In this document: positions 1-64,000 of the stretch, piece by piece | Position numbering within the stretch: position 1 is the stretch's first letter | How the letters are laid out: each line of letters opens with the position of its first letter | Origin: Dehalococcoidia bacterium | GTDB taxonomy: Bacteria > Chloroflexota > Dehalococcoidia > SHYB01 | Direction of reading: 5' to 3' | NCBI GenBank assembly: GCA_009693015.1 | Contig: SHYB01000001.1 | Coordinates: 47,885-111,884, forward strand | Length of the DNA stretch: 64,000 nucleotides | Notes under the pieces: model-generated | Told to the model about the DNA's origin: nothing | What the model saw: only the letters and a program-made list of their open reading frames with translations | The model's database searches: none | Made by a program: the position numbers and the translations under genes

Positions 1-1
1 C

Positions 2-64
2 GGCACGGGCGGGACGCTGGGCACGCGCCACAGCGGGGTGACGATGATTCTGGGGAGGGACTAA
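2..64 (+). CDS. 3' end of an upstream gene (partial), possibly thiolase-like partner of the downstream DUF35 protein
   Basis: Open frame from window start ending TAA at 62-64 (..GTGGTLGTRHSGVTMILGRD*), 1 nt before the next start; DUF35 proteins usually follow SCP-x/thiolase genes. Confidence 0.3.
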   Translation, partial: GTGGTLGTRHSGVTMILGRD

Positions 65-65
65 G

Positions 66-482
66 ATGGCTGAGTATTTGAAGCCGGTTCCCACGCCCGA
101 CCCGGACACGAAGAAGTTCTGGGAGTATGCCAAGTCGCATGAGCTGCGACTGCCCCGCTGCACGGCGTGCAGCCTGCTGTTCTACCCGCCGCAGGGGCTG
201 TGCCCGCGCTGCCTGGGCGATGCGCTGGAGTGGGTGAAGATGCGCGGCACGGGCGTGGTGTACAGCATGTCCGTTGTGTATGCAAATAGATCGAAGGGGT
301 TCAAGGACGAGGTGCCGTACATCTTCGGCTACGTCACCCTGGATGAAGACGTGCAGATGCTGACCAACATCCTGTTTAAGGGCGACCCGTTCCAGGTGAA
401 GATCGGCGCGGCGGTGGAGGTGGTGTTCGACGACGCCACGCCGCAGGTGACGCTGCCCAAGTTCCGGCTGCGGGCGGGCTAA
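66..482 (+). CDS. Zn-ribbon OB-fold protein (DUF35/ChsH2-like)
   Basis: 138 aa ORF; CxxC..CxxC rubredoxin-like ribbon (CTAC..CPRC) followed by OB-fold-like region typical of DUF35. Confidence 0.65.
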   Translation: MAEYLKPVPTPDPDTKKFWEYAKSHELRLPRCTACSLLFYPPQGLCPRCLGDALEWVKMRGTGVVYSMSVVYANRSKGFKDEVPYIFGYVTLDEDVQMLTNILFKGDPFQVKIGAAVEVVFDDATPQVTLPKFRLRAG

Positions 483-502
483 GCGCGGCGAGGGAGAGGT
501 GC

Positions 503-706
503 ATGCGCACGCAGCGCCGCGACCCCCTGCTGGAGGAGTTTATCGCCGCGGCATGCGCCATGGGGCTGTTTTGCGGCGCGATTACTCTGGCGTACTGGCT
601 GGTGACGCACCGCTCGCCGTGGCCGGGACTGGCGCTGGGGATGATCGCGGGATTCGGCTACGGCACGGCGCTCTTGGCGCTGACGTCGCCACGGCGGGGG
701 CGGTAG
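503..706 (+). CDS. hypothetical small membrane protein
   Basis: 67 aa ORF with two hydrophobic helices in the gap between genes; no recognised family. Confidence 0.25.
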   Translation: MRTQRRDPLLEEFIAAACAMGLFCGAITLAYWLVTHRSPWPGLALGMIAGFGYGTALLALTSPRRGR

Positions 707-1030
707 GCGCGCCGTGCCGGGTGCGGGGCGAATCTGTCAATCGCTCCCGGCGGGTGGCGGGCTGTGCGACGCAGCGAGATATGGTGTACAGTGAGCCTAG
801 TCAGTGGTCCCCGGCAAAGGCAGATCACGTGTATCACATGAAGTTGTGGTCAATGGCGGAAGGGTATGTGATCATGCTGGTATACCTGCCCTATGTTATC
901 GCCGTCCTGGCCAGCTCGTGGGTGTGGGACAGGATGCGGGCGATGGTGGGCTTGAAGCCTCGCTAGCGGGGCTTCGGGGCGCGTGTGTGCTGCAATTGGT
1001 TGCATAGGCAAGCGGCAAAATCGGTCGAAC

Positions 1031-1068
1031 AAAAAGCGGGGGAGGCTTGCAGGCCTCCCCCGCTTTTT
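1031..1068. terminator. bidirectional rho-independent terminator hairpin
   Basis: aaaaagcgggggaggc-ttgcag-gcctcccccgcttttt: perfect 16-bp stem flanked by A-tract and T-tract, between convergent genes. Confidence 0.7.
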
Positions 1069-1092
1069 GTTGCGCGCGTCTGCGGCGGCGCG

Positions 1093-2802
1093 TTAGCGCA
1101 TGGCCGCCAGGTAGTCCATCTTCTGGGATGACGGGTCTTGCCCAGGGTTCCACGCCGCGGGAACCTTGCTTCCCGCAGCCCAAATGGTCCCTGTCAGGAA
1201 GACAGGCTCAAACGAGGAGACGTTTTCATACTCCCAGCGGCGGTAGGCTTCCGCGCGCTTTTTGTACTCGTCCAGGTTCGGCGATGATGCCCATGCCGCC
1301 GCGAGCTCAATGCCCTTGGGGTCCTTGTTGTAGATCCAGGGCCCGTTGAGCGTGTGCGGGATCGTGGAGAAGGTAGATGCCACCGTCCCCGTGGCGATGG
1401 AGTAGGAGCCCGCCACCGTGGGCTTGGTGAAGTAGCTCTTGCCCACGTTGGCGTACATCTGATCCCGGTAGTTCTGCTCCGTCTTGGGGGTGCGGTTGAT
1501 CTTCACGCCCACCTTCCCCCACATCACGGCGATGGCCTCGTTGATCTCCTGGTCCAGGCCCGTGAGGTTGGAGAAGATGATGTAGTCCATCTCAAAGCCG
1601 TTGGGAAAGCCGGCATCGGCGATCATGGCTTTGGCTTTCGCGACATCGAATGCAGGGACGGGAAGAGGGCCGGTCCACGATACTTCCTGCGGCAGCACAG
1701 GGTAGTCCATGGTGGGCGAGGCAAGGCCCTGCATGAAGGTCTCTACGATGGCCTTGCGGTCAATGGCGTAGTAGTGCAGCGCCTGGCGCACGCGCAGGTC
1801 GTTGAGGGGGTTCTTGCCGTAGCCGGGGTAGGATTCGACAAACGCCTCGCGGAAGATGTAGGTGAAGGCGCGGGTGTCCTGCTGCGCCATGACGCGGAGG
1901 CCGGCATCGCGGAGGGTCTTGACCTGGCCTACGCTCAGAGGGCCGGAGACGTCCACTTCCTTGTTGCGCAGCAGCGCGGTAATGGTGGACTCCTCAGGCA
2001 CCTCCCAGAAGGTTACGGTCTTGGTGCGGGGCACCGCAAAGAACCAGTGCTTGTCCAGAGCGTCGTAGACCACCTTGTCCGCCGTAATGCTCTTGTGCTT
2101 GTATGGGCCGCTGCCCACCGGTTGCCTGTTCACGCCTTCCAGCCCGGCGGTGGAGACGTAGTGCTTGGGGATGAGGAACGCAGGCTTGCGGGCGCCGCCC
2201 AGGAGGCTCCAGTTGCTCACATGCCAGAAGATGTCCGTGTTTTTCAGGGTGAGCACAAAGGTGGAGGCGTCCGGCGTCTCCATGCTCACGATGTTGTCTT
2301 TGAACGGACCTAGCTTGGAGGACTTGGACCCGGCCGCCATGGAGTATTCCAGGACATACTTCAGGTCGGCGGAGGTGGCTTTCACTCCGTCATGGAAGGC
2401 GACGTTGTCCTTGACTTTGAACGTCCAGACCTTGGAGTCAGGGCTGGCGGTCCAACTGGTGGCGAAACCCCGCGTGGCGTCAAGCTTGCCATCAAAGGTA
2501 GAGGCAATGATGGGGTCATAGATTGGCTGGAGGGAGCTTTCCACGCCGCCGCCTTGATCGGGGATCATCACCTTGCCGCCGAGGGAGGTGAGCGCGATGG
2601 TCATTTCGCCTTGCGGCAGAGGGACAGGCGTGGCCGTGGGGGTAGGCGCGGGCGTGGGGACAGCCGTTGGCGCGGTGGCCGTGGCCGCCGGTGGAGCGGT
2701 GACGGCTGGCGCGGCCTCATCGTCGCCGCCGCCGCATGCTGCGACGACGAGCAGCACCGCTACCATGAGAAAGAATAATCGCGGCATGTGCCGGTATGTC
2801 AT
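1093..2802 (-). CDS. ABC transporter substrate-binding lipoprotein, family 5 (peptide/nickel/opine type), orphan (no permease/ATPase nearby)
   Basis: 569 aa; signal peptide with lipobox LLVVAAC, long Pro/Thr/Ala linker, SBP_bac_5-like body. Confidence 0.8.
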   Translation of the reverse strand: MTYRHMPRLFFLMVAVLLVVAACGGGDDEAAPAVTAPPAATATAPTAVPTPAPTPTATPVPLPQGEMTIALTSLGGKVMIPDQGGGVESSLQPIYDPIIASTFDGKLDATRGFATSWTASPDSKVWTFKVKDNVAFHDGVKATSADLKYVLEYSMAAGSKSSKLGPFKDNIVSMETPDASTFVLTLKNTDIFWHVSNWSLLGGARKPAFLIPKHYVSTAGLEGVNRQPVGSGPYKHKSITADKVVYDALDKHWFFAVPRTKTVTFWEVPEESTITALLRNKEVDVSGPLSVGQVKTLRDAGLRVMAQQDTRAFTYIFREAFVESYPGYGKNPLNDLRVRQALHYYAIDRKAIVETFMQGLASPTMDYPVLPQEVSWTGPLPVPAFDVAKAKAMIADAGFPNGFEMDYIIFSNLTGLDQEINEAIAVMWGKVGVKINRTPKTEQNYRDQMYANVGKSYFTKPTVAGSYSIATGTVASTFSTIPHTLNGPWIYNKDPKGIELAAAWASSPNLDEYKKRAEAYRRWEYENVSSFEPVFLTGTIWAAGSKVPAAWNPGQDPSSQKMDYLAAMR

Positions 2803-2845
2803 GGGCGCCTCTTTCTATACGCTGCAATGCAGGTGTTGGTCCAAG

Positions 2846-2895
2846 TAGAACTGCGGGATATAATACCCTGTAGAACTGCGGGATATAATACCCTG
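2846..2895. repeat. perfect tandem duplication of a 25-bp unit, each carrying TATAAT, in the SBP gene upstream region
   Basis: tagaactgcgggatataataccctg x2, read directly. Confidence 0.85.
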
Positions 2896-3011
2896 GGCGG
2901 CGCTGTTCCGCCAGGGCCAGTATTGGGCGCGCGCATGCATGCGGCGTGAAGTGCGCATGCGATCATGTGAACGACGCGTGCATGCCGTCCCGGGCGAGAC
3001 TGCGGCGCAGG

Positions 3012-4274
3012 CTAACGGGCGATGAGCCGCTCAAAGCGCGCCTGTGTGCGGAACGGGCCGACGATCGCCAGGTTGCGCTTGGCCGGCGTGATGATGCGCT
3101 TGGCAACAGCCTGCACCGCCTCCGGCGTCATGGCGTCCACGATGCCGACGACATCGTCAATGGTGACGACTTCGTTGCGCAGGAGTTCTTGCGCGCCTAC
3201 CCACCCGGCCATGGAGCGCGTGTCCTCCGTGCGCAGGAGAAGGCGGCCCTTGGTCATCTCTTTGGCCTTGTGCATCTCATGTTCGGGCACGGGCTCTTTC
3301 ATGCTCTCCAAGACGCTGAGGGCGGCGCCGATGGTGCGGTCAATGTTCTTGGGCTCCACGCCGGCATACAAGGTGAGCGCGCCGTCATCAAGGAAGTGGC
3401 TGGCGTAGCTGTGGACGTCATACGCCAGGCCGAGCTTTTCGCGGATTTCCAGGAAGAGCCTGCTGCTCATGCCTTCGCCCATGACCACGTTGAGCATGTC
3501 CAAGGCGTAGCGGTCAGGGTGCTTGCTGGAGAGGCCGGGGAAGGCGATGCACAGATGGGCCTGTTCGGTCTTTTGCGACTTGAGGCTTGCGCGGGGCGCC
3601 CGCTGCCCTTTTTTGGCGGGGAACCATGTGCGTGGCTTGCTGCGCTTCCACTTGCCGAGATGTTCTCCGATGACGTTGACGACCTCTTCATGGGTAATGT
3701 CGCCGGCGACGGCCACCACGCAGTTGTTGGGGGCGTACTGCCTGGCAAGGTAGTCAAGCATGGCTCGCCTGCTGAGGGCGCTCACGGATTCCTTGGTGCC
3801 GCCCACGTCGCGCCCCAGCGCCTGCCCAGGCCACATGGTGGTGTCAATGAGCAGGTCCACCAACTGCTGGGGCGAATCGTTGATGGAGCCGATCTCTTCC
3901 AGGATGACCTTGCGCTCCCGCTCCACCTCGGCGGGTTTGAAGACGGAGTGAAGGATGATGTCGGCGAGGAGGTCCGCCGCGGTGGCGAAGTGGTGGCGCG
4001 CCACCTTGGCCCAATAGATGGTGATTTCGCGGTCGGTGCTGGCGTTCATGAAGCCGCCGATGCCTTCGATTGCCTCGGAGATTTGCTGGGGCAGCGGACG
4101 CTTTTTCGTGCCTTTGAACAGCATGTGCTCCAGGTAGTGCGAGAGGCCGGCTTCGGCGTCGGACTCGTAGCGCGAGCCGGCGCCGAAGAAGCAGGCGACG
4201 GTCACGGAGCGGACGTGTGGCATGGGGACGGTGAGCACGCGGAGGCCATTGGAAAGCGTGGATTTTTGATACAT
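3012..4274 (-). CDS. M16 family zinc peptidase (pitrilysin/insulinase-like)
   Basis: 420 aa; inverted zinc motif HYLEH..E, M16 N- and C-domain pattern. Confidence 0.8.
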   Translation of the reverse strand: MYQKSTLSNGLRVLTVPMPHVRSVTVACFFGAGSRYESDAEAGLSHYLEHMLFKGTKKRPLPQQISEAIEGIGGFMNASTDREITIYWAKVARHHFATAADLLADIILHSVFKPAEVERERKVILEEIGSINDSPQQLVDLLIDTTMWPGQALGRDVGGTKESVSALSRRAMLDYLARQYAPNNCVVAVAGDITHEEVVNVIGEHLGKWKRSKPRTWFPAKKGQRAPRASLKSQKTEQAHLCIAFPGLSSKHPDRYALDMLNVVMGEGMSSRLFLEIREKLGLAYDVHSYASHFLDDGALTLYAGVEPKNIDRTIGAALSVLESMKEPVPEHEMHKAKEMTKGRLLLRTEDTRSMAGWVGAQELLRNEVVTIDDVVGIVDAMTPEAVQAVAKRIITPAKRNLAIVGPFRTQARFERLIAR

Positions 4275-4282
4275 GGGGTTCC

Positions 4283-4945
4283 TTAGCTAGGGTCAGCGCG
4301 GCTGGGAGCGGTCGAGGGGGCAAGCCAGAGGACATCGCCGCAGAGGTCCGGCGAGTGCGGCCGGGACTCGAAAAGTCGGAACTGCTGCTTTTCCCTGCCC
4401 AGCAGGGTGTCCGCACCGTGGCCGGGGCGCACGGCGATATCGTCACCGAGGATGAAGATGCGCTCCTTGAGCATGGACACGAGCTGGAGGAAGGCTTCGG
4501 GCGACCACGTCTTTCCCGGGCCGTTAGGGAAGAGCGTATCGCCGCTGAAGAGCTGCTTGCCCCAGAGGATCGCCGTGCCGCCGGTGGTGTGGCCCGGCAC
4601 GTGCAGGATGGTGAGCGACTGCCCGCCAAGCTGGATCGCGCCCAGGTGCTGGAACAGGTGCTGCGGCGGCAGGGGGAGCATCTCCGCTTCGCTTTGGTGC
4701 ACCCATACCGGCGCGCCTGTGGCGGCGACGATTTCACGATGGCCCTGGATGTGGTCGGGGTGGCAATGGGTGATGAGGATGGCGCGGACTTCCGTGCCCG
4801 CCGCTGCCGCCAGCACTTTCTCCGGCTCGGCGGGGGTGTCCACGATCACGCTTTCACCGGTGGCGCGGCTGACGATGACGTAGGCGTTGTTATCGTAGGG
4901 GCCGGCGCTGACCTTGCGAATTTCCAGGGCGCCTGGAGCGGGCAT
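4283..4945 (-). CDS. MBL-fold metallo-hydrolase
   Basis: HCHPDH motif; track ORF extends to 5038 but the likely start is MPAPGALEIRK (alternative 4975). Confidence 0.7.
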   Translation of the reverse strand: MPAPGALEIRKVSAGPYDNNAYVIVSRATGESVIVDTPAEPEKVLAAAAGTEVRAILITHCHPDHIQGHREIVAATGAPVWVHQSEAEMLPLPPQHLFQHLGAIQLGGQSLTILHVPGHTTGGTAILWGKQLFSGDTLFPNGPGKTWSPEAFLQLVSMLKERIFILGDDIAVRPGHGADTLLGREKQQFRLFESRPHSPDLCGDVLWLAPSTAPSRADPS

Positions 4946-5228
4946 TGAGGGCGTATGGTGAGGCGAAATGGGCATGGGGCCGCCTGACGTGGGGAGTGGG
5001 GACGGGGACAGCATAGCAAACCGGAACCAGTCGCGCAAAAAGCAAGCATCTTCCCGCAGCCCACGTTCAGGTATGCCGCGGAACGTCCACCGTCGTGCCC
5101 CTGCGCGCCGCGTGGCGACACGAAAGGCCCGTTCCAGGATTGACCTCTGGGAAGCGGCGCGATATAGTTGAATTTGGCGGGCGCTATATTATGGTAGGCC
5201 CGCCATATAGAAAGGCAGGTACGGAGCA

Positions 5229-6731
5229 TTGTCGAATCCCATATCCCGTGCCCTGGACAGCTTTTGGGCGCTGGTGAGCTTGGGGAAGACGAAGCGCGTA
5301 GTAGAGGAAGCGAATAAAGAAGCGGCTCGAATCGCCAAAGAGGCTGAGGAGAAGCAAGGCACGCTGCTCAAGGATGCCCGGGCTGAGTCCCAGAAGATGA
5401 GAGCAGCGGCGGAGACGGAGTACCGCGAGCGGAGAAGCGAGGTCCAGCGCCAAGAGCGCAGGATCGCGCAAAAAGAGGATAATCTCGATCGCAAGCTGGA
5501 GGGCATAGAGAAGAAGGAGCGCCAGGCGCGTGAGAAAGAGGAGCAGGCCGAGGCGCTGAAGGGGCAGATCGGGGAAAAGATCCGCTTGCAGGTAGTTGAA
5601 CTAGAACGCATCTCCGGATTCTCCAAGGACGAAGCTCTGGCGCAGCTCTTCAAGAAAGTTGAAGACTCGCTGGAGATGGAAGCCGCGAAAAAGATCAACG
5701 AGATCGACCAGCGTATCCGCGAGGAAGCGGATATGAAGGCTCGCAAGGCTATTGCGCTCGCCATCCAACGGCTCACGAGCGATGTGGTGTCGGAGACGAC
5801 GGTTACTGTCGTCCCGATACCGAGCGACGACATGAAGGGACGTCTCATCGGCCGCGAAGGGCGCAACATACGCGCGCTGGAGCAGGCCACCGGCGTTGAC
5901 CTCATCATTGACGATACGCCGGAAGCGGTGACGCTGTCGGGGTATGACCCCATCCGCAGGCAGGTGGCCCGCGTGGCCCTGCAGAAGCTGATGCTGGATG
6001 GGCGCATTCACCCGGCGCGCATCGAGGACATGGTCAAGAAGGCGCAGGAGGAGATCGCCGAAGAGCTCAAGAAGGCCGGGGAGCAGGCGGTCATTGAAAG
6101 CGGCGTGATGGGACTGTCGCGTGAGTTGGTTGAGGTGCTGGGCCGCCTGAAGTATCGCACCAGCTACGGGCAGAACGTGCTGAAGCACAGCGTCGAGGTT
6201 GCCCATCTCGCGGGGATCATGGCCGCGGAGATCGGCGCCAACATTCAGGTGTGCAAGGCCGGGGGCCTGCTGCATGACCTGGGTAAGGCGCTCACCCATG
6301 AAATCGAAGGGAACCATGCCGATATCGGCGGCGAACTGGCGCGCAAATACGGGCTGAAGGCGGAGATCGCCAAGGCGATTGAAGAGCACCACGTGGACGA
6401 TCGCATCAACGTGGAGGCATTCATCGTGGCGGCGGCGGACGCCATTAGCGGCGCACGGCCGGGGGCGCGGCGCGATACGGCGGAACTCTACGTCAAGCGC
6501 TTGCAAGACCTGGAGACGTGTGCCAACAGCTTCCCCGGCGTGGAGAAGTCATTCGCCATCCAGGCGGGGCGCGAGGTGCGCATCCTGGTCAAGCCGCAAG
6601 AGGTGGACGACCTGCGTGCTGCCAAGCTGGCCCATGACGTTGCCGAGAAGATTCACGATACGATGATCTACCCTGGGCAGATCAAGGTGACGGTGATCCG
6701 CGAGACCCGGGCGAGCGGCATGGCGATGTAG
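5229..6731 (+). CDS. rny: ribonuclease Y
   Basis: 500 aa; coiled-coil N-region, KH domain (GRLIGREGRNIRALE), HD domain (HSVEVAHL..HDLGK); TTG start with AAAGGCAGG RBS; no obvious N-terminal TM helix. Confidence 0.85.
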   Translation: MSNPISRALDSFWALVSLGKTKRVVEEANKEAARIAKEAEEKQGTLLKDARAESQKMRAAAETEYRERRSEVQRQERRIAQKEDNLDRKLEGIEKKERQAREKEEQAEALKGQIGEKIRLQVVELERISGFSKDEALAQLFKKVEDSLEMEAAKKINEIDQRIREEADMKARKAIALAIQRLTSDVVSETTVTVVPIPSDDMKGRLIGREGRNIRALEQATGVDLIIDDTPEAVTLSGYDPIRRQVARVALQKLMLDGRIHPARIEDMVKKAQEEIAEELKKAGEQAVIESGVMGLSRELVEVLGRLKYRTSYGQNVLKHSVEVAHLAGIMAAEIGANIQVCKAGGLLHDLGKALTHEIEGNHADIGGELARKYGLKAEIAKAIEEHHVDDRINVEAFIVAAADAISGARPGARRDTAELYVKRLQDLETCANSFPGVEKSFAIQAGREVRILVKPQEVDDLRAAKLAHDVAEKIHDTMIYPGQIKVTVIRETRASGMAM

Positions 6732-6841
6732 CGGTTCATGCAGCGCGAGCATCGGAGCGGGCGGGGGCCATCCCCGCCCGCTCTCTTTTGCGGGTCGCGC
6801 TTCATTTCCTAAGGGTTCAGAGACGGCCTATAATGGTGTGT

Positions 6842-6879
6842 TCATCCCCCTTCCCCTTCCCTGCTGGGAAGGGGGATGA
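6842..6879 (+). promoter_or_regulatory. perfect 13-bp stem-loop in rny-ymdB intergenic region, preceded by TATAAT (6829-6834) and followed by a second 9-bp hairpin (about 6916-6936)
   Basis: tcatcccccttcc / ggaagggggatga with 12-nt loop; gccgcgcat-cga-atgcgcggc downstream. Confidence 0.5.
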
Positions 6880-6967
6880 TTTGTGTCTGGGTACTTGGGC
6901 TTGCACGGCGTTTTGCGGGGGAGGCAGCCGCGCATCGAATGCGCGGCGAAGGAAGGTCGAACGTAGC

Positions 6968-7735
6968 ATGCGTGTGTTGATGATGGGAGATGTGGTAGGC
7001 AAGCCGGGGCGCCGCGCTGTGGAAGCGGTGGTGCCGGGATTGCGGCGCGAGATGGGCATAGACTTCGTCATTGCCAACGGAGAGAACATCGCGGGCGGCC
7101 TAGGCTTGACGCCGGAAGCGGCGCGCGAGATGTTGCAAGCGGGCGTGGACGTGCTGACGGCAGGCAATCACGTCTGGGACAATCGCGCTATCATCCCGTA
7201 TATGGAAGGCGAACTGCCTATTTTGCGGCCGGTGAACTTTCCGCCGGCCGACCCGGGCAGGGGATGGATGATATGCAAAGGCGTGCTGGTCATCAACGTG
7301 ATCGGGCGCGTGTTCATGAGCATGGCCGACGATCCGTTCCGCGCCGTGGACCGGGCCCTGGAGCAGGCGGGCGGCCGCACCAAGGTGATCATCGTGGAGT
7401 GCCATGCGGAGGCGACGTCGGAAAAAGGGGCTATGGGCTGGTATCTCAACGGGAAGGTGAGCGCGGTGCTGGGCACGCACACGCATGTCGGCACGGTGGA
7501 CGCCCGCGTGCTGCCCCAAGGCACGGCGTTTGTCACGGACATCGGGATGGTCGGCCCGCGCGATTCGATTATCGGCAACACGCCGGCGGACGTGCTGCAG
7601 CGATTCCGCACGCAGGTGAAGGTGCGTCTGGGCATCCCCGAGGGGCCGGTGATGTTTCACTCCGTGCTGGTTGATGTGGACGAGACGACGGGAAAGGCGC
7701 GCAGCATTATCCGGATAGATAGAGAGGTGCCCTAG
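6968..7735 (+). CDS. ymdB: YmdB-like metallophosphoesterase (2',3'-cyclic nucleotide phosphodiesterase family, TIGR00282)
   Basis: Start MRVLMMGDVVGKPGR; GNHxWD motif; conserved rny-ymdB synteny. Confidence 0.8.
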   Translation: MRVLMMGDVVGKPGRRAVEAVVPGLRREMGIDFVIANGENIAGGLGLTPEAAREMLQAGVDVLTAGNHVWDNRAIIPYMEGELPILRPVNFPPADPGRGWMICKGVLVINVIGRVFMSMADDPFRAVDRALEQAGGRTKVIIVECHAEATSEKGAMGWYLNGKVSAVLGTHTHVGTVDARVLPQGTAFVTDIGMVGPRDSIIGNTPADVLQRFRTQVKVRLGIPEGPVMFHSVLVDVDETTGKARSIIRIDREVP

Positions 7736-7737
7736 GC

Positions 7738-8577
7738 ATGGCTGACGTTGACTTACATATGCACACCACCCGCTCCGATGGGCGGCTGACTCCCACGGCG
7801 CTGGTGGAACTGCTGGCGCGCAACGGGGTGAAGGTCGCGGCGATTACGGATCATGACTCCACTGCGGGTCTGGACGAAGCGCTGGCCGCGGCGCAGGCAT
7901 ACCCCCAGCTGCGCATCATCCCGGGCGTGGAGATCAGCACGGACGTGGCCGGCGGCGAGATCCATATCCTGGCGTACCATGTGGACCGTCACAACGCCGG
8001 TTTTCAGCAGACGTTGGAGCGCTTTCGCGCGGGGCGGTACGATCGCGGCCGGCGCATGCTGGAGAAGCTGGCGGCGCTGGGCATACCGCTTTCGTGGGAG
8101 CGGGTGCTGGAGATCGCGGGAGATGCGTCCATCGGCCGGCCGCATGTGGCGCGCGCGCTGGTGGAAAAGGGGTACGTGGCCTCCAGCCAGGAGGCGTTCG
8201 ATAAGTACCTGGGCCGCAACGGGCCTGCGTATGCCGAGCGGGAGAAGCTGACGCCGGAGGAGGCGATCGCGCTGGCGCTGGAGAACGGCGCGCTGCCGGT
8301 GCTGGCCCACCCCGGCTACGTCAACAACCTGGAGGAACTTCTGCCCTCCCTTGTCAGCGCCGGGCTGGTGGGCATGGAAGTGTATTACGGCAAGAGCCAG
8401 GAGCATGACTTTGACCGGCTGCTGCACCTGGCGATCGATTACAAGCTCATCCCCCTGGGCGGAAGCGACTATCACGGCGTGGGCTATGAGGGAGAGGTGC
8501 TGCCGGGCGCCGTGGGGCCGCCGGTGGAGAACCTCCGCCGCCTGGAGGCGTTGAAGCGAGGAGCGGCGTCAAACTGA
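7738..8577 (+). CDS. PHP-domain phosphoesterase (TrpH/YciV-like)
   Basis: DLHMHTTRSDG.. PHP histidine motifs; 3-nt gap after ymdB. Confidence 0.75.
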   Translation: MADVDLHMHTTRSDGRLTPTALVELLARNGVKVAAITDHDSTAGLDEALAAAQAYPQLRIIPGVEISTDVAGGEIHILAYHVDRHNAGFQQTLERFRAGRYDRGRRMLEKLAALGIPLSWERVLEIAGDASIGRPHVARALVEKGYVASSQEAFDKYLGRNGPAYAEREKLTPEEAIALALENGALPVLAHPGYVNNLEELLPSLVSAGLVGMEVYYGKSQEHDFDRLLHLAIDYKLIPLGGSDYHGVGYEGEVLPGAVGPPVENLRRLEALKRGAASN

Positions 8578-8625
8578 TGTCGCCCGCGAGCCGCACGAAC
8601 ATGTCCGCCGCAGTGAGCGTGACGC

Positions 8626-9309
8626 ATGGCCTTTAGCATCCTTTTGGCCGCCTGCGCCTATATCTTCGGTTCGATACCGACGGCGAACGTGCTGGCCAAG
8701 GTGCTGCGCGGCGTGGACTTGCGGAACTATGGGAGCCGGTCAGTCTCCGCCTCCAATGCCGGCGAGCTGCTGGGGAAGTGGGCGATGCTGGTGGTGGGTG
8801 TCGGCGATGCGCTGAAGGGCGCGGCGCCGGTGTGGATAGCGCAGGCGCTGGGGCAAGAGCTACCGGCGCAGATGGCGATTGGCCTGGCAGGAGTCGCGGG
8901 CCACAACTGGTCCATGTTCCTGGGGTGCAAGGGTGGCCGCGGCCTGGCGTCCATGATCGGCGTGCTGCTGGCGCTGGCCCAGCTGGAACTGCTGCTGTTC
9001 ACCGTCATCGCGCTGCTGGGCCTGGCGTTCACCGTCAACCCGCCGGTCTCGCTCGCCATCGCCACGGCGCTGCTGCCGCTGTGGAGCGCCACGTTTGAGC
9101 GGCCCGCGCCGTTCCTCTGGGGCATGGCGCTGATTGTGGTGCTGGTGGCGGCGAAGCGATTGGAAGGCAACCGCGAGGCGTTGCCGCGCCGGGGCAGGCT
9201 GGGGGTGATAGCGAACCGCTTGGTGCTGGACCGCGATACGCGCTCGCGGCAGGAGTGGGTGCGGCGGACGCACGACGCGGCAGGGCCGGCGCAGGAGCCC
9301 GCGCCGTAA
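8626..9309 (+). CDS. plsY: glycerol-3-phosphate acyltransferase PlsY-like membrane protein
   Basis: YIFGSIPTANVLAK N-terminal motif and multi-TM profile; central motif diverged. Confidence 0.55.
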   Translation: MAFSILLAACAYIFGSIPTANVLAKVLRGVDLRNYGSRSVSASNAGELLGKWAMLVVGVGDALKGAAPVWIAQALGQELPAQMAIGLAGVAGHNWSMFLGCKGGRGLASMIGVLLALAQLELLLFTVIALLGLAFTVNPPVSLAIATALLPLWSATFERPAPFLWGMALIVVLVAAKRLEGNREALPRRGRLGVIANRLVLDRDTRSRQEWVRRTHDAAGPAQEPAP

Positions 9310-9323
9310 CGGGCGCGGTCACC

Positions 9324-9878
9324 ATGCAATGCGCCACGCACCCTGCCATCGAGACGCATGTTCGTTGCAACCAATGCAACAAGGCGATCTGCTTCCGTTG
9401 TATGGTGCAGACGCCCGTAGGCTTTCGCTGCCAGGAGTGCGCGTGGGGGAAGGTCAACCCGGCGCACACGCTCCAGGGGCACCAGTGGAAGGTGGCAGGC
9501 GCGGCAATCGGCGCGGCGATTCTTGGGGGTGTAGGCTGGGCGCTCCTGCGCGGGTTGGGCGGCGGCGTTTTTGGGTTCATCTCCATCCTGCTGGCGATGG
9601 GGGCCGGCTACGTGATCGGCGAAATGGTGAGTCGCGCGGCGAACCACCGGCCGATCGAGCAATTGCGCGTCGTGGCGGCCATCGCAGCTATCGCGGCGTT
9701 CTTTGTGGGCAACGTACTGGCGTTTTTCTGGTGGGACGATCTGCCGTTCACCCTTGCGCTGAGGCACTTCTACGCGGACGGCGTGCGTGTCTTCACGGGC
9801 AAGTTTACCCTGTCAATCTGGGGCATCCTTTCGGCGGTCCTTTCCGCGGCGATGGCCGCCTCCCGCATCCGGCGCTGA
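9324..9878 (+). CDS. hypothetical membrane protein with N-terminal B-box-like zinc ribbon
   Basis: CNQCNKAICFRC..CQEC cysteine cluster followed by 3-4 TM helices. Confidence 0.45.
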   Translation: MQCATHPAIETHVRCNQCNKAICFRCMVQTPVGFRCQECAWGKVNPAHTLQGHQWKVAGAAIGAAILGGVGWALLRGLGGGVFGFISILLAMGAGYVIGEMVSRAANHRPIEQLRVVAAIAAIAAFFVGNVLAFFWWDDLPFTLALRHFYADGVRVFTGKFTLSIWGILSAVLSAAMAASRIRR

Positions 9879-9938
9879 CCATGCCGTACGCAGATCCAAG
9901 CGGGATGCGGGCGTATTATGACCAGGCGAACGCTGACC

Positions 9939-10754
9939 ATGCCGTACGCTGAGCTAGGCGGAGTGCGGACGTACTATGAGCAGGCCGGCGCGGGCCATGT
10001 CGTGGTGCTGGTTCACGGCGGCTGCGTGGACCGGCGGACCTGGGATTTTCAGATGGAGGCGATGGCGCGTTCCTACACCGTGTTGCGCTATGATCTGCGA
10101 GGGCATGGGCGATCTTCCGCGCCGCCGCAGGGGTACACCATCGGCGATTTTGCTGAGGACTTGCGCGGGCTGATTCAGCATATGGGGCTGGCAAAACCTT
10201 CGATCATGGGCCATTCGCTGGGAGGCTGTGTGGCGCTGGAGTATGCGATACGGCACCCCAAGGACGTGACCACGCTGCTGCTGGCGGATACGGGGTTGGA
10301 GGGCTTTCCCTGTGATGTGCCGATGGAGGAGCAGATGGCGCGGCGGCGCAGGCTGCTGGCGCGCTCCGGCGTGAGCGATTCCTTTGTGCGGGCGGTGATG
10401 AGCAGCCCGATCTTCGATGGGGTGCGAGGGCGTCCGGCGTTGCGGCAGCTGACGCAGGAAATGATCGCGGCGTGGTCGGGGGCCAACTGGCGCGACGAGA
10501 GCGCGGCGATCCTTCCGGCGCACCCGCAGGCGGGGCGCATCGCCGAGGCGGCCGCTCCGGCGCTGGTGCTGGTGGGGGAGCAGGACAGCGCCCGTGTCCA
10601 TGCCATCGCGCAGCGGCTCAGCGAGCAGCTTCGCGTGGTGCGCAAGGAGATCGTGCCGGAGGCGGGGCACATGGCGCCGATGGAGAACCCTGACGTGTTC
10701 AACGATATTGTCCTGGACTTTCTCGGCGGCGCGGTGGGCAAGGCGCTGGTGTAG
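9939..10754 (+). CDS. alpha/beta hydrolase
   Basis: HGG..GHSLGG nucleophile elbow, C-terminal His; alternative start 9918. Confidence 0.7.
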   Translation: MPYAELGGVRTYYEQAGAGHVVVLVHGGCVDRRTWDFQMEAMARSYTVLRYDLRGHGRSSAPPQGYTIGDFAEDLRGLIQHMGLAKPSIMGHSLGGCVALEYAIRHPKDVTTLLLADTGLEGFPCDVPMEEQMARRRRLLARSGVSDSFVRAVMSSPIFDGVRGRPALRQLTQEMIAAWSGANWRDESAAILPAHPQAGRIAEAAAPALVLVGEQDSARVHAIAQRLSEQLRVVRKEIVPEAGHMAPMENPDVFNDIVLDFLGGAVGKALV

Positions 10755-10783
10755 CAGCAGACCATCAGCGGGAGGACACAGCG

Positions 10784-11953
10784 ATGCGATTCGCATTCAC
10801 CCCGGAGCAAGAGGTTTTCCGGCAGGAGATTCGAGATTTCCTGCGCGACAGCATACCGCCGGAGGATGACGGCGCCGACGACGGCGAGCCTTCCGAGGGC
10901 CGCGCGTCGAAGGAGTTTTCCCAGCGCCTTGCCGCGAAGGGGTGGATCGGCCTGGCGTGGCCCAAGGAGCACGGCGGCAAGGGCATGGGCTACATCGAGC
11001 GGTTCGTGTACCAGGAGGAGATGACCTTCGGGCGCGCGCCGATGGGCCACCATCAGACGGCGGAGCGGCAGATGGGGCCGAGCATCATCCTGGATGGCAA
11101 CGACTATCAGAAGAAGACCTATCTTCCCGCCATCGCCCGCGGTGAGTTGTCCATCTGCATCGGCTACAGCGAGCCCAACTCTGGGTCAGACCTGGCGAGC
11201 CTCTCCACTCGCGCCGTGGCGGATGGCGACGATTTTGTGATCACGGGGCACAAGATTTGGATCAGCAACGCCCATGTGAACGACTACATCTGGCTCGCGG
11301 CGCGCACGAACGCTGATGCCCCGAAGCACAAGGGCATCAGCGTGTTCATGGTCCCCGTAGACGCTCCCGGCGTGACCGTCAAGCCGATCTGGACGATGGC
11401 CGGCAGCCGCCTCAATGAGGTGTTCTTCGATAACGTGCGCGTGAACCGCCGCGAGATGGTCGGCGAGCAGGACCGCGGCTGGTACGTGGTGGCGGCCAAC
11501 CTCGATTTCGAGCGGTCGGGGATCGAGCGCGTGGCGCTCAACCTCTCGCTGTTTGAGGAGATCGCCCGCTTCGCCCGCGTCACGCAGCGTGGCGGCAAGC
11601 CGCTGCTCGCGGACCCCATCGTCGCCGGCAAGCTTGCGGAGATCGCCATCCTGTTCCAAGTGGGACGCCGCCTGGCCTACCGCGTCTCCTGGCTGCAGAG
11701 CCAGGGAAAGACGCCCAACTACGAGGCGTCGGTATCGAAAGTCTTCGGCACGGAGATTTCGCAGCGCGTGGCGAAGGTCGGCATGGAGCTGATGGGGCAC
11801 TATGGACAAATTGGGGAAGGATCGCCGTGGGCCAAGCTGCGGGGGTATGTGCAGCGCACCTATCTACTCAGCGTGTCCGACACGATCCGCGGCGGCACGT
11901 CAGAGGTGCAGCGCAATATCGTGGCGCAACGCGGGCTAGGGTTGCCGCGCTAG
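10784..11953 (+). CDS. acyl-CoA dehydrogenase family protein
   Basis: 389 aa; ACAD N/middle/C domain pattern (GxSE.NSGSD, catalytic-region signatures). Confidence 0.8.
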   Translation: MRFAFTPEQEVFRQEIRDFLRDSIPPEDDGADDGEPSEGRASKEFSQRLAAKGWIGLAWPKEHGGKGMGYIERFVYQEEMTFGRAPMGHHQTAERQMGPSIILDGNDYQKKTYLPAIARGELSICIGYSEPNSGSDLASLSTRAVADGDDFVITGHKIWISNAHVNDYIWLAARTNADAPKHKGISVFMVPVDAPGVTVKPIWTMAGSRLNEVFFDNVRVNRREMVGEQDRGWYVVAANLDFERSGIERVALNLSLFEEIARFARVTQRGGKPLLADPIVAGKLAEIAILFQVGRRLAYRVSWLQSQGKTPNYEASVSKVFGTEISQRVAKVGMELMGHYGQIGEGSPWAKLRGYVQRTYLLSVSDTIRGGTSEVQRNIVAQRGLGLPR

Positions 11954-12025
11954 CTGCGCGGCCTTCCCCCCTATCCCCCCACCGCCGCGCCTGATTTTTG
12001 GGCCTGCCGGTTATTCGCCGCCGCG

Positions 12026-12490
12026 CTAGCTTGCTTTTACCGCCGCCAGCACGTCCGCGCCGTGGCTGTCCACGCTGACCTTGGGCCAGAACTTGGCGAT
12101 ACGCCCTTTTTCGTCGAGCAGATAGGTGATGCGCTTCATGCCCATAACCTTCCTGCCGTACATCACCTTTTCACCCCACGCGCCGTAGGCCTCAGACATG
12201 GCGTGGTCTTCATCGGACAAGAGTGTGAAGTTCAGCTTGTGCTTGCCGATGAAGCTCTCGTGTGACTTCAAGCTGTCGCGGCTGACGCCCAGCACCACGA
12301 CGCCGGCCTTTTTGAGCGCATCGTTGTGATCGCGCAGGCTGCACGCCTCGCGAGTGCAGCCGGGAGTGTTGTCCTTGGGGTAGAAATAGAGCACGACCTT
12401 TTTGCCCGCCAGGCCTTTCAGCGAGACCTGGGAGCCATCGGACGCGGGCAGGGTGAAGTCGGGGGCCTTATCGCCCACATCGAGCGTCAT
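12026..12490 (-). CDS. bcp: thiol peroxidase / peroxiredoxin Bcp
   Basis: 154 aa; TPGCT peroxidatic Cys motif, AhpC/TSA fold. Confidence 0.85.
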   Translation of the reverse strand: MTLDVGDKAPDFTLPASDGSQVSLKGLAGKKVVLYFYPKDNTPGCTREACSLRDHNDALKKAGVVVLGVSRDSLKSHESFIGKHKLNFTLLSDEDHAMSEAYGAWGEKVMYGRKVMGMKRITYLLDEKGRIAKFWPKVSVDSHGADVLAAVKAS

Positions 12491-12585
12491 GGTGCTATTT
12501 ATCCTGATAGGGCAAAATGCAAGCTGCTAGCGCGCTATGATAGCACGGACACGGTGGTGAAACTTCATGCATGCGGGAGGTGGTG

Positions 12586-12969
12586 ATGGATAGATCGTTT
12601 CTCAACCCTGTGGAACTGTATCAGCCAGGCACCTACAGTCAGGCGGTACGGGCGGGGAACACGCTCTACTGCGCCGGGGTGGTGGGCCTGGATGCGCAGG
12701 CCCGCTCTGTGGGCGATCGCCGCGCCCAGATCGAACGCGCCTATGAGAATCTCGTGGTGTTGCTCAAGGCGGGCGGGGCGACGCCGGCGGATCTGGTGAG
12801 CACGCGGGTGTACCTCACCCACGCATCGGACATCGCCCTGCACCGAGAGATACGGGCGCGCTATTTGACCGACCCTCCCACGCCGTACACGCAACTGGTG
12901 GTGCAGGCGTTGGGGCGCGAGGACCTCATCATCGAGATCGAGTGCATCGCGGTGCCGCGAGGCGGGTAA
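12586..12969 (+). CDS. RidA/YjgF family reactive-intermediate deaminase
   Basis: about 128 aa; YjgF-like pattern; start MDRSF preferred over upstream ATG. Confidence 0.65.
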   Translation: MDRSFLNPVELYQPGTYSQAVRAGNTLYCAGVVGLDAQARSVGDRRAQIERAYENLVVLLKAGGATPADLVSTRVYLTHASDIALHREIRARYLTDPPTPYTQLVVQALGREDLIIEIECIAVPRGG

Positions 12970-12984
12970 CCGGCGCGGCGCGGG

Positions 12985-13353
12985 CTACCCTTCCGTGAGA
13001 TTATCGAGCAGATCGAAGGTGAGGTCGCCCAGGCCGGTGACCTTGAACCCCATGGAGACCTTGTGCGGCCCCGGCTGCAACGTGTGGCCGTGGAGAGTGA
13101 TCGTCGCCTCGCGGTTCATCGCCAGCGTGGCGGGGCTTTCCTTGGTGACGGCGGTGAACATCACGCGCTTGCCATCCACGGTGTAGAAGGCGTGGTCCTG
13201 GGCGATCAGCGTCTCGTCCACGGTGACGGGGAGCAGGCCGATGGCGTAGCCGGAGCCGAGCGTATTCTTGAGCTTGAACTCGCAACCTTCGGGCGTGTTG
13301 CGCAGGCTGCCCTTGATGTACAGGCGCTTGAGAATGAAGGCGGGGACTTTCAT
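12985..13353 (-). CDS. hypothetical protein (last gene of the hpnE-coupled minus-strand string)
   Basis: 122 aa ORF, good coding statistics, 57 nt after aldolase gene; no family recognised. Confidence 0.4.
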   Translation of the reverse strand: MKVPAFILKRLYIKGSLRNTPEGCEFKLKNTLGSGYAIGLLPVTVDETLIAQDHAFYTVDGKRVMFTAVTKESPATLAMNREATITLHGHTLQPGPHKVSMGFKVTGLGDLTFDLLDNLTEG

Positions 13354-13410
13354 GAGAAGGGCCTCTTTTGTGGCGGGGTCGCTACAGACGGCGCGACGCA
13401 GCGGACGGCA

Positions 13411-14076
13411 TTAGTCTGCTTCTTGCCGGTGTGCCATCTTGTACAGTTCTTGTTCCGTCTCGATCACGTCGGCGGGGAGCTGGTGCACCTGGCCGATGGC
13501 GCGCGCCATCACATATATTTGGGCGCAGCGTTCCACCAGCTCGCACACCATAAGGGCTTCGCGCATGTCCTTGCCCACGCCGACCACGCCGTGGTTCGCC
13601 ATGAGGGTGGCGTTGCGATCGGCGATGGCGGCGGCGACGCTCGCCGCCAGTTCTTCGCTGCTGGGGAAGCCGTAGGCGGCGACACGCACCTCGCCGCCCA
13701 GATGCACGATCATTTCGTCGATCATGGGTGGCAGCTCCAGGCGGGCGACGGCGAGGGCGCTGGCGTAGATGGAGTGGGTATGCACCACAGCGCGCACATC
13801 GGCGCGGGCGCGATAGCAGGCGATGTGCATCATGCTTTCGATGGACGGGGTGTGGTCGCCTTCCACCACGTCGGCGTCGAAGGAAATGATGAGGATGTCG
13901 TCTTCCGACAGGCGGTCGTACTGCTTGCCGCTGCGGGTAATGGCGACGAGCTCATCGATCGGGCTGCCCACGCGGAGCGACACGTTGCCCGCAGTGCCGG
14001 CGACCAGCCCTTTGCGGGCGATCTCCCGGCCCGCTTCCACCACAGCGAGTTTTTCCGCGTGCCATCTGCTGGGCAT
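13411..14076 (-). CDS. class II aldolase/adducin family protein (fuculose-P aldolase / ribulose-5-P epimerase-like)
   Basis: His-rich metal site (HTHS..H), AraD/FucA-like N-terminus; start MPSRWHAEKLAV. Confidence 0.7.
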   Translation of the reverse strand: MPSRWHAEKLAVVEAGREIARKGLVAGTAGNVSLRVGSPIDELVAITRSGKQYDRLSEDDILIISFDADVVEGDHTPSIESMMHIACYRARADVRAVVHTHSIYASALAVARLELPPMIDEMIVHLGGEVRVAAYGFPSSEELAASVAAAIADRNATLMANHGVVGVGKDMREALMVCELVERCAQIYVMARAIGQVHQLPADVIETEQELYKMAHRQEAD

Positions 14077-14136
14077 ATCTCCCCTTGTGCGCAACAGCTT
14101 CGATTCTAGCATCGGCTCTGAGCCTGGCGCTACGGT

Positions 14137-15666
14137 CTACAGCGTATCGCGCACGGTGTCCAGGCCTTGGCCGGTGGCGACCCAGCGTTGGTAGAGGTCG
14201 CGGTACTCCAGGCTGCGCAGGGGGTCGGGGCGCAGGCGCGCGGGCCGCGGCGTCATGGCGGCAACGGCGCTAGCGAGATCGGCGTAGGCACCCGCGCCCA
14301 CGGCGGCGCACATCGCCGCGCCGAGGGCCGTCACCTCGTGGCGATGGTAGCGCAGTACTGCTGTTGCGGTGACGTCGGCGAGGATGCGGGAGAGCGTAGC
14401 GCCGCGGGCCATGCCGCCGCCAAAGTGCATCGCCGCCGGCGACGATCCGGTGATCTCCCGCAGCAGATCGAGGTTGGCGCGCACGGCGAAGGCAAAGTTT
14501 TCCAGCGCGGCGCGGAAGAGCTTGGCTGGCGTTGCCGGCGCGGCGGTGAGCGGCACGGGGAAGAGCAGGCCGCCCCAGCGCGGGCCGAGGTCGCGCATAT
14601 CGCCGGCGCGGGGGCCAAGGTAGGCCAGCACGCCGCCTGTGCCGGGGGCTTCGCGTGCCGCGAGGCGGTCAATGGCGGCGTCAGCGTCGTTGCCGGGCAC
14701 AGCGATGGTTTGAGCAATCCAGCGGTAGGCCGCGCCCGCCTCCGTGGCGTTCGCCTCGATCACGTAGCGGCTGGGGAGAAGGTGGCGGCTGCCCCAGGTG
14801 CGTGCGCTTGCGTCCAGGGTGTAGCTGCTGACGACGGCTTGCAGCGGCGCGCTCCATCCCGCGACGATTCCTACCTGGCCTGGTGTGGTGACGCCCATGC
14901 CCAGCAGGCCGCACTGGGTATCCGGCCCCGCGGCGATAACCGGGGTGCCGGTGGCAAGCCCGGTGGCCCGCGCCGCGGCAGGCGTGACCCCTCCAATGCG
15001 CCGGCCTGCGTCCACCAGCGGCGGCAGCAGCGACGCGGGCACGCCGAGGCGTGGCAGCAGGCCTGTGGCCCAGTCGTTAGCGGCAATATCCAGCAGGCCG
15101 ATTTCAGCGGCGGCGGCACGCTCCACGGCCAGTACGCCGGTGAGCATCCAGGCGGCCCAGGCATCGAGCGGCAAGACATGGCGGACGCGGACAAATATGT
15201 CAGGGCGGTTATCGCGGAACCAGGCGAGTTTGGCGGGGGCGAAGAGAAACGACGGCGCGTGTCCCGTCGTGCGATAGACGGCGTCGCCGTGGGCGTCATC
15301 GAGCGCTTGCCCGGAGAGGAAGGCGCGGGCGTCCGTGTTGGGGCCAAGATAGAGGGTATCCCCCTCAGCGCCTAGCAGCGCGATGCCTTCCCGCTGGCTG
15401 GTAACGGCTACGGCGGCGATGGCCGCGCCGCGCACGCCGGCATCGGCCATCGCATGGCGCACGGTGCGGGCGATGAGCCGCCACGAGCGCTGCGGGGGGT
15501 ACTCGGTGCCGTAGGGCGCAACGTCCGGCGGTGATAGGGGACGCCATGCGGATGAGGCGTGGCCGATGCTTCGGCCGCGACGGTCCACCACCACGCACTT
15601 GACGCTGCTGGAGCCGAGGTCAATGGCGAGGCAGAGCGGGCTAGCGTTGGGTGGCGGCGCGGCCAT
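14137..15666 (-). CDS. FGGY-family carbohydrate kinase
   Basis: 509 aa; N-terminal IDLGSSS actin-fold phosphate-1 motif, FGGY N and C domains; start overlaps upstream gene by 26 nt. Confidence 0.75.
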   Translation of the reverse strand: MAAPPPNASPLCLAIDLGSSSVKCVVVDRRGRSIGHASSAWRPLSPPDVAPYGTEYPPQRSWRLIARTVRHAMADAGVRGAAIAAVAVTSQREGIALLGAEGDTLYLGPNTDARAFLSGQALDDAHGDAVYRTTGHAPSFLFAPAKLAWFRDNRPDIFVRVRHVLPLDAWAAWMLTGVLAVERAAAAEIGLLDIAANDWATGLLPRLGVPASLLPPLVDAGRRIGGVTPAAARATGLATGTPVIAAGPDTQCGLLGMGVTTPGQVGIVAGWSAPLQAVVSSYTLDASARTWGSRHLLPSRYVIEANATEAGAAYRWIAQTIAVPGNDADAAIDRLAAREAPGTGGVLAYLGPRAGDMRDLGPRWGGLLFPVPLTAAPATPAKLFRAALENFAFAVRANLDLLREITGSSPAAMHFGGGMARGATLSRILADVTATAVLRYHRHEVTALGAAMCAAVGAGAYADLASAVAAMTPRPARLRPDPLRSLEYRDLYQRWVATGQGLDTVRDTL

Positions 15667-16669
15667 GTCGCTCCTGCCATGTTGCCCATGCTGCGGCGTT
15701 CACTAGGCGGCGCGGCTGCTTGCCGTCCAGCGCCAGCAGGATATCCTCGCTGATCATTGCCGACTGGCGCAGTACAGTCTCCGCGGTGGCCCCGCCCATG
15801 TGCGGCGTGAGGAGGACGTTGTCCAGGGCCAGCAAGGGGCTGCTCTCCGGGAGCGGCTGGCCCTCGAACACGTCCAGCGCCGCGCCGGCGATGCGATGCG
15901 CCGCCAGCGCGGCGATCAGCGCTTGCTCGTCCACCACGCCGGCCGCGGACGTATTGACGAGGCGCGCCATGGGCTTCATGCGAGCCAGCTGAGCCTCCCC
16001 GATCAAGCCCATCGTGGCCTCGGCAGCCGCGGCGTGGATGAGCACATAGTCGGAATCGGCGAGCAAGCGGTCGAGGTCCGTGAGCGACACGCCGCTCTTT
16101 GCGGCTTGCTCCGCGCTGACGAACGGGTCGTGGGCGATGACGCGCATATCGAACGCGCGCAGGCGCTGGGCGACGAGCCGCCCGATGGCGCCAAGGCCGA
16201 TGATGCCTGCGGTCTTGCCGGCAAGCTCGACGCCGCGGAACTGGGTGTAGCCCGCCACGGGGTCCTGCCAGCGCCGCTCCACGATGTGCCGGTGCGCCGC
16301 GGCGATGGGCCGCGCCAGCCCCAGCATCAGGCCGATGGTGAGCTCGGCGACGGCCATCGCATTGCGCCCCAGCGCGTTGACCACCAGGATGCCGCGCTGC
16401 GTGGCGGCGTCCAGATCGATGTGGTTGAGCGCGTTGCGGCACACGCCGATCATTTCCAGGAGCGGCGCTTGCTGCATCACATCCTCGAACACGAAGTCCG
16501 CCTCTACGACGAGGTAGCTGGTCTGGTCGTCACGCAGCCGCCGCGCCAGCACGGCGGGATCGTGCAGCTCGCCCGTATCCAGCCAGCTTTCGTGGGTGAC
16601 GCGGAGGCGCTGCCGCAGCCGCGCCAGGCAGTCGCCATCGAACGGGGCGAGGACCAGCGCGTGTTTCAT
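15641..16669 (-). CDS. D-isomer-specific 2-hydroxyacid dehydrogenase family NAD(P)-dependent oxidoreductase
   Basis: 342 aa; GLGAIGRLVAQR Rossmann motif; catalytic R/E/H arrangement; start ATG overlaps hpnE stop (ATGA). Confidence 0.75.
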   Translation of the reverse strand: MKHALVLAPFDGDCLARLRQRLRVTHESWLDTGELHDPAVLARRLRDDQTSYLVVEADFVFEDVMQQAPLLEMIGVCRNALNHIDLDAATQRGILVVNALGRNAMAVAELTIGLMLGLARPIAAAHRHIVERRWQDPVAGYTQFRGVELAGKTAGIIGLGAIGRLVAQRLRAFDMRVIAHDPFVSAEQAAKSGVSLTDLDRLLADSDYVLIHAAAAEATMGLIGEAQLARMKPMARLVNTSAAGVVDEQALIAALAAHRIAGAALDVFEGQPLPESSPLLALDNVLLTPHMGGATAETVLRQSAMISEDILLALDGKQPRRLVNAAAWATWQERHGRAATQR

Positions 16670-18063
16670 GGCTTGCGCGCAACCTCATGAGCCTTGCCGG
16701 CGACCTCGCGGGCGCACAGCACGCCGCTGCGCACCGCGCTTTCCATGGTGGAGGGCCAGCCGGTGTCCGTCCATTCGCCGGCGAGAAAGAGATTGGGCAC
16801 CGGCGTGCGCTGCGGCAGGCGTCCCGCGGCGGCGCCGGGGCTGGGGCGGAAGGTGGCGTGCCGCTCTTTGACGATGACGCACCGCGTGACGGCGGCCCCC
16901 TGGGCGCGGGGCAACAGGCGCGGCATCTCTTCCACGAACTTCGCGCGGATTTCATCCTTGGGCATGTCGATGAACTTGTGTGCTCCGCTGAGAGAGACGG
17001 CGATGTACTGGCCGTGGCCCGACGTATCCCCGAGGATCAGGCTCTTGTTGAACACCCAGTGCGCGTCGCTGTCAGGGAACGCGGCGAAGGCGTGCACCAT
17101 CACCGGGCGGTCGTACCACAAGTGCACGTTGACGATGGGCGACATGGCGAGCTTGGCGGCGCGGCGAAAGAAATCGTCGCGGCGCAGCGGCTCCGGCAGG
17201 AGGTCCGCCATCTCGCGCGGCGGGACGGCGAGCACGTAGGCGTCAGCGTGCATGACGCCGTGCTGGTGGATGCGCAGGCGGGTGATGCCCGCGCCATCGC
17301 CATCGAGCTGTTCGGCGTGGTGATCGAGCAGCACAGCGCCGCCGCGCGCTTCAATGTAGCGCTGCGCTTCTTGGTACAGCAGATTGGAGAGGCCGACGCT
17401 GGCGTAGCCGATGTCCGCGCCGTGGACGGTGGCGAGGAAGCCTTCCTGGAACACCATGATCGCTTGGGCGGCGCTGACGCGGCGAGGTTCATCGTTGAGC
17501 GTGGGCAGGATGACGAAGTTCCAGAAACGGTCAATGGCGGTGTCGCGCTGGCCGTGGGCCTTGAGCCAGTCGTAGAAGGAGACGTTGTCCAGGCGGTCGC
17601 GGCTGCGGTGGGACATGAGGCGCATGCGTGCCGAGGCCCAGGCCACGCGCATGCGGTCGCCGAACGAGAGGTGATGGTAGCGCAGCAGCGCGGGCGCAAG
17701 GTGCAGCGGCGGGGGCCAGAGCGGGGCGCTGTAGAGATCGGCGCGGCGCTGGCGGGCGTTGATCACGGGCACGCGCATGCGGCGCTGCATCGTGGTCTTG
17801 TGGGCGACACCGAGCTTATCCAGCAGGCCGGTGTAGGAGGTACAGCACTTCATGAAAACGTGCTGGCCGTTATCAATTTCCCGGTTACTTTCTTTATCGG
17901 TGAACGAGTAGACGCGCCCGCCGAGGTAGGGGCGGCGCTCCAGCAGGCGCACCTTCCAGCCCAGGCCGGCCAGTTCCATGGCGGCGGCGATGCCCGCCAG
18001 TCCGCCGCCGACGATGATGGCCTGCCGCGACGCTAGGCTTTCCCCAGCTTGGTTTTGAGCCAA
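16666..18063 (-). CDS. hpnE: hydroxysqualene dehydroxylase (squalene-associated FAD-dependent desaturase)
   Basis: 465 aa; IIVGGGLAGIAAA FAD motif, amine-oxidase fold, position after hpnC/hpnD. Confidence 0.8.
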   Translation of the reverse strand: MAQNQAGESLASRQAIIVGGGLAGIAAAMELAGLGWKVRLLERRPYLGGRVYSFTDKESNREIDNGQHVFMKCCTSYTGLLDKLGVAHKTTMQRRMRVPVINARQRRADLYSAPLWPPPLHLAPALLRYHHLSFGDRMRVAWASARMRLMSHRSRDRLDNVSFYDWLKAHGQRDTAIDRFWNFVILPTLNDEPRRVSAAQAIMVFQEGFLATVHGADIGYASVGLSNLLYQEAQRYIEARGGAVLLDHHAEQLDGDGAGITRLRIHQHGVMHADAYVLAVPPREMADLLPEPLRRDDFFRRAAKLAMSPIVNVHLWYDRPVMVHAFAAFPDSDAHWVFNKSLILGDTSGHGQYIAVSLSGAHKFIDMPKDEIRAKFVEEMPRLLPRAQGAAVTRCVIVKERHATFRPSPGAAAGRLPQRTPVPNLFLAGEWTDTGWPSTMESAVRSGVLCAREVAGKAHEVARKP

Positions 18064-18929
18064 ATTGTTCCCACCAGATAGAGTTTCTTGGATGTGGACA
18101 GGCGCACGCGCTCCTGGTGCACATTGTACCCTTGCTGCTCCATGCGGGTCAGCAGGGAGCTGTAGAGACCCTGGAGGGTGGCGGGGCAGACGCGGGTGCG
18201 GCGCGGCACCAGCGGCAGCAGCTTCGCTCCGCTGGCGAAGTACCCGCGGGCGCGGGCCGCCTGGAATCGCATGAGCGGGAGAAATCGCTCGTCCATCACG
18301 CCGTACCGCAGGTCGTCCTCGTAGTACTCGAAGCGGGCGAGCTCATCCAGCGGCAGGTAGACGCGGTCGCGTTCGATGTCTTCCTTCACGTCGCGCATGA
18401 TGTTGACCAGCTGCATGGCGATCCCTAGGTCAACGGCGTACTCCTTGGCCTTGGGGTCGGTGTAGCCGAAGATTTCCAGGCAAATCAGCCCGACTACGGA
18501 CGCGACGTGGTAGCAGTAGTCGCGCAGGCTGTCGAACGTCTGGTAGCGGCGCACGGTGAGGTCCATGACCACGCCGTCCAGGAGATCGTCAAAGTGCTGG
18601 CGGGGGATGCGGTAGGTGCGCACGACATCAGCGAGGGCGGTGAACACGGGGCCTTCGGGGTTGCCGGCGTAGCAGTCGTGGAGGCGCCGGCGCTGTTGGT
18701 CAAGCAACGCCTGCTTCTGCTCCAGGGGAATGGGTTCGTCGGCGTAGTCGTCGCAGGCGCGGCTGAAGGCGTAGACGGCGTAGATGGCCTGGCGCTGGCG
18801 CTGGGGCAAGGGCAGGAAGGCGAAGTAAAAGTTGCGCGCCTGCGTGCGGGCGATCTGCCGGCAGTGGCGGTAGGCCGCTTGCAGCGCCGCGGCGTCTGCG
18901 CCCACGGCGCCGCTACCTGCCGCGTACAC
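18033..18929 (-). CDS. hpnD: presqualene diphosphate synthase (squalene synthase family)
   Basis: 298 aa; trans-IPPS head-to-head fold, DDYADE Asp-rich motif; HpnC/HpnD assignment is by gene order. Confidence 0.7.
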   Translation of the reverse strand: MYAAGSGAVGADAAALQAAYRHCRQIARTQARNFYFAFLPLPQRQRQAIYAVYAFSRACDDYADEPIPLEQKQALLDQQRRRLHDCYAGNPEGPVFTALADVVRTYRIPRQHFDDLLDGVVMDLTVRRYQTFDSLRDYCYHVASVVGLICLEIFGYTDPKAKEYAVDLGIAMQLVNIMRDVKEDIERDRVYLPLDELARFEYYEDDLRYGVMDERFLPLMRFQAARARGYFASGAKLLPLVPRRTRVCPATLQGLYSSLLTRMEQQGYNVHQERVRLSTSKKLYLVGTIWLKTKLGKA

Positions 18930-19797
18930 GCTGCATCCCTAGCGCGGCGAAGGCTCCCGCGAGGAGCCGCAGCTTCCTGGCGCGGGAGACCTTGGGCCGT
19001 CGTGTCAGCGTATCGTAGCCCTGAGCGCGGATGGCGTCGAGGACGCTCATGCCGCCCAGGGTGAAGAGGCGCAGGTCAATGCGCAGCGCAGGGTCCACCA
19101 TGCCTGGAAGACCGGCGCCGTCCCGGAATAGCGCCCGCGCCCGCTCGACCTCGAACCGCATCAAGTCGCGGTAGTGTTGGTTCACCACGCCCGCCGCCAA
19201 CTCTTCTGGCGTGTAGCCGGACTGGGGGAAATCCTCGAGGGGGATATAGATGCGCCCCAGGTCGAAATCGCGTCTGACGTCCTGCCAGAAATTGGCGAGT
19301 TGCAGCGCGGTGCAGGTGGCGTCGGAGAGGCGCTGGCGCTCGGCGTCGTGGTAGCCAAACACAGACAGCACCATGCGCCCTACAGGGTTGGCGGAATGCT
19401 CGCAGTAGTGCAGCACATCGGCGTAGGTGGCGTAGCGGCTGTTGCGCTGGTCCATGCGGTTGGCTTCGATGAGCTTGAGGAACGGCTCGGCGGGCATGGC
19501 GTGGCGTCGCATGGTGTCTTGCAGGGCGATGAGAATAGGGTGCTCCGGCGTGGCGCTCGTGCAGCGGCGAAAGTCCCGCTCCCAGGAGTCCAGCAGCGCC
19601 AGGCGATCGCCGGGAGCCTCATCGCCCAGGTCGTCGGTGTGGCGGCAGAAGCCGTACACGGCGTACATGGAGGGGCGCAGGCGCTTGGGGAGGAACCAGG
19701 AGACGACGGTGAAGTTTTCGTAGTGCGACCGCGCCATGCGCTCGCAGCTGGCGTAGGCGCCGGCGAGGGTTGGGGGCGCGATGGCGGCGTGGGTCAT
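18913..19797 (-). CDS. hpnC: hydroxysqualene synthase (squalene synthase family)
   Basis: Squalene/phytoene synthase fold (YGFCRHTDDLGDE); start MTHAAIAPP chosen because longer track ORF runs into ispG. Confidence 0.7.
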   Translation of the reverse strand: MTHAAIAPPTLAGAYASCERMARSHYENFTVVSWFLPKRLRPSMYAVYGFCRHTDDLGDEAPGDRLALLDSWERDFRRCTSATPEHPILIALQDTMRRHAMPAEPFLKLIEANRMDQRNSRYATYADVLHYCEHSANPVGRMVLSVFGYHDAERQRLSDATCTALQLANFWQDVRRDFDLGRIYIPLEDFPQSGYTPEELAAGVVNQHYRDLMRFEVERARALFRDGAGLPGMVDPALRIDLRLFTLGGMSVLDAIRAQGYDTLTRRPKVSRARKLRLLAGAFAALGMQRVRGR

Positions 19798-19852
19798 GGT
19801 GCGTGTAGTCGGGGCATCACGCGGGTCATCAGGTTCAGCGCCCCGTTTCGCA

Positions 19853-21169
19853 TTACGCCGTGACCTTGGCGCCCCAGCGCTTGGCGACGTACTCTTCGAC
19901 CATGGCGATGAAGTCGGTGGCGATCGTTGCGCCCTCAAGGAAAGTGACGCGCTCTCCGTCAACGAAGACCGGGGCGCGGGGCGCTTCGCCGCTGCCGGGC
20001 AGCGAGATGCCGAGGTGCGCGGCGCGGGATTCGCCGGGGCCGTTCACCACGCAGCCCATGACGGCGACCTTCAGCGTCTCCGCGCCGGCGTACTGTGCCT
20101 TCCACTGCGGCATCTTGGCGTCCAGGTGTGTCTGAATGTCACGCGCCAATTCGCGGAAGAGGGAGGAAGTGGTGCGTCCGCAGCCGGGGCAGGAGGTGAC
20201 GGCGGGACGGAACGAGCGCAGGTCCAGCGCCTGGAGGATTTCCTGGCACAGGCGCACCTCGCGGGAGCGGTCGCCACCGGGCTCCGGCGTGAGGCTGGAG
20301 CGAATGGTGTCGCCGATGCCGTCGTAGAGCAGCACGGAGAGGGCCGCGGCGGTGGCGACGACTCCTTTGCTGCCCATGCCGGCCTCGGTCAGCCCTAGGT
20401 GCAGGGGAAGGTCGCAGCGGCGGGCCAGTTCGCGGTAGGCCTCCACCATTTGGGACAGGCGGGAGACCTTGCAGGAGACGATGATCTTGTTCTCCGGCAG
20501 GCCCAGGGCCACGGCGGCCTCGGCGCTGGCCAGGGCGCTCTCCACCAGCGCTTCGCGCTCCACCTCATCGCCGGTGAGGGGCGTGGCGCGGCGCGAGTTT
20601 GCGTCCATTTTCGAGATCAGCAGGTCCGGGTCCAGGCTGCCCGCGTTGACGCCGATGCGCACCGGCTTGCCCAGGTCGCGGGCCACGTCAATGAACGCGC
20701 GGAAGTTGTCATCATGGCGCGGGCCGCGGCCCACGTTGCCTGGGTTGATGCGGAACTTGTCCAGCGTCTTGGCGCAGCCGGGATGATCGCGCAGCAGGCG
20801 GTGGCCGATGAAGTGGAAGTCGCCCACGATGGGCACGCGGCAGCCGAGGGCGTCCAGGCGCTGGCGGATTTCCGGGACGGCGCGCGCGGCGGCGTCGTTG
20901 TTCACCGTGACGCGCACTAGTTCGCTGCCCGCGTCCGCCAGCAGCTTGACCTGGGCCACCGTCGCCTGGATATCGGCAGTGTCCGTATCTGTCATGGACT
21001 GCACGACGATAGGGTTCATGCCGCCCACGGCGACGTTGCCGACCATGACGACTTTCGCGGCGCGGCGGCGGGTGATGGCGTGTGCGCCGGCGACTTGCGG
21101 GGGCCGCGAATCCGCGATGACTTTTCCCCGTACCGGCCTGCGTATGTTTTCTGTTGCCATATTTGTCAC
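19853..21169 (-). CDS. ispG: 4-hydroxy-3-methylbut-2-enyl diphosphate synthase
   Basis: 438 aa GcpE; CPGCGRT and GCVVNGPGE Fe-S motifs. Confidence 0.9.
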
Positions 21170-21252
21170 CTTGCTGGGATCGTTAGCCGAGCCAATGCAA
21201 TGACCCTGCGGACGGACTGCGGATGGCTCGGTGCTTTAGTCCGGCACGAAAG

Positions 21253-23211
21253 TCAGACATTATCCGCCTCTTGGCGCAGGGCCTCGCGGTACTGGCCCAG
21301 GGCCATGAGGGGCCAGTAGTCCCGGTACATATGGTAGTTGATCATGAAATCGTGGGGAAAGCCAGTGCCGGTGAACTGCGGCTCGTCCCAGGAGCCGTGC
21401 GGCTTCTGCGTGTGCAGCAGGTATTCTACGGCGCGTCGGGCCGTTCTGCCGCGCGCCTCCCCCGCGGCAATGAGCGCCAGCAGCGCCCATGACGTCTGCG
21501 ATGCGGTGCTGGGGCCGCGCCCTGCCATATCTGGGTTACGATACGACTCGCACGCTTCGCCGAAGCCGCCGTCGGCGTTGGGATGCGAGTCCAGCCATTC
21601 GACCGCTTTGCGTACCGCGGGCTGGCCCATGTCTTCGCCGGCCCATTTGAGCGCGGGCAGCACCGACCCCAGGCCATAGACGTAGTTCACGCCCCAGCGG
21701 CCCCACCAGGAGCCGTCGCGTTGCTGCGCGCCGTAGAGGTAGCGGAGCGCACGCTGGACAACGGCGCTGCGACTTTCGTGCCCCGCGCGTCCAAAGTACT
21801 CCAGGGCATGCGCCGTGACATCCTCCGTGGGCGGGTCAATCACTTCGCCGAAATCGCAGAAGGGGATCGTCGTCATGAGCCTGCGCGTGTTGTCCACGTC
21901 GAACGATCCCCACCCGCCGTTGCGGTTCTGCATCCCTTCCATCCATGCTGCGCCGCGCTCCAGCGCCTGCGCCATGCGAGGGTTGCCGTCCCACCCCATC
22001 TTGCGCAACGCGATGAGCACCATCGCCGTATCGTCCACGTCAGGGTAGGTGGCATTATCGAACTCGAACGCCCACCCGCCTGGCTGGAGGCGGGGGCGCT
22101 TCACCTGCCAGTCGCCGCCATGATCAAGGACCTGGTTCTTGAGCAGCCATTCCGTGGACTTCACCAGCGCTGGGTGCGCCGGCGGAAGGCCGGAGTCTTG
22201 CAGCGCGAGCATGGCGATGCAGGTGTCCCACACTGGGGAGACGCATGGCTCGGTGTGGAAGGTGTCCGCCGTCTCTCTGGCGAATCGCTCGAAGCCGGCG
22301 AAGCCCTTGGCCATGACGGGATGGTCCATGGGATACCCGAGGGTCTTGAGGGCCATGAGAGCATAGACCCACGGCGGCTGGATGCCTCCCCAAGAGCCGT
22401 CGGCCTCCTGGCGTTCCAAGAGCCAGCGCTCCGCCTTGCGGAGGGCCACGCCGCGCAACGGCTTGACCGGCGACATTTCCATGAGGCGCAGGCCTTTGTC
22501 CACGCCGCGGAAGAAGCCCGTCCAGCTCAAGGGCGAGCCGTTCTTGCCGAAGGTGTATCTGGTGCGGTGCCGTCCCAGCGGGTACAGTTCGTCAATGCTG
22601 GCGTAGGACGGCACATGGCATGTAGGCTTGAGCGACAGCAGCACGGTGCAGGCGACGATGGTAGCGCGGGCCCAGGCGGCGAAATCGTAGATATTCCCCG
22701 GCATCCACGGGGGCACGAGCATCATCTCCGGCGGCAGCGCGGGAGTGCCGCGCCAGTCCCACTGGCCGAAGAGCGCCAGCCACATCTTGGTGAACACCCG
22801 CGTGTTGGGCACGCCGCCCAGGGCCAGGGCCACCTCGCGGGCTCTGCGCATCGCCGGGTCATTGGGGTCCACGCCGGCGAGCTTCATGGCGAAGTAGCAT
22901 TCGACGGTGCAATTCAGATCGCTGGGCCCGCCGTGCCACACCGCCCAGCCGCCCTCCGGCAGTTGCTGTTCGCGGAGGTAGCTGACGATCTTGCGCCAGC
23001 GCTGGGGGTCGGGCTTGCCGAGGAAGTGGGTGAGCAGGAGGTATTCGGCGTGGATGGCGCAGTTGGCTTCCAGCTCTCCCCACCAGGAGCCGTCAGGGAA
23101 TTGCACCCGCAGCAGGTAGTCCTGGGAGGCCTGGATGCCTTGGCTGAGGCGCTCCGCCAGCGGAGGCTCGCCACGCATGGCGGGCTGGCGCGGGGCGTCA
23201 TGCGTAGCCAT
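21253..23211 (-). CDS. shc: squalene-hopene cyclase
   Basis: about 650 aa; multiple QW repeats, DVDDTA catalytic motif; start MATHD (alternative 23241). Confidence 0.9.
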   Translation of the reverse strand: MATHDAPRQPAMRGEPPLAERLSQGIQASQDYLLRVQFPDGSWWGELEANCAIHAEYLLLTHFLGKPDPQRWRKIVSYLREQQLPEGGWAVWHGGPSDLNCTVECYFAMKLAGVDPNDPAMRRAREVALALGGVPNTRVFTKMWLALFGQWDWRGTPALPPEMMLVPPWMPGNIYDFAAWARATIVACTVLLSLKPTCHVPSYASIDELYPLGRHRTRYTFGKNGSPLSWTGFFRGVDKGLRLMEMSPVKPLRGVALRKAERWLLERQEADGSWGGIQPPWVYALMALKTLGYPMDHPVMAKGFAGFERFARETADTFHTEPCVSPVWDTCIAMLALQDSGLPPAHPALVKSTEWLLKNQVLDHGGDWQVKRPRLQPGGWAFEFDNATYPDVDDTAMVLIALRKMGWDGNPRMAQALERGAAWMEGMQNRNGGWGSFDVDNTRRLMTTIPFCDFGEVIDPPTEDVTAHALEYFGRAGHESRSAVVQRALRYLYGAQQRDGSWWGRWGVNYVYGLGSVLPALKWAGEDMGQPAVRKAVEWLDSHPNADGGFGEACESYRNPDMAGRGPSTASQTSWALLALIAAGEARGRTARRAVEYLLHTQKPHGSWDEPQFTGTGFPHDFMINYHMYRDYWPLMALGQYREALRQEADNV

Positions 23212-24184
23212 GCGCCCGGCACCATGTGATTGCATCTGCAAATGCTTGCTCCGGCGGCGTCTGCGGCAAGCCCAGCTCCTGCACCGCGCGGGAGGAGTCG
23301 AAATACATATGCTTGCGGGAGAGTTTGACCTCTGCCACGGTGACGCGTGGGGTGCGCCGCAGCAGCCGTCCCGTGACGGTTTCCTCGGCGCAGGCGTACA
23401 GCAGCGCGGCCAGGTAGGGGATGCGGCGCCGCGGCGGCTGGCAGCCGGCGATGCGGGCGATGGACTGGCAGATCTCCAGCAGGCTCATGTTGCGGTTGCC
23501 CAGGAGATAGCGCTCTCCCGGCTTGCCGCGGCGCATCGCCTGGATGTGGCCGCGCGCCACATCGCGTACGTGCACGATGTTGAGCCCGGTGTCCACGTAG
23601 CCGCTCATTCTGCCGCGCAGCACCTCCACCACGATCCTGCCCGTGGGCGTGGGTTTCACATCCCAGGGGCCCATAGGGGTGGTGGGGTTGACGATGACCA
23701 CTTCCAGCCCGTTGCCGTTGGCGCGAAGGGCCTCCTGCTCCGCCAGGTACTTGGAACGCTTGTACCCTGCCTGCATATCGCGGACTCTCACCGGGGTGGA
23801 CTCGTTCCCCGGCGTGCCGTCTTTCGGCAGGCCGATGGTGCCTGACGAGCTGGTATACACCACGCGCCGCACGCCCGTCTCCCGCGCCGCGGTAAGGAAC
23901 GCTCGCGTTCCCAGGACGTTCACCTGGTGTGTGAGCCGGTGGTCCGGGGGCCAGAAGACGTAGTGGGCGCCGGCGTGGTATGCCTCGCGGCAGCCCTGGA
24001 GGGCCTCCCGCAGCGATGCTGCGTCGCGCAGGTCGCCTTCGGCCAGCTCCACATGCAAGCCGGAGAGCGCCGTGCGGTCGCTGGCGGGCCGCGCCAGCAC
24101 GCGCACCGTTTCGCCGTCCGCGAGCAGTTCGCGTACGAGGTTGCTGCCGATGAAGCCGGTGGCGCCGGTGACCAGGACCGTCAT
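23198..24184 (-). CDS. hpnA: hopanoid-associated NAD-dependent sugar epimerase/dehydratase
   Basis: MTVLVTGATGFIGS Rossmann start, YxxxK; position between hpnG and shc. Confidence 0.7.
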   Translation of the reverse strand: MTVLVTGATGFIGSNLVRELLADGETVRVLARPASDRTALSGLHVELAEGDLRDAASLREALQGCREAYHAGAHYVFWPPDHRLTHQVNVLGTRAFLTAARETGVRRVVYTSSSGTIGLPKDGTPGNESTPVRVRDMQAGYKRSKYLAEQEALRANGNGLEVVIVNPTTPMGPWDVKPTPTGRIVVEVLRGRMSGYVDTGLNIVHVRDVARGHIQAMRRGKPGERYLLGNRNMSLLEICQSIARIAGCQPPRRRIPYLAALLYACAEETVTGRLLRRTPRVTVAEVKLSRKHMYFDSSRAVQELGLPQTPPEQAFADAITWCRAHGYA

Positions 24185-24954
24185 CGCCGCACCGCGAAGG
24201 CGGCAGGATAGCGGGCGAGCAGCAGTTCGGCGAAGGCGGCGATGTTGCGCGCGCCCAATCGGGCGTTCGCCGCGAGGCCGGGCGTGGCGGGAATGTGCCA
24301 GGGGTGGGTGGCGTAATACCACGCGGCGCTGAGCATGCGCACTTCGCCCATCGGGTCGAGAAATCGCTCGTAGTCGGGCAGCGTGTCCGTGCTGGTGTCG
24401 GAGGCGGCGCGCACTGCCAGGGCGGGCGTGCCTGCCTCGCCGGCCGCCTGGGCCACCCAGTAGCTTTCCATGTCTACCGCCGCCGCTTGAAACTGCGCCG
24501 CAAACTGGGCCTTCTGCCTGGGGCCGGGCATGGCGTGGGGTACGCTGACGATCGTGCCCCGGTGGGCGCGCACAAACTCCTCCTCCAGCCAGCCGAGGCT
24601 TGCGTCCACCAGCGCGGCATCGGCGGCGATGGGCGGGTGGCTGGAGGCGTCCCCCGCTTCATCCGGCGCCATGAGCCGGGCGGCGACGACGAGGTCACCG
24701 CCTTTCACGGCAGGGGACGCGCCGCCGGAATAGCCTGTGGTCACGATGAGCGCGGGGCGGTAGCGGGCGCAGGCGGCCTGCGTGGCGCGGATGGAGCGTT
24801 CTTTGCCGATGCCCGACTGCACCAGCGCCAGAGGGGTGCCCTCAAGGCGACCTTCCGTGAATATGGCGCCCTCGAGCTGCCGGCGGACAGGCGCTGCCAG
24901 AAGGCGCTCGATCTCCGCCAGTTCCCGTCGCAGCGCGGCGATAAACACGAGCAC
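24181..24954 (-). CDS. hpnG: hopanoid-associated phosphorylase/nucleosidase (PNP/MTAN fold)
   Basis: 257 aa PNP-UDP family pattern; synteny with hpnH. Confidence 0.7.
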   Translation of the reverse strand: MLVFIAALRRELAEIERLLAAPVRRQLEGAIFTEGRLEGTPLALVQSGIGKERSIRATQAACARYRPALIVTTGYSGGASPAVKGGDLVVAARLMAPDEAGDASSHPPIAADAALVDASLGWLEEEFVRAHRGTIVSVPHAMPGPRQKAQFAAQFQAAAVDMESYWVAQAAGEAGTPALAVRAASDTSTDTLPDYERFLDPMGEVRMLSAAWYYATHPWHIPATPGLAANARLGARNIAAFAELLLARYPAAFAVRR

Positions 24955-24959
24955 GCTGG

Positions 24960-25340
24960 TTACTCCTGCTCTTGTGCCGCGGTCTCGCCGCGGCCTTCGT
25001 CTGCGCCGCGGGCAGCAGTCTTGGCGAGGACAGCGTCGCGGCGCTTCGCCCAGGCGTCCCAGCTTTTGCCCGCGGAGGTGTCCTTGCCGCTGAAGCGGAT
25101 GCCCGCGATCCGCGCATAGGGCAGGCGCGTGGGGCCGTTGCCCTCCACATCGAAGTACTCGATGAACGGCGCAGGCCCCGTGGCGTTGCGATTAGAGACG
25201 TAGCATTCCAGCAGCGCGCCGTCTGTGAGCGCCAGCGTGACGTTGCCGCGATAGTCGAAGGCGTGCTCGATGATCTGCGCCAGCGGCAGTTCCGGCCCCG
25301 GCTGCGCCGCCCACCCCTCCCGACTGGTTTCTTCAGGCAT
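24960..25340 (-). CDS. hypothetical protein embedded between hpnH and hpnG
   Basis: 126 aa ORF, tightly packed (29 nt after hpnH, 5 nt before hpnG); no family recognised. Confidence 0.45.
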   Translation of the reverse strand: MPEETSREGWAAQPGPELPLAQIIEHAFDYRGNVTLALTDGALLECYVSNRNATGPAPFIEYFDVEGNGPTRLPYARIAGIRFSGKDTSAGKSWDAWAKRRDAVLAKTAARGADEGRGETAAQEQE

Positions 25341-25369
25341 TGGTGCTTGCTCCTAGAGCTTTCCGCTGC

Positions 25370-26392
25370 CTACAGCTTGCCGCTGATAGTGGCGATCACT
25401 GTCTTGCCGAAGGCCACGGGGGAGCCGAACGTCTTGCTCACGGCAGTGGCCTCAAAGCCGCAATGCACCATGCAGTCCTTGCACTTGGGGTTGCCGCTGG
25501 CCTTGCCGTAGCTGTCCCACGCTGTGGTCTCCAGCAACTCCTTGAACGTGGCGGCGTACCCCTCCTGCAGGAGGTAGCATGGCCGCTGCCAGCCGAAATT
25601 GTTGTACAGCGGCATGCCCCACGGCGTGCATTCGTAGTTATGCTTGCCCATGAGGAACTGGAGGAACAGCGGCGATTGGTTGAACTGCCACGCACGCTTC
25701 TTATTGGAGAGGACGCTGGAGAACAGTTCGTTGGTGCGCTGCTTCTGGAGGAAGTGCTCTTGATCGGGGGCCTTGGAATAGCTGTACCCCGGCGAGATCA
25801 TCATGCCTTCCACGCCCAGGGCCATCATATCGTCGAAGAACCTACGCATGCCCAGAGGCTGCGTGTTATCGAACAGCGTGCTGTTGGTGGTCACGCGAAA
25901 GCCCCGGCTCACCGCCGCCTTGATCGCCTCCACGGCCACGTCATAGGTGCCATCGCGGCAGACGGATGCATCGTGCTGCTCGCGGGGGCCGTCCATGTGC
26001 ACGCTGAAGCTCAGGTACTTGGATGGCGTGAACAGCCCTTGCTCCAGTTTTTCCTTGAGCAGGAGCGCATTGGTGCAGAGGTATATGTACTTGCGGCGCT
26101 TGACCAGCTCCCGCACCAGCTCGGCGATGTGCGGGTACATCAGCGGCTCGCCGCCGGCGATGCTCACCATGGGGGCGCCGGACTCCTGCATGGCGTGGAG
26201 GCACTGCGCCACGGAGAGGTTCTTTTTGAGGATTTGCGCGGGGTACTGGATTTTGCCGCATCCCGCGCAGGCCAGGTTGCAGCGAAAGAGGGGCTCCAAC
26301 ATCAGCACCAGAGCGTACCGCTTGCGCCGCATGATCTTCTGGCGCATCACGTGCTGGGTCACCGTCCACGCCTGCGCCACGGGTACTGCCAT
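25370..26392 (-). CDS. hpnH: adenosylhopane synthase (radical SAM)
   Basis: 340 aa; CNLACAGCG radical-SAM cluster motif; typical HpnH length and C-terminal Cys-rich region. Confidence 0.85.
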   Translation of the reverse strand: MAVPVAQAWTVTQHVMRQKIMRRKRYALVLMLEPLFRCNLACAGCGKIQYPAQILKKNLSVAQCLHAMQESGAPMVSIAGGEPLMYPHIAELVRELVKRRKYIYLCTNALLLKEKLEQGLFTPSKYLSFSVHMDGPREQHDASVCRDGTYDVAVEAIKAAVSRGFRVTTNSTLFDNTQPLGMRRFFDDMMALGVEGMMISPGYSYSKAPDQEHFLQKQRTNELFSSVLSNKKRAWQFNQSPLFLQFLMGKHNYECTPWGMPLYNNFGWQRPCYLLQEGYAATFKELLETTAWDSYGKASGNPKCKDCMVHCGFEATAVSKTFGSPVAFGKTVIATISGKL

Positions 26393-26443
26393 ATCTTACG
26401 ATCCTTCTCTAGGCCGGCCCTTGGGGCCAGCGGTACGGAGATG

Positions 26444-27511
26444 CTAGTGCTCCCGATCCATCAAAAACTGCACGAGGTCCGCGAATTCGGCGCGCGCCGC
26501 GGCGGAAAGATGCACCGGCGCCAGGGTTGCCATGCTGCGCTCCGCATGCTCCCGCGCCAGGCCGGTGCAGTAGGCGGCGGCGCGGACCTCGTCCAGCACC
26601 GCCAGCACGTCGTGCACATCGCCTTCTTGCAGCGGGCGGTCGCTTCGATAGATCGCCAGCATACGATCGCGTGACGCGCCCTCGGCGTGCGCGAGTGCGT
26701 AGACGATGGGCAGCGACTTCTTGCGGCGGTGGATATCGCCGGCGGCGGGCTTGCCTGTTTTGTCCTGGGCGCCCCATACGCCGAGCATATCGTCCCGAAC
26801 CTGGAACAGCAGGCCCAGGCCCTTGCCGAACAGGCGCATCGCTTCCACCGTGGATGGGTCCGCCGCCGCGGCCACTGCGCCCATGTGCAGCGACGCTTCC
26901 AAGAGCGCCCCCGTCTTTTTGTCGATCATCGTGAGATAGTCGTCCACGCGCACGCTGGGCCGCCGCTCGAACGTGAGGTCGAGCACCTGCCCTTCGATCA
27001 TCTCCAGCGAGGCGCGGGTGAGGATGCGCGAGATCTCCAGGCGGCGCTGCGGCGGCAGCGCGCCGGGGTTGGTGTCCAGCAGCGCCAGGTTGCCCAGGGC
27101 GTGCATGGCGTCGCCGGCGTTGATGCCGTGGCTCTGGCCCCAGATGTACCACACCGTCTTGCGATGGCGGCGCTCCGTGTCCCCGTCTTGAATATCGTCG
27201 TGGATGAGGGAGAAGTTGTGGATCAGCTCGATGGCCACCGCGGGGGGCAGCGCCTGCTCCTTTGTCCCGCCCACGGCTTCGCAGGCGAAGAGGCACAGCG
27301 CGGGGCGCACCTCCTTGCCCACGTTGGCATCGGCGGCGCGGCCCTGCTCGTCTTGCCATCCCAGGTGGTAGCGCAGCATGTCATAGAGGGGCGCCGTGCT
27401 GTCGGGGAACGCGGCCTTCAGCCCAGCGCGAATATCGCTGCGGTAGCGGGAGAAGACGTGGGGAATCGCGGTGGCAGGCATGGGTGCGGCTTGGCTGTCT
27501 GACCCTCTCAT
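26444..27511 (-). CDS. polyprenyl diphosphate synthase (FPP/GGPP synthase, IspA-like)
   Basis: Two Asp-rich motifs (LIHDDIQD, FQVRDDMLG); alternative start 27481. Confidence 0.8.
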   Translation of the reverse strand: MRGSDSQAAPMPATAIPHVFSRYRSDIRAGLKAAFPDSTAPLYDMLRYHLGWQDEQGRAADANVGKEVRPALCLFACEAVGGTKEQALPPAVAIELIHNFSLIHDDIQDGDTERRHRKTVWYIWGQSHGINAGDAMHALGNLALLDTNPGALPPQRRLEISRILTRASLEMIEGQVLDLTFERRPSVRVDDYLTMIDKKTGALLEASLHMGAVAAAADPSTVEAMRLFGKGLGLLFQVRDDMLGVWGAQDKTGKPAAGDIHRRKKSLPIVYALAHAEGASRDRMLAIYRSDRPLQEGDVHDVLAVLDEVRAAAYCTGLAREHAERSMATLAPVHLSAAARAEFADLVQFLMDREH

Positions 27512-27546
27512 TTCATCTCATTTCATCTCGTCATCTCGTCATCGTG

Positions 27547-29454
27547 TCAACGCGACGCCCGCGCGGTTGAGCGAGCGGCGGCAGCAGGACGCTGGGAGAA
27601 AAATGCTTCGCGCACCCGGCGGGCGATGCCTTCCGCGTCCAGTCCCAGTTGCTGTCTTTGCTGCGCTGCCGTGGCGTGTTCCACAAATGAGTCCGGCATG
27701 CCGATGCGCACGGTATGCACTCCGGTGACCCGTGCATCGCTGAGGGCTTCCAGCACCGCCGAGCCGAAGCCGCCATCGCGCACGTTCTCTTCCACCGTCA
27801 CCAGGCGTCCCGTGGCCTGGGCCGCGCGCACGATGAGCTCGCCGTCCATGGGCTTCACAAAGCGGGCGTTGACCACCATGCAGGAGATGCCGTCGCGCGC
27901 CAGCGCCGCCGCTGCCTCAAGCGCCGGCTGCACCGTCTTGCCGATTGCCACCAGGGTCACATCGCTGCCCTGGCGCACCACTTCCCCCTTGCCGATGGGC
28001 AGCGCGTGCAGCTCCGCATCCAGCGGCACGCCCAGGCCCGATCCCCGCGGGATGCGGATGGCGATGGGGTGCTGGTAGGTGTAGGCGGTGTAGACCAAAT
28101 GCTGCAGTTCGTTTTCGTCCTTGGGGGCGCAGACTACGGCGTTGGGCAGGCAGCGCAGGTAGGAAAGATCGTAGGCGCCGTGGTGCGTTTTGCCGTCTTC
28201 GCCCACGATGCCCGCGCGGTCGGCGATCAGCACCACGGGCAGGTCCTGGAGGCAGACGTCATGCACCACCTGGTCGAAGGCGCGCTGGAGGAAGGTGGAG
28301 TAGATGGAGACGAAGGGCTTGACGCCGTTGCTTGCCATGCCCGCCGCCACGCTGACGGCATGCTGCTCGGCGATGCCCACGTCGAACACGCGGTCGGGAT
28401 GCGCCTTCTTCGCCTCCGCCAGCCCGGTGCCTTCCAGCATCGCCGCGCTGATGCCCACGACCTTGCGGTCTGTGTCCATGAGCCGGATCAGCGTCTGGGC
28501 GAAGACCTTGGAGTAGGTGGGCGCGGTGCTGCCCCCGCTGATGAGCGGCGACGATGGCTGATGATAGCGCACGGGGTCTTCTTCGGCGGGCCCGTAGCCG
28601 CGGCCCTTGTGCGTGATGACGTGCACCAGCGGGGTCTTGCCCGAAAAGTTCTTCGCCTGGCGGAAGGCCTCTTCCAGCGCCTTGAGGTTATGCCCGTCCA
28701 CTGGGCCGATGTACTGCAAGCCCATCTCCGTCCACAGCGTCGTGGGCAGAGCGAACCCCTCCAGCCCGTGCTCGATGCGCCGCGCGAAGTTGTACACCAG
28801 CTCCCCCGTAGGGACCTTTTTCGCAAGGCGCTTCGTCCGCTTCACCATCGCCAGATACTCGGGGTGGGTGATGATCCGCTGGCGCCAGTGCGTGAGGAAG
28901 CCGATGTTCTCCGAGATGGACATGCCGTTATCGTTGAGCACCAGGATGAGATTGTCCGGGCTGAGGTGGGAGATGTTGTTGAGCGCCTCATAGCTGGAGC
29001 CGGAGGTCATGGCGCCGTCGCCGACGATGGCCACGCTCCACGCCGGGCTGCCGCGCAGCTTCTCCGCCTGGGCGATGCCCAGGGCGATGGAGAGTCCCGT
29101 GCCGGCGTGGCCGGCGCACAGCGTATCGTGGGGGCTTTCCGATGGTTCGCCGAACCCGGAGATGCCCTCCACCAGGCGGATGTCCTTGAACTCTTCCCGG
29201 CGTCCCGTGACGATCTTGTGGGTGTAGAGCTGATTGGTGGTGTCCCACACCAGCTTGTCCTTGGGGCTGTCAAACGACTGGTGCAGCGCCAGCGTCAGCT
29301 CCACCACGCCCAGGTTGGAGGCGAGGTGTCCGCCGCGTTGCGTGATGACGCTGATGATGAGATCGCGAACTTCCTGGGCCACCTGCTTGAGAGCCTTACG
29401 ATCCAGACTCTTGAGGTCGGCAGGCGTGTGAATGGAGTCGAGCATGCGTCCCAT
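27547..29454 (-). CDS. dxs: 1-deoxy-D-xylulose-5-phosphate synthase
   Basis: 635 aa; TPP-binding GDG..N motif, transketolase-like domains, N-terminus MGRMLDSIHTPADLK. Confidence 0.9.
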   Translation of the reverse strand: MGRMLDSIHTPADLKSLDRKALKQVAQEVRDLIISVITQRGGHLASNLGVVELTLALHQSFDSPKDKLVWDTTNQLYTHKIVTGRREEFKDIRLVEGISGFGEPSESPHDTLCAGHAGTGLSIALGIAQAEKLRGSPAWSVAIVGDGAMTSGSSYEALNNISHLSPDNLILVLNDNGMSISENIGFLTHWRQRIITHPEYLAMVKRTKRLAKKVPTGELVYNFARRIEHGLEGFALPTTLWTEMGLQYIGPVDGHNLKALEEAFRQAKNFSGKTPLVHVITHKGRGYGPAEEDPVRYHQPSSPLISGGSTAPTYSKVFAQTLIRLMDTDRKVVGISAAMLEGTGLAEAKKAHPDRVFDVGIAEQHAVSVAAGMASNGVKPFVSIYSTFLQRAFDQVVHDVCLQDLPVVLIADRAGIVGEDGKTHHGAYDLSYLRCLPNAVVCAPKDENELQHLVYTAYTYQHPIAIRIPRGSGLGVPLDAELHALPIGKGEVVRQGSDVTLVAIGKTVQPALEAAAALARDGISCMVVNARFVKPMDGELIVRAAQATGRLVTVEENVRDGGFGSAVLEALSDARVTGVHTVRIGMPDSFVEHATAAQQRQQLGLDAEGIARRVREAFFSQRPAAAARSTARASR

Positions 29455-29532
29455 CGTGTGACAACCCTCTCACTTGCCGTCTGCGGCTCATTTGCCGCTT
29501 GTGCCGCGTCACCAGTGCGAAGGTGAACGCCC

Positions 29533-29589
29533 CGATACCTCAGTATCCGATGCTCACGAAACGTAGCACACCTGTTGGGAGGGTGTCAA
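29533..29589 (-). promoter_or_regulatory. candidate sigma70-type promoter (TTGACA-17/18-TACGTT on minus strand) with a 16-bp near-palindrome (GGATAC-TGAG-GTATCG) downstream, upstream of dxs
   Basis: Read on minus strand; spacing appropriate; unverified. Confidence 0.3.
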
Positions 29590-29614
29590 ACTGGGGAGGG
29601 CGATCCCGCGGCGG

Positions 29615-31519
29615 CTAAGAAACCGGCGCCGCCTCTTCAGCAGCGGGCGCAACCGCGCCATTCATCTTGCGGGCGATGAACTGCTGGATGTCAGCCTCGT
29701 CCAGCGGCGGCGGCGCCGCGGCAAAGAACTCCTGGAGCGTCTTGCCTTCCATGGTTTCATCTATGAGCAGACGCTTGGACAGCTCATGGAGCTTGGCCTT
29801 GTGTTCCACCAGAACCTTGCTTGCTCTGGCATAGGCATCTTCCACAAGCGAGCGGATTTCGCTGTCGATCTCGTCGGCGATCTTGTCGCCGTAGTCGCGC
29901 TGCTCGGAGATTTCACGGCCCAGGAAGACGAGCTCCTGGCGCTGGCCGAAGGTGCGCGGGCCCAAGCGATCGCTCATGCCCCACTCCGTTATCATGCGCC
30001 GGGCGATGCCGGTGGTCTGCTTGAGGTCGTCGGAGGCGCCGCTGGTCAGCTCGCCGAAGATGATCTCTTCCGCGGCGCGTCCGCCCAAGGAGATCGCCAT
30101 GCGGTCGCGCAAATAGCTCCTGCTGGCGTAGTGGCGTTCTTCGCTGGGCAGGAACCGCGTGTAGCCTCCCGCCATGCCGCGCGGGACGATGGTGATCTTG
30201 TGCACCACGTCGCCTTCCTTGAGCTTGTACGCCACCAGGGCGTGACCCGCTTCATGGTAGGCGGTGACCTTCTTTTCGTGATCGGTGATGACGCGGCTCT
30301 TGCGCTCCGGCCCGGCAATGACGCGGTCCACCGCCTCTTCCAGCTCCGAGATGCCGATAACCTTTTTGCCGCGGCGCGCCGCCAGCAGAGCGGCCTCGTT
30401 GACTAGATTGGCAAGGTCGGCGCCGCTGAAGCCCGCCGTCTCCTTGGCAATGACTTCCAGGTCCACCTTTTCATCCAGGGGTTTGCCCTTCACGTGCACG
30501 TTGAGGATGGACTTGCGCCCGGCGATGTCCGGGGCGTCCAGCACCACGCGTCGGTCGAACCGGCCCGGCCGCAAGAGCGCTGGGTCAAGGATGTCCGGCC
30601 TGTTTGTGGCCGCAATAATGATGATATTGGTGGTCTGATCGAAGCCGTCCATCTCCACGAGGATCTGGTTCAGCGTCTGCTCACGCTCGTCATGACCGCC
30701 GCCTAGGCCCGCGCCGCGATGCCGTCCCACCGCGTCAATCTCGTCAATGAAGATGATGCATGGTGAGTTGCGGCGCGCCTGCTCGAACAGGTCTCGGACG
30801 CGGGACGCGCCCACGCCGACGAACATCTCCACGAACTCGCTGCCGCTGATGCTGAAGAACGGCACGCCGGCCTCTCCGGCCACGGCCTTGGCCAGCAGCG
30901 TCTTGCCCGTGCCCGGCGGTCCAACCAGCAGCACGCCCTTGGGGATGCGCGCGCCGAGGGCGGCGAACCGCTCGGGGTACATGAGGAACTCCACGATCTC
31001 CTGCAGCTCCTGCTTGGCCTCTTCCACGCCGGCAACGTCAGAGAACGTCACCGTGGTGCGGTTGCCCACAAACATGCGTGCGCGGCTCCGGCCGAAGCTC
31101 ATGGCCTGGCTGTTGCTGCCCTGCGCCTGGCGCATCATGAACAGGATGATGAAGCCCAAGAACAGGAAGGGCAGGATGTTGATGATGATGGCGATGATCG
31201 TCCCCAGCGAACTGGAGGACTTCACCGTCACGTCGGGAGGGTTCTCGATGGGCGGATTGGCGTTATTGAGCAGCTCGATCATGCTGACGCTGGGCTCTTT
31301 TTTGGAGCGATACCTCAGGTTGCCCTTGGCTTCCGCGGTGATGGCATCCCCATCCACGTTGATCTTGGTGATCTCGCCGGAGCGTACCTTAGTGAGCAGT
31401 TCGCTGATGCCGATATCGCTGCTGCTACCGGGCGAACGGAACACAGCGTAAAAGATGGCGATCACCGCCACCAGGATGAGCATATACACGAGACCGCTTC
31501 TGAGCCAGCGCTGATTCAT
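29615..31519 (-). CDS. ftsH: ATP-dependent zinc metalloprotease FtsH
   Basis: TM helix [15 protein letters not shown], Walker [17 protein letters not shown] zinc motif; start MNQRWL (upstream in-frame extension rejected). Confidence 0.85.
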
Positions 31520-31808
31520 CTGCTTGAGCCGAGCCTCCAGACTACCCCTGGCCACAAGTGCGGCAAGGCCACTGCGCCGCTGGACAGCCTCACCGTTCCG
31601 GGCGTATGCCGCAAAGGGACTGGGGGACGATACGGACATTATACCAAACCACTCAGATTGCGGCGCCCGTACAGGCCCAAGAGGCCCCGCCGGCGGCGCA
31701 GCCGTCATGAGAGGCCGATGTGGTATGATGCGGGCGTTCCCTTGCGACAGGCTTTTTGATGGCCGCTGCGCTGTTCGCGCGGGCAGTGGCGGTGAGGAGG
31801 CGGGACGC

Positions 31809-32606
31809 ATGCCAACGGCGATGGTTTCCCAGAACCTGGGTGATGCGGTGACGCAGTTCTTGACCGCCAGCAATGGCAAGGGCGGTCCCGTCTTGCAGGA
31901 GGGCCTGCAAAAGTTCCTGCGCTGGTCGGGGCGCGAGCGTCTCGTGTCCCAGTTGAATCCGTACCAGATTGAGTCCTACTGCGAGGCGAGCGCGGGCGCT
32001 CCGGCGGAAAAGCTGGCAGCCCTGAAATCGTTCCTCGACTACGCCTTCAAGGCAGGCCTCACGGACGCCAACCTGGGAACGCACGTCAAGATGCGTAAGG
32101 GCCTTTCCAAGGCGAAGAAGGCCACGCCGTCGGCTTCCTCCGCTCCGGTGTTCAAGCTCACCAAGGGAGGGCTGGCCAAGGCCCAGGCGGAGGTCCAGGA
32201 GTTGAAGGAGCAGCGTATCCACATCGCCGATGAGATCCGGCGGGCGATGGCGGACAAAGACTTTCGTGAAAACGCCCCGCTGGATGCAGCGCGGGATAAG
32301 CAAGGGCACCTAGAGGCGCGCATTCGAGAGCTGGAGCACACGTTGCGGTACGCGCAGGTGGTGGAGAGCGATTCCACGGCTACGGGCCGCGCTCGCCAGG
32401 GCAGCCGCGTCGTCGTTCGCGATATGACACATAATGAGGAAGTGGTGTATACGTTGGTTGACCGCACCGAGGTGAACCTGCGGCTGGGCAAGCTTTCCGT
32501 TCATTCGCCCGCAGGCAAGGCGTTTCTCGGGCGGGCGCCCGGGGAAGTGGTCAAGGTAGTGGCGCCCAACGGCCAGCACCAGTATCGCATCGAACGGGTG
32601 GAGTGA
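31809..32606 (+). CDS. GreA/GreB-family transcription elongation factor homolog with about 100-aa N-terminal extension
   Basis: GGAGG RBS before ATG 31809; C-terminal GreA coiled-coil plus FKBP-like domain pattern (..ENAPLDAARDKQ..RIRELE.. ..VVYTLV..). Confidence 0.55.
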   Translation: MPTAMVSQNLGDAVTQFLTASNGKGGPVLQEGLQKFLRWSGRERLVSQLNPYQIESYCEASAGAPAEKLAALKSFLDYAFKAGLTDANLGTHVKMRKGLSKAKKATPSASSAPVFKLTKGGLAKAQAEVQELKEQRIHIADEIRRAMADKDFRENAPLDAARDKQGHLEARIRELEHTLRYAQVVESDSTATGRARQGSRVVVRDMTHNEEVVYTLVDRTEVNLRLGKLSVHSPAGKAFLGRAPGEVVKVVAPNGQHQYRIERVE

Positions 32607-32681
32607 CGAACGAAGCAGCGTGCTGAGTAACCGAATCGTCTCTCCGGCCTGCTTTGCGGCAGGCCTTTCTTTTGCTCTCCT

Positions 32682-33953
32682 ATGACACACAGCGCTCCCA
32701 TCGCTCAGAACGACCAGGCGACCTTCGCCCGGCTGCGCCGCGGCATCATCACCGTTGCGCTTGCCGGCAGCGTCGCCCTTCCCGGCGTGGTGCTGCGAGT
32801 GACGGGGTTTTCCCATGACCCCGTGGTGGAAGCGGCGTTGTTCGGCCTGGCGATTCTGGGCGCGGCGTTTCTGCTGGGCGCAGCCGGTGAGCTTGCGGAG
32901 CTGGAAATCTCCGCATCGCTGGCGCTGGCGCTGGTGGCGCTCGTCGCCATTTTGCCGGAGTACGCGGTGGACCTGGTGTTCGCCTGGAAGGCGGCGGAGC
33001 AGCCGGAGTACGCCCAGTACGCGGCAGCGAACATGACCGGCGGCAACCGCCTGCTCATCGGCGTGGGCTGGTCGCTGGTGGTGCTGCTCTTCTTCTGGAA
33101 AGCACGCAAGGCGGTGCAGATCGAGAAGGGGCAGGCGATTGAGCTGACGTTCCTTCTCGCAGCCACGGCGTGGGCCTTCACCATTTTTCTGCGCACGCTG
33201 GTGTGGGACGGTTCCCTCAACATCGTGGACATTGTGGTGCTGGTGTCAATGTACTTGGGGTATCTCTATGTGAGCGCCAAGGGAGAGGCCAAGACGCAGC
33301 ACACGGTGGCGGGACCGATGGCAGGCTTCGCCTTCATCGAGAAGTGGCCACGGCGCTTTGTCATCATTGGGCTGTTCGCTGTCTCCGCGCTGGTGATCCT
33401 GGCGGTGGCGGAGCCGTTTGCGGAAAGCCTGATCCACGCCGGCGCGGACCTGGGCGTGGACGAGTTCGTTCTGGTGCAGTGGGTGGCGCCGCTGGCGTCC
33501 GAGGCGCCGGAGATCGGCGTGGCGGCGATGTTCGCCTGGCGCGGGATGGGTTCCATGGCGATGGGCGTGCTGATCTCATCGAAAGTGAACCAATGGACGC
33601 TGCTGGTGGGCACGCTGCCGCTGGTGTATAGCATCAGCTCCGGCGAGTTGAAGGGGCTGCCGCTGGACGATCGCCAGACGGAGGAGTTCCTGCTCACCGC
33701 GGCGCAATCGCTGTTCGCGATACTGCTGCTCACCTCGTTTCGCATCTCATGGCGCGCCGGGTTGGCGCTGCTGGTGCTCTTTCTCACGCAGCTGGCGTTC
33801 ACCTCCACGCACGCTCGCCTGATCTACTCGCTGGTGTACCTGGGCCTTGCCGTGGCGATCCTGGTGTTCGATAAGAACCGTCGCCAGGGAACATGGGGCC
33901 TGGTCAGCGCGGGGGTGCGCAGTCTGTGGCCCAGCGGGCTGCGGCGCGGCTAA
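32682..33953 (+). CDS. cation/Ca2+ exchanger family membrane protein (CaCA)
   Basis: 423 aa, 10-11 TM; two alpha-repeat motifs (GELAELEIS; ASEAPEIGVAA). Confidence 0.7.
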   Translation: MTHSAPIAQNDQATFARLRRGIITVALAGSVALPGVVLRVTGFSHDPVVEAALFGLAILGAAFLLGAAGELAELEISASLALALVALVAILPEYAVDLVFAWKAAEQPEYAQYAAANMTGGNRLLIGVGWSLVVLLFFWKARKAVQIEKGQAIELTFLLAATAWAFTIFLRTLVWDGSLNIVDIVVLVSMYLGYLYVSAKGEAKTQHTVAGPMAGFAFIEKWPRRFVIIGLFAVSALVILAVAEPFAESLIHAGADLGVDEFVLVQWVAPLASEAPEIGVAAMFAWRGMGSMAMGVLISSKVNQWTLLVGTLPLVYSISSGELKGLPLDDRQTEEFLLTAAQSLFAILLLTSFRISWRAGLALLVLFLTQLAFTSTHARLIYSLVYLGLAVAILVFDKNRRQGTWGLVSAGVRSLWPSGLRRG

Positions 33954-35746
33954 AACTCGCAGACGGCGGGGTCGGGGCAGCCGCCGGCGTACTCCGGCGA
34001 GGCGACGACGAAGTCGCCGTGGTCGGTGGCGTCGGGGAGGTCGCTGCCGCGATAGAGCACTTGCTCGCCCTTGCTGCCGTTGCGGAACACGGTGATGCCC
34101 TTGCATTGGAGGCGGTAGGCCAAGAGCAGAGTATCGCGCACGTCAGCGACGGTAGCCGATGCGGGCAGGTTGATCGTCTTGGAGACGGCGTTGTCGCAGT
34201 GGCGCTGGAAAGCAGCTTGCATTTTGACGTGCCAGGCGGGGGCGATATCGAAGTCGGTGACGAAGATGCGGCGCACGTCTTCCGGCACCTGAGGCATATC
34301 GTGGATGGAGCCGGTGTGGGCCACCTGGGACATGAGGCCGGGTGAGGAGAAGCCGCGCTCCCCGGCGACACGCTGGAAGGCGGGATTGCTCTCCATGAGG
34401 CGGGAGCCTTCCATGACGCTGCGGATGAAGGAGAGGGCGAAGAGCGGCTCGATGCCGCTGGAGCAGCCGGCGATGATGCTGATGGTGCCGGTGGGGGCGA
34501 TGCTGGTGACGGTGGCGTTGCGTAATGGCGGTGCCCCGGGGACATCATGGATGCTGCCGCGCCAGTTGGGGAAGGGGCCGCGCTCGCGGGCGAGGGCGGC
34601 GGAGGCGGCGCGGCCTTCCTCTTGCACCGCGCCCATGATTTCGCTGGCGAGGGCGATAGCGCGGTCGCTATCGTAGGGGACGCCGAGGGCGATGAGGGCA
34701 TCGGCGAAGCCCATGACGCCCAGGCCGACCTTGCGGTTGGCGCGGGTGATGGCGGCGATGGCGTCCACGGGATAGTGGTTGACCTCGATGACGTCATCGA
34801 GGAAGCGCACGCCGAGGCGGACGGCGCGGCGCAGCGCGGCGTAGTCGAATGCGCCGTCGCGGGCCATCGTTGCCAGGTTCACCGAGCCGAGGTTGCAGCT
34901 TTCATAGGGCAGCAACGGCAGCTCGCCGCAGGGGTTGGTGGACTCCAGATCTCCGAGGCTGGGCGTTGGATTGCCGCGATTGATTGCGTCCACAAACACT
35001 AGGCCGGGATCGCCGCTCTTCCACGCGCTGGTGGCGATAAGATCGAAGACATGGCGGGCGCTGAGGCGGCGCACCTCCGCGCCGGTGCGAGGGTTGATGA
35101 GCGCGTAGCCATTGCTATGCTCCACGGCGTCCATGAAGGCGTCGGTGACGGCGACGGAGATGTTGAAGTTGGACAGCACGCCTGCGGCGCCCTTCGACTC
35201 GATGAAATCGAGGATATCGGGATGGTCTGCGCGGAGGATGCCCATGTTGGCGCCGCGGCGCTTGCCGCCCTGCTTGATGACGTCGGTTGCGGTATCGAAG
35301 ACGCGCATGAAGGAGACAGGGCCGGAGGCCACGCCGTGGGTGGAGCGGACCACGTCGCCCTTGGGCCGGAGGCGGGAGAAGTTGAAGCCGGTGCCGCCGC
35401 CGGACTGGTGGATGAGGGCCATGACGCGGACGCTCTCGAAGATTTCGGCGATGGAGTCGGGCACGGGGATGACGAAGCAGGCGGAGAGCTGGCCCAGCGG
35501 CGCGCCGGCGTTCATCAGCGTGGGGGAGTTGGGGAGGAACTGCCGCGAGGTCATCGCGGCGAGAAACTCGCGCTCGCGGGCGGCGGGGTCGCCGCCGAAG
35601 CGCGCTTCGGCGGCGGCGATGGCATGGGCCACGCGCTGGAACATCTGCAGCGGTGTTTCTATGAGCGCGCCGGCGTCGTCGCGCAGCAGGTAACGGCGCT
35701 CCAGCACCTGGAGGGCGTTGACGCTGAGGCGACGGTCATCGGGCAT
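33950..35746 (-). CDS. nrdJ: class II (adenosylcobalamin-dependent) ribonucleotide reductase
   Basis: NPCGELPL active site, LNAGAP.. loop; start MPDDRRLSV. Confidence 0.85.
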   Translation of the reverse strand: MPDDRRLSVNALQVLERRYLLRDDAGALIETPLQMFQRVAHAIAAAEARFGGDPAAREREFLAAMTSRQFLPNSPTLMNAGAPLGQLSACFVIPVPDSIAEIFESVRVMALIHQSGGGTGFNFSRLRPKGDVVRSTHGVASGPVSFMRVFDTATDVIKQGGKRRGANMGILRADHPDILDFIESKGAAGVLSNFNISVAVTDAFMDAVEHSNGYALINPRTGAEVRRLSARHVFDLIATSAWKSGDPGLVFVDAINRGNPTPSLGDLESTNPCGELPLLPYESCNLGSVNLATMARDGAFDYAALRRAVRLGVRFLDDVIEVNHYPVDAIAAITRANRKVGLGVMGFADALIALGVPYDSDRAIALASEIMGAVQEEGRAASAALARERGPFPNWRGSIHDVPGAPPLRNATVTSIAPTGTISIIAGCSSGIEPLFALSFIRSVMEGSRLMESNPAFQRVAGERGFSSPGLMSQVAHTGSIHDMPQVPEDVRRIFVTDFDIAPAWHVKMQAAFQRHCDNAVSKTINLPASATVADVRDTLLLAYRLQCKGITVFRNGSKGEQVLYRGSDLPDATDHGDFVVASPEYAGGCPDPAVCEF

Positions 35747-36073
35747 GCGAGCGGTCCTTTTCTCTAACGCGAACAGGCGGAGGAGAAATGCCATTGTAGC
35801 GCAGGGGAGATGCAGAGCCTCTCATGGAGGACGTATGCTCTGTCGATGGATTACGACAGGCGGGCGAGGCGTGTCAAGGGACGTTGTGAGCCGTTGTATA
35901 GTGGGTTGATATGAGCCCAAAAAGACGAAGCACAACAAACAAGGCTACTGGCAAAACCGGGCCGGAGTTGTTGCGGTCCGGCACCATGACGTCCAAGGAC
36001 CTGCTGGCTCAGGTGCGACGGATGGGACTGCGAACCGGCCGCGACTCCGCTGCGATGGTGCGCGAGGACCGAG

Positions 36074-36499
36074 ATGCTCGGTAAGGTAGCTGGCGATCTC
36101 ATTAACAGACTGCCACAAATTTTGCGGAAGAAAATACTATGGTGGATCGTGATAGGAGGGGCTAGTTCTTTGGTTAGGCTGATCTGGGGCCCCGGCGTTT
36201 TTCTGGCCCTTCTTATGATAATCAGCCTTACTGGCTGGCTCCTTCATCGACTGGGCGTCCGTGAAGGAGGATACCTCAGCCGTTTGCTTGGTAATGTCTG
36301 GGATTATTTTAGAGGAGCGATATTGTTTGCGTTCCTGCCAGCAGTCTGGATTGCGATTAGGGAACTGCTGGGTGGTGATCGGCTTGGTGGTGTGATCCAG
36401 CTCCTCGTGTTGGGCCTAGTTGCGGCAGTAGTGTTCCAGCAGTTCAGTCGCTTGCCAAGGTCTTGGGACGCTCTGAATGGGGGCGATGGCCGCCGATAG
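36074..36499 (+). CDS. hypothetical small membrane protein in a locally low-GC island
   Basis: 141 aa, 3-4 TM; local GC clearly below flanks; sits in an otherwise ORF-poor 900-bp region. Confidence 0.3.
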   Translation: MLGKVAGDLINRLPQILRKKILWWIVIGGASSLVRLIWGPGVFLALLMIISLTGWLLHRLGVREGGYLSRLLGNVWDYFRGAILFAFLPAVWIAIRELLGGDRLGGVIQLLVLGLVAAVVFQQFSRLPRSWDALNGGDGRR

Positions 36500-36641
36500 A
36501 CCGCGTACGTGTATGTATTACCCGCGACGCGCTTGAGGTTTTCCCGCGTTTGCATCATGCCGCTGGCGTCTCTTCCCGTATACTACGTAGCGCATCATTC
36601 CACATCCTTCGTGCGCCCCGCGCACGGCACACGAGGCCCGC

Positions 36642-38054
36642 ATGCCCCCCAAATCAGTCCTTACGCCCCAGTCGGTTGACTTTCCTCAGTGGTACCAGGA
36701 CGTGCTCAACAAGGCGGAGCTGGCCGACAACGGCCCCGTGCGCGGCACGATGGTCATTCGCCCCTACGGCTACGCGCTGTGGGAGCGCATCCAGGCGGAG
36801 GTTGACGCGCGCATCAAGCAGGCGGGGGGGCAGAACGTGTACCTGCCGCTGTTCATCCCGGAGAGCTACTTGCGCAAGGAAGCGGAGCACGTCAAGGGCT
36901 TTTCCCCTGAACTGGCGGTGGTGACGCACGCGGGCGGCAAGCAGTTGGAAGAGCCCGTGGTGGTGCGTCCCACCAGCGAAACGCTGTTCGGCGAGGTGAT
37001 GGCGAAGTGGGTGCAGAGCTATCGCGACCTGCCGCTGCTGCTCAACCAGTGGGCCAACGTGGTGCGATGGGAGTTGCGCCCGCGCATGTTTTTGCGCACC
37101 ACGGAGTTCTTGTGGCAGGAGGGGCACACGGCGCACGCCACGGAGCAGGACGCGGCGTCGTACGCGCTCAGAATCCTGCATGAGGTCTACCGCGATTTCT
37201 TCACGCAGGTGCTGGCGATCCCCGTGCTGGTGGGTCGCAAGACCAAAAAGGAGCGTTTCGCCGGGGCGACGAACACCATGACGTGCGAGGGGATGATGCG
37301 CGACGGCAAGGCGCTGCAGATGGCGACGAGCCATGAACTGGGCCAGACGTTCGCCAAGGCGTTCAATATCAACTACACCAGCGAGTCAGGGCAGGTGCAG
37401 ATCGCGTGGACGACGTCGTGGGGCAGCTCCACGCGGATGGTCGGCGCGCTGATCATGGCCCAGGGCGACGACAACGGCCTGCGTGTGCCGCCGCAGCTTG
37501 CCCCTACCCAGGCGGTGGTGCTGCTGGTGCGCGATGAGCAGGGCGCAGGCGAAAAAGCGCGGGCGATCGCTGATGCGCTGGCGGCGAACGGGGTGCGCGT
37601 GCGGCTGGACGCGGACGTGGCCAGCAGCTTCGGGCGCCGCGCCACGAAGTGGGAGTTGCAAGGCATCCCGGTGCGCATTGAGGTCGGCCCGCGCGACGTG
37701 GCGGCGGGGACCGTCACCGTGGCGCGGCGCGATACGGGGGTGAAGATGCCGGTGAGCTTGGACGGCGCGGCTCAGGCCGTTCCCGCGCTGCTCAAGGAGA
37801 TCCAGGAGGCGATGCTGGCGCAATCAAGCGCATGGCTGGCATCGCACATCGCCGATGCGGCGACGCTGGAGGAGGCGAAGGAGGCGGCGCAAACGGGGTT
37901 TGCCCGCCTGCCCTACGCCGCGCTGGGCGAGAACGGTGAGGCAGAGCTGGGGCTGCAGGCGCTGAGCGTGCGGTGCTTGCAGCGGGAGGATGGCTCGGTG
38001 CCCGCGAGCGAGTCGGAGCCGGGGATCGTGGCGATCATTGGGCGGGCGTATTAG
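36642..38054 (+). CDS. proS: prolyl-tRNA synthetase, short archaeal/eukaryotic-type
   Basis: 470 aa class II aaRS motifs 1-3, ProRS anticodon-binding and C-terminal Zn-type domain; no editing insertion. Confidence 0.85.
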   Translation: MPPKSVLTPQSVDFPQWYQDVLNKAELADNGPVRGTMVIRPYGYALWERIQAEVDARIKQAGGQNVYLPLFIPESYLRKEAEHVKGFSPELAVVTHAGGKQLEEPVVVRPTSETLFGEVMAKWVQSYRDLPLLLNQWANVVRWELRPRMFLRTTEFLWQEGHTAHATEQDAASYALRILHEVYRDFFTQVLAIPVLVGRKTKKERFAGATNTMTCEGMMRDGKALQMATSHELGQTFAKAFNINYTSESGQVQIAWTTSWGSSTRMVGALIMAQGDDNGLRVPPQLAPTQAVVLLVRDEQGAGEKARAIADALAANGVRVRLDADVASSFGRRATKWELQGIPVRIEVGPRDVAAGTVTVARRDTGVKMPVSLDGAAQAVPALLKEIQEAMLAQSSAWLASHIADAATLEEAKEAAQTGFARLPYAALGENGEAELGLQALSVRCLQREDGSVPASESEPGIVAIIGRAY

Positions 38055-38313
38055 GGGCGCTGCGACGCGGGCGAAATGTGCCTGAACCGGCGTGGCGGGT
38101 AGAAGCTATGGAGCCATCCCCCTTACCCCCTTTCTCTCCTAGAAGGGGGTGTATTGGGGGACACCCCCAACCCCGGTAGAGGGGCTGGCCGCCCTCTGCA
38201 CTCCGGCCCGGACAGGGACGTGCTTGTGAGGAGAGATGTACTCTGCATCGGTGGGATGCGCATGTGTCAGGGGCGGCAATCCAACACTTGGCCCCACCCC
38301 TAGAGGAGGGGAG

Positions 38314-38649
38314 ATGCCGCCGCACCGCGATACAAAAGGCATGCAATATATCTATATCACCACGACCGGGAGGGTGAGCGGTGAGCCGCGGGAGATCGAG
38401 ATCTGGTTTGTGGAGGACGAGGGCCGGTACTACGCGCTGTCGTACATCCGCGAGCGGGCGAACTGGGTGCGGAACGTGCGTGGCAACCCGCAGGTGCGCC
38501 TGTGGCTGGGAGGGCGGTCGTTCACGGCGCGCGCGCGGGTGCTCGAGCCGCGCCGCGATGCGAGGGCGTACCGGCGCGCGCAGCGGCTGATGCGGGAGAA
38601 GTACGAATGGGGCGCGGGCCTTCCCGTGGAGTTTTCCCCAGAGGCGTGA
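38314..38649 (+). CDS. deazaflavin(F420)-dependent nitroreductase family protein (DUF385/PNPOx-like)
   Basis: GGAGGGGAG RBS before ATG 38314; TTGRVSGEPREIEIWF.. pattern typical of the family. Confidence 0.6.
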   Translation: MPPHRDTKGMQYIYITTTGRVSGEPREIEIWFVEDEGRYYALSYIRERANWVRNVRGNPQVRLWLGGRSFTARARVLEPRRDARAYRRAQRLMREKYEWGAGLPVEFSPEA

Positions 38650-38664
38650 TGCGCCGGGGTCTCA

Positions 38665-38687
38665 CCCTCTCCCCTCAAGGGAGAGGG
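38665..38687 (+). terminator. perfect 9-bp GC hairpin after the DUF385 gene
   Basis: ccctctccc-ctcaa-gggagaggg. Confidence 0.45.
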
Positions 38688-38758
38688 AACAATGGGGAGG
38701 GCGCTTCGTTCATGTTGCAGGCGCCGGAAGATGGGCAACAGGCGCCGTAACCGCCCGG

Positions 38759-38986
38759 CTAGTTCATGTTGCAGGCGCTTGGCGTGGCGCAGCAGGCGCC
38801 TGCGCCACAGGAGGCGTCGGCGGGCATGGCGTCGCCGCCGGAAGTGACGGTAGCGAAGACGGAGAGCAGCTTCTTGGCGCCGGCGTGGCCTTGCGGACAC
38901 GTGGCGGTGGCCGTGGCGGTACTCACGGAGCGCAACTCCTCGAAGCGTGTGGTGCAACTGGGACAGTAGTATTCGTAGAGCGGCAT
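38759..38986 (-). CDS. FmdB-family zinc-ribbon putative regulatory protein
   Basis: MPLYEYYCPSC..CPQGH; GGAGG RBS; longer track ORF rejected. Confidence 0.6.
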   Translation of the reverse strand: MPLYEYYCPSCTTRFEELRSVSTATATATCPQGHAGAKKLLSVFATVTSGGDAMPADASCGAGACCATPSACNMN

Positions 38987-39118
38987 GGCGAACCTCCAAC
39001 TACAGGGATTGTACCCAGGTTGGGGAAGGATGGCAAGGCGGCTACGCCAGCATTGACACCCTGGAGGGGCAGGCATACTATCGCTGGCGGGCGCACGCCG
39101 CACCAAGGAGCAATCGTC

Positions 39119-40210
39119 ATGAAGTACGCCTGCATATCGTCGGATTCGCATGTGATCGAGCCGCCAACGCTATGGAAAGACTACTGCCCGCTGGCGTTCC
39201 GCGACCGCGCGCCGAAGCTGGAGCGCCTGCCGGAGAGCGATAGGTATGTGTGCGAGGGGCGGGAGATGATGCGCGTGGGGGCGATCAGCGCCGCGGGGAA
39301 GAAGAAGGAGACGGTGACGCACAACGGCTTTTGGGAGCGCGACGTGCCCAAGGGAGCGTATGATCCGCGCGCCCGCGTGGAGGCGATGCACGTGGACGGC
39401 GTGGATGCTGAGGTGGTGTACCCCACGATTTCGCTGCGGGTGTATGGGTTCAACGACACACCATTGCAACGGGCGTGCTTTGACGCCTACAACGCCTGGG
39501 CGTCGGACTTCTGCAAGGGCGCGCCGCAGCAGCTGCGGGCCATCGGCCTGGTGAACATGGACGACATCGAAGAGGGCGTGGCGCAGGTGCAGCGCGTGGC
39601 GAAGCTGGGGCTGGCCGGCGCGATGATCTCCATCAAGCCCAGCCAGGGGAACGAGTACAGCCAGAAGCAGTACGACCCGTTCTGGGCGGCGGCGCAGGAT
39701 ACGGGATTGCCCGTGAGCCTGCACATCGGCACGGACAGGGCGGCGAGCGCGGCGACGTTCGGGAGCGTGGGCGAGCTGGTGCTGGTGGCTGCGCCGGTGC
39801 AGGTGGCGATCGCGGACATCGCCTTCGGCGGGGTGTTCCAGCGCTTCCCCAAGCTGCAGGTGATCTCCGCGGAGAACGACGTGGGCTGGGTGGCGCACTA
39901 CCTGGAGCACCTCGATTACATTTTTTACAAGCGCCGCGGCATCAACAAGTGGGAACTGAAGGGCGAGAAGCCCGCCAGCGCCTGGGTGCGGGAGCAAGCC
40001 TACTTCACCTTCACCGACGACCATTGCTGGGTGCCGGGGCGCAGCGTTACCGGCGTGGACCGCTTCATGTGGGCGTCCGATTATCCCCACAACATGAGCT
40101 CCTGGCCCAACTCCCAGCCGCTGATCAAGGGGATCTTCGACGGGGTGCCGGAGGCCGAGCGGCACGCGGTGATCTCGGGGAACGCGGCGAAGCTGTACAG
40201 GTTCAATTAG
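39119..40210 (+). CDS. amidohydrolase-2 family metal-dependent hydrolase (ACMSD-like), paralog 1
   Basis: Start MKYACISSDSHVIEPP; HxH..H..D TIM-barrel metal ligands. Confidence 0.75.
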   Translation: MKYACISSDSHVIEPPTLWKDYCPLAFRDRAPKLERLPESDRYVCEGREMMRVGAISAAGKKKETVTHNGFWERDVPKGAYDPRARVEAMHVDGVDAEVVYPTISLRVYGFNDTPLQRACFDAYNAWASDFCKGAPQQLRAIGLVNMDDIEEGVAQVQRVAKLGLAGAMISIKPSQGNEYSQKQYDPFWAAAQDTGLPVSLHIGTDRAASAATFGSVGELVLVAAPVQVAIADIAFGGVFQRFPKLQVISAENDVGWVAHYLEHLDYIFYKRRGINKWELKGEKPASAWVREQAYFTFTDDHCWVPGRSVTGVDRFMWASDYPHNMSSWPNSQPLIKGIFDGVPEAERHAVISGNAAKLYRFN

Positions 40211-40237
40211 TGCAGAGCGTAGGGAGCGGGGCACGCG

Positions 40238-41131
40238 ATGCGGCGAGGTTATGCGGATACGCCCGAAGGGCAGGTGCATTACGCCGAAGAGGGCAGCGGG
40301 CCAGCGGTGCTGTTGCTGCACCACACGCCCCGCTCGTGGACGTTCTGGCGCCGCGTGATCCCGCTGCTCTCGCCGCGCCATCGCGTGGTGGCGATGGATA
40401 CGCTGGGCTTCGGCGCATCGGACGGGGCGAAGGCGGGGGCGAAGGCGCGGGACTACGCGGAGAACGTGGCGCATGTCATGGACGCGCTGGGCATCGAGCG
40501 GGCGCATGTGGCGGGGGCGATGACGGGGTCGCGCATCGCGATGGAGCTGGCGATCGGCTGGCCGGAGCGGGTGCAGTCGCTGACGGTGATGGGCTTCCCG
40601 CTATTTGATTCGCAGGCAGAGACGGACCGGCGCATGGCGGAGACGACGCGCGAGCACATGGGCGCGCCGGAGCCGGACGGGAGCCACGTGCTGAAGGTAT
40701 GGCGCTATGTGCTGGGAAATCTGGCGGTGCGGGATTTCGAGACGCCGTACGCGCCGGGGGTGTATGTGCCGGGGGCGGCGATGGAATCGCCCATCGCGCA
40801 ATTGACGGAAGCGGAGCAGGAGTACCTGCGGGACTGGATGGTGGATGAGTTGCGCGTGGGGGCACATTGGTGGAGCACGGCGGTGACAGTGTACAGCGAG
40901 GATGCGCGGCCGCGTTTGCCGCTGGTGCTGGCGCCGGTGCTGGCGCTGGGTTTGTGCGGGCGGGGGTTCCCCGCGTACCTGGGGGCGGAGCGCGCCGCCG
41001 AGGTGGCGAAGCTGGCGCCCAACGGCAGGACGATGAAGCTGGAGGGGGCGGATGCCGATTCGCGGGTGGCGACGTTCCACAGCAAGGAGCTGGCGGCGGC
41101 GATGCTGGTGTTCTGGAAGGGGCTGCGGTAG
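40238..41131 (+). CDS. alpha/beta hydrolase
   Basis: HHTPRS..GxxxG elbow region, fold pattern. Confidence 0.65.
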   Translation: MRRGYADTPEGQVHYAEEGSGPAVLLLHHTPRSWTFWRRVIPLLSPRHRVVAMDTLGFGASDGAKAGAKARDYAENVAHVMDALGIERAHVAGAMTGSRIAMELAIGWPERVQSLTVMGFPLFDSQAETDRRMAETTREHMGAPEPDGSHVLKVWRYVLGNLAVRDFETPYAPGVYVPGAAMESPIAQLTEAEQEYLRDWMVDELRVGAHWWSTAVTVYSEDARPRLPLVLAPVLALGLCGRGFPAYLGAERAAEVAKLAPNGRTMKLEGADADSRVATFHSKELAAAMLVFWKGLR

Positions 41132-41216
41132 TTGCTGGAGCAAGGGCATTTGAGCGGATGACCGGCAGGCCCACAAGTCATGGGTGGGTGGTGAGGTCTA
41201 GCGGGGGCTGGCGGCG

Positions 41217-42140
41217 CTACAGCACCGCGAGGGGGTTGACGGGACAGCCGGTGCCGCCTTCGATCTTGAGCGGGGCGATGGTGAGGAGGAACTCGTATCG
41301 GCCCGCGGCGGCGCAGGCGGCGGCCAGCGGCTCCAGTGCGGCGTTGTCTATCAGCGCGATGCCGTAGGCCCAGATCGCGCCGTGAACGGTGAACGGTACG
41401 CTGTAACCGTGGGGCAGGAGATCGAGCATGTCCCAGAGCAGCGCCGAGACGTCGTGGTCGCGCAAAAATGGGAGGCAGGAGGGGTGGAGGCCGGGGCGGG
41501 CGCGGCTCATGCCGTAGGCGCGGCCGGGGTTGGCCCGCTGCCAGGCGTCGCGGCCGCTGTAGACGCAAAGAGCATCGCCCGCGCGTACCGGCGTGCCTTG
41601 CGCCGCGGCGATCTCTTCCAGTTCCCAGCCGTGCACCGGCTCCTCCTGGGCGACGAACGGTTGTCCCCTGTGCCTGGGCACGTCCAACAGCACACCACGG
41701 GTAATGATGCCTTCATCCCCCCAGTGATGAACCGCGCCCCACTGCGCGCCATCGAACGTGATCTCCCGCTTGGCGTCGCGCCCGTTCCACATGCCGTCGC
41801 TGTCCCACATGTGGCACAGCGCGTCCAGGTGCGTGTTGGCCATGCCGTGGGTGTGCGAGCCGAAGTAATCGAGCGACGCGCCGGCGACGCCATTTGGTTG
41901 CGGACGCACGAACATGCCGTGCACCGGCGGGTGGAAGTTGTCCGGCGCGGGCGCCTTGGGGACGGTGCGCGACAGCGACACGACGCTGCCGGAGCGCACC
42001 AGGGCTGCCGCTTCGCGGCGCTTCTCCGGGGTGATGAGGTTGACCGCGCCGCGCTGATCGGCGTCGCCCCAGCGGCCCCAGTTGCGGCGCTTGAACAGGT
42101 AATCGTGGACTTTCTGATCTGTGGGGAGGGGGTGGGTCAT
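41217..42140 (-). CDS. cyclase family protein (kynurenine formamidase-like)
   Basis: HxGTHxDAxxH motif (GSHTHGMANTHLDALCH); start MTHPLP. Confidence 0.65.
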   Translation of the reverse strand: MTHPLPTDQKVHDYLFKRRNWGRWGDADQRGAVNLITPEKRREAAALVRSGSVVSLSRTVPKAPAPDNFHPPVHGMFVRPQPNGVAGASLDYFGSHTHGMANTHLDALCHMWDSDGMWNGRDAKREITFDGAQWGAVHHWGDEGIITRGVLLDVPRHRGQPFVAQEEPVHGWELEEIAAAQGTPVRAGDALCVYSGRDAWQRANPGRAYGMSRARPGLHPSCLPFLRDHDVSALLWDMLDLLPHGYSVPFTVHGAIWAYGIALIDNAALEPLAAACAAAGRYEFLLTIAPLKIEGGTGCPVNPLAVL

Positions 42141-42319
42141 GGGACGTGACTCCTGCGGTGCTACGGCGCGATTATAGCGCGGGCTGTGCCGTATGTGGTT
42201 GACAGGCCCAGTTGCTCCCACCCGACCCGGGAGGCTGGAGCGGCGAGGCGTTCCTCGTGGCCCTTTGCGCCAAATCTCCTCGCTGAGATAACAGGAAGGC
42301 GCTGAACGGGTGCGGCTGC

Positions 42320-43780
42320 CTACCTCACCCCCGTCGCCAGTGCGGCCTTGGCCGCCGCCTCCACGCGCGTGCCGTTGAAGAAGCTGGGGTTCATGCCGGC
42401 ATGCAACTGCACGATGTTGGTGTAGGAGAAGTCCTTGAAGTCCTGGGCGGTGAGCACGCCGCGCTCCAGCAGCTCGTAAGCCTCCTCCAGCACCTCGCGC
42501 ATGTCGGTCACGTCCCAGTGGCCGATGTCCGAGGAGAAGATGGCCCGCAGCCGCGCGCCGAAGGGGTTGACCTTGGTGTCGAACGCCCAGGCGTTGGTGG
42601 CGTCGTCGGCCTCGCAGCCGATGTAGAAGCGGGGCACGAAGAGGTCGCGTAATTCTTCGGCGCGGGTGGCGGCCATGTGGCGGAACTCGTCGGGGTGCTC
42701 AGGGCGAGGTTGCGGCTGATGCACCCATTTGCGCACTTCCCCCTCCAGGCGACGGTGCACGTCCTCGCCCTTCTCGTGCAGCAAGCGTTCCATGAGCGGC
42801 CTGTCCACGATCTCCGGATCAAGGTCGCGAATGGCCCTGCCGTTGCGCTTTTTCCAATGCGCGATGGTGTCGGCATAGAGCGAGCAGGCCCACGCCGCGC
42901 CGCCTTCCAGGAAGCCGAAGTTCAGCGTGGGGAAGCGCCGCGTGACGCCGCCCAGCCATAGCGATTTGCAGGTGGCCTCCGCCGACGATGCGAACGCGCC
43001 GATGTGGTTGTACATGTAGCTGGACGTGGAGCGCCGCGAGTTCTTGCCTATGTGCGCGCCGTGGAAGGTAGGGGCCACCTTGAGCTCCACGCACTTGGCC
43101 CACACGGGGTCGTAGTCGTGGGCGCTGTCCAGGCCGAACTTATCGGCCCAGGCCAGATCGCCGGTCATCTGCGGGTCTTCGCGCTGCACCCTGGGCACGG
43201 GGCGCAGCCATTCGTTGGGCATCTGCACCACCTTGAGCTTGAGCACGTTGACCACGTATTCCAGTTCGGCGATAGCCTCCTTGGGGTTGGCCATGGGGAT
43301 CATGGCGGCAGGCGTGAGGCGGCCGGCGTAGGGGCCGTAGAGATCGCGCACCATGAGGTTGAAGGCGCGGCACCCCTCCTGGCGAATCTCATCGTCGGGG
43401 TTCTGCATGAGGAACGCGCCCTCGCTGCCGTAGACGATGGAGAAGTCTATGCCGATCTCGTCGAGGCGTTCGTAGAGCAGGCGGGGGATGACGGCGGTGG
43501 CGCGGTCGAGGGTATTTTTGGCGGGGTGGAACCACCACGAGGTGACGGGGAGATCGGCGTCCACGCGCTGCGCCTGGGTGAGGGTGAGCATCTCCTGGCG
43601 GTAGCGCTTGGAGGCGGTGGAATCGAGAAAGCGCTGGGTGAGGCGCGACCCGCCCACCTGGCGCAGGTAATCGAAGAGCACGGGCGAGACTTCGATCATG
43701 TGCCCATCGCCGTCAATGATGGGGTGGCTCAGCTTGGCGCGGATCTGCTGCGAGTGGGTGGGCTTGGCGGTGGTGGTCAT
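42320..43780 (-). CDS. amidohydrolase-2 family protein, paralog 2 (long form)
   Basis: 486 aa; IDGDGHMIE N-terminal metal motif. Confidence 0.7.
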   Translation of the reverse strand: MTTTAKPTHSQQIRAKLSHPIIDGDGHMIEVSPVLFDYLRQVGGSRLTQRFLDSTASKRYRQEMLTLTQAQRVDADLPVTSWWFHPAKNTLDRATAVIPRLLYERLDEIGIDFSIVYGSEGAFLMQNPDDEIRQEGCRAFNLMVRDLYGPYAGRLTPAAMIPMANPKEAIAELEYVVNVLKLKVVQMPNEWLRPVPRVQREDPQMTGDLAWADKFGLDSAHDYDPVWAKCVELKVAPTFHGAHIGKNSRRSTSSYMYNHIGAFASSAEATCKSLWLGGVTRRFPTLNFGFLEGGAAWACSLYADTIAHWKKRNGRAIRDLDPEIVDRPLMERLLHEKGEDVHRRLEGEVRKWVHQPQPRPEHPDEFRHMAATRAEELRDLFVPRFYIGCEADDATNAWAFDTKVNPFGARLRAIFSSDIGHWDVTDMREVLEEAYELLERGVLTAQDFKDFSYTNIVQLHAGMNPSFFNGTRVEAAAKAALATGVR

Positions 43781-43816
43781 GGGTGTCCTTCGTTGGGCGA
43801 GATGCGGCGCGGCATG

Positions 43817-44170
43817 CTAGCGCGGGTAGATCTGCCGGTAGACGTTGGCTTCCCGCGTGGCGAATGCGCCGACGTCCTTGTTGAACGATTCGCGCAGCCG
43901 GGCGATATCGGGGCCGGCCATGGAGCGCTGCACGGCGGCAGCGTCGTCGTACTCGTACACCGCGAGGTAGCGATGCGACGCAGGAGCGGCGGCGCTGGGG
44001 TGCAGATCCGTGCCGGCGAAGGAGGACATGACCTCATAGCGCCGCGCCGTTTTGCAGCCCAGGAGGCGTTCCACGTCGGGGATGTGCACCTGCTCCATCC
44101 AGTGGTGGAACTTTTCATCATGGCCTGGCTGAACACTTGCGCGCACAATAATAAGGGCTGGGGTGGTCAT
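43817..44170 (-). CDS. small ferredoxin-fold protein (EthD/Dabb/ABM-like), tentative
   Basis: 117 aa; pattern resembles EthD/DUF4286; weak. Confidence 0.35.
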   Translation of the reverse strand: MTTPALIIVRASVQPGHDEKFHHWMEQVHIPDVERLLGCKTARRYEVMSSFAGTDLHPSAAAPASHRYLAVYEYDDAAAVQRSMAGPDIARLRESFNKDVGAFATREANVYRQIYPR

Positions 44171-44199
44171 GGTTTCTTCTCCTTATGCGGGGGGCTGCA

Positions 44200-45605
44200 T
44201 TACTTGAGCGGTATGATGCCGATGCCGTTCTGGAGACTGATTTCGGTGCTGTAGGGCTTGGAGCGGGCGGCGGAGCGCTCCAGCATTGTCGTTGCCGCGG
44301 GGCTGCCCGGCTCGGCGAGGAGGGCGCGCCCGCGTTCCGAGCGAGCGCCGGTGGACTGGTACTCCAGCGGGTAGATGCGTACTTCCTTGGGCTCGTGGTT
44401 ATCGTCGAACACCACCTGCTGCAGCACGCTGCCGCGCCCGAACTCATCGCGCCGCATGCCCACCACCGAGCCGCCGACGGCCTCCCCCTTGGCCCGCTCT
44501 TCGAGGAACTCCGCGGTGGTGCTGGCGGGGTCGAGTCCGTAGCGCATCTTGAGCTCCGGCGGGTTATGCCGGATGCTTTCATTCTGAAAGTAGAAGGGCG
44601 GGCACCCGTAGAGGATGACCTTGCCCTTGTAGACCTCCACGCCGCCGAGCCGCCCGCCGTGCAGGCCACGGCCACGTCCGCGCCGGCGTCAATGGCGCCG
44701 CGGGCGAAAGCCCGCACATGCACCTCATCCTGCTCGCGGCGCGCGCCCTGATCGTGCAGGGCGGCGACGACGAAATCGGCGGTGCGCCTCGCCTCGCGGA
44801 CCCACTTGAAGTTGCGCTGCAGGTCGGCCTCGTAGGGTTCGGTGGAAAAATCGAACGACTTGCCCAGGACGAACTTGCGTCCCATGAAGTGGAACTGCTT
44901 GGCGTTGTCCTGCTCGCAGCCCAGGATTGATTGGCTGACGAATGGCTCGGCGCGGCCCCCGCCGGCGCGGCGTCCCGCCTTGGCCTCCTCCCAGCCCAGC
45001 GCCTTGCTCATGCGCTTCAGCGCCCCGAAGGCTTCTTTATCCACGGTGTTGACCGCATCGTAGCGCAGCAGGTTGATGCCGGGCCGCGCCTTGAAAAACG
45101 CATCGGCGTCGCCGGGCATGACGCCGGTGGGCATTTGGAACGGCAGGTCGGCCTTGCCGCGCGGCCCCCAATCGCTCGCGGAGACCAGCGCCACGCGGCC
45201 CTTGTCCGTCTGGTAGTAGCCCGGCATGGTGGAGGTGGTGAGACTGGGGCCGATTCCGGCGTAGGCCAGCCCGCCGGCGTTGAGATACTTGATGGTGGTG
45301 GTGATGCCGTCTTCGGCGAAGTCGTGCACGTGGTTGTTGGCGGCATACACCAGGTTGATGCCCATCCACTTGAGCTCGGCGACGACGTGCGGCGGCGCGG
45401 CGAGGTAGGATGCGGCGCGCCCCCCGGCGACGTAGGCGGGGAACGGCTCGCCATTGTGGATGACGAACTCCAGGTTGGTCATGGCGCAGTCGGAGCCGCG
45501 CAGCAGCTGCACCAACTGGAGAAAGCGCGGGTCGGTGTACGCCGATGGCCGGTCCTGGAAGAAGCAATTGCCGGTGAGGGAAAGCGTGACTTGGCCGCTG
45601 GACAC
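44200..45605 (-). pseudogene. CapA/PgsA-family metallophosphatase gene with a single-nucleotide frameshift near 44667
   Basis: N-terminal 315 codons in one frame (track ORF 44118..45605 becomes low-complexity junk after ..GADVAVA); C-terminal 146 codons in another (44200..44640, ..HGGRLGGVEVYKGKVILYGC..); splice reconstructs GADVAVG-LHGG..VEVYKGK, matching family motif GADLVIGHHPH..YKGK. Confidence 0.5.
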
Positions 45606-45683
45606 AGGGACACCCCCCGCTGGAAAGAATGTGACTACCCACGCAGGATAGTACGTCCGTCAACAGGGGGGAAGCGGCGGGCC

Positions 45684-46598
45684 TTAGCGGCGCAACTTGG
45701 GCATAATCTCGCGGGCGATGATCTCCGGTATGGGCGCCGTGACATGCTCCGGCCCCGCGGGCCGCAGGATAAAGTGCGTGGCGCCCGCTTCGCGGAACTG
45801 CTGCATGCGCGCCAGGCATTGCTCCGGCGTGCCGATGATGGGGTAGCGGTGCACGATCTTGGAGAAGTCCTGGGCGTAGGTGTTCCCCAGCGCGCCCGCG
45901 GCATACTCCGCCGCCTTCTCGTACGTCTCGGCGATGGTCATAAAGGCGTAGATCGTCCGCTCGATTTTGGATGGGTCGCGGCCTGCCGCCGCCGCCATCT
46001 CCTCGATCTTGGCCCAGTCCTCGCGCCACATCTCCGGCGTGTACATATACGGCATCCAGCCATCGCCCACCAGCGCCGTGCGTTTGAGCGACCCTCGCCG
46101 CCCGCCCACCAGCACCGGCGGGTGCGGCTTCTGCACGGGGAACGGCTCCGTGGTCACATCGCTCATTTGCCAGAAGCGGCCCTGGAAGGTGACGTCGCGC
46201 TCCGTCCACAGTCGCTTCATCAGGCGGATGCTCTCCGTGGCCCGCGGCCCGCGTTCCTCCCGCGGCACGCCCATCGCTTCGAACTCCTTGGCGTACTCGC
46301 CTCCGATGCCGATGCCCAGCGAGGCGCGCCCGCCGGAAAGCACGTCCAGCGTGGCGACGGCCTTGGCGACGAGGATGGGGTGCTTCAGCGGCAGGAGGAG
46401 GATGGAGGTGCCCAGGCGTATGCGCGTGGTGACGGCGGCAACGGAGGCCAGAACCATGAGGGCGTCTGGGGTGCTGTGGCGCCACACCACATGCTCGCCG
46501 ATCCACAGCGAATCGAACCCCAGCGCCTCGGCGGCGCGCGCCTCTTGCGCCGATTGTGGCCCGCCGCGCAGCACCAGGCCGAACTGTATCTTGGACAT
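45684..46598 (-). CDS. LLM-class (luciferase-like) flavin/F420-dependent oxidoreductase
   Basis: Start MSKIQFGLVL typical of LLM; TIM-barrel pattern. Confidence 0.7.
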   Translation of the reverse strand: MSKIQFGLVLRGGPQSAQEARAAEALGFDSLWIGEHVVWRHSTPDALMVLASVAAVTTRIRLGTSILLLPLKHPILVAKAVATLDVLSGGRASLGIGIGGEYAKEFEAMGVPREERGPRATESIRLMKRLWTERDVTFQGRFWQMSDVTTEPFPVQKPHPPVLVGGRRGSLKRTALVGDGWMPYMYTPEMWREDWAKIEEMAAAAGRDPSKIERTIYAFMTIAETYEKAAEYAAGALGNTYAQDFSKIVHRYPIIGTPEQCLARMQQFREAGATHFILRPAGPEHVTAPIPEIIAREIMPKLRR

Positions 46599-46692
46599 CG
46601 CAACCCCCGGCGAGCGAAAGATAGCCGACAGAAGAGGGTTCATGGTACCATAACCCCGCTTTTTGGGGGAGAGCCATTCTGTGGGAGCGGCA

Positions 46693-47535
46693 ATGAAGAT
46701 CGGCGCGCACGTGTCGGCAGCGGGCAGTTTCGACAAGGCGATTGACCGCGCCGGGGAAATCGGCGCGGAGGCGGTGCAAATCTTCGTGTCCGGCCCCACG
46801 ACGTGGCGCATGCGCGTGCCCCTGCAGCCGGAGTGCGACGCGTTTAGGGAAAAGTCTAAGGCCATGGGCATCGCGCCGGCTTTTTTTCATGGCGTGTATC
46901 TCATCAACCTGGGGTCGCCCAACGCGGAGCTGGTGGCCAAGGGCGTGGAGTCGCTGATCAAGTACCAGGAGGCGGCGGCGCTGCTGGGCGCGGCGGGCAC
47001 GATCTTCCACGTGGGCAGCCACAAGGGCCAGGGGTTCGATGCCGTGCTGCCGCAGGTGGTGCGGGCGATGCACGCCGTGCTGGAGGGGATGCCCAAGGGC
47101 GTATCGCTGATCATCGAAAATAGCGCGGGCATGGGGCAGTCCATCGGCGCGAGCTTTGGGGAGATCGGCAGGATCGTCGCCGCGGTGGGCAGCGACCGGG
47201 TGCAGGTGTGCCTGGATACGCAGCACTGCTTCGCCAACGGCTACAACGTGGCGGTGAAGGACGGCCTGGACGCGGCGATGGAGGAGTTTGACCGCGAGAT
47301 CGGCCTGGGACGCCTCGCGGCGGTGCACGCCAACGATTCGAAGTGCGAACTCGAAGGCGGGCTTGACCGCCATGAGAACATCGGCGAGGGGCATATCGGG
47401 CGCAAGGGGTTCGAGGCGATCATGGCCCACCCCGCGCTGCAGGCGCCGGTCTTTCTCCTGGAGGTGCCGGGGTTTGAGGGCGGTGGGCCGGACAAACGCA
47501 ACGTGGATATCTTGAAGCAGATGCGAGGGCGCTAA
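46693..47535 (+). CDS. nfo: endonuclease IV (AP endonuclease family 2)
   Basis: MKIGAHVSAAG start; conserved H/E/D metal ligands. Confidence 0.85.
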   Translation: MKIGAHVSAAGSFDKAIDRAGEIGAEAVQIFVSGPTTWRMRVPLQPECDAFREKSKAMGIAPAFFHGVYLINLGSPNAELVAKGVESLIKYQEAAALLGAAGTIFHVGSHKGQGFDAVLPQVVRAMHAVLEGMPKGVSLIIENSAGMGQSIGASFGEIGRIVAAVGSDRVQVCLDTQHCFANGYNVAVKDGLDAAMEEFDREIGLGRLAAVHANDSKCELEGGLDRHENIGEGHIGRKGFEAIMAHPALQAPVFLLEVPGFEGGGPDKRNVDILKQMRGR

Positions 47536-47536
47536 C

Positions 47537-47731
47537 ATGTGGAGACGGATGCCCGGCCAGGAGCCGGACCCGCTGAGCAAGGGGCAACGCTGGCTGAGCG
47601 CCATCGTGGCGGTGACTGTGGCTATCGCTGTCCTGGTGGCGACGGGGGAGATGTGGATTAGCATCGTGACCTTTCTGGCGCTGGGCGCGGTGATCAACAT
47701 CGCCTTTTTTCTTACCAAAGGAAAGCAGTAG
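47537..47731 (+). CDS. hypothetical small membrane protein
   Basis: 64 aa, two TM helices, starts 2 nt after nfo stop. Confidence 0.3.
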   Translation: MWRRMPGQEPDPLSKGQRWLSAIVAVTVAIAVLVATGEMWISIVTFLALGAVINIAFFLTKGKQ

Positions 47732-47767
47732 TCCCGGCGGCAGCGCCGCCGGCGAAGGGAGCACGCG

Positions 47768-48682
47768 ATGACGACGAAGCCGGAGCAGATGGGCGGCATG
47801 CCTTTGATTCGCGCGGCGCGGGCGGCGGGGATCTCTTTCAAGGAGGAGTTCACCCCGATTGACCGCGAGGTGAAGGTGAACGGCATGCGCCTGCATTACC
47901 TCGATTGGGGGAACGCCGGCAAGCCTAAGATGCTGCTGCTGCACGGCGGGGCGCAGACGGCGCATTCCTGGGATTTCTTTGCGCTGGGCATACGCGACCA
48001 GTATCACGTGATCGCCCTCGACCAGCGCGGCCACGGCGATAGCGGTTGGTCGGAAACGGGCGATTACAAGGTGGAGAGTCATATCCAGGACGTGGATAGC
48101 TTCACCGACGCCATCGGTTACGATACGTTCACCCTGGTGGGACTATCCATGGGCGGGCGCAACTCCTTTTCCTTCACCGCCACGCACCCCAAGAAAGTGC
48201 GCGCGCTGGTGATCTGCGACGTAGGGCCGGAGACGCAGAAAGAAGGTACCGACCACATCAAGGAGTTCCTGCAGGACACCGAGATTTTCGAGTCGTTCGA
48301 CTGGCTGGTGGCGCGGGTGCAGCGCTACAACCCGCGCCGGCCGGAGGAGCAGATTCGCGGCAGCCTGATCAACAACCTCAAGAAGCTGCCCGACGGCCGC
48401 TGGACGTGGAAGCACGACCGGCGCAACGGCATCGCCCGCGACCGCGGCAACGAGGTCACGGCGAAAGGCTGGGAGTACGTGCGGTCGATCCGCTGCCCCA
48501 CGCTGATTGTGCGCGGCGCGGAAAGCGATGTCTTTGCGCCTGCAACCGCCAAAAAGATGCAGGAGTCCATCCCCGGCAGCCAGCTCGTGGAGATCCCCAA
48601 GGCGGGCCACCTAGTGCAGGGCGATAACCCCGTGGAGTTCGATAAGGCGGTGCGGAAGTTTTTGGGCGGGTTGAAGGTGTAA
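47768..48682 (+). CDS. alpha/beta hydrolase
   Basis: HGG..GLSMGG elbow, C-terminal H. Confidence 0.7.
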   Translation: MTTKPEQMGGMPLIRAARAAGISFKEEFTPIDREVKVNGMRLHYLDWGNAGKPKMLLLHGGAQTAHSWDFFALGIRDQYHVIALDQRGHGDSGWSETGDYKVESHIQDVDSFTDAIGYDTFTLVGLSMGGRNSFSFTATHPKKVRALVICDVGPETQKEGTDHIKEFLQDTEIFESFDWLVARVQRYNPRRPEEQIRGSLINNLKKLPDGRWTWKHDRRNGIARDRGNEVTAKGWEYVRSIRCPTLIVRGAESDVFAPATAKKMQESIPGSQLVEIPKAGHLVQGDNPVEFDKAVRKFLGGLKV

Positions 48683-48721
48683 GCAGGGATCGGATCCCCG
48701 CCGTTCATCGCGCTCCCGCTC

Positions 48722-49252
48722 CTAGCGCCAGCAGCCCTCAAGGAACGGCGCGTCGATCTCGCGCACGGCGTCCGCCACCTTGCGCAGCACTTCGCTGCCG
48801 CCGCCGAAGAGCGCCACCTCCATCACTATGCCGTTGTCCTTGACCGCTTGGATGGCGGAGGCGTAGTCCGTGTCGCCGCTGACCAGGATCACCACGTCGG
48901 CGTTGCGGCGGAAGCTGTGGATCACCATGTCCGTGCCGATGCGCACGTCAATGCCTTTTTCATAGGGCGGGACATCGGGCCAGCCGGGCTGGTACACCAG
49001 GCGGCCGGTGTGCACCTCAAAGTAGGGCAGGTTCTCCACGGCTTAGAGGAAACGCTGCTGGTCCTCGTATTTTTGCGGCTCGCGCGCGGGGTCGAACTCG
49101 GCGTTGTAGTAGTAGGCGCGGACGAGGCGTCTGCCTGCGACCAGGCGTTCGACGAACGCGTCCAGTTGCAGGGCGGTGCGCCCAAACCGCGAGCGCAGCG
49201 AGTGGTACAGGTTGCTGCCGTCAATGAACACCATCACGCGCTGGTCTGTCAT
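48722..49252 (-). pseudogene. NYN-domain (LabA/YacP-like) gene interrupted by an in-frame TAA at 49040-49042
   Basis: N-part ..MVFIDGSNLYHSL..QQRFL* continues in the same frame as AVENLPYFEVHTGRL..VSGDTDYASAIQ..; combined about 175 aa, matching a single NYN protein. Confidence 0.5.
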
Positions 49253-49289
49253 GGCAGCAATTTTAGCACCCTGAACGCGGCGCGCGTTG

Positions 49290-49829
49290 CTAGGCTGACG
49301 GAACCAGGCTAACGTCGTCCAGCCGGCGCACGCCCACGCTGCCGACGCGTGCCGCCAGCGTGGCGATCGTCTCATGCAGCGTGGGGTGCAGCACGCCGTC
49401 GGCGATGTCCGCCAGCGGTGCAAGGGCGAAGGCTCGCTCGGCGAGGCGCGGGTGCGGGATGGTCAGCGACGGCGTCTCTAGCGTCACGCCGTCGTACAGC
49501 AAGATGTCGATGTCGATGAGACGCGAGGCGTTTTGCGTGCGGCCGGTGCGGCCCATCGCCTGCTCGATTTCTTTGATGCGCTCGAGCAGGGCCAGCGGCA
49601 GCAGGGCAGTCGTCCCCAGGCACGCGGCGTTGAGGAAATCGGGCTGCGCCGCCATGCCCACCGGCACCGTCTCGTACACCGGCGACACGCGTTGGATGGC
49701 GACGTGCCCGCTCAGGCGGCGCAGCGCCTCCCCCAGGTTGGCGAGGCGGTCGCCCATGTTCGCGCCCAGGCCGAGATACACTGTTGCGTTCACTGTGTTC
49801 GCTGCCGCGCTCACCGTGGCCGCGTCCAC
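49290..49829 (-). CDS. folK: 2-amino-4-hydroxy-6-hydroxymethyldihydropteridine pyrophosphokinase
   Basis: VYLGLGANMGD start region; HPPK pattern; true start may be an internal non-ATG codon. Confidence 0.75.
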   Translation of the reverse strand: MDAATVSAAANTVNATVYLGLGANMGDRLANLGEALRRLSGHVAIQRVSPVYETVPVGMAAQPDFLNAACLGTTALLPLALLERIKEIEQAMGRTGRTQNASRLIDIDILLYDGVTLETPSLTIPHPRLAERAFALAPLADIADGVLHPTLHETIATLAARVGSVGVRRLDDVSLVPSA

Positions 49830-50650
49830 CCACGGACGATAGCGTCGCTCATGCGGGCCACGCGCGTCATCTCGCGCACGTCGTGCACGCGCACCATGTC
49901 CGCGCCGTTGGCGATGGCGATGGCGACGGTCGCCGCCGTCCCTTCGAGGCGTTCCTCCACCGGCAGGCCGAGCACCATACCGATGGTGGATTTGCGCGAC
50001 GTGCCTACGAGAATGGGCAGGCCCAGCACCCGCAACTCGCCGAGGCGGCGCAGCAGCTCAAGGTTCTGCTCCGCCGTCTTGCCGAACCCGAAACCGGGGT
50101 CCACGAGGATGTTGCGGCGCGGCACCCCGGCGGCGACCGCTGTGTCCACGCTGCGGGCCAGGCGCTCGATCACCTGCGGCACAAGGTCGCGGTACTCCGT
50201 GCCGTGCTGGTTGTGCATCAGCGCCAGGGGGACGCCCGCCTGCGCCGCGAGCTCGGCAAGGCGCGGGTCGTGCTGCAGTCCCCACACGTCGTTGATCATG
50301 CAGGCGCCGTGACGCAACGCCGCGCGGGCCACGTCGCTCTTATAGGTGTCGATGCTCATAGGCAGGCTGGCAGCGGACGCCGCCTGCAGCGCGGGAATGA
50401 TGCGCCGCGATTCGTCTTCCACGGAGACCGGCGGGGCTCCGGGACGCGTGGACTCGCCGCCGACGTCGAGTATATCCGCGCCGGCATCGGCGAAGGTCCG
50501 CGCGCGGTCAGCGACGGCGTCAGCGAGCAGCAAGCCGTCGCCGGAGAACGAATCCGGCGTGGCGTTGAGGATGCCCATGACGAACGTGCGGATCCCCCAG
50601 CGGAACTCGCGCCCGCCGATCATGGTTGGCTCAGGTGTCAGGGTGGTCAT
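49811..50650 (-). CDS. folP: dihydropteroate synthase
   Basis: VMGILNATPDSFSGDG motif, pterin-binding barrel; 687-aa track ORF trimmed to MTTLTPEP start (alternative MIGG at 50623). Confidence 0.85.
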   Translation of the reverse strand: MTTLTPEPTMIGGREFRWGIRTFVMGILNATPDSFSGDGLLLADAVADRARTFADAGADILDVGGESTRPGAPPVSVEDESRRIIPALQAASAASLPMSIDTYKSDVARAALRHGACMINDVWGLQHDPRLAELAAQAGVPLALMHNQHGTEYRDLVPQVIERLARSVDTAVAAGVPRRNILVDPGFGFGKTAEQNLELLRRLGELRVLGLPILVGTSRKSTIGMVLGLPVEERLEGTAATVAIAIANGADMVRVHDVREMTRVARMSDAIVRGWTRPR

Positions 50651-50839
50651 GCGACGCTCCGAAAGCATCGTATCATGCGCCATCCAGCCGCCATCGCGGG
50701 CGGTGTGCCATTCGGCGCGGGCTGCGTCAATTGGCGCTGTCTCTGATTGACCTTTCCGGAGCGCCCTTGCTACGATGGGGGCGTCGGCCACAGCGCGAGC
50801 GCCACGTTTACGCGGCCCGCCGGATACGGGGGAGTGCCC

Positions 50840-51565
50840 ATGACCACGCAGCACGGCAGCCAGGCCCAGCCCGGCAAGCAGAGCAGGCAGTTCGTCCGCT
50901 ACGTCTGCTACAAGGTGCAGCCGGAGTGGCGCCGCCTGCCCAAGGCGCAGCGCGATAGCTCGCGCGCCGAGTTCGCCGCCGTGGTGGATGAGATGTCCGA
51001 CGGCATGATGGTGCGCAGCTATTCGCTGGCGGGCACCCGCGGCGACGCCGATCTCATGCTGTGGGAGGTCTCGCCGCGGCTGGACGATATCCAGAACCTG
51101 GCGGTGCGCCTCTCCTCGACGGCGCTGGGGCGGTACATGGACACGCCGCACTCCTACCTGGCGATGACGCGGCGCTCCATCTACGTGGAGAAGCATGAGC
51201 ATGCCGGCCAGGAGGGCGCGCGGCTCAAGGTGCGCCCCGCGGGGGCCAAGTATCTCTTCGTCTACCCGTTTGTGAAGACGCGCGAGTGGTATCTGCTGCC
51301 CAAGGAAGAGCGGCAGCAGATCATGGACGTGCACATCGGCGTGGGGCACAAATATCCTGGCGTGCGCATCAATACCTCCTACTCCTTTGGCCTGGACGAT
51401 CAGGACTTCGTGGTGGCCTTTGAGGGCGACGACCCCGGCGAGTTCCTCGACCTGGTGATGGACCTGCGCGAGACGCAGTCGAGCAAGTACACCGTGCGCG
51501 ACACGCCGATCTTCACCGGCGTCTCCATGACGATCCAAGAGGCGCTCGCCACCCTGGGCGACTAG
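50840..51565 (+). CDS. hemQ: chlorite-dismutase-family protein (HemQ/ChdC coproheme decarboxylase-like)
   Basis: about 240 aa; family pattern; start MTTQHGS. Confidence 0.7.
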   Translation: MTTQHGSQAQPGKQSRQFVRYVCYKVQPEWRRLPKAQRDSSRAEFAAVVDEMSDGMMVRSYSLAGTRGDADLMLWEVSPRLDDIQNLAVRLSSTALGRYMDTPHSYLAMTRRSIYVEKHEHAGQEGARLKVRPAGAKYLFVYPFVKTREWYLLPKEERQQIMDVHIGVGHKYPGVRINTSYSFGLDDQDFVVAFEGDDPGEFLDLVMDLRETQSSKYTVRDTPIFTGVSMTIQEALATLGD

Positions 51566-51574
51566 GAGAGAACG

Positions 51575-51928
51575 ATGGCAAAGAAAGTAACCTTCTACTG
51601 GAAAGCTACCTGAACCACCTGCCGCAAGGCGAAGGCGTGGCTTTCGCAACAGGGCGTCCAGTTTTCCGAGCGCGAGATGGCGAAGCAACCGCTCAGCGCC
51701 GATGAGATCAAGCGCCTCTCCGGCGGCGACCCCGTGTCGCTGATTGACCGCAAGAAGCCGTCGTTCCGCGCGCTGGGCCTGGGCGACAGGCCCTTCACCG
51801 CTACTGAAGCGATCAAGCTGATGCAGGCGAACCCCAGCATCATCCGCCGTCCCATCTTTGAGATCGACGGCCAAGTGGTCATTGCCCCCAAGGAAGCGGA
51901 CCTGGCCGCCAAGCTGGGCAAGCGCTAA
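51575..51928 (+). CDS. ArsC/Spx-family thioredoxin-fold protein with in-frame TGA at 51611-51613 (candidate selenocysteine at the CxxC position)
   Basis: GGAGAG RBS, ATG 51575; MAKKVTFYWKAT-TGA-TTCRKAKAWL.. aligns to family motif CxxCRKA; downstream track ORF 51677..51928 is in the same frame; total 117 aa. Confidence 0.5.
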
Positions 51929-51930
51929 TC

Positions 51931-52290
51931 GTGGACTGCGGCAGCCCGCCGCCGGCCGCGTTGCTGCGGGGCATCGCGGAGTTCAACGACGGCGAGTATT
52001 TTGCCTGCCACGAGACGCTGGAGGCGCTGTGGCGTGCCGAGCGCGGCCCGGTGCGCCGCCTCTATCAGGGCGTGTTGCAAGTGGCGGTGGCGCTGCACCA
52101 CCTGGAGCGCGGCAATCTCCCCGGCGCACGATCTATTCTTGCCAAGGCGGAGAAGCATCTCGCGGCATGCCCCGCGCCGTGCCTGGGCGTGGACGTGGCG
52201 GCGTTACGGGAGGACACGCGACTGCTGGCGGAGTCGCTGGCGGGGAGCGATGCGCCTGCTGACGTGAGCATGCGCGTGCGGACGGTGTAG
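51931..52290 (+). CDS. DUF309-domain protein
   Basis: GTG start immediately after the previous stop; FNDGEYFACHETLEALW motif. Confidence 0.55.
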   Translation: MDCGSPPPAALLRGIAEFNDGEYFACHETLEALWRAERGPVRRLYQGVLQVAVALHHLERGNLPGARSILAKAEKHLAACPAPCLGVDVAALREDTRLLAESLAGSDAPADVSMRVRTV

Positions 52291-52301
52291 GCGGGGGCAG
52301 C

Positions 52302-52454
52302 CTAGCGGATCGCCAGGCAACCCTCGATAGCTTCATAGAGGTTCTGCAACAGCTCCTCGAACATCTCCCCCTGGGTGGCGCAACCGGGTATGCCGGGAAC
52401 CTCGGCCCAATAGCCGCCTTCGTCGGCGGTGTGGACGACAACCTTGATTTTCAT
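52302..52454 (-). CDS. HicB-like (UPF0150) small protein, orphan, not in the ORF track
   Basis: 50 aa: MKIKVVVHTADEGGYWAEVPGIPGCATQGEMFEELLQNLYEAIEGCLAIR; family core motif; no HicA partner adjacent. Confidence 0.5.
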   Translation of the reverse strand: MKIKVVVHTADEGGYWAEVPGIPGCATQGEMFEELLQNLYEAIEGCLAIR

Positions 52455-52547
52455 GGCGGAACCTCGCACGGATTATAGCATTGCGAGCTTGTAGAGCAGG
52501 CAGCGTGTCCCCGCTGCCTGCAGCGCCTGGTGTACACTGGCGTCACC

Positions 52548-53990
52548 ATGAAAGACCTCCTCCTGCGCGCGCTCGATACCGCCCGATTGCGCGGGGCGAC
52601 GTATGCCGATGTGCGCTACGTCCACATCACCGTGCAGACCATCGCCGTGCGCGACCAGCGCGTGGAAGCGGTCACCTCGCATGAGTCCAGCGGCATCGGC
52701 GTGCGCGTCATCGCCAACGGCGGCTGGGGCTTCGCCGCGTCGTCGCGACTCGACGCGAACGAGGCCGACATGCTCGCCGCCAGCGCCGTGCGCATCGCCA
52801 GGGCGTCGTCGTCGGTGCTACGCGAGCCGGTGCGCCTGGGCGATGCGATGCGCGTGGAGGGCGTGTACGTGACGCCGGTGGTGCGCGACCCGTTTCTCGT
52901 GCCGCTAGAAGAGAAGGTGGGCGTGCTGCTCGCCGCCACGCGAGAGATGCGGCGTGTCAAGCAAATCGCGGTGGCGCAGGCGGGCACGGAGATCGTGCGC
53001 ACAGAGAAGATTTTCGCCTCTAGCGAGGGCAGCTACACTGACCAGACGCTATATGAGACGGGCTGCGGCATGGAGGCCACCGCCGTAGGAGAGGGGGAAG
53101 TCCAGAACCGCTCCTACCCCAGCAGCATCGGCAGGCACCAGGGCACGGAAGGCTGGGAGTTCGCCGAGCGCTACGACCTGCCGGGAAACGCCCCGCGCAT
53201 CGCCGAGGAGGCGGCGGCGCTTCTCACGGCGAAGCAGTGCCCCGCGGGCGAGTTCACCGTGATCCTCGATGGCTCGCAGACGGCGCTGCAAGTGCACGAG
53301 TCGTGCGGGCACCCCGTGGAACTCGACCGTGTCTTCGGCTCGGAGGCGGCGTATGCCGGCACGAGCTTTCTCACCACAGACAAGCTGGGCAGCTTCCGCT
53401 ACGGGTCGGACAAGGTCAGTATCGTTGCCGACGCAACGATACTCGGCGGCCTGGGCACGTTCGGCTACGACGACGAGGGCGTGCCCGCGCAGCGCGGCGA
53501 CATCGTGCGCGACGGTATGTTTGTGGGCTACCTGACGTCCCGCGAGACGGCGGCGCGGCTGGGCCAGCGCTCCAGCGGCGCGGCGCGGGCCAGCGGGTGG
53601 GACCGCATACCGCTCATTCGCATGACCAACGTGAACCTGGAGCCTGGGCCGTGGCGCCTGCCTGAGCTCATCGCGGACACGGACCGCGGCATCTATATGC
53701 AGACCAACCGCTCGTGGAGCATTGACGACAGGCGGCTCAACTTCCAGTTCGGCACGGAGATCGCCTGGGAGATCGCCGGCGGCAAGCTGGGGGCGATGCT
53801 GAAGAACGCCACCTACACTGGCATGACGCCGCGCTTCTGGGCATCGTGCGACGCGGTATGCGGCGGCCCTGACTGGACGGTATGGGGCGTGCCGAACTGC
53901 GGCAAGGGCCAGCCCGAGCAGGCGGGGCATGTGGGCCACGGGGCCGCGCCCGCCCGCTTCCGCAACGTGCAGGTGGGGCGGCTGCGTTAG
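52548..53990 (+). CDS. tldD: TldD-family metalloprotease (peptidase U62)
   Basis: Start MKDLLLRALD; HESCGH motif. Confidence 0.8.
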   Translation: MKDLLLRALDTARLRGATYADVRYVHITVQTIAVRDQRVEAVTSHESSGIGVRVIANGGWGFAASSRLDANEADMLAASAVRIARASSSVLREPVRLGDAMRVEGVYVTPVVRDPFLVPLEEKVGVLLAATREMRRVKQIAVAQAGTEIVRTEKIFASSEGSYTDQTLYETGCGMEATAVGEGEVQNRSYPSSIGRHQGTEGWEFAERYDLPGNAPRIAEEAAALLTAKQCPAGEFTVILDGSQTALQVHESCGHPVELDRVFGSEAAYAGTSFLTTDKLGSFRYGSDKVSIVADATILGGLGTFGYDDEGVPAQRGDIVRDGMFVGYLTSRETAARLGQRSSGAARASGWDRIPLIRMTNVNLEPGPWRLPELIADTDRGIYMQTNRSWSIDDRRLNFQFGTEIAWEIAGGKLGAMLKNATYTGMTPRFWASCDAVCGGPDWTVWGVPNCGKGQPEQAGHVGHGAAPARFRNVQVGRLR

Positions 53991-54029
53991 GGTTGCCGCC
54001 TTCCCACCGTGTAGATGGGCCTGCTGCTG

Positions 54030-54887
54030 CTAGCCTGGCGCGCCGCCGCCCTGGGAGAACATCGCGCCGAAGCGCTGCACCAGGCCGGTCAGTTCCATGG
54101 GCAGGACGAACTTCGTGCCGGGGCTTGCGCCTAGCGCCTTCAGCGCCTCAAGATATTGCAACTGCAAGGTATTGGCGTCCACGCCCTTGGCCACGGCGTT
54201 GATCTTCTCTAGGGCCTGCGCCAGCCCTTCCGCCTGCAGCGCCTGCGCCTGCCGCGATGCCTCCGCCCGCAGGATTTGTGCCTGCCTGTCGCCCTCCGCT
54301 TTCAGGATCGCCGATTGCTTCTCCCCTTCCGCCACGGTGATTGCCGCCGCGCGCTTCCCTTCGGCCTCCGTCACCGTGGCGCGGCGCTCCCGCTCCGCCG
54401 CCATCTGCCGGTTCATCGCTGTCTGAATTTCCTTCGGCGGCGTGATCTCGCGGATCTCCACCGCGGTGACCTTCACCCCCCAGCGCACCGTGACCTCGTC
54501 CAGCTTCATCCGCAGCGTGTTGTTGATCTGCTCGCGCTTTGCCAGCACGTCGTCCAGCGAAATATCGCCGAGCACCGCCCGCAGCATGGTGGTGGCGATC
54601 CCCGTGGCCGCGGCGATGAAGTTCTGCACCTCCAGCACGGACTTCTCCGGCGCTTCCACCATGACGCGGTAGAAGATCAAGAAATCAATATCTATCGGCG
54701 CGTTGTCCTTGGTGATCGCCGTCTGGCTGGGCACGTCCAGCACCCGCTCCCGCAGGTCCACGCTGCGGCTCCCGCTGTTGATCAGCGGCCACAGCCAGCG
54801 GAGCCCCGGCTCGCGCACCCCGGTGAACTTGCCGAAACGTAGCAGCACAAGCCGCTCATACTGGCGGACGATGGTGATTCCTGGCAT
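54030..54887 (-). CDS. SPFH/band-7 (stomatin-like) membrane protein
   Basis: 285 aa; SPFH domain, C-terminal coiled-coil AEGxxQA repeats. Confidence 0.8.
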   Translation of the reverse strand: MPGITIVRQYERLVLLRFGKFTGVREPGLRWLWPLINSGSRSVDLRERVLDVPSQTAITKDNAPIDIDFLIFYRVMVEAPEKSVLEVQNFIAAATGIATTMLRAVLGDISLDDVLAKREQINNTLRMKLDEVTVRWGVKVTAVEIREITPPKEIQTAMNRQMAAERERRATVTEAEGKRAAAITVAEGEKQSAILKAEGDRQAQILRAEASRQAQALQAEGLAQALEKINAVAKGVDANTLQLQYLEALKALGASPGTKFVLPMELTGLVQRFGAMFSQGGGAPG

Positions 54888-54932
54888 CTCTTCTCTCCTG
54901 TTTGCGGTACCCCGCGCGGCGCTGCCCGCACC

Positions 54933-56324
54933 TTATTCCTCGCCGCCTCCTGCGTCAACCGGCCCGTCCTCCGCGGTGACGATCAGCGTCAGCCCGCGCA
55001 CCTCCATGACAGTGACGCGCTGTCCCGTGCCGGTGAGGCGGCGGCGCTCCTCCTCCGCCGTCCAGTCCTCCCCGTCCACATGCACGATCCCCGTGGGATC
55101 GAGCGTCTGGGTCACCACCCCCGGCTTTCCCACAAGCATGCGATCCGCGCCGGGCGGCGTCTCCTTCTCCCCCCGCCGTGCCAGCAGCATCATCGCGGCG
55201 GTCAGGCTGGCGAATCCCCCGCCCAGCCCGCCAATGAGCCACGGGCTGAGGTGGATCTGCGGCATGGCGACGGTGGGAGGGTCGGCGGCAAAGGGGGCGA
55301 ACAGTAGCAGCCCCCCGGCGACGAAGGCCGCGATGCCGCTCACGCCGAACATGCCGAACCCCGGCACGTAGAATTCGACGACGAGCAGCGCGCCGGCAAG
55401 CACGATCAGGCCTACGCCGGCCCAGTTCACCGGCAGGTTGCCCAGCGCCACCAGCGCCAGCGCCAGGCAGATGGCCCCCGCCACGCCAGGGAACACCAGC
55501 CCGGGGCTGAAGAGCTCAATGACGATCCCTCCCACGCCCACGACCAACAAGAGCGTGGAAACGGTGGGGTTCGCCAGCGCCGCCAGCATGCGCTCCAGGA
55601 AGCTGGGGGAGAGCATGGAGCAGGCCGCCGCCGGGCTGGCGCAGCGTATCCCCGCAGTGTCCAGGACAATGCTCTGCGTCCCCACGCGCACCGTGCGCCC
55701 GTGCAGCTGCGCCAGCAGGTCCGCGGTGTCCCCGGCGATGAGTTCGATGATGCCGAGCTCCAGTGCCTGCTGTGCGCTGTAGGACGCCGCCTGGTGGACG
55801 GCGCGTTCATACGGCGCCGGGTTGCGCCCCCGCTGCTCGGCGATGCTGCGTATCTTGGCCGCGGCGTCGTTTGCCACCTTGCTCGCCAGCGTCTTCGGCA
55901 GGTCCTCGCCGCCGCCGCCGATGGGCGTCGCCGCGCCGATGTTGGTCACGGGGGCCATGGCCGCCACATGGCCCGCCGCGCTGACGAACATCCCCGCCGA
56001 CGCCGCCCGCGCCCCCCTCGGCGCCACGTAGGTGACCACGGGGATGGCCGAAGCCTCGATGCTCTTCACTATGTCCAGCATGGCGTCTGCCAGCCCGCCC
56101 GGCGTGTCTACGCGAAGGATGATGAACGATGCGCCTTGCTCGTTCGCCTCCCGTATGGCGCGGTCCAGGTAGCGGGCGCGGTTGGGGTCAACGATCCCAT
56201 CCAGCGTCAGCACGGCCGCGCGGGGCGGCGCGTCAGTCGCGGCGATGGCAAACAGGGGCGTGAGCAGCGGCAGCGCCGCCAGCAACAGAAACACGCCCTG
56301 GCGCGCGCGGGCAAACATCCTCAT
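54933..56324 (-). CDS. NfeD-like membrane-bound ClpP-class serine protease
   Basis: Signal/TM, ClpP-fold protease domain, TM bundle, C-terminal OB domain; classic nfeD-stomatin pair. Confidence 0.75.
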   Translation of the reverse strand: MRMFARARQGVFLLLAALPLLTPLFAIAATDAPPRAAVLTLDGIVDPNRARYLDRAIREANEQGASFIILRVDTPGGLADAMLDIVKSIEASAIPVVTYVAPRGARAASAGMFVSAAGHVAAMAPVTNIGAATPIGGGGEDLPKTLASKVANDAAAKIRSIAEQRGRNPAPYERAVHQAASYSAQQALELGIIELIAGDTADLLAQLHGRTVRVGTQSIVLDTAGIRCASPAAACSMLSPSFLERMLAALANPTVSTLLLVVGVGGIVIELFSPGLVFPGVAGAICLALALVALGNLPVNWAGVGLIVLAGALLVVEFYVPGFGMFGVSGIAAFVAGGLLLFAPFAADPPTVAMPQIHLSPWLIGGLGGGFASLTAAMMLLARRGEKETPPGADRMLVGKPGVVTQTLDPTGIVHVDGEDWTAEEERRRLTGTGQRVTVMEVRGLTLIVTAEDGPVDAGGGEE

Positions 56325-56445
56325 AACGCAGCCTCCCCGGAGCACCAGTATAGCCTGCGCCGGGGTGACGCCTGCGCGTACGCTCTGCTAGCATGGCCCG
56401 TGGTCTGCCGGCATTGCCCGCAAAGAGAAATGCGCCACAGCAAAC

Positions 56446-57417
56446 ATGCCCTACGTCATTGAAGCTCGCGGCTTGGTCAAACGCTACGGCGCGTTCACCG
56501 CGCTGGACGGCATCCATTTCCACGTGGACGCCGGCGAGTGCTTCGGCCTGCTGGGGGCCAACGGCGCGGGCAAAACGAGCACCAGCCGCCTGATCTCCTG
56601 CGTCTCGCCGGTGACCGCGGGCGAGCTGACGGTGATGGGGCGCAGCGTGCGCACCCACCCGCGCGAAATCAAGGCGCGCCTGGGCGTGGTGCCCCAGCAC
56701 GATAACCTGGACCCCGACATGGGCGTCCTGGACAACCTCCTGGTGTACGGGCGGTACTTTGAGATTCCGCGTGCCGAACGCACCCGTCGCGCCGCGGAGG
56801 TGCTGCGACTCATGGAAATGGAGCATCGCGCGCAGGCGTCCATAGACACGCTCTCCGGCGGCATGAAGCGCCGGTTGCTTATCGCGCGGGCGCTGCTCAA
56901 CCGCCCCGAGGCGCTGGTGCTGGACGAGCCTACCACCGGCCTCGACCCCCACGCGCGGCGGCTGGTGTGGCAGCGCCTGCGCCAGCTCAAGGCCCAGGGG
57001 GTCACCATGGTGCTCTCCACGCATTACATGGAGGAGGCCGCCATCCTTTGCGACCGCATCGCCATGATGGACAAGGGGCGCATCCTGGATACCGGGTCGC
57101 CGCGGGAGCTCATCGCCCGCCACGCTCCGGGCGAAGTGCTGGAGCTGCGACTGCCGCCGTGGGGGAAGGAGCGCGTGCAGGCGATGCTGGCCCGCTCTGG
57201 TGCGCAGGCGTCACGGGGCGTGGCTACGGCGCGAGTGCTCGACGCCGGCGATGCGCTGGTGCTCTTCGGCGCGGGCGGCCCAAGCGGCGTAGACGCGGGC
57301 GGCGTGGGCGGCATACAGGCGGCGTGGGGCGTGGCGCCGGAGCACATCGTGCGGCGCGCGGGCACGCTTGAGGACGTCTTTCTCCTGCTTGCGGGTAAGG
57401 GGCTGGACGCCGAATGA
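56446..57417 (+). CDS. ABC transporter ATP-binding protein (ABC-2/NodI-DrrA type)
   Basis: Walker [10 protein letters not shown], signature LSGGMKRRL, Walker B. Confidence 0.8.
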
Positions 57418-58187
57418 TCGCCCTGCCTCCTGTCAGCTGGCGCGCCCTCCGCGCCTGGCAGCGCAACCGCGACGCATTCCTGCGCCTGTGGAAGACCGAC
57501 GCCATCCCCGCGCTGGCCGAGCCTATCGTGGTGCTGCTCATCGTGAGCTTCGGCTTCGGGCGCATCGTGGAGGACGTGGACGGCATGCTGTACCGCGACT
57601 ACGTCGGCCCGGGGATGCTCGCCGCCTACACCATGTTCGCCCCCGCGTTCGAAAATACGTGGGCCTCCTACCTCCGCATGGCGGTGCAGCGCACCTTCGA
57701 CGCCATGATCGTGACTCCGCTCTCCATCGAGGACGTCATCGCCGGCGAAATCCTGTGGGGCATCACCCGCGCCCTCATGCACGGCGTCATGATTCTCATC
57801 GTGCTAGCGGCGCTCGGCGTGGTGCACTCCCCGCTGGCGGTGCTGGTGATCCCGCTCGCGCTGCTCCAGGGCCTGCTCATGGCCTCGCTGGCAATGTGCG
57901 TCACCGCCAGGGCGCCCTCCATCAACTCGTTCAACTATTTCTGGTCGCTCTTCCTCTACCCCATGTTCTTCTTGAGCGGGGTCTTCTTCCCCCTGCATGA
58001 GTTCCCCGTGGCGCTGGAGCGGCTGGCCTGGGCGCTGCCCATGACCTCCGGCGTGCACATCGCCCGCAACCTGGTGCATGGCGATCTCACGCTCAGCATG
58101 CTGTGGGCCGCACTGGCCATGGCGGGAGGCGCGTTCGTCCTGTTCTACGCGGCGCTGGCGCTCATGCGGCGGCGGCTGATTGTTTGA
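57414..58187 (+). CDS. ABC-2 type transporter permease
   Basis: 257 aa, 6 TM, 4-nt overlap with the ATPase gene. Confidence 0.7.
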   Translation: MIALPPVSWRALRAWQRNRDAFLRLWKTDAIPALAEPIVVLLIVSFGFGRIVEDVDGMLYRDYVGPGMLAAYTMFAPAFENTWASYLRMAVQRTFDAMIVTPLSIEDVIAGEILWGITRALMHGVMILIVLAALGVVHSPLAVLVIPLALLQGLLMASLAMCVTARAPSINSFNYFWSLFLYPMFFLSGVFFPLHEFPVALERLAWALPMTSGVHIARNLVHGDLTLSMLWAALAMAGGAFVLFYAALALMRRRLIV

Positions 58188-58239
58188 TGCCTTGCTGCAT
58201 CATAGCTTGCTGAATCATAGTGTGAGGGCGCCGTGCTAG

Positions 58240-60312
<2,073 letters not shown>

Positions 60313-60329
60313 GCTAGGAAGGTGTCGCC

Positions 60330-60458
60330 ATGAGCGTTCCTCCCCCGTCCCGCAAGAGTCGCGGCGCGGCCGGCAATGCTATGCCGCTGGCGGTGGATGT
60401 CCCCGTGACCGTCGCTGTGCAACGGGGCGGCAAGCGCGTGCGGCTGCGCCTGCGATGA
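60330..60458 (+). CDS. hypothetical 42-aa ORF whose stop overlaps the pth start (ATGA)
   Basis: MSVPPPSRKSRGAAGNAMPLAVDVPVTVAVQRGGKRVRLRLR; GGAAGG RBS; no recognised family. Confidence 0.25.
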   Translation: MSVPPPSRKSRGAAGNAMPLAVDVPVTVAVQRGGKRVRLRLR

Positions 60459-61072
60459 CGCCGCTCTTTCGTAAAACTCCGCCGCCGCCGCGCGAGCTAT
60501 GGCTCATCGTGGGCCTGGGCAACCCCGGCTCGCGCTACGCCCGCAGCCGCCACAACGCCGGATACATGTGCCTGGAGCGCTGGGCGGCGCGCCATCACCT
60601 CACGGAGGAGCGGCGCAAGGAGTACGCCATCATTGTGGAGGGCGCCGTGCGCCTGGGCGGCCGCGACGTGCGCGTGCTGCTGGCCAAGGCCCGCTCCTTC
60701 ATGAACGAAAGTGGCGGCCCCGTGGCCGAGCTCGTGCGACGCTATCATGTGCCGCCCGCGCGCCTGATCGTTGCCTACGACGATCTCGATCTGCCTCTGG
60801 GCAAAGTGCGCCTGCGGGAGCGTGGCTCCGCGGGCGGACATAACGGCATGAAGTCAATCATCGAGCGCCTGGGCACGCAGGGGTTCCCCCGCCTGCGCAT
60901 CGGCATCGGCCGCCCCAATGAGCCGCGCGCCGGGGCTATCGGCCACGTGCTGGGCAATTTCAACCTGGAAGAGCAGCCGGCAATAGATGCGGCGCTGGAC
61001 GCGGCCTGTGATGCGCTGGACTGCACGCTGGGTGAAGGCCTCGCCGCCGCGATGAACCGCTTCAACGGGTAG
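60455..61072 (+). CDS. pth: peptidyl-tRNA hydrolase
   Basis: LIVGLGNPG..RHNAG motif; 13-residue N-terminal extension relative to typical Pth. Confidence 0.85.
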   Translation: MTPLFRKTPPPPRELWLIVGLGNPGSRYARSRHNAGYMCLERWAARHHLTEERRKEYAIIVEGAVRLGGRDVRVLLAKARSFMNESGGPVAELVRRYHVPPARLIVAYDDLDLPLGKVRLRERGSAGGHNGMKSIIERLGTQGFPRLRIGIGRPNEPRAGAIGHVLGNFNLEEQPAIDAALDAACDALDCTLGEGLAAAMNRFNG

Positions 61073-61084
61073 GCGCAGCCCCGG

Positions 61085-61130
61085 CACAAAGAAGAAGGGG
61101 GCGCAGTTGTGCGCCCCCTTCTTCTTTGTG
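61085..61130. terminator. bidirectional terminator: perfect 21-bp stem, 4-nt loop
   Basis: cacaaagaagaagggggcgca-gttg-tgcgcccccttcttctttgtg between convergent pth and amidohydrolase genes. Confidence 0.7.
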
Positions 61131-61151
61131 CAAGAACAGGCGAATGCTGCG

Positions 61152-62321
61152 CTAGCGCGCTCCCGCGGCTTGGGGCGCCGGCAGCTTGTACAGCGCGGCG
61201 CAGTTGCCGTGCATCACGCGGTCGCGCTCCTCGTCGCTCACGCCTTCCAGCAGTTGCGCCAGCGCGGCGCGGGAGCTGGGCCAGGTCGTGGTGCTATTGG
61301 GGTAATGGGATGCCCACATCAGCGCGTTCTTGTTGATGTCCGCCCGCGAAAGGATGGCGGTGCGCTCATTGTGGATGGTGGCCTTGACGCTCTGGCGCAC
61401 GTGCTCGCCGGGCCACTGGCGCAGGTGCTTGAGCCCCACGAACTGGGCGTAGCGGTAGTTCCAGTCCATGATCTCGCCGCACAGCGGCAGCCAGCCGCAG
61501 CCGTTCTCGATCATCGACACCTGGAACTTGGGGAAGCGCTCCATGACGCCGGTGAGGATGAGGAAGGCCATGTTGGCGTTCTTGGAGGAGGCGTAGTTGA
61601 CCCACTTGGCCTCCCACGCCGGCTCGTAGGCGCGCACCCCCTTGGCGTTGGGGCCAATGTAGCGCTGCGGCGCCGTGGGGGTGCGGTCGTTGCCTACGGG
61701 GCCGCCGCGTATCAGGTTCAGCGCCATGCCCGCATCGGTGAGGACGCCCCAGAAGGCGTCGTCGGCGGGCACCGGCTTATCGGCCCCCCCGGGCCACCCG
61801 GAGAAGATCACGCCGCGAAAACCCGCCTTGGCGGCGCGCTGGGCCTCCGCTACGGCGTCATCCAGCCCGGTGGCGGGCATGATCGCCATGGGGTGCAGGC
61901 GCTTGCCGTTGCCCGATTGCGCCCACTCCCACACGCCGTCGTTATACGCCTTCACGCACGCCAGTTGCAGCTCGCGATCCCGGATGGTGCGAAGGTCCAG
62001 ACCGAACGTGGGGAAGATGCACGCGGCGTCCGTCTCGTCCACGTCCATGTCCTTGAGACGCTCCTTGGCATCATACCCGCCTTTGCGGATGTTGGCGTAG
62101 GACGTGCCGTGCGTCTTGAAATCCAGCGGGCTCATGCCTGCAACGGCATCCAGGCCCAGGGGGCGCAGCCACTGCCCGCCCTCAAAGGCCCAGCCTTCGC
62201 CGCCGTCCGGCATGCTCACCACCTTGGGGGCCAGGTCGCGCAGCTTGGCCGGTACGCGGCTGCTCCACAGGTCCTTCGGCTCGATAATGTACTGTCCCGC
62301 GTCCACGACCATTGGTTTCAT
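61152..62321 (-). CDS. amidohydrolase-2 family protein, paralog 3
   Basis: Start MKPMVVDAGQYIIEP; upstream 61 aa of track ORF is low-complexity and rejected. Confidence 0.7.
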   Translation of the reverse strand: MKPMVVDAGQYIIEPKDLWSSRVPAKLRDLAPKVVSMPDGGEGWAFEGGQWLRPLGLDAVAGMSPLDFKTHGTSYANIRKGGYDAKERLKDMDVDETDAACIFPTFGLDLRTIRDRELQLACVKAYNDGVWEWAQSGNGKRLHPMAIMPATGLDDAVAEAQRAAKAGFRGVIFSGWPGGADKPVPADDAFWGVLTDAGMALNLIRGGPVGNDRTPTAPQRYIGPNAKGVRAYEPAWEAKWVNYASSKNANMAFLILTGVMERFPKFQVSMIENGCGWLPLCGEIMDWNYRYAQFVGLKHLRQWPGEHVRQSVKATIHNERTAILSRADINKNALMWASHYPNSTTTWPSSRAALAQLLEGVSDEERDRVMHGNCAALYKLPAPQAAGAR

Positions 62322-62439
62322 CTGCTGCTCCTCACGCGCACGCTCAATGTATTTTCCGCAGCTAGGGCGCGCCGCACCATCCCAGGGCCTGGGGGCGATG
62401 CCCTGGCAGGCCGGAGGAAATTGCCGATGCCGTCCCCGC

Positions 62440-63597
62440 CTAGTTGGGGTAGCTGACGCCGTAGAACTTCGCGGCGTTGCTCCAGAGGATCTTTTCCTTC
62501 TCATCCTCAGGCACGCCGTTGAACAGCAAGTCCACGTAGAACCGCGTGTGGGGCCAGAAGTTGCCGATGTGCGGGTAGTCCGACCCGAAGGTTAGGTTGT
62601 CTACGCCGATCTGGTAGCGGTACTTGATCCCCTGGATCTCGCGGTCCACGCTGATGAGCACCTTCTTGGCGTATTCGCTGGGCAGCATCTTGAGATTGCT
62701 CTCCCCCGCCGACCAGCGCTCCCGCTGGTACACCAGGTCCAGCTGCTCCAGATAGCCCGGCAGCCAGCCCGCGCTCGTCTCCACCAAGGAAATCTTCAGG
62801 TTGGGGAAGCGCTCCAGCACGCCGTTCATGAGAAGCTGTCCTAGGCCGATCTGCGCGCCCAGGCCCGCGGCGCGCATCGCGGCGATCATCTCCTGGTCGC
62901 GCACCGGAGGCACGGCCGTGTCCGCCGGGGGACGCGGCTTCAGCACTGTGCCCGCGGGATGCCGCTTCTTGCCTGACCCGCCGCTCCCGTGCATGGTCAG
63001 CACCAGGCCGGTCTCCTGCACCGTGGCCCAGAACGGGTCATCCGCCTGGGAGATCGTCTCGTTGCCGGACGGCGCGCCGTTGAATTGATAGTGGATGAAC
63101 CCCTTCTTCGCCACCCGCTTCAGCTCATCCATCGCCCACTCGATGTCTCGGTTGGGCATCATCGCCACGGGGAACATGCGCTTGGGATCGCCCGCCTGGG
63201 CCCAGTCCCACGCCGCGTCGTTATACACCCGCACGCACTCGCGATAGAGATCGTCGTCTTGGATGGCGCTGGTGTGGCCCGCCACGCTGGGGAAGAAGAG
63301 CGCCACGTCAATGCCGTCTATATCCATCGACTTGATGCGCTCCTTCGGGTCGTAGAAGGAGGGGGAGGTATTTTCGTAACGGAACTTCCATGACGAGTTC
63401 CTCGGGTTGTTCCCGCCCACGTTCTCCAGGCCGATGAGGTGCAGGACGGCCCCGCCCTCAAAGCTCCACGCCTCGCTGCCGTTGGGCAGGTCCACCACGT
63501 GCGGCGCCATGTCGCCGTACTTCTTCCCCATGCGGCTGGTCCAGAAGTCCTTGGTGGGGGTGATGTGATGGTCGGTGTCAAAGATGCGAACTGTCAT
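62440..63597 (-). CDS. amidohydrolase-2 family protein, paralog 4
   Basis: 385 aa; MTVRIFDTDHHITP N-terminal metal motif; clearly homologous to paralog 3. Confidence 0.7.
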   Translation of the reverse strand: MTVRIFDTDHHITPTKDFWTSRMGKKYGDMAPHVVDLPNGSEAWSFEGGAVLHLIGLENVGGNNPRNSSWKFRYENTSPSFYDPKERIKSMDIDGIDVALFFPSVAGHTSAIQDDDLYRECVRVYNDAAWDWAQAGDPKRMFPVAMMPNRDIEWAMDELKRVAKKGFIHYQFNGAPSGNETISQADDPFWATVQETGLVLTMHGSGGSGKKRHPAGTVLKPRPPADTAVPPVRDQEMIAAMRAAGLGAQIGLGQLLMNGVLERFPNLKISLVETSAGWLPGYLEQLDLVYQRERWSAGESNLKMLPSEYAKKVLISVDREIQGIKYRYQIGVDNLTFGSDYPHIGNFWPHTRFYVDLLFNGVPEDEKEKILWSNAAKFYGVSYPN

Positions 63598-63752
63598 GCG
63601 GCTCTCCTCCTAGCGCCGGAGCACTCCGGCGACAACGGCCCGGGCGTATTCCGTGGGTAGCGCAGGCCGATTCCACGTGTGGCCTACTTTGCTCCCGCTG
63701 GCGCTCTGTTGTCAAATGACGAAGTTGCCATGTGTGGTATAACAAATATGCT

Positions 63753-64000
63753 ATGCAGAAACCCGACCTTCGCAACATCCGCCGCCTCGAGGCCTTCGTG
63801 GAGGTCGCCGAGCTGCGCAGCTTCTCCCGCGCCGCGCACCGCTTGCAGCTTACCCAGCCCGCTGTCTCGCGATACATCAAGGAGATCGAGCGCACGCTCG
63901 GCGCGCCGCTGTTCGAGCATCGCCAGCGCAACCTGGCGCTGACGGAAGCGGGACAGGTGATGTACGGGCATGCGCGGAAGATCATCACCCTGATGGAAGA
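63753..64000 (+). CDS. LysR-family transcriptional regulator (N-terminal HTH; 3' partial)
   Basis: MQKPDLRNIRRLEAFVEVAELRSFSRAAHRLQLTQPAVSRYIKEIE.. canonical LysR wHTH. Confidence 0.7.
   Translation, partial: MQKPDLRNIRRLEAFVEVAELRSFSRAAHRLQLTQPAVSRYIKEIERTLGAPLFEHRQRNLALTEAGQVMYGHARKIITLME

Follow-up and report, generated by a model that had tools for sequence, protein, structure and literature searches.

The locus described here raises two questions: whether a run of hopanoid genes that includes dxs, ispG and a prenyl synthase gene carries a precursor supply of its own, and where this run ends. The 64,000-nt stretch of DNA analysed (the window) comes from an uncultured Dehalococcoidia MAG (Chloroflexota; locus tags EXR49_); to our knowledge, hopanoids have never been measured in any Dehalococcoidia. 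A sequence-only reading had flagged eleven genes between the hpnE stop codon (position 16666) and the dxs start (29454). All eleven were present at these positions, tightly packed on the minus strand. The lower boundary had to be moved, as four further conserved co-directional genes at 12985-16669 belong to the same unit. The block is made of 15 co-directional genes spanning 12985-29454 on the minus strand.

Content and organization of the block

Gene identities were assessed by setting NCBIfam model scores against their curated cut-offs, with Pfam domains alongside. The upstream spacer and the eleven flagged genes are as follows.

29455..29614 (-): spacer from the ftsH stop to the dxs start, 160 nt, the largest gap upstream of the block; candidate promoter region
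27547..29454 (-): dxs, 1-deoxy-D-xylulose-5-phosphate synthase, 635 aa; TIGR00204, 732 bits (cut-off 466)
26444..27511 (-): short-chain polyprenyl diphosphate synthase, 355 aa; PF00348, 204 bits
25370..26392 (-): hpnH, radical-SAM adenosylhopane synthase, 340 aa; TIGR03470, 524 bits (cut-off 225); Radical_SAM and DUF3463
24960..25340 (-): hyp126 (EXR49_00370), 126 aa; lineage-restricted, no family match
24181..24954 (-): HpnG-like purine nucleosidase/phosphorylase, 257 aa; PF01048 (PNP_UDP_1), 105 bits
23198..24184 (-): hpnA, hopanoid-associated SDR "sugar epimerase", 328 aa; TIGR03466, 432 bits (cut-off 368)
21253..23211 (-): shc, squalene-hopene cyclase, 652 aa; TIGR01507, 803 bits (cut-off 431)
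19853..21160 (-): ispG (gcpE), HMBPP synthase, 435 aa; NF001540, 438 bits (cut-off 345)
18913..19797 (-): hpnC, hydroxysqualene synthase, 294 aa; TIGR03464, 323 bits (cut-off 250)
18033..18929 (-): hpnD, presqualene diphosphate synthase, 298 aa; TIGR03465, 291 bits (cut-off 279)
16666..18063 (-): hpnE, hydroxysqualene dehydroxylase, 465 aa; TIGR03467, 429 bits (cut-off 283)

Junction lengths, as well as the starts of hpnA, shc and hpnC, were taken from an external gene call on the same DNA. Gaps measured 29-35 nt (dxs/prenyl synthase), 51 nt (prenyl synthase/hpnH), 29 nt (hpnH/hyp126) and 5 nt (hyp126/hpnG-like), while hpnA overlaps the hpnG stop by 4 nt and shc overlaps hpnA by 14 nt. The two largest gaps within the block flank ispG (92 nt on the shc side, 55 nt on the hpnC side); overlaps of 17 and 31 nt follow at hpnC/hpnD and hpnD/hpnE. 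The junctions of hpnG with hpnA and of hpnE with the dehydrogenase gene are ATGA overlaps, the latter formed by the hpnE TGA and the ATG of the first additional gene. The spacer preceding dxs contains possible promoter elements (TTGACA at 29589-29584, N18, TACGTT) and a GAGAGGG motif ahead of the dxs ATG; a promoter/terminator consensus scan did not call this candidate (29455..29614), which is weak.

The dxs product has the DXP_synthase_N, Transket_pyr and Transketolase_C domains. The polyprenyl synthase passed no chain-length-specific NCBIfam model, so that its earlier designation as an FPP synthase was inference only; its FARM motif (DDIQD, with Phe at position -5) points to a short-chain product, either C15 or C20. 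The name hpnG stood only in part: the protein belongs to PNP_UDP_1 and the place of its gene between hpnH and hpnA is conserved across relatives, but it falls below the cut-offs of both the HpnG model (90 bits versus 187) and the MTA/SAH nucleosidase model (95 versus 169). The hyp126 frame has a coding-type GC3 (0.83) and lies between hpnH and hpnG in 11 loci. Just 10 homologues were found, with 35 invariant columns; searches of Pfam, NCBIfam and PDB sequences gave no match, and the AF2 model (pLDDT 73) matched Sm/WYL-like barrels weakly.

By family membership, DXS, IspG and the short-chain prenyl diphosphate synthase supply precursor, HpnC, HpnD and HpnE make squalene and Shc cyclises it. On the same basis HpnH adds a 5'-deoxyadenosyl group, from which the HpnG-like nucleosidase would strip adenine to yield ribosylhopane; HpnA is also encoded. 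The order of the 15 genes is kept in loci L002-L005, L007, L009-L012, L017, L024 and L064, at 35-84% protein identity. The view that a single locus unites genes for precursor supply, for making and cyclising squalene and for the C35 side chain was borne out, the arrangement recurring in at least 12 related genomes. The region is a real hopanoid biosynthesis cluster, probably inherited vertically. In line with the reported absence of hpnB, I, J, K, N, O and P, the domains that their products would have (glycosyltransferase, RND transporter, aminotransferase, a further radical-SAM domain) did not occur in the approximately 50 window ORFs scanned.

Status of ispG and dxs

The precursor genes had been presented as dedicated to hopanoids, and the occurrence of ispG in an hpn cluster as unusual. 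The latter claim is contradicted by the Streptomyces coelicolor hopene cluster, in which genes for a polyprenyl synthetase (SCO6763), Shc (SCO6764), IspG (SCO6767) and a DXS-type transketolase (SCO6768) lie side by side (PMC3610822, PMC6414726). As to the former, the 80 best matches of the block ispG came from Chloroflexota and Planctomycetota, with 68-84% identity. Three complete cluster-bearing chromosomes (OZ244810.1, OZ242299.1 and OZ253453.1) each contributed one match to these 80, which reach down to 68% identity; the scan covers paralogues of at least about 68% identity that carry the peptide patterns used in it. Within the 64-kb window, tblastn gave no paralogue of either dxs or ispG.

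In the phylogenetic tree, cluster-linked ispG sequences are not monophyletic and are interleaved with unlinked ones. The unlinked orthologues lie between dxr/rseP and proS in L001, L006 and L020, and about 1 kb upstream of proS in L014. The corresponding slot in other Chloroflexota hpn clusters is occupied by YjbQ or by nothing. Although indirect, these data argue against a dedicated ispG and suggest that the block gene is most likely the sole, housekeeping copy of the genome, co-located with the hopanoid genes with no dedicated paralogue; it would have moved into the block from a uppS-dxr-rseP-ispG-proS locus.

The opposite interpretation, that dxs, ispG and the prenyl synthase gene are extra, hopanoid-dedicated paralogues with housekeeping copies elsewhere, can draw on the same gene set being clustered in S. 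coelicolor, where the clustered dxs and ispG are reported to be second copies, with the housekeeping copies elsewhere, and on the embedding of ispG between shc and hpnC, conserved in 13 loci. We consider it unlikely: the housekeeping ispG of relatives is 72-84% identical, so second copies would rank among the best 80 matches, yet each of the three complete chromosomes gave one; the interleaved tree and the canonical location of the unlinked orthologues weigh in the same direction. The dxs gene is syntenic in 9 relatives, but in L002 the prenyl synthase gene directly follows ftsH and dxs is missing from the cluster. Its apparent dispensability in this one relative speaks, if faintly, against a dedicated dxs.

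A four-gene module downstream of hpnE

The distinctive part of the block is a conserved module, overlooked in the sequence-only reading, that comprises the four genes following hpnE (12985-16669).

15641..16669 (-): D-2-hydroxyacid dehydrogenase, PGDH-like, 342 aa; 2-Hacid_dh_C, 198 bits
14137..15666 (-): FGGY carbohydrate kinase, LsrK-like (EXR49_00325), 509 aa; FGGY_N and FGGY_C
13411..14112 (-): class II aldolase, FucA/DrdA-like, 233 aa; Aldolase_II, 175 bits
12985..13353 (-): p122, beta-sandwich protein, 122 aa; DUF6379/PF25653, 66 bits

None of the four products passes a curated NCBIfam equivalog cut-off, and the module encodes no aldose-ketose isomerase. The best PDB relatives of the dehydrogenase are D-3-phosphoglycerate dehydrogenases (E 1e-54). 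The kinase matched the AI-2 kinase 5ya0 at E 1e-67 (second best, 3e-29) and scored 256 bits on the AI-2 kinase model (cut-off 528); the aldolase matched DrdA (6btd, E 4e-38) and FucA (4c24, E 2e-36). In all 64 module aldolases, the metal ligands His111, His113 and His174, Glu92 and the phosphate-site residues Asn43 and Ser90 are invariant, and the position of FucA Tyr113' is occupied by Glu or Asp. Because an acid replaces this catalytic residue, the protein may not be an aldolase but an epimerase, dehydratase or decarboxylase sharing that fold. The best Pfam family of p122 is PF25653 (HMG-CoA_red_N), with the CGDB family below its cut-off (23 versus 27.6). The top 17 PDB fold matches of its AF2 model (pLDDT 87) are all beta subunits or domains of C-glycoside deglycosidases (CGDs; TM 0.62-0.76). 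Elsewhere, p122-type domains are fused to an IU-nucleoside hydrolase and to GH4 glycosidases, and possibly to an SDR, the representative of that fusion being a possible gene-call artefact.

In about 30 of 37 contexts, clusters lacking ispG among them, the module comes after the genes for squalene synthesis or after shc. In 12 genome loci it lies behind hpnE, shc or a lone gene of the squalene-synthase type, and it is similarly placed in 6 of 8 context look-ups and 12 of 18 metagenome loci, counting those with at least 9 kb upstream. Arrangements otherwise differ, every module-bearing cluster with a visible upstream end having hpnH and hpnG. The p122 gene comes after the aldolase gene in nearly all loci, and is itself followed by SDR and IU-nucleoside-hydrolase genes in L081, L083, L086 and L172; L013 has ispG-hpnCDE and lacks the module. 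No description of the module was found in the searched literature; a 2026 microsynteny survey of shc neighbourhoods, whose new families are hpnL, M, S and T, does not include it.

We propose that the module probably processes the ribose-derived C5 side chain of the hopanoid. The kinase would phosphorylate the terminal C35 hydroxyl of bacteriohopanetetrol (BHT); GlpK and EryA phosphorylate polyols at the terminal hydroxyl. The dehydrogenase would oxidise the adjacent C34 hydroxyl to give a ketose-1-phosphate, and the aldolase would cut C33-C32, releasing DHAP and a C32 hopanoid aldehyde. The p122 protein might provide a pocket for the hydrophobic "aglycone", like the beta subunit of CGDs, in which the aglycone is bound at the alpha/beta interface (PMC8563793). 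The step following ribosylhopane is unassigned in the literature (PMC12583986).

Two other interpretations were weighed. The four genes may form a small sugar or nucleoside-salvage operon, unrelated to hopanoids and merely neighbouring hpn genes in this phylum; candidates include a DHAP-yielding variant of 5-deoxyribose/methylthioribose disposal and a route to a phospho-hydroxyacid. In about 7 of 37 contexts the module indeed stands alone, with 10 kb around it free of hpn genes (for example L084/85, L111, L128, L129, L131, L153 and L171, the last located in the complete chromosome OY764147.1 next to the F420 genes cofC/cofD/cofE); its aldolase best matches a 5-deoxyribose salvage enzyme, and the HpnG-like protein scores equally well as MTA/SAH nucleosidase and as HpnG. 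This explanation is nonetheless doubtful given the adjacency to squalene-synthase genes or shc across at least five cluster arrangements, down to about 30-45% protein identity, the ATGA overlap with hpnE, and the lack of any accompanying MtnK/MtnA-type kinase or isomerase or sugar transporter; the CGD-beta-like fold predicted for p122 also suggests a bulky aglycone.

Alternatively, the module could modify the side chain without cleaving it. Either the dehydrogenase would be the missing enzyme that reduces ribosylhopane to BHT, while the kinase would give BHT a phosphate head group, or the dehydrogenase, an SDR and the aldolase-fold enzyme would epimerise a side-chain carbon to produce BHT stereoisomers. 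The acid at the FucA Tyr113' position, which is reminiscent of the aldolase-fold L-ribulose-5-phosphate 4-epimerase, accords with the second version; the first gains from the dehydrogenase family including glyoxylate and hydroxypyruvate reductases and from the ribosylhopane reductase still being missing from the literature (PMC12583986). These options look alike computationally. The aldolase retains Glu at the FucA Glu73 position and the full phosphate site, like true DHAP aldolases, and we find a non-cleaving role rather improbable. Taken as a whole, a vertically inherited 15-gene hopanoid block with a housekeeping ispG and a four-gene module acting on the side chain is the reading we favour, with some confidence.

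Comparison with known systems

In overall gene composition the block appears to be of the known Actinobacteria/Chloroflexota ("Streptomyces hopene cluster") type. Like the hopene/aminobacteriohopanetriol cluster SCO6759-SCO6771 of S. coelicolor, it unites phytoene/squalene-synthase-type genes, a desaturase-type HpnE, a polyprenyl synthetase, Shc, HpnH, IspG and a DXS-type transketolase in one co-directional run (PMC3610822, PMC6414726). It differs in gene order, in the presence of HpnA, hyp126 and the dehydrogenase/kinase/aldolase/p122 module, and in lacking an HpnO-type aminotransferase (SCO6769 in S. coelicolor). Moreover, ispG is apparently the sole copy in the genome of the window, whereas in Streptomyces it is a second copy. 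Shc and HpnCDE of Actinobacteria and Chloroflexi group together phylogenetically (PMC7306690). Proteobacterial and acidobacterial clusters (hpnA-hpnP; acidobacterial A, B and C) share hpnCDE, shc, hpnH, hpnG and hpnA with the window, which in contrast to them lacks hpnB, I, J, K, N, O and P, and also hpnL, M, S and T. A known precedent for an MEP gene is the ispH next to shc-hpnH in Acidobacteria subdivision 1 (PMC5462960).

Among solved structures, the module kinase and dehydrogenase come closest to LsrK and D-3-phosphoglycerate dehydrogenase, both of which act on small polyhydroxy or keto compounds, either at a terminal CH2-O(P) group or next to one. The module scores are about half of the equivalog cut-offs, and no lsr or ser genes lie nearby. 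In the CGDs (DgpB-DgpC, CarB-CarC, DfgA-DfgB), whose beta-subunit fold the p122 model shares (TM up to 0.76), a metal-dependent subunit breaks, after oxidation, the C-C bond that joins a keto-sugar to the hydrophobic aglycone bound at the subunit interface. The module differs in having no adjacent xylose-isomerase-like TIM-barrel alpha subunit, the neighbour of p122 being a class II aldolase. Compared with the fucose (FucK/FucA/FucO) and 5-deoxyribose (DrdK/DrdI/DrdA) trios, the module has an FGGY/LsrK-like rather than an MtnK-like kinase, no isomerase, an additional PGDH-like dehydrogenase and CGD-beta-like subunit, and an aldolase that, unlike FucA, has Glu or Asp at the Tyr113' position and misses the NCBIfam cut-off. 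Like both trios, it pairs a kinase and a class II aldolase that is metal-dependent; in those pathways the aldolase releases DHAP and an aldehyde bearing the "deoxy" substituent. The solved structure that best matches the module aldolase is DrdA. In formal terms ribosylhopane is a 5-substituted 5-deoxyribose, and a nucleosidase produces it, as is the case for 5-deoxyribose.

Hopanoid genes and their names

All eleven genes that the sequence-only reading had described as a co-directional hopanoid cluster are present and lie on the minus strand, from the start of dxs at position 29454 to the stop of hpnE at 16666. When the genes of this DNA were called independently, the junctions came out as gaps between 5 and 92 nt wide or overlaps of 4-31 nt, in line with the short gaps or overlaps attributed to them. 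Eight of the eleven passed curated NCBIfam equivalog cut-offs, with concordant Pfam assignments, and their names were borne out.

Flagged genes above their NCBIfam equivalog cut-offs
dxs, minus strand: 732 bits against a cut-off of 466
HpnH, minus strand: 524 bits against 225
HpnA, minus strand: 432 bits against 368 (328 aa, start from the independent gene call)
Shc, minus strand: TIGR01507, 803 bits against 431 (652 aa, start from the independent gene call)
IspG, minus strand: 438 bits against 345 (435 aa, start from the independent gene call)
HpnC, minus strand: TIGR03464, 323 bits against 250 (294 aa, start from the independent gene call)
HpnD, minus strand: TIGR03465, 291 bits against 279
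HpnE, minus strand: TIGR03467, 429 bits against 283

The squalene-hopene cyclase by which an hpn cluster is recognised is represented by the TIGR01507 match, and the three proteins of the stepwise squalene route (HpnC, HpnD and HpnE) all exceed their cut-offs. For the C35 side chain, HpnH lies above its cut-off and the HpnG-like protein below. The latter is an enzyme of the PNP_UDP_1 family. Against a cut-off of 187 bits it reaches 90 with the HpnG model, and the MTA/SAH nucleosidase model gives a comparable 95; it takes the name hpnG solely from its conserved position. The label of the prenyl synthase was likewise looser than had been stated. No chain-length model was passed, and its designation as FPP synthase (IspA) was not supported: the FPPsyn model NF045485 gave 161 bits against a cut-off of 275, and the FARM motif (DDIQD, with Phe at −5) lacks the two-residue insertion of bacterial FPP synthases. 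This motif would fit a C15 or a C20 product. The best NCBIfam match of this protein was to an encapsulin cargo protein, yet it scored 333 against a cut-off of 450 and no encapsulin was present among the scanned ORFs; this assignment was discarded. The gene listed as hypothetical, between hpnH and the hpnG-like gene, proved to be a real gene of 126 aa (GC3 0.83; 100% identical to EXR49_00370 of the source MAG), syntenic in related genome loci, with 10 homologues only. It had no sequence match in Pfam, NCBIfam or PDB. Since a fold search with its model (pLDDT 73) returned only weak matches to Sm/WYL-like barrels (E ≥ 4.5e-3, TM ≤ 0.48), no function was given to it.

A four-gene extension beside hpnE

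The block does not end at 16666, where the sequence-only reading had closed it. Four more co-directional genes lie 3′ of hpnE, the first of them having its ATG overlapping the hpnE TGA (ccATGAaa); the later junctions measure −26, +24 and +57 nt.

Genes of the module
15641-16669, minus strand: D-2-hydroxyacid dehydrogenase; nearest solved relatives D-3-phosphoglycerate dehydrogenases (PGDH), E 1e-54
14137-15666, minus strand: FGGY kinase (100% identical to EXR49_00325); nearest solved relative the AI-2 kinase LsrK, E 1e-67, the next at 3e-29
13411-14112, minus strand: class II aldolase; nearest solved relatives B. thuringiensis DrdA (PDB 6btd), E 4e-38, and S. pneumoniae FucA, 2e-36
12985-13353, minus strand: p122, a 122-aa protein; Pfam PF25653, 66 bits, with a weak CGDB/DUF6379 match

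None of the four proteins passed an NCBIfam equivalog cut-off. The dehydrogenase reached 257 of the 454 bits required by the SerA model TIGR01327, its match being confined to the catalytic and NAD domains; the kinase scored 256 bits with the LsrK model NF008187 (cut-off 528), although LsrK is still its nearest solved relative; and the aldolase gave 168 bits with NF005302 (cut-off 264). All four genes are syntenic in related genome loci. In the searched literature we found no prior description of this module and none pairing hopanoids with FGGY kinases, and a 2026 microsynteny survey of shc neighbourhoods reported only hpnL, M, S and T, the module not being among them.

To assess how widely the module occurs, homologues of p122 were collected. 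Forty-seven word-sharing homologues were obtained, and those with a named source all came from Chloroflexi/Dehalococcoidia. Around the distant homologues, the module directly follows hpnE or a single gene of the squalene-synthase type (SQS), in the arrangements hpnA-shc-YjbQ-hpnCDE-module, prenyl synthase-hpnCDE-module, hpnH-hpnG-hpnA-shc-SQS-module and prenyl synthase-hpnH-hpnG-shc-YjbQ-SQS-module. These differently arranged clusters often continue beyond the module with genes for another SDR epimerase and for an IU-nucleoside hydrolase, as seen after p122 in L081, L083, L086 and L172. A metagenome scan with the p122 alignment listed 80 loci, 18 of them with at least 9 kb of upstream sequence; hpn genes immediately precede the module in 12 of these 18, the module is alone in five, and p122 is alone in one. 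Stand-alone modules were also seen in L084/L085, where hpn genes are absent within 12 kb, and in L111, where a LuxC-like acyl-CoA reductase precedes the module. A further one lies beside cofC/cofD/cofE in the complete Dehalococcoidia chromosome OY764147.1 (L171, 1,882,222-1,903,718), whose ispG occupies a housekeeping locus. Overall, the association of the module with hpn genes is strong (about 30 of 37 contexts) and wider than that of ispG with hpn genes, and it is not absolute.

Several of these loci show peculiarities of their own. A sub-clade of the same cluster type (L003, L004, L005, L009, L010, L012 and L024) lacks hpnC and hpnE; immediately ahead of the dehydrogenase gene it retains one HpnD-like SQS_PSY gene, located at about 11.2-12.2 kb (in L024 at about 8.2-9.2 kb). 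In L084/L085, kinase and aldolase are separated by two genes (7127-9153), one for a B12-binding radical-SAM protein, the class to which the hopanoid methylases HpnP and HpnR belong, and one for an unassigned protein of 201 aa. The module of L171 is flanked by cofD/cofC and a DedA/VTT gene on one side, and by an F420 ligase and an F420 oxidoreductase on the other; because these F420 neighbours are not repeated at the other stand-alone loci, the link was treated as incidental.

At the module end, the strand switches after p122 to a convergent RidA-family gene. At the other end, the 160-nt ftsH-dxs spacer is the only larger gap at the block, its other junctions not exceeding +92 nt, and holds the only promoter-like element seen ahead of it: on the minus strand, a perfect TTGACA (29584-29589), an 18-nt spacer and a weak −10 motif, TACGTT (29560-29565), together below the scan threshold. 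The consensus scan yielded a single promoter-like site where 2.2 were expected, and 17 terminator-like sites against an expectation of 10 ± 3.4, with no convincing promoter or terminator inside the block. As an Rfam scan of the whole window returned no RNA family, no riboswitch precedes dxs. The data give no indication of horizontal transfer of the block: its GC content (0.66-0.71) compares with 0.63-0.69 in most of the remaining window, and its flanks are syntenic in relatives (greA-ftsH upstream, peroxiredoxin downstream).

Elsewhere in the window lie housekeeping genes for RNase Y, LigA, ribonucleotide reductase, a class II aminoacyl-tRNA synthetase, FtsH, GreA, PlsY, Pth and HPPK. The GreA ORF (31524-32606, plus strand) has some 200 residues ahead of the GreA domains, which start at residue 210; either its N-terminus carries a long extension, or the TTG start has been called too far upstream. 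A homologue in L002, 50% identical and also upstream of ftsH, aligns over about 267 residues, more than the GreA domains alone. About 25 kb from the block lies a membrane-microdomain pair (54030-56345, minus strand), in which a gene of the SPFH/Band 7 family (stomatin/flotillin type) precedes one for an NfeD membrane protease. The window further holds four Amidohydro_2 (PF04909) paralogues (38885-40210, 42320-43780, 61152-62504 and 62440-63597), a luciferase-like monooxygenase, a putative cyclase and several alpha/beta hydrolases, a repertoire reportedly akin to that of SAR202-type Chloroflexota.

A possible side-chain pathway

To judge by the protein families, the MEP-pathway enzymes DXS and IspG would supply precursor together with the prenyl synthase, HpnC, HpnD and HpnE would form squalene, and Shc the hopene skeleton; HpnH would then yield adenosylhopane, and the HpnG-like nucleosidase ribosylhopane. 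Ribosylhopane is in effect a 5-substituted 5-deoxyribose. If each module enzyme performed the usual chemistry of its family on this ribose-derived chain, the kinase would phosphorylate the terminal C35 hydroxyl of bacteriohopanetetrol, much as glycerol kinase and the erythritol kinase EryA phosphorylate polyols. The dehydrogenase would oxidise the hydroxyl beside the CH2-O-P group, as PGDH does, to give a ketose-1-phosphate. Just as FucA and DrdA act on 6- and 5-deoxy ketose phosphates, the aldolase would split this product, releasing DHAP and leaving a C32 hopanoid aldehyde; p122 would provide the pocket for the aglycone, and the aldehyde could end as bishomohopanol or bishomohopanoic acid.

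In 64 of 64 module aldolases, His111, His113, His174, Glu92, Asn43 and Ser90 are invariant; they are equivalent to His92, His94, His155, Glu73, Asn29 and Ser71 of FucA, so that the three metal-binding histidines, the catalytic Glu73 and the phosphate pocket are all retained. The position of the catalytic FucA Tyr113′, contributed by the neighbouring subunit, is occupied by Glu or Asp in all 64. With metal and phosphate sites kept and Tyr113′ always replaced, the module aldolases constitute a distinct subfamily.

The AF2 model of p122 (pLDDT 87, pTM 0.80) is a beta-sandwich, and each of its 17 best PDB matches is a beta subunit or domain from a C-glycoside deglycosidase (CGD; TM 0.62-0.76). The score with Pfam CGDB (23.0 bits) falls below the cut-off of 27.6. 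In CGDs, a metal-dependent subunit cuts the oxidised sugar from a hydrophobic aglycone held at the alpha/beta interface (PMC8563793). The neighbour of p122 is a class II aldolase, not the xylose-isomerase-like TIM-barrel alpha subunit of CGDs. An exhaustive profile search for the p122-type domain gave 675 cluster representatives, mostly of about 120 aa, with rare fusions to GH4 glycosidases, IU-nucleoside hydrolase and HMG-CoA reductase, and possibly to an SDR in one representative, which may be a gene-call artefact (P0171 and P0074 are the representatives named for the IU-nucleoside hydrolase and possible SDR fusions). The only xylose-isomerase-like TIM-barrel protein of the window (PF01261, the superfamily of the CGD catalytic alpha subunit) is encoded at 46663-47535 on the plus strand, 33 kb from p122; in L003, L004, L005 and L012, a homologue of 66-69% identity follows p122 at a distance of about 5 kb. 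This protein could be a missing isomerase or the partner of p122.

An action of the module on the hopanoid side chain seems to us about as likely as not. The particular succession of phosphorylation, oxidation and retro-aldol cleavage is unlikely to be correct as drawn, and we consider it quite improbable that the module is a new side-chain pathway leading from the tetrol to DHAP and the C32 aldehyde and on to bishomohopanol or bishomohopanoic acid. The main weaknesses are that no isomerase accompanies the module, that Tyr113′ is replaced and that the module also occurs alone. Alternatively, the module might combine a ribosylhopane reductase with the formation of a phospho-head-group, or it might epimerise the side chain. 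It could also be a salvage operon independent of hopanoids; DrdA is the 5-deoxyribulose-1-phosphate aldolase in the salvage of a radical-SAM by-product (PMC6079011), and the stand-alone loci are to be set beside the majority of contexts in which hpn genes are adjacent.

Hopanoids, a major class of membrane lipids in bacteria, are also the molecular fossils found in greatest abundance, and geochemists usually treat C32 hopanoids as diagenetic products of bacteriohopanepolyols. The literature gives no assignment for the step after ribosylhopane or for several hpn-associated genes (PMC12583986). Were the cleavage route true, enzymes would for the first time be assigned to steps beyond ribosylhopane, and the route would imply a direct biological source of C32 hopanoids in abundant uncultured Chloroflexota, a phylum that, including its very abundant uncultured Dehalococcoidia, is only sparsely recognised as a possible hopanoid source. 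Conserved inside Chloroflexota hpn clusters, the module offers specific candidates for enzymes of a new side-chain chemistry that can be tested at low cost, as well as a genetic marker for the Chloroflexota-type hopanoid pathway in metagenomes.

ispG, dxs and known hopene clusters

The ispG and dxs genes had been proposed to be dedicated to hopanoid synthesis. No paralogue of either was found within the 64-kb window. An IspG scan restricted to one genome per species listed 80 loci of 68-84% identity, nearly all from Dehalococcoidia/Chloroflexota MAGs. Searching these with the window proteins (tblastn) showed ispG to adjoin hpn genes in 13, twelve of which share the gene order of the window, and to have no cluster gene nearby in about 67. 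In a neighbour-joining tree of 81 IspG sequences the cluster-linked copies were not monophyletic, with unlinked sequences nested among them (L001, L006, L028, L020, L029 and the L014-L021 group). The unlinked ispG of L001, L006 and L020 occupies the classic housekeeping order uppS / dxr / rseP / ispG / proS, and in L014 proS lies about 1 kb downstream. Three complete cluster-bearing chromosomes (OZ244810.1, OZ242299.1 and OZ253453.1) had one ispG match each among the best 80 listed, a list in which a housekeeping copy, with its expected identity of 72-84%, should have appeared. The interleaving of linked and unlinked copies, the housekeeping setting of the unlinked orthologues and the single match per complete chromosome all speak, if indirectly, against a dedicated ispG. 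The most economical reading is that ispG is probably the lineage's single housekeeping copy, relocated beside the hopanoid genes. Other Chloroflexota hpn clusters have YjbQ or nothing at the position taken here by ispG, and the one observation bearing on dxs comes from L002, whose cluster lacks the gene, the prenyl synthase coming directly after ftsH.

Nor is the premise correct that an ispG within an hpn cluster is unusual. Two transcriptome papers, from which the composition was taken, treat as the S. coelicolor hopene cluster a consecutive series comprising SCO6760 (phytoene synthase), SCO6762 (phytoene dehydrogenase), SCO6763 (polyprenyl synthetase), SCO6764 (Shc), SCO6766, SCO6767 (IspG), SCO6768 ("transketolase", DXS) and SCO6769 (aminotransferase) (PMC3610822, PMC6414726). 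In Acidobacteria, it is ispH that is linked to shc-hpnH (PMC5462960). The locus is distinctive through its conserved four-gene extension, which is without prior description in the searched literature. Its dxs/ispG part is ordinary, with ispG probably a relocated housekeeping gene, and the flagged cluster repeats a Streptomyces-like composition, a known type found here in Chloroflexota.

Follow-up and report, generated by a model that had tools for sequence, protein, structure and literature searches.

Hopanoids, which rank among the major lipids of bacterial membranes, also serve as geological biomarkers, and the transfer of an adenosyl group to diploptene by HpnH, a radical SAM enzyme, is the first step in building their C35 side chain. 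To our knowledge, several points of the side-chain pathway are unsettled, namely how soluble HpnH gains access to membrane diploptene, what supplies the hydrogen atom and the second electron, and how adenosylhopane is handed off; we also know of no enzyme that carries out the step from ribosylhopane to BHT. Elsewhere among radical SAM enzymes, auxiliary modules occur as separate proteins, such as the PqqD-like RRE partners with their winged-helix fold, or as fused domains, such as the TRAM barrel of MiaB/RimO.

A review from 2026 on radical SAM enzymes that modify lipids describes HpnH itself without a partner. The closest description of a candidate comes from subdivision 1 Acidobacteria, where a hypothetical protein of ca. 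150 aa, named "ug3" and with no established function, follows hpnH in an ispA-shc-hpnH cluster (Sinninghe Damste et al. 2017, PMC5462960, including its Table S1). A more recent microsynteny study, working through existing domain annotations, proposed hpnL, hpnM, hpnS and hpnT as hopanoid-associated families (bioRxiv 10.1101/2025.07.29.667474).

Here we describe a 126-residue protein, hereafter X, encoded directly after hpnH in a 64,000-nucleotide stretch of a Dehalococcoidia bacterium contig (SHYB01000001.1; "the window"). We consider X a strong candidate for an undescribed HpnH helper because it lies directly after hpnH in at least six phyla. The acidobacterial members of its family (127-167 aa) occupy the same place as ug3, in the order shc-hpnH-X (loci L053, L058, L071, L078, L088 and others), and we match the two by description; the ug3 mention was the only prior literature on the family that we found (PMC5462960), and our literature search returned no mutant or assay data on an effect of X on hopanoids. 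Unlike the present data, the ug3 report covers one phylum, leaves the family undefined and gives neither its fold and motifs nor its spread among phyla. X shares microsynteny with hopanoid genes with hpnL, hpnM, hpnS and hpnT, but those are candidates for periplasmic or membrane transport in diderm Proteobacteria, whereas X has no detected transmembrane segment and follows hpnH. Because X carries no domain annotation, it was invisible to the domain-based microsynteny study.

Within the window, X sits in a tightly packed supercluster of isoprenoid and hopanoid genes (Table 1). An FtsH gene (29615-31879) lies upstream of this supercluster, and 2-hydroxyacid dehydrogenase and FGGY kinase genes lie downstream; its gene order is retained in a related contig (L001) at 76-90% protein identity. 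The preliminary description of this DNA, made from the letters alone, had reported an ORF wedged 29 nt after hpnH and 5 nt before hpnG, and both gaps are confirmed here. The first, between the hpnH stop codon TAG (25372-25370) and the X ATG (25340), contains an AGGAG, and the second leads to a PNP_UDP_1 gene with a GTG start (24954). The name "hpnG" reflects position and family for this gene and is no equivalog call, because its product scores below the curated HpnG cut-off (TIGR03468, 90 against 187.1); it also scores below that for MTA/SAH nucleosidase (94.7 against 169), and it may represent a divergent Chloroflexota type of HpnG. A scan of the window found no terminator-like or promoter-like site at the hpnH/X/hpnG boundaries, and an Rfam scan of the whole window gave zero matches. 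Separately, the hpnA ORF as listed begins with a GTG 142 nt inside hpnG; the true hpnA start is probably 24184, because the match to the HpnA profile starts at residue 47, at an ATG that overlaps the stop codon of hpnG (ATGA).

Table 1 Features of the X locus in the window (position 1 is the first nucleotide of the window)
Feature	Position	Strand	Details
Packed isoprenoid/hopanoid supercluster	16666-29454	-	dxs, polyprenyl synthase, hpnH, X, hpnG-like, hpnA, shc, ispG, two SQS_PSY (squalene/phytoene synthase; hpnC/hpnD-like), amine-oxidase hpnE-like
hpnH (radical SAM adenosylhopane synthase)	25370..26392	-	TIGR03470 523.6 bits against a cut-off of 225; Radical_SAM + DUF3463
AGGAG, Shine-Dalgarno-like	25350..25354	-	9 nt upstream of the X ATG; read from sequence
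ORF X (unannotated hpnH-linked family)	24960..25340	-	126 aa, ATG to TAA
N-terminal motif S-R-E-G-W (family consensus SLEGW)	25311..25325	-	Low-confidence predicted region
Motif 1, AFDYRGNVT	25236..25262	-	Residues 27-35; Y30, R31, G32 invariant family-wide
Predicted Sm-like core	25092..25283	-	Helix 20-30; strands 33-38, 43-52, 59-64, 71-74, 78-83
Motif 2, FSGKDTSAGKSWDAW	25050..25094	-	Residues 83-97; candidate docking or ligand motif
PNP_UDP_1 nucleosidase/phosphorylase, hpnG position	24181..24954	-	PF01048 4e-30

X is a real gene rather than a chance ORF, because its third-position GC content is like that of its neighbors, its orthologs show the signature of selection on protein sequence, and 35 alignment columns are invariant among the 11 close homologs retrieved by our initial search. 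Specifically, GC by codon position in X is 0.69/0.54/0.83, a pattern shared by the neighboring genes, and pairwise comparison of four X orthologs gives dN/dS of 0.27-0.47 at dS of 0.7-1.2, indicating purifying selection. The ORFs that overlap X in other frames and on the opposite strand were dismissed as shadow ORFs on the basis of their GC3 (0.60-0.75 for those in other frames) and absent conservation. An identical protein is already recorded as a hypothetical protein from a Dehalococcoidia metagenome-assembled genome. The preliminary description had named a lack of conservation together with poor coding potential as the outcome that would count against the ORF; the coding statistics above and a link to hpnH spanning six phyla are clearly the reverse.

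The encoded protein is hydrophilic and acidic (pI 4.9, GRAVY -0.58), as opposed to the basic HpnH (pI 9.2). Its N-terminus is hydrophilic, and no transmembrane or signal-peptide-like hydrophobic stretch was detected in it. We also considered its C-terminal helix as a membrane anchor and found no support for the idea, as the hydrophobic moment is only 0.43 and the mean hydrophobicity negative.

X belongs to a large, well-defined, unnamed family that is linked to hopanoid genes. A profile search of 1.84 billion cluster representatives returned 711 clusters at E<=1e-3 and 324 at E<=1e-10 (50%-identity clusters), and two word-indexed searches each returned at least 8000 clusters at 90% identity. 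Using motif 1 as the search pattern, with which both the genome and the metagenome loci discussed below were retrieved, a scan of GTDB (one genome per species) identified at least 598 confirmed X-family species genomes. Nearly all members are stand-alone proteins of 90-160 aa, all cluster members are named "hypothetical protein", and no Pfam domain occurs in the family clusters apart from two read-throughs from the HpnH C-terminus. Consistent with the preliminary description, which had seen no recognizable family, searches of X and 41 relatives against Pfam, NCBIfam, PADLOC and PHROGs yielded zero family matches (for X itself, NCBIfam gave only a 12.5-bit chance match), and profiles built from 11 and from 85 sequences matched PDB sequences at chance level only. 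A tblastn search against plasmids likewise found no match.

The genomic position of this family is conserved. Using tblastn with the window proteins, we found that the gene directly upstream of X, on its own strand, is hpnH in 79 of 80 genome loci, these being the best 80 of at least 598 GTDB species matches; in the sole exception, the available sequence ends 217 nt upstream of X. The loci were drawn from Methylomirabilota/Rokubacteria, Dehalococcoidia, Nitrospirota, Planctomycetota, Acidobacteriota and Methylacidiphilum, and the phyla with hpnH-X are Chloroflexota, Methylomirabilota, Nitrospirota, Planctomycetota, Acidobacteriota and Verrucomicrobiota. A second sample comprised 80 metagenome loci, ordered by how closely they resemble a divergent X member; hpnH lies directly upstream in 62 of the 68 that have at least 400 nt of upstream sequence, and lineages looked up individually show the same adjacency. 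At least 14 loci have a candidate in-frame start for X that overlaps the hpnH stop codon by 1-8 nt (e.g., ATGA), suggesting coupled translation.

Everything outside this pair varies, with outer neighbors that include ATP synthase genes, cytochrome bd-like genes, hpnA and arginine decarboxylase. One locus (L097) consists of an isolated hpnH-X pair, flanked by a helicase and, at its opposite end, by arginine decarboxylase. Among the 80 genome loci, an hpnG-like gene follows X only in Dehalococcoidia and Methylomirabilota-type clusters, Nitrospirota loci have no hpnG-like gene within 6 kb, and in Acidobacteriota loci it is hpnA that comes after X. The conserved link of X is therefore with hpnH and not with hpnG. 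This modifies the preliminary description: the hpnH-X-hpnG arrangement whose conservation it had asked about is confined to the two lineage types just named, while its hpnH-X portion is broadly kept. Conserved gene order lends strong support to its proposal that X is an accessory factor in making the hopanoid side chain, with hpnH alone as the partner instead of the hpnH/hpnG pair.

Position between hpnH and hpnG in the window is also the sole support for the idea that X is itself a side-chain pathway enzyme, such as a ribosylhopane reductase or the missing phosphatase suggested in the preliminary description. In addition to the link tracking hpnH and not hpnG, the predicted barrel of X comprises only about 65 residues, the family has no conserved Cys or His, and X contains no cofactor motif, no DxDxT-type motif and no match to a catalytic family. 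We thus regard an enzymatic role as scarcely credible, and the phosphatase proposal is not borne out. Of the other roles named in the preliminary description, X may be a carrier or a chaperone.

Several lineage-specific variations accompany the hpnH-X pair. In a Nitrospira-like locus (L091, 4845-10595), the pair precedes genes for a CarboxypepD_reg-like protein, cytochrome c, a subunit of a cytochrome bd-like oxidase, a Rieske protein and cytochrome b; crude ORF clustering suggests that about 27-33 genome loci share this downstream set, which looks like lineage-specific synteny. Acidobacterial HpnH (L053, L058, L071 and others) carries a C-terminal extension of ~35 aa (...LNEPVKPVHAFNPLVQI...EETRA), and acidobacterial X has an N-terminal extension of ~25 aa together with a conserved acidic tail (...GEKNIALEPEPLD); these extensions may be co-evolved additions.

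We additionally evaluated evidence for fusion of the two proteins. Only three sequences (P0126, P0132 and P0287) join the HpnH C-terminus to X, and all look like artifacts: P0132 derives from a contig at 2x coverage (L090) in which hpnH is itself frameshifted, and P0126 and P0287 resemble the outcome of frameshifts or read-through. No fusion occurs in any of 77 genome loci. These rare single ORFs look like assembly errors or pseudogenes and not true fusions, and we do not count them as evidence.

The hpnH link also has exceptions. In a Planctomycetota-like clade (L095, L099, L100, L102, L103, L168), X keeps its motifs and hpnH is absent within 5 kb. The conserved neighborhood there (L095, 3792-5869) runs from a response regulator through an unknown protein of 113 aa and cpYpsA (PF12694) to X and a 139-aa membrane protein whose CxxC...CPxC motif is zinc-ribbon-like, with some loci carrying only part of this set. 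Another divergent X member adjoins a GNAT acetyltransferase gene. In a further locus lacking hpnH within 5 kb (L101, 2722-5369), the start of X (139 aa) precedes the shc stop by 4 nt, so that the two overlap; a homolog of the 139-aa membrane protein from L095 comes after X in this locus. The occupation of non-hopanoid contexts by one clade would be expected if X served the cell in some general way, with no tie to hopanoids, and kept its place after hpnH simply as inherited gene order. We find this improbable, as hpnH-X adjacency persists in six phyla in which the other neighbors all change, and as isolated hpnH-X pairs, stop/start overlaps and the one re-association with shc all argue against passive inheritance.

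Nor do all HpnH enzymes appear to depend on X. The Streptomyces HpnH of Sato et al. 2020 (cited in PMC13459092) is reportedly active alone in vitro, which argues that X is not universally required. The same is indicated by subdivision 3 Acidobacteria, in which ug3 is reported absent from the hpnH gene cluster and BHP genes are present (PMC5462960).

The preliminary description had proposed structure prediction as a check, and the same topology emerged from two AlphaFold2 runs, one using 11 and the other 85 aligned sequences, with core pLDDT of 82-93 and mean pLDDT of 73-74. The model shows the order that characterizes Sm/LSm/Hfq folds, i.e., an N-terminal alpha helix and then five strongly bent beta strands forming a barrel, and continues past the strands into a long helix from residue 92. 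A Foldseek search with this model placed WYL and LSm domains at the top, with E values of 8.8e-3 at best, and the structural neighbors include Hfq, LSm, an archaeal Hfq-like protein whose solved structure includes AMP (5dy9), and the WYL domains of BrxR, DriD, CapW and PafBC. The models therefore assign X to the Sm-like fold class with good confidence, homology to LSm or WYL not being established. X and 41 relatives lack an Sm1/Sm2 signature and any Pfam LSM or Hfq match, and the nearest profile hints are a Phage_Hfq match at E = 0.13 in one of 11 relatives and a weak hint of the ROF profile. Similarly, the WYL profile PF13280 gave no match at E up to 10, PADLOC gave none, and the architecture of wHTH, WYL and WCX is absent.

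X thus shares a predicted fold with the Sm/LSm/Hfq proteins but has its own motifs and is acidic where they are basic, and it is tied to a lipid-modifying enzyme whereas they are tied to RNA metabolism. It likewise differs from the ligand-sensing WYL domains of BrxR, CapW, DriD and PafBC in standing alone and in lying outside any defense or damage-response context. These fold matches, together with the Phage_Hfq and ROF hints, nonetheless raise the question of whether X could be an Hfq-like or WYL-like nucleic-acid-binding regulator of hopanoid genes. Such a role is distinctly improbable in our judgment: a pI of 4.7-5.3 argues against RNA binding, no HTH or WCX domain accompanies the barrel, and X is usually coupled to one enzyme gene instead of standing at an operon boundary.

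Positions conserved at 90% or more family-wide are G9, A27, T35, G41, F83, G85, D87, A89, G91, S93 and W97. Motif 1 takes the family form AFDYRG[DN]VT at the helix-strand junction, and motif 2 the form FxGxDTAxGKSWxxW past the last strand. In the N-terminal motif, the close set shows no variation at S6, E8, G9 or W10, with G9 retaining its conservation in the 85-sequence set, and pLDDT for residues 1-10 is 54-58. Motif 2 is the best-conserved segment of X, yet its pLDDT is below 60 in both models, falling below 50 at residues 87-92 and reaching ~58 at residues 91-100. This low confidence in models of X alone fits a segment that may become ordered only upon binding.

What X might bind through these motifs could be a small ligand. 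Nucleotides or nucleic acids are the typical ligands of Sm-like and WYL-like barrels, with 5dy9 and its AMP and the WYL domains among the neighbors of X, and the invariant polar and aromatic residues Y30, R31, T35, D87, S93 and W97 would suit a ligand pocket. The clade without the hpnH link places X next to cpYpsA, which we take to be a SLOG-type nucleotide-binding family, and in the window X sits between the enzymes that make and cleave adenosylhopane. The ligand of X could accordingly be an adenine nucleoside moiety, whether SAM, 5'-deoxyadenosine or the adenosyl head of adenosylhopane, with X standing between HpnH and the nucleosidase as a sensor, carrier or hand-off factor. With zero profile matches to nucleotide-binding families, and with X tracking hpnH even where hpnG is far off, we rate this possibility as rather unlikely.

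The explanation that we favor, with moderate confidence, is that X is a non-catalytic, dedicated partner of HpnH in adenosyl addition to diploptene. X would be a small, acidic, soluble protein whose Sm-like core is flanked by two conserved and probably flexible motifs. Made together with HpnH, it would dock on this basic enzyme through its invariant Tyr-Arg-Gly and DTAxGKSWxxW surfaces, and once docked may stabilize or activate it; alternatively, X may help substrate or product pass between squalene-hopene cyclase, HpnH and the next enzyme. Its action may rest on contact with HpnH, on contact with the adenosyl moiety, or on both. HpnH has no solved structure in the PDB by our search, the best match being BlsE at 1e-6. 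In its proposed role as a small non-catalytic module serving one radical SAM enzyme, adjacent or fused to it, X would resemble the RRE and TRAM modules, from which it nonetheless differs: the RRE has another fold, TRAM is fused, both recognize peptide or RNA and not a triterpene, and we detected no homology of either to X.

A more specific version of the partner role can be put forward only tentatively. It is possible that X founds a new hopanoid biosynthesis family, in which an Sm-like barrel forms a stoichiometric complex with HpnH, perhaps bridging to squalene-hopene cyclase, and is needed in the six phyla for the efficient or stereo-controlled formation of adenosylhopane and for its hand-off.

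If this were true, X would be the first auxiliary subunit with an Sm fold known for a radical SAM enzyme that modifies lipids. The family would in addition give metagenome annotators a further useful marker of hopanoid loci. As a protein that stays next to hpnH in six phyla and is unseen by domain databases, X offers a concrete, cheap and directly testable target, and even if it should prove dispensable, a large family with a defined context would be added to the conserved unknowns.

Follow-up and report, generated by a model that had tools for sequence, protein, structure and literature searches.

The targets and outputs of most bacterial ubiquitination-like pathways, including the Type II Bil and Bub pathways, are not known (PMC11601596, PMC11601603). 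An association with membranes has been suggested for bubE (DUF6527), the fifth gene of the Bub operon (PMC11601596), and no transmembrane gene is described for the Bil and Bub operons in PMC11601596, bioRxiv 10.1101/2023.09.26.559546, and PMC11601603. Bil and Bub operons are recognized by adjacent genes for Ubl, E2, JAB, and E1, and CBASS effectors by their location in an operon with a CD-NTase (SMODS) cyclase. Here, we analyzed a 64-kb stretch of Dehalococcoidia DNA (hereafter, the window) that carries a small gene between nrdJ and proS. Neither of these two arrangements occurs in the window, in which no Ubl, E2, JAB, or E1 gene was found by tblastn and no cyclase is present. Among the contigs that carry relatives of the small gene, the adjacent Ubl, E2, JAB, and E1 genes are found in L088–L091 and, in part, in L094 and L095.

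Borders and content of the nrdJ–proS spacer

The left border of the gap is formed by nrdJ (33950–35746, minus strand), which encodes an adenosylcobalamin-dependent ribonucleotide reductase of 598 aa, and the right border by proS (36642–38054, plus strand), which encodes a proline--tRNA ligase of 470 aa. The nrdJ product matched Pfam Ribonuc_red_lgC/lgN and NCBIfam TIGR02504 (NrdJ_Z, 700 bits), and the proS product matched NCBIfam TIGR00408 (proS_fam_I, 496 bits). Both are identical, including the start, to GenBank proteins, that of nrdJ to MSQ24736.1, which belongs to a Dehalococcoidia metagenome-assembled genome (MAG), and that of proS to MSQ24737.1. The two genes are divergent, and the spacer between them (35747–36641) measures 895 bp, in agreement with the gap of approximately 900 bp that had been reported in the initial annotation of this DNA, both of its borders being those of the GenBank proteins.

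The gap had also been described as ORF-poor and without any convincing conserved gene, and neither description can be maintained. Two ORFs are located in it on the plus strand, one of 57 aa (35911–36084) and one of 141 aa (36074–36499), which overlap by 11 nt. Most of the spacer is accounted for by the 141-aa ORF, which is conserved and apparently under purifying selection, together with the upstream regions of nrdJ (164 bp) and proS (142 bp). In GenBank, the accessions of the nrdJ and proS products are consecutive (MSQ24736 and MSQ24737), and a protein identical to the 141-aa product is known only from a Logan read assembly; from this we infer that no gene is called in the gap by the public annotation. 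The 141-aa gene is absent from the GenBank annotation of the Dehalococcoidia MAG.

The 141-aa ORF as a protein-coding gene

The 141-aa ORF (36074–36499, plus strand) is preceded by a Shine–Dalgarno sequence, GAGGA, at 36064–36068, 5 nt before its ATG, so that both the ORF and the GAGGA-type ribosome-binding site (RBS) noticed previously are present as described. Homologues had been named as one check on this ORF, and a word-indexed search of 5.8 billion proteins returned three of them, with 71%, 59%, and 49% identity, in addition to the identical copy. In the codon-level comparison with the closest homologue, on contig L001, dN/dS was 0.36 (dS 0.52), and it was approximately 0.2 in the comparison with the 59% homologue on L004; the pairwise values over the three homologues were 0.36, 0.20, and 0.18. 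When the distances were split by hand with L004 as the outgroup, ω was approximately 0.35 on the window branch and on the L001 branch alike, and dS on the window branch was 0.3, these figures being rough, with the dS of the outgroup near saturation. The window protein retains every one of the 49 invariant columns of the four-sequence alignment.

As judged from these comparisons, the stretch 36074–36499 appears to be a genuine protein-coding gene, intact and under purifying selection. For the Dehalococcoidia genome, this amounts to a plain annotation correction, namely a real gene that is absent from the GenBank record, and the long spacer between nrdJ and proS becomes explicable without an exotic RNA.

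Base composition and acquisition of the gene

The lower GC content that the initial annotation ascribed to the 141-aa ORF was evident at two levels. The overall GC content of the ORF is 0.531, compared with a window mean of 0.662 (sd 0.032); no other stretch of 426 bp in the 64 kb is as poor in GC (lowest 0.04% of all such stretches). Its GC3 is 0.54, compared with 0.88 in the neighboring nrdJ and proS and 0.73–0.92 in the long host ORFs of the window, so that in a test of GC and codon usage, which had been proposed together with the homology search, the ORF is an extreme outlier. The composition changes abruptly at about 36080, where GC declines over 80 bp from 0.70 to 0.45. At the DNA level, blastn aligned 36078–36493 of the window (plus strand) with 6011–6426 of the metagenomic contig L001, whose GC content is 57%, at 79.1% identity (E = 2e-101), and no alignment was found outside the ORF; this segment marks the detectable extent of the acquired DNA.

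A horizontally acquired gene is expected to have an atypical composition, a patchy spread, and relatives in unrelated backgrounds, and the 141-aa gene fits this profile. Signatures of mobility were not found at its borders: there is no tRNA in the 64-kb window, no integrase-like neighbor was noted in the 32–40 kb part of it, and the repeats that flank the ORF are short and at chance level only. Among the matches listed from 185,579 species-representative genomes, the best relative of nrdJ has 63% amino-acid identity and is not syntenic, and therefore no comparative alignment of the nrdJ–proS spacer is possible. A horizontally acquired small gene was one of the readings of the gap offered previously, and the acquisition is supported by the homologues, by dN/dS values of 0.2–0.36, by the outlying GC3, by the 79% DNA identity confined to the ORF, and by the lack of relatives among plasmids, phages, and viral contigs.

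The RBS and the start codon of the 141-aa gene lie within DNA of host-like composition, suggesting that the body of the gene was captured into local sequence. The gene body, at approximately 36078–36493, was acquired horizontally from a donor of lower GC content and has not been ameliorated, and the window copy would have borrowed its RBS and start codon from the local DNA. Our preferred reading of the whole spacer, to which we assign a probability of roughly 0.7, is that the 895-bp gap exists because a foreign gene, acquired horizontally, sits between nrdJ and proS and was overlooked by public annotation.

Upstream regions of nrdJ and proS

Two other readings in the initial annotation, a long structured 5′ leader for nrdJ and an undetected ncRNA, would make the gap a regulatory leader with a riboswitch or NrdR sites, or the seat of a small non-coding RNA, with the 141-codon ORF being incidental. 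The gap is indeed unusually long, and one NrdR-like half-site is present upstream of nrdJ. An NrdR operator consists of two 16-bp palindromic boxes (acaCwAtATaTwGtgt), which are located approximately 31–32 bp apart and overlap the nrd promoter. No such pair was found upstream of nrdJ. The best box-like 16-mers in 35741–35975 scored 10/16 and represent two overlapping registers, at 35889 and 35891, of a single half-site (tATAGTGg at 35894–35901, inside 35889–35906); a second box is absent from 35741–35975, and no nrdR-like gene is present in the window.

The search for known RNA families gave a similar picture. In the Rfam scan, which had been suggested as a further check, no family reached its gathering score anywhere in the window, cobalamin included, and at E ≤ 10 only three chance-level matches to unrelated families were obtained in 35600–36800. 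Neither a cobalamin riboswitch (RF00174) nor any other Rfam leader was thus detected in the gap, and the earlier statement that the nrdJ leader contains no B12 box and no paired NrdR boxes, only one half-site, proved correct. B12 riboswitches normally repress B12-independent reductases, and they are therefore not expected on nrdJ. The fold z-scores were −1.25 for the 164 nt upstream of nrdJ, +0.98 for the proS upstream region, and −1.72 for the remaining non-coding stretch, none of them being significant. A consensus scan for promoters and terminators returned 0 sites and no sigma-70 consensus. By eye only, a TTGACA hexamer (35877–35872) and a TACAAT hexamer can be seen on the minus strand upstream of nrdJ.

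Neither reading is supported. Against the structured leader stand the lack of an Rfam match, a z-score of −1.25, and the gene on the opposite strand that fills most of the gap, and against the ncRNA stand z-scores of −1.72 and +0.98 and the absence of terminator- or promoter-like sites. Furthermore, the 141-aa ORF, which both readings treat as incidental, is conserved as a protein, with dN/dS < 1. We consider a regulatory leader or a non-coding RNA barely credible as the explanation of the gap. What remains of the spacer beside the ORFs, about 160 and 140 bp, is made up of ordinary upstream regions: that of nrdJ (35747–35910, minus strand), with its promoter and a short leader and with no riboswitch or NrdR operator detected, and that of proS (36500–36641, plus strand), which yielded no T-box and no other leader RNA.

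A rare family of predicted membrane proteins

When 1.84 billion cluster representatives were searched exhaustively with a profile, only 20 representatives of the family were identified at E ≤ 0.001, all of them 83–178 aa in length. The family of the 141-aa protein is real but very rare, and it has no curated model. From our own alignments (A1 and A2), we defined it as proteins of approximately 130–180 aa that have four hydrophobic helices and share a set of motifs (WR..(K)..W, IWG(P)G, LLGxVWDYFRG, and F..LPRSW), of which the forms shared in the family alignment are WR..K..W, IWGPG, LLGxVWDYFRGAILFA, and QF..LPRSW. The window protein has all of these features, and the profile search recovers it together with its relatives. 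Searches of Pfam, NCBIfam, PADLOC, and PHROGs with the 141-aa protein and all 23 family members gave no consistent match, and relatives were found neither in 2.9 million viral contigs nor in 50,697 phage records or plasmids.

The window protein ends right after LPRSWDALNGGDGRR (GGDGRR), without an Arg/Lys-rich C-terminal tail following LPRSW; most homologues continue for 10–40 basic residues. The Arg-rich tail is also missing in some distant family members.

An AlphaFold2 model built from the family alignment was all-helical and confident (mean pLDDT 82.4), with helices at residues 15–38, 40–59, 65–86, 88–99, and 103–136. Hydropathy placed the membrane-spanning segments at 30–62, 81–101, and 101–128, in accord with the model, and the three or four transmembrane segments attributed to the ORF at first sight correspond to the three to four hydrophobic helices found by both methods. 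The product is predicted to be an inner-membrane protein whose four hydrophobic helices form two hairpins. When the positive-inside rule is applied to the model and the alignment, an N-in/C-in insertion may be deduced. The protein would then form two tight helical hairpins with very short turns, GPG and GGD(R), on the outside, and the most conserved motifs, LLGxVWDYFRGAILFA and QF..LPRSW, would face the cytoplasm, with the Arg-rich tail after LPRSW in most members. In the PDB, no match was obtained by sequence profile or by Foldseek with the AlphaFold2 model (best E about 4).

Gene neighborhoods of the relatives

The relatives of the 141-aa protein were found in several kinds of neighborhood, among which operons with an E1 gene recurred. 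In L088 and L089 (42–44% identity), the homologue and a 101-aa protein follow genes for an HTH protein and an M78 peptidase (CapH/CapP-like), a Multi_ubiq Ubl, Prok-E2_E, Prok-JAB, and a ThiF E1, the homologue overlapping the E1 gene by 4 nt. In L090 and L091 (43% identity), the order is Ubl, a 125-aa ORF without a family match, JAB, an E1 of 523 aa, and the homologue; this E1 is composed of Pfam BilD_N and ThiF and matched the PADLOC BilD model with an E-value of 1.6e-12. In L094 and L095 (38% and 50% identity), a partial ORF that corresponds to the C-terminus of a BilD-like E1 lies directly upstream. The two partial ORFs are 62% identical to each other and matched the PADLOC BilD model with E = 0.005, and they are similar to the C-terminal end of Type II BilD, with a BLASTP E-value of 5e-6 to the E. 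aridi BilD fragment (bioRxiv 10.1101/2023.09.26.559546).

Other relatives were associated with different systems. In L001, which carries the closest homologue (71% identity), a complete type III CBASS with genes for a cyclase, HORMA, a TRIP13-like AAA protein, and TIR-SAVED is followed by an unknown 318-aa gene and then by the homologue, which the 318-aa gene overlaps by 17 nt. The 59% homologue in L004 is also directly preceded by a conserved counterpart (76%) of the C-terminus of this 318-aa partner. In L096 and L097 (22–23% identity), the homologue is located after a DUF4917 protein, which represents the PADLOC candidate system PDC-S21. A neighbor-joining tree placed the window copy inside a clade whose informative contexts are E1- and CBASS-linked. 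Overlaps of 1–17 nt with the ORF upstream were observed in L001, L005, L089, L095, and L100.

At least three distinct operon types have an E1 gene immediately before the homologue, in a small sample that consists mostly of short metagenomic contigs. A small gene placed at random would be expected in such a position far less often. Because the closest relatives are the last gene, often translationally coupled, after E1, or are found in CBASS and PDC-S21 loci, an accessory role of the family in defense operons can be proposed. Its members may be membrane-embedded accessories of these operons, whether as anchors, as targets, or as effectors that perturb the membrane.

Several contexts count against a role in defense. 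The homologue in L099 (47% identity), which belongs to the same clade as the window copy, stands alone among housekeeping genes, and those in L093 (29% identity) and L098 (21–22% identity) are likewise found among housekeeping genes, the former after a GHMP-kinase-like gene and the latter between a GGDEF/HD-GYP gene and a CAP-domain gene. In L100 (26% identity), the homologue follows an unrelated 244-aa protein. That no PADLOC or PHROG model matches the 141-aa protein is a further point against such a role, as is the lack of any mention of a transmembrane gene in the Bil and Bub papers cited above. In the L099 orphan, the N-terminal motif is located upstream of any start codon.

With these contexts in mind, we tentatively propose, as a possibility that falls short of being probable, that the 141-aa family is an unrecognized integral-membrane component of Bil-type and neighboring defense systems, encoded directly behind the E1 and coupled to it in translation, which would serve as a membrane anchor, as a conjugation target, or as an effector that perturbs the membrane. 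The window copy would then be a derivative without a tail or partners, captured by a housekeeping locus and maintained there by selection. If true, this would point to where and how the outputs of Type II Bil and Bub-like pathways act. A conserved membrane partner of Bil-like operons would be a concrete and testable lead, one that is provided by a few metagenomic contigs and not by the window copy.

The window copy as an orphan and the 57-aa ORF

When all operon proteins of L088, L089, and L090 were compared with the window by tblastn, no partner gene of the Bil, CBASS, or any other type was found in the 64 kb, and the sole extra match was a weak, M78-peptidase-like one at 29426–29596, 6.5 kb away. 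The window copy is a solitary orphan, without a partner gene and without the Arg-rich tail. It is either a derivative that stands alone or a gene-body fragment that was captured recently. The former is favored by the intact frame, the good RBS, the retention of the invariant residues, and an ω of approximately 0.35, and the latter stays alive on account of the missing partner, the missing tail, and the lack of a recognizable promoter. A putative defense-related role at the membrane is drawn only from the neighbors of the relatives.

The ORF could also be a decaying, non-functional remnant, captured through illegitimate recombination from a Bil- or CBASS-type locus or from a pair such as that of the 318-aa gene and the membrane protein, with a reading frame that has so far escaped disruption. 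The DNA homology that ends exactly at the borders of the ORF would fit such an origin, as would the absence from the window of the partner gene of L001 and L004, the loss of the C-terminal Arg-rich tail, the lack of a promoter-like site upstream in the consensus scan, the fact that the GenBank pipeline did not call the ORF, and the position of the N-terminal motif before any start codon in the related orphan of L099. However, a frame of 141 codons is intact behind a good RBS, all family-invariant residues are retained, and dN/dS is 0.36, with ω about equal on the window and L001 branches even though the window branch has a dS of 0.3. A decaying remnant seems unlikely to us.

The 57-aa ORF that precedes the 141-aa gene (35911–36084, plus strand) was not mentioned in the initial annotation. 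The two overlapping ORFs could in principle form a translationally coupled two-gene module, either toxin–antitoxin-like or composed of a small regulator and a membrane protein, whose parts were acquired or put together jointly. Their 11-nt overlap is in line with this, since tight coupling to an upstream gene is typical of the family, with the overlaps of 1–17 nt noted above, and the 3′ two-thirds of the 57-aa ORF show a coding-like GC pattern. Specifically, GC1, GC2, and GC3 of 35950–36075 are 0.67, 0.55, and 0.81, which is a host-like codon-position pattern, but its mirror image in the antisense frame fits equally well. The same 3′ part supplies the RBS and the start of the 141-aa gene. As a gene in its own right, the 57-aa ORF is unsupported: a search of 5.8 billion proteins returned no homologue at E ≤ 0.1, no match was obtained in Pfam, NCBIfam, PADLOC, or PHROGs, no Shine–Dalgarno sequence was seen by eye before its ATG, its 5′ part is A-rich and of low complexity, and the gene calls on L006, a contig that is 99.8% identical, do not include it. 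Moreover, comparison with every upstream partner of the family, with the rest of the window, and with all loci revealed no similarity. The 57-aa ORF is probably no conserved gene, and a two-gene module is quite improbable. Its derivation from the C-terminus of an E1 or of the 318-aa partner in L001 was also considered, and this idea was dropped when no similarity was found.

Comparison with known systems

In comparison with cobalamin riboswitches, NrdR operators, and T-box leaders, the sole likeness of the gap is positional, in that it is long and lies upstream of both nrdJ and proS. Unlike those elements, the gap matches no covariance model, lacks paired NrdR boxes, and shows no stable structure.

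The size and helical nature of the 141-aa product also recall phage holins, and the ORF might be taken for a holin-like gene left over from the lysis cassette of a prophage. Holins are likewise small multi-helix membrane proteins, the tail of most family members is highly basic, as in holins, and one member had a marginal match to Phage_holin_T (E = 0.14). However, the 2.9 million viral contigs, the 50,697 phage records, and PHROGs contain no relative, no phage genes are located beside any family member, and the window copy has no tail; neither a lysis-cassette context nor a holin-family match was found for the window protein. The family also differs from holins in its predicted architecture, in which four helices form two tight hairpins and conserved motifs face the cytoplasm. 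We consider a holin-like remnant barely credible.

The family resembles the transmembrane effectors and accessories of anti-phage operons such as CBASS in that it is small, multi-helical, encoded by the terminal gene of operons, found in defense islands, and horizontally mobile. It differs from the CBASS transmembrane effectors in having no sequence or fold match in PADLOC or the PDB and no nucleotide-sensing domain, and in occurring mainly with E1/Ubl operons rather than with cyclases, the window copy having no operon at all. Furthermore, the CBASS of L001 already has its own TIR-SAVED effector, and the homologue is set apart from it by the 318-aa gene.

With regard to the ubiquitination-like systems, the window holds none of the genes of Bil or Bub operons, and the family, as an integral protein with four predicted helices, is unlike BubE, which is a β-sandwich serine protease. 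BubE nevertheless offers a parallel as an additional operon gene with a suggested membrane association. In contrast, the relatives stand immediately after E1 and together with Ubl, E2, JAB, and CapH/CapP-like regulators, in a manner that is like BilABCD (Type I/II Bil) and Bub.

Annotation of the small membrane-protein gene and other features of the window

The gene for the 141-aa membrane protein (36074–36499, forward strand) appears to be absent from the deposited annotation of the Dehalococcoidia MAG. The proteins encoded on either side of the gap between nrdJ and proS bear consecutive GenBank accessions (MSQ24736.1 and MSQ24737.1), and the sole known source of the 141-aa protein is a Logan assembly. 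When the 99.8%-identical contig L006 was compared with the window, just two differences were found across the first 1144 bases of the contig: an A-to-T change at 35889, within the NrdR-like half-site tATAGTGg upstream of nrdJ, and a T-to-C change at 36283, at a third codon position in the 141-aa ORF.

Two other features of the window were observed. In tblastn, the CapP-like M78/IrrE peptidase of L088, a contig carrying a Bil-like operon, matched weakly at 29426–29596 on the reverse strand (31% over 58 aa, E 4e-5), approximately 6.5 kb from the gap; this may be an ordinary ImmA/IrrE-domain gene. A 130-aa ORF at 38759–39151 on the reverse strand, spotted by eye in the ORF list, encodes a CxxC...CxxxH zinc-ribbon-like segment (MPLYEYYCPSCTTRFE...) and, on visual inspection, appears to resemble FmdB-type putative regulators.

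Genes adjacent to the homologues

In three loci, the membrane-protein gene was followed by a gene for a basic protein of approximately 101–111 aa: the two contigs with Bil-like operons (L088, 3335–3640; L089, 4762–5067) and the contig with a BilD-like E1 C-terminus (L094, 883–1218). The L094 protein matched Tox-REase-9 weakly (E 3e-4), and no match was found for those of L088 and L089. On two further contigs, a distant family member was located immediately after a gene encoding a DUF4917 protein (L096, 6908–7909; L097, 413–1414), which matched PDC-S21 (E 7e-102), a candidate defence system in PADLOC, and the two genes may form a two-gene unit.

For the orphan homologue P0007 (47% identity; L099, 3512–3976), the called start is a GTG, and the N-terminal motif of the family, VPARWRRKAL, lies ahead of it in the same reading frame. 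Because no start codon precedes this motif, this copy may have an unusual start or may be degraded.

On L001, the homologue beside the type III CBASS is flanked by genes for a 318-aa protein (5061–6017) and a 176-aa protein (6568–7098). On L004, what could be recognised of the 318-aa partner upstream of the 59%-identity homologue was its C-terminal 71 residues alone (217–429; 76% identity). The gene caller placed a 103-aa ORF there in a different frame, so this contig may carry a truncated or frameshifted form of the partner. Neither L001 protein had a Pfam, PADLOC, or PHROG match. An Rx4H motif was noticed by eye in each (RNQIMH and RCGLLH), and these motifs are reminiscent of HEPN domains.

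What the first reader, a model, noticed from the sequence alone, without database searches (positions are those of the whole stretch)
51575..51928. Candidate selenoprotein: ArsC/Spx-family gene with UGA at the redox-active Cys position
Seen in sequence: a GGAGAG-ATG start at 51575 reads MAKKVTFYWKAT, then TGA (51611-51613), then TTCRKAKAWLSQQGVQF.. in the same frame through to 51928, giving 117 aa, the normal family length. Established knowledge: in Spx/ArsC/YffB proteins this position is the first Cys of the CxxC(RKA) motif, so a Sec-for-Cys replacement at a redox-active site is the classic selenoprotein signature. Seen in sequence: a GC-rich imperfect stem-loop starts 2 nt after the TGA (about 51615-51640) and could serve as a bacterial SECIS. 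Inference: the gene sits in an apparent hemQ - arsC-like - DUF309 string, suggesting a redox context.
Basis: partly seen in the sequence, partly recalled or inferred. Interest (0 to 1): 0.85.

Follow-up and report, generated by a model that had tools for sequence, protein, structure and literature searches.

The report
Selenocysteine gene in ArsC/Spx family
A small redox-protein gene next to a heme-synthesis gene in a Dehalococcoidia bacterium very probably uses its internal TGA "stop" to insert selenocysteine; it is a new, so far mis-annotated branch of a selenoprotein type known since 2005.

Summary
Window 51575-51928 (+) is a 117-codon ArsC/Spx-family ORF (PF03960) with an in-frame TGA at 51611-51613. 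That codon aligns with the first Cys of the CxxC motif (Cys10 of Spx).

It is not a sequencing error, a pseudogene or a reassigned codon:
- Two independent assemblies of the same organism carry the same TGA.
- All 14 distinct orthologs (61-91% aa identity) have TGA at this codon. Each has a ribosome-binding site and a conserved N-terminal peptide upstream.
- One ortholog and 28/28 distant homologs have Cys at this position.
- TGA is a normal stop elsewhere in the window, and it ends three of the orthologs themselves.

An 8-bp hairpin with loop GUG (51629-51647) lies 23 nt after the UGA and fits the published bacterial SECIS model in 13 of 14 orthologs. Its arms freeze rare synonymous codons. 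Covariation is weak.

The Sec machinery was not found in the 64 kb, and the rest of the genome could not be searched.

The gene always sits between hemQ and a DUF309 gene. ArsC-like UxxC/UxxS selenoproteins are already catalogued, but this branch is at most 39% identical to them, fits no curated model and is called as a truncated hypothetical protein in databases.

Verdict: real, and a new member of a known kind.

The parts
51565..51570 (+). Shine-Dalgarno-like GGAGAG, 4 nt before the ATG; it overlaps the last base of the hemQ stop codon
   Evidence: Read directly. All 14 orthologs have a GGAG/GGAGG-type motif (GGAG, GGAGG, GGGAGG; GAGG in L005, GGGGGA in L025) at the same distance before the start codon that precedes the TGA.
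51575..51928 (+). Selenoprotein gene: 117 codons including Sec13; ArsC/Spx-family thioredoxin-fold protein with a U13-T-T-C16 motif; stop TAA at 51926-51928
   Evidence: PF03960, 51.3 bits; best solved relatives are Spx proteins, E 1e-14, residues 5-111 aligned; orthologs. In public collections it is annotated only as an 83-aa fragment from 51677 (MSQ24755.1).
51611..51613 (+). In-frame TGA, read as selenocysteine (residue 13)
   Evidence: TGA at this codon in 14/14 distinct orthologs. Identical in independent assemblies L029 and L030. Aligns with Cys in P0002 and in 28/28 full-length distant homologs, and with Cys10 of Spx.
51620..51622 (+). TGC, Cys16: the presumed resolving cysteine of the UxxC motif
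   Evidence: Conserved in all 14 Sec forms. It is Ser in the one Cys-form ortholog. It aligns with Cys13 of Spx.
51629..51647 (+). Apical SECIS-like hairpin: 8-bp stem GCGAAGGC/GCUUUCGC with loop GUG (51637-51639), 23 nt after the UGA
   Evidence: -9.8 kcal/mol, G then U at the first loop positions, all four constraints of the bacterial SECIS model met. Synonymous sites in the arms are frozen. Only 27 of 5000 synonymous resamples do as well.
51612..51664 (+). Whole predicted structure around the hairpin: lower helix 51620-51623 with 51653-51656, outer helix 51612-51615 with 51661-51664
   Evidence: Consensus fold of 14 orthologs, 95% of cells paired against 32-46% when partners are slid. The lower helices vary only by G-U/A-U changes, so they are weakly supported.
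50837..51565 (+). hemQ-like gene (Chlor_dismutase family, 242 aa); its stop lies 9 nt before the selenoprotein start
   Evidence: Pfam PF06778, 8.9e-61. It is immediately upstream in 13/13 loci that have upstream flank.
51931..52290 (+). DUF309 gene (119 aa, GTG start 2 nt after the selenoprotein stop)
   Evidence: Pfam PF03745, 2.2e-24. Found immediately downstream in 10 loci; L022 has about 570 nt of downstream flank with no DUF309 hit.
52530..53990 (+). tldD/pmbA-family gene, next conserved gene of the string
   Evidence: Gene tables. tblastn hits in L001, L006, L020 and L021.

Best explanation
The gene at 51575-51928 encodes a genuine selenoprotein.

How it is translated. Ribosomes start at the ATG at 51575. 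At UGA 51611-51613 the mRNA hairpin 23 nt downstream (51629-51647, loop GUG) is inferred to recruit SelB-GTP-Sec-tRNA(Sec). Selenocysteine then becomes residue 13 instead of termination.

What the product is. It is a 117-residue thioredoxin-fold protein of the ArsC/Spx/YffB superfamily, closest to the Spx/MgsR branch. Its active site is U13-T-T-C16, at the N-terminus of helix 1. By analogy with CxxC proteins of this fold, it is inferred to cycle between a selenol/thiol form and a selenenylsulfide.

Where it acts. It is packed tightly between hemQ (coproheme decarboxylase type) and a DUF309 gene, probably in one operon. I therefore infer that it acts as a redox partner or redox sensor in that context, but this last step is weakly supported.

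Shown: the conserved recoded UGA, coding sequence on both sides, the Cys/Sec correspondence, a hairpin compliant with the SECIS model and constrained at synonymous sites, the fold and the synteny. Inferred: actual Sec insertion, the catalytic cycle and the physiological partner.
For: 1. Not an error. L029 and L030, Logan assemblies of runs SRR8561391 and SRR8561390, contain the same organism's locus with the identical TGA. L030 differs at 2 of 2108 bases.

2. Conservation. There are 14 distinct orthologs at 61-91% aa identity, from ENA, NCBI, JGI and Logan assemblies, and all have TGA at the same codon.
- The 8 codons before the TGA keep the peptide [VI][TN]FY[WH][KR]x[TS] while varying synonymously.
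- Every ortholog has a Shine-Dalgarno motif before the upstream start.
- The internal starts used by gene callers are not conserved: Met35 of the window is Leu in 12 of 14 orthologs.

3. Cys correspondence. Ortholog P0002 has Cys at this position, as do 28/28 full-length distant homologs. It aligns with Cys10 of Spx.

4. Site-specific recoding.
- This is the only such TGA in the 64 kb.
- TGA ends 6 ordinary genes in the window.
- TGA is the terminal stop of orthologs L005, L018 and L026, which also carry the internal TGA.

5. SECIS.
- 13 of 14 hairpins meet the four constraints quoted in PMC13188914: loop 3-9 nt, stem 4-16 bp, G in the first two loop positions, 16-37 nt spacing, energy at or below -7.5 kcal/mol.
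- All loops start with G followed by U or G.
- L022 reaches a compliant hairpin with a different sequence shifted by 3 nt, and L024 has a compensatory A-U to G-C change.
- Arm codons are frozen: Leu CTT in 12/14 although CTT is 5% of Leu codons in the window; Ser TCG 13/13; Ala GCG 13/14. Codon homogeneity is 0.76-1.0 against a median of about 0.43 elsewhere (Mann-Whitney p = 0.0015).
- Only 27 of 5000 synonymous resamples of the same peptide give an equally good compliant hairpin.
- The Cys-form ortholog's hairpin has loop AAAG and fails the G rule.

6. Family and fold. PF03960. The AlphaFold model of the Cys ortholog has pLDDT 92, with the Cys at the start of helix 14-26. Best structural matches are Spx, YffB and ArsC-like proteins, TM 0.78-0.87.

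7. Precedent. ArsC-like selenoproteins with Sec at this position are catalogued (PMC1088965, PMC2398784, PMC13188914). Dehalococcoidia include very selenoprotein-rich genomes (PMC13326102). The window's 83-aa fragment is identical to MSQ24755.1 from a Dehalococcoidia MAG.
Against: - No selA, selB, selD or tRNA-Sec in the window or in any fetched flank. The rest of the genome could not be searched, so the Sec-decoding trait of this organism is not shown.
- No second selenoprotein gene in the window or flanks.
- Statistical covariation in the hairpin is weak: one compensatory pair, and 149 of 500 shuffles reach the observed score. The stem is kept mostly by sequence conservation inside a conserved peptide (KAKAxLSQ).
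- Whole-region folding energy is unremarkable for the window.
- The Cys-form ortholog also has a hairpin here, so part of the pairing potential comes from the peptide itself.
- No Rfam family matches.
- There is no experimental evidence of selenium incorporation.
- The link to hemQ rests on gene order only.
Confidence: 0.87

Rival explanations
1. UGA at this site is recoded, but not to selenocysteine. Possible routes are cysteine delivered by a non-canonical tRNA-Cys with a UCA anticodon through SelB or EF-Tu, or near-cognate read-through (for example Trp).
For: The comparative evidence (conserved UGA, hairpin, Cys in homologs) shows recoding but does not identify the inserted residue. The Sec machinery was not seen. 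From my own knowledge, UGA-decoding tRNA-Cys variants that use SelB have been reported in a few bacteria.
Against: The hairpin follows the SelB-type SECIS model. The position is a redox-active Cys site, which is the usual place for Sec. Related ArsC-like families are accepted selenoproteins (PMC2398784, PMC13188914). A Trp at a CxxC nucleophile would destroy the motif, which is otherwise invariant.
Confidence: 0.06
2. The gene is a decaying pseudogene, or only the 83-94 aa C-terminal fragment called by gene finders is made. The TGA would then be a true stop after a 12-residue leader.
For: All public gene calls are such fragments. The window has another gene with an in-frame stop (NYN, TAA at 49045-49043).
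Against: - The same stop sits at the same codon in 14 diverged orthologs, and no other lesions are present.
- The N-terminal peptide and UxxC motif are under purifying selection with synonymous variation.
- A conserved ribosome-binding site precedes the upstream ATG.
- The internal start codons differ between orthologs or are absent.
- A fragment would lack strand 1 and the active-site helix of the fold.
Confidence: 0.04
3. Sequencing or assembly error: the true codon is TGC or TGT.
For: A single base change would give Cys. The window is from a metagenome-assembled genome.
Against: The identical TGA is present in two independent assemblies of other runs and in 13 other orthologs from different samples and pipelines.
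Confidence: 0.01
4. Genome-wide reassignment of UGA to a sense codon (Gly or Trp), as in some uncultivated lineages.
For: TGA is under-used as a stop here: 6 of 46 ORFs.
Against: - Family-verified genes (squalene-hopene cyclase, DXP synthase, ABC transporter genes) end at TGA with normal lengths.
- No other in-frame TGA occurs in coding sequence in the 64 kb.
- Three orthologs end in TGA.
Confidence: 0.005

Closest known systems
ArsC-like / 'arsenate reductase-like' bacterial selenoproteins: Sargasso Sea UxxS family (PMC1088965); GOS 'Arsenate reductase 1 (UxxS)' and 'Arsenate reductase 2 (UxxC, cd03032)' (PMC2398784); NF041106 ArsC_rel_Se_1 (PMC13188914)
   Same: - Same superfamily (PF03960/COG1393).
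- Sec replaces the same N-terminal nucleophilic Cys.
- SECIS hairpin directly downstream in the coding region.
- Two GOS 'Arsenate reductase 2' reads even share the motif T-U-T/S-x-C-R-K-A.
   Different: - Identity is 20-39% to the six GOS reads and four deep-Sep reference sequences compared; the best matches (31-39%) are two GOS 'Arsenate reductase 2' reads and the deep-Sep 'Arsenate reductase' sequence, against at least 61% within this orthologous group.
- It scores 24.3 bits on NF041106 (cut-off 85) and 33.3 on TIGR00014 (cut-off 106).
- It has a fixed hemQ-X-DUF309 context that I found in no paper.
- It is not annotated as a selenoprotein in the public protein collections searched.
Spx/MgsR redox-sensing RNA-polymerase-binding regulators of Firmicutes (TIGR01617; PDB 1Z3E, 3L78, 7F75)
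   Same: - Best sequence and structure matches.
- The motif x-C-T-S/T-C-R-K-A-K/R-A-W-L is almost identical.
- The RRPI motif is conserved.
- U13 and C16 align with the Cys10-Cys13 redox switch.
   Different: - Sec in place of Cys10.
- 117 residues against about 131: the C-terminal tail is missing, and there is a 3-residue deletion in the segment that aligns with Spx residues 46-48, just before Gly52.
- The window protein is below the TIGR01617 cut-off (65.8 against 75.05).
- The phylum is different (Chloroflexota).
- Binding to the RNA polymerase alpha subunit is untested.
YffB and ArsC-family reductases of unknown function (PDB 1RW1, 3RDW; NF008107)
   Same: Same length class and fold. These give the highest TM-scores to the model (0.84-0.87).
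   Different: Sequence match is weak (28.4 bits against a cut-off of 121). The active-site motif differs.
Plasmid R773/E. coli glutaredoxin-coupled arsenate reductase ArsC (TIGR00014; PDB 1I9D)
   Same: Same fold, with the nucleophile at the same position.
   Different: - 33 bits against a cut-off of 106.
- It has a UxxC motif, whereas ArsC has a single Cys.
- No ars genes are nearby.
- Arsenate reduction is therefore not the expected activity.

Membership tests
Bacterial selenoprotein gene (SelB/SECIS-dependent UGA recoding) | In-frame UGA conserved at the same codon in orthologs, with coding conservation on both sides | tested here: met
   14/14 distinct orthologs. The upstream peptide is conserved with synonymous variation, and a ribosome-binding site precedes the upstream start.
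Bacterial selenoprotein gene (SelB/SECIS-dependent UGA recoding) | Cys-containing homologs with Cys aligned to the UGA | tested here: met
   P0002 (59-61% identical) and 28/28 full-length distant homologs have Cys at this position. Spx Cys10 aligns with it.
Bacterial selenoprotein gene (SelB/SECIS-dependent UGA recoding) | Hairpin downstream of the UGA that meets the bacterial SECIS model (loop 3-9 nt, upper stem 4-16 bp, G in the first two loop positions, 16-37 nt spacing, energy at or below -7.5 kcal/mol; PMC13188914) | tested here: met
   Window: 8 bp, loop GUG, 23 nt spacing, -9.8 kcal/mol. 13 of 14 orthologs comply on the apical hairpin alone; L023 is at -6.7. The hairpin is constrained at synonymous sites. 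Covariation by itself is not significant.
Bacterial selenoprotein gene (SelB/SECIS-dependent UGA recoding) | selA, selB, selD and tRNA-Sec in the same genome | not testable with these tools
   Absent from the 64-kb window and from all fetched flanks. The remainder of the MAG could not be read. Only indirect support: Dehalococcoidia with 46-49 selenoproteins are reported (PMC13326102).
Bacterial selenoprotein gene (SelB/SECIS-dependent UGA recoding) | Selenium shown in the protein (75Se labelling or mass spectrometry) | not testable with these tools
   This needs an experiment.
ArsC/Spx/YffB superfamily (Pfam PF03960) | Score above the Pfam gathering threshold, and the ArsC-type thioredoxin fold | tested here: met
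   51.3 bits against 24. The model of the Cys ortholog has pLDDT 92. Top PDB matches are Spx, YffB and ArsC-like proteins, TM 0.78-0.87.
Spx/MgsR family (NCBIfam TIGR01617) | Score at or above the curated cut-off of 75.05 bits | tested here: inconclusive
   The window protein scores 65.8 bits, below the cut-off. It is the top family for all 15 members, and the best member reaches E 6.3e-22, which is probably near or above the cut-off.
Spx/MgsR family (NCBIfam TIGR01617) | Binding to the C-terminal domain of the RNA polymerase alpha subunit and transcriptional control | not testable with these tools
   No test was possible. The protein lacks the C-terminal tail of Spx: alignments end near Spx residue 112 of 131.
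ArsC family (seleno)protein NF041106 (ArsC_rel_Se_1) | Score at or above the curated cut-off of 85 bits | tested here: not met
   24.3 bits. The best of 15 members reaches E 4.2e-08. Identity to the reference MDE3003982.1 is 25%.
Glutaredoxin-dependent arsenate reductase ArsC (TIGR00014) | Score at or above the curated cut-off of 106 bits | tested here: not met
   33.3 bits. Identity to the UxxS selenoprotein MBT3519430.1 is 27%.
GOS 'Arsenate reductase 2 (UxxC)' selenoprotein group (PMC2398784) | UxxC motif in a cd03032 (ArsC_Spx)-like protein | tested here: inconclusive
   The motif and the Spx-like affinity fit. Two reads of that mixed group share UTTCRKA/USACRKA, but identity is only 33-39%. 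That makes it the same kind but not the same orthologous group.

The most novel reading that the evidence does not exclude
This hemQ-linked protein is not a general oxidoreductase but has one of two specific roles. It could be a Spx-type redox sensor that binds RNA polymerase through a selenenylsulfide switch, which would be a selenocysteine-based transcription regulator outside Firmicutes. Or it could be a dedicated redox partner of coproheme decarboxylase HemQ together with DUF309, which would be the first selenoprotein tied to heme biosynthesis. The evidence does not exclude either: Spx is the nearest characterised relative, and the hemQ-X-DUF309 order is kept in every locus with readable flank except L022, which lacks a detectable DUF309 downstream.
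Probability: 0.12. Interest if true: 0.65.

Novelty: new member of a known kind. Interest (0 to 1): 0.35.

Why it matters
There are three practical points.

1. Annotation. Every public gene call for this orthologous group is an N-terminally truncated "hypothetical protein" that lacks its active site. This includes the GenBank entries MSQ24755.1 and MBM4405466.1. No NCBIfam model covers the group. A curated model with the Sec position would repair the annotation across Dehalococcoidia/Chloroflexota metagenomes.

2. Biology. The strict hemQ - selenoprotein - DUF309 (- tldD) arrangement gives a testable functional lead for two uncharacterised partners: DUF309 and an Spx-like protein outside Firmicutes. 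It hints at a redox step connected with the H2O2-using coproheme decarboxylase.

3. Evolution. The group adds a nearly all-Sec branch with a single Cys (CxxS) member. That is a useful case for studying Sec/Cys exchange and how a SECIS is accommodated inside a strongly conserved peptide.

It does not change what is known about selenocysteine decoding.

Tried and rejected
- Rfam (gathering thresholds on the whole window, permissive on 51400-52000) found nothing relevant. As far as I know, bacterial SECIS elements of this kind have no curated model.
- Plain folding statistics did not discriminate. The z-score was -0.14 against dinucleotide shuffles, and whole-region MFE against synonymous resamples was unremarkable for the window, though z was -2.3 to -3.2 for five orthologs. 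I replaced this with a model-specific hairpin test and a synonymous-site test.
- The covariation test on 14 orthologs was not significant: 1 compensatory pair, 149/500 shuffles.
- The single genome-contig scan with the protein returned only distant Firmicutes Spx genes and two other distant hits, so no complete genome of the lineage was obtained. The metagenome scan gave 7 orthologous loci.
- Search for the Sec machinery: ARAGORN on the window and 14 loci, and Pfam on 30 large ORFs covering all SelA/SelB/SelD-sized genes of the window. Nothing was found.
- Scan for further in-frame TGA genes in the window and flanks: only the target and ordinary gene junctions. One further hit, at 60856-60854 (-), lies in a frame with antisense-like composition and was not pursued.
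I modelled the Cys ortholog P0002 instead. The fold search does not separate Spx from YffB or ArsC.
- Literature searches for DUF309 and for coproheme decarboxylase together with ArsC gave no functional link. BSepDB has no supplementary files held as text, and its text and the deep-Sep text and supplements I searched do not mention this subfamily or the MAG.
- Considered and rejected: sequencing error, pseudogene and genome-wide UGA reassignment (see rival explanations).
Full report
**Observation**

- GGAGAG lies at 51565-51570 and ATG at 51575.
- Twelve codons follow (MAKKVTFYWKAT), then TGA at 51611-51613.
- The same frame continues with TTCRKAKAWLSQQGVQF... to TAA at 51926-51928, which gives 117 codons.

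With the TGA read as Cys, the product matches Pfam ArsC (PF03960, 51.3 bits, cut-off 24) and Glutaredoxin. The gene upstream (50837-51565) is a Chlor_dismutase/HemQ-family gene and the gene downstream (51931-52290) is DUF309. Spacing is tight: 9 nt before the gene and 2 nt after it. No terminator-like site lies in between, and one promoter-like site lies before hemQ.

A composition-based scan found no other TGA in the 64 kb with coding-like sequence on both sides in a normally composed ORF.

**Is it an error, a pseudogene or a different genetic code?**

The 83-aa fragment that gene callers start at 51677 is identical to GenBank MSQ24755.1, [quoted passage not shown], which lies on a 121.7-kb MAG contig.

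Not an error. The same organism was assembled independently from two other sequencing runs (L029 from SRR8561391, L030 from SRR8561390). Both carry the identical TGA and flanks, and L030 differs from the window at 2 of 2108 bases.

Conserved in relatives. A protein search returned almost only N-terminally truncated calls of 70-94 aa. I read the DNA upstream of each of them, and of seven further metagenomic loci. This gave 14 distinct orthologs at 61-91% amino-acid identity. Every one has TGA at the same codon.

Not a truncated gene or pseudogene.
- The eight codons before the TGA keep the peptide [VI][TN]FY[WH][KR]x[TS] while their third positions vary.
- Every ortholog has a GGAG/GGAGG-type Shine-Dalgarno motif before the upstream start.
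- The internal start codons used by gene callers are not conserved: Met35 of the window is Leu in 12 of 14 orthologs.

Not a reassigned codon.
- TGA ends six ordinary ORFs in the window, including squalene-hopene cyclase, DXP synthase and two ABC-transporter genes.
- Three orthologs (L005, L018, L026) end in TGA while also containing the internal TGA.

The recoding is therefore site-specific.

**Cys/Sec correspondence**
- One member of the orthologous group, P0002 (59-61% identical), is full length and has Cys at the position, in a C-D-T-S motif.
- In an alignment with 28 full-length distant homologs (26-35% identity), taken from a search of 1.84 billion representatives, the position is Cys in 28 of 28. 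The second motif position is Cys in 20 of 28.
- The best solved relatives are Spx proteins (3L78, 1Z3E, 7F75; E 1e-14 for the single sequence and 2e-20 for the profile). U13 and C16 align with the Cys10-x-x-Cys13 redox switch of Spx inside the nearly identical motif CTSCRKA(R/K)AWL.

**The SECIS candidate**

The hairpin.
- An 8-bp stem GCGAAGGC/GCUUUCGC with loop GUG lies at 51629-51647, 23 nt after the UGA.
- A 4-bp lower helix and a possible outer helix flank it.

Fit to the published model. The published bacterial SECIS model requires four things (PMC13188914):
- a 3-9 nt apical loop on a 4-16 bp stem;
- G in one of the first two loop positions, usually followed by G or U;
- 16-37 nt between the UGA and the loop;
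- a folding energy of -7.5 kcal/mol or lower.

The window meets all four, and so do 13 of the 14 orthologs on the apical hairpin alone. L023 reaches only -6.7 kcal/mol. Every loop begins with G followed by U or G.

Conservation and covariation.
- The structure is kept in 95% of cells, against 32-46% when the partners are slid.
- Formal covariation is weak. There is a single compensatory change (A-U to G-C in L024), and the score is reached by 149 of 500 shuffles.
- L022 solves the problem differently. It has a 7-bp hairpin of different sequence, shifted 3 nt upstream, and it still complies with the model.

Peptide or RNA? The stem lies inside the conserved peptide KAKAxLSQ, so I asked whether the peptide alone explains it. 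It does not.
- The arm codons are frozen at unusual choices. Leu is CTT in 12 of 14 orthologs, although CTT is 5% of Leu codons in the window's genes. Ser is TCG in 13 of 13 and Ala is GCG in 13 of 14.
- Codon homogeneity at the arm codons is 0.76-1.0. The median is about 0.43 at 32 other conserved four- or six-fold codons of the same gene (one-sided Mann-Whitney p = 0.0015).
- Only 27 of 5000 synonymous resamples of the window's peptide give an equally good compliant hairpin.

Caveats.
- The Cys-form ortholog also has a hairpin here, so the peptide does contribute pairing potential. Its loop is AAAG, which fails the guanosine rule.
- Whole-region folding energy is not unusual for this G+C-rich sequence.
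- Rfam has no match.

**What could not be shown**

The window contains no tRNA. It has no SelA-, SelB- or SelD-like protein among the 30 large ORFs scanned and no second selenoprotein gene. The flanks of related loci contain none either.

The only scan of reference genomes returned distant Firmicutes Spx genes, not this lineage. The Sec-decoding trait of the organism therefore remains inferred. It is plausible: published catalogues list Dehalococcoidia genomes with 46-49 selenoproteins (PMC13326102).

**What the protein is**

NCBIfam placement.

| Model | Score, window protein | Cut-off |
|---|---|---|
| TIGR01617, Spx/MgsR | 65.8 bits | 75.05 |
| TIGR00014, arsenate reductase | 33.3 bits | 106 |
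| NF008107, YffB-type reductase | 28.4 bits | 121 |
| NF041106, ArsC_rel_Se_1 (curated selenoprotein model) | 24.3 bits | 85 |

The group is nearest the Spx/MgsR model. That model is the top family for all 15 members, and the best member reaches E 6.3e-22.

Fold. An AlphaFold model of the Cys ortholog is confident (pLDDT 92) and has the ArsC/Spx/YffB fold. The Cys/Sec residue sits at the N-terminus of helix 14-26, straight after strand 5-9. That is the standard position of the nucleophile in thioredoxin-fold redox proteins. Foldseek finds Spx, YffB and ArsC-like structures at TM 0.78-0.87 and does not separate them.

Differences from Spx. The protein lacks the C-terminal tail and has a 3-residue deletion in the segment that aligns with Spx residues 46-48, just before Gly52.

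Most likely chemistry. I infer a selenol/thiol to selenenylsulfide cycle between U13 and C16.

Context.
- hemQ is immediately upstream in 13 of 13 loci that have upstream flank.
- DUF309 was found immediately downstream in 10 loci. L022 has about 570 nt of downstream flank with no DUF309 hit.
- A tldD-family gene follows where the sequence extends far enough.
- No ars genes are nearby.

The order suggests a role coupled to the H2O2-using coproheme decarboxylase step, or a sensor role. I rate any specific partner as weakly supported, and I found no paper linking these families.

**Comparison with what is known**

ArsC-like selenoproteins with Sec at this very position were first reported from the Sargasso Sea (UxxS, 14 sequences; PMC1088965). 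GOS then listed "Arsenate reductase 1 (UxxS)" and "Arsenate reductase 2 (UxxC, cd03032)" (PMC2398784). [quoted passage not shown]

Sequences in the GOS and deep-Sep supplements let me compare directly.

| Known selenoprotein sequence | Identity to the window protein |
|---|---|
| Two GOS reads with UTTCRKA/USACRKA | 33-39% |
| deep-Sep "Arsenate reductase" with UTTCQRA | 31% |
| NF041106-type and UxxS representatives from the deep-Sep supplement | 25-27% |

The thing is therefore the same kind: an ArsC/Spx-superfamily selenoprotein with Sec at the first CxxC position and a coding-region SECIS. It is a separate orthologous group. That group is almost entirely Sec-containing, it is confined in my sample to Chloroflexota/Dehalococcoidia-type contigs, it has its own conserved gene context, and it is not recognised by current annotation.

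**Verdict**

- Confidence that this is a genuine Sec-encoding gene with a functional SECIS is about 0.87. What remains uncertain is the unseen Sec machinery and the identity of the inserted residue.
- Novelty: new member of a known kind.
- Interest is moderate to low for a specialist (0.35). The value lies in fixing a systematic mis-annotation and in the hemQ/DUF309 functional lead.

Noticed in passing
whole window; also L001, L005, L006, L020, L021: TGA is strongly under-used as a stop codon for a 66% G+C genome. Of 46 coding-like ORFs, 24 end in TAG, 16 in TAA and 6 in TGA, although the trinucleotide TGA is 2.4 times commoner than TAG in the sequence. Related loci show the same TAG preference (28 TAG, 9 TGA, 6 TAA). 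It is unclear whether this relates to Sec usage or to release-factor properties.
   Followed up: partly
window 48722-49423 (-), stop at 49045-49043: An NYN-domain gene is interrupted by an in-frame TAA (…QQRFL*AVENLPYFEV…), with both halves matching the NYN profile. Two independent ENA contigs of the same population (sample ERZ1305449) also have the gene called in two pieces separated by one codon. The stop is therefore real in the population: a pseudogene, a split gene or a read-through site.
   Followed up: partly
window 52302-52469 (-): A short HicB-like antitoxin gene sits alone between the DUF309 gene and tldD. The close relative L006 has a full hicA-hicB pair at this spot, and more distant orthologous loci (L001, L002, L020) have nothing there. 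This looks like a toxin-antitoxin cassette that inserted into the string and then lost the toxin.
   Followed up: partly
L008 145-492 (protein P0002): The only Cys-form member of the orthologous group has C-D-T-S: it also lost the second Cys. It still has a 7-bp hairpin after the Cys codon, but with loop AAAG. It may be a recent Sec-to-Cys conversion with a decaying SECIS. It comes from the same sequencing run (SRR8561390) as one assembly of the window's organism.
   Followed up: partly
proteins P0023, P0027, P0047, P0065, P0071: Several more distant ArsC/Spx-like representatives are also called as truncated proteins that begin just after the CxxC region. They may be further unannotated Sec-containing branches of the superfamily.
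   Followed up: no
window 60856-60854 (-): The composition scan flagged a second in-frame TGA between two high-GC3 stretches. The downstream piece (60497-60853) has the GC1 of about 0.86 that is typical of an antisense shadow frame, so it is probably not a gene.
   Followed up: no
L027 264-959: In this contig the hemQ gene upstream of the selenoprotein gene is called in two pieces (131 and 80 aa). That suggests a frameshift or stop in hemQ, or an assembly error.
   Followed up: no
window 38591-46886 and 61152-63609: There are several Amidohydro_2 genes (38591-40210, 42320-43816, 61152-62591, 62440-63609) and a luciferase-like monooxygenase (45684-46886). There is also an isoprenoid/hopanoid cluster at 19853-29469 (IspG, squalene-hopene cyclase, radical-SAM/DUF3463, polyprenyl synthase, DXS). 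From my own knowledge, this enzyme mix is reminiscent of SAR202-type Dehalococcoidia.
   Followed up: no
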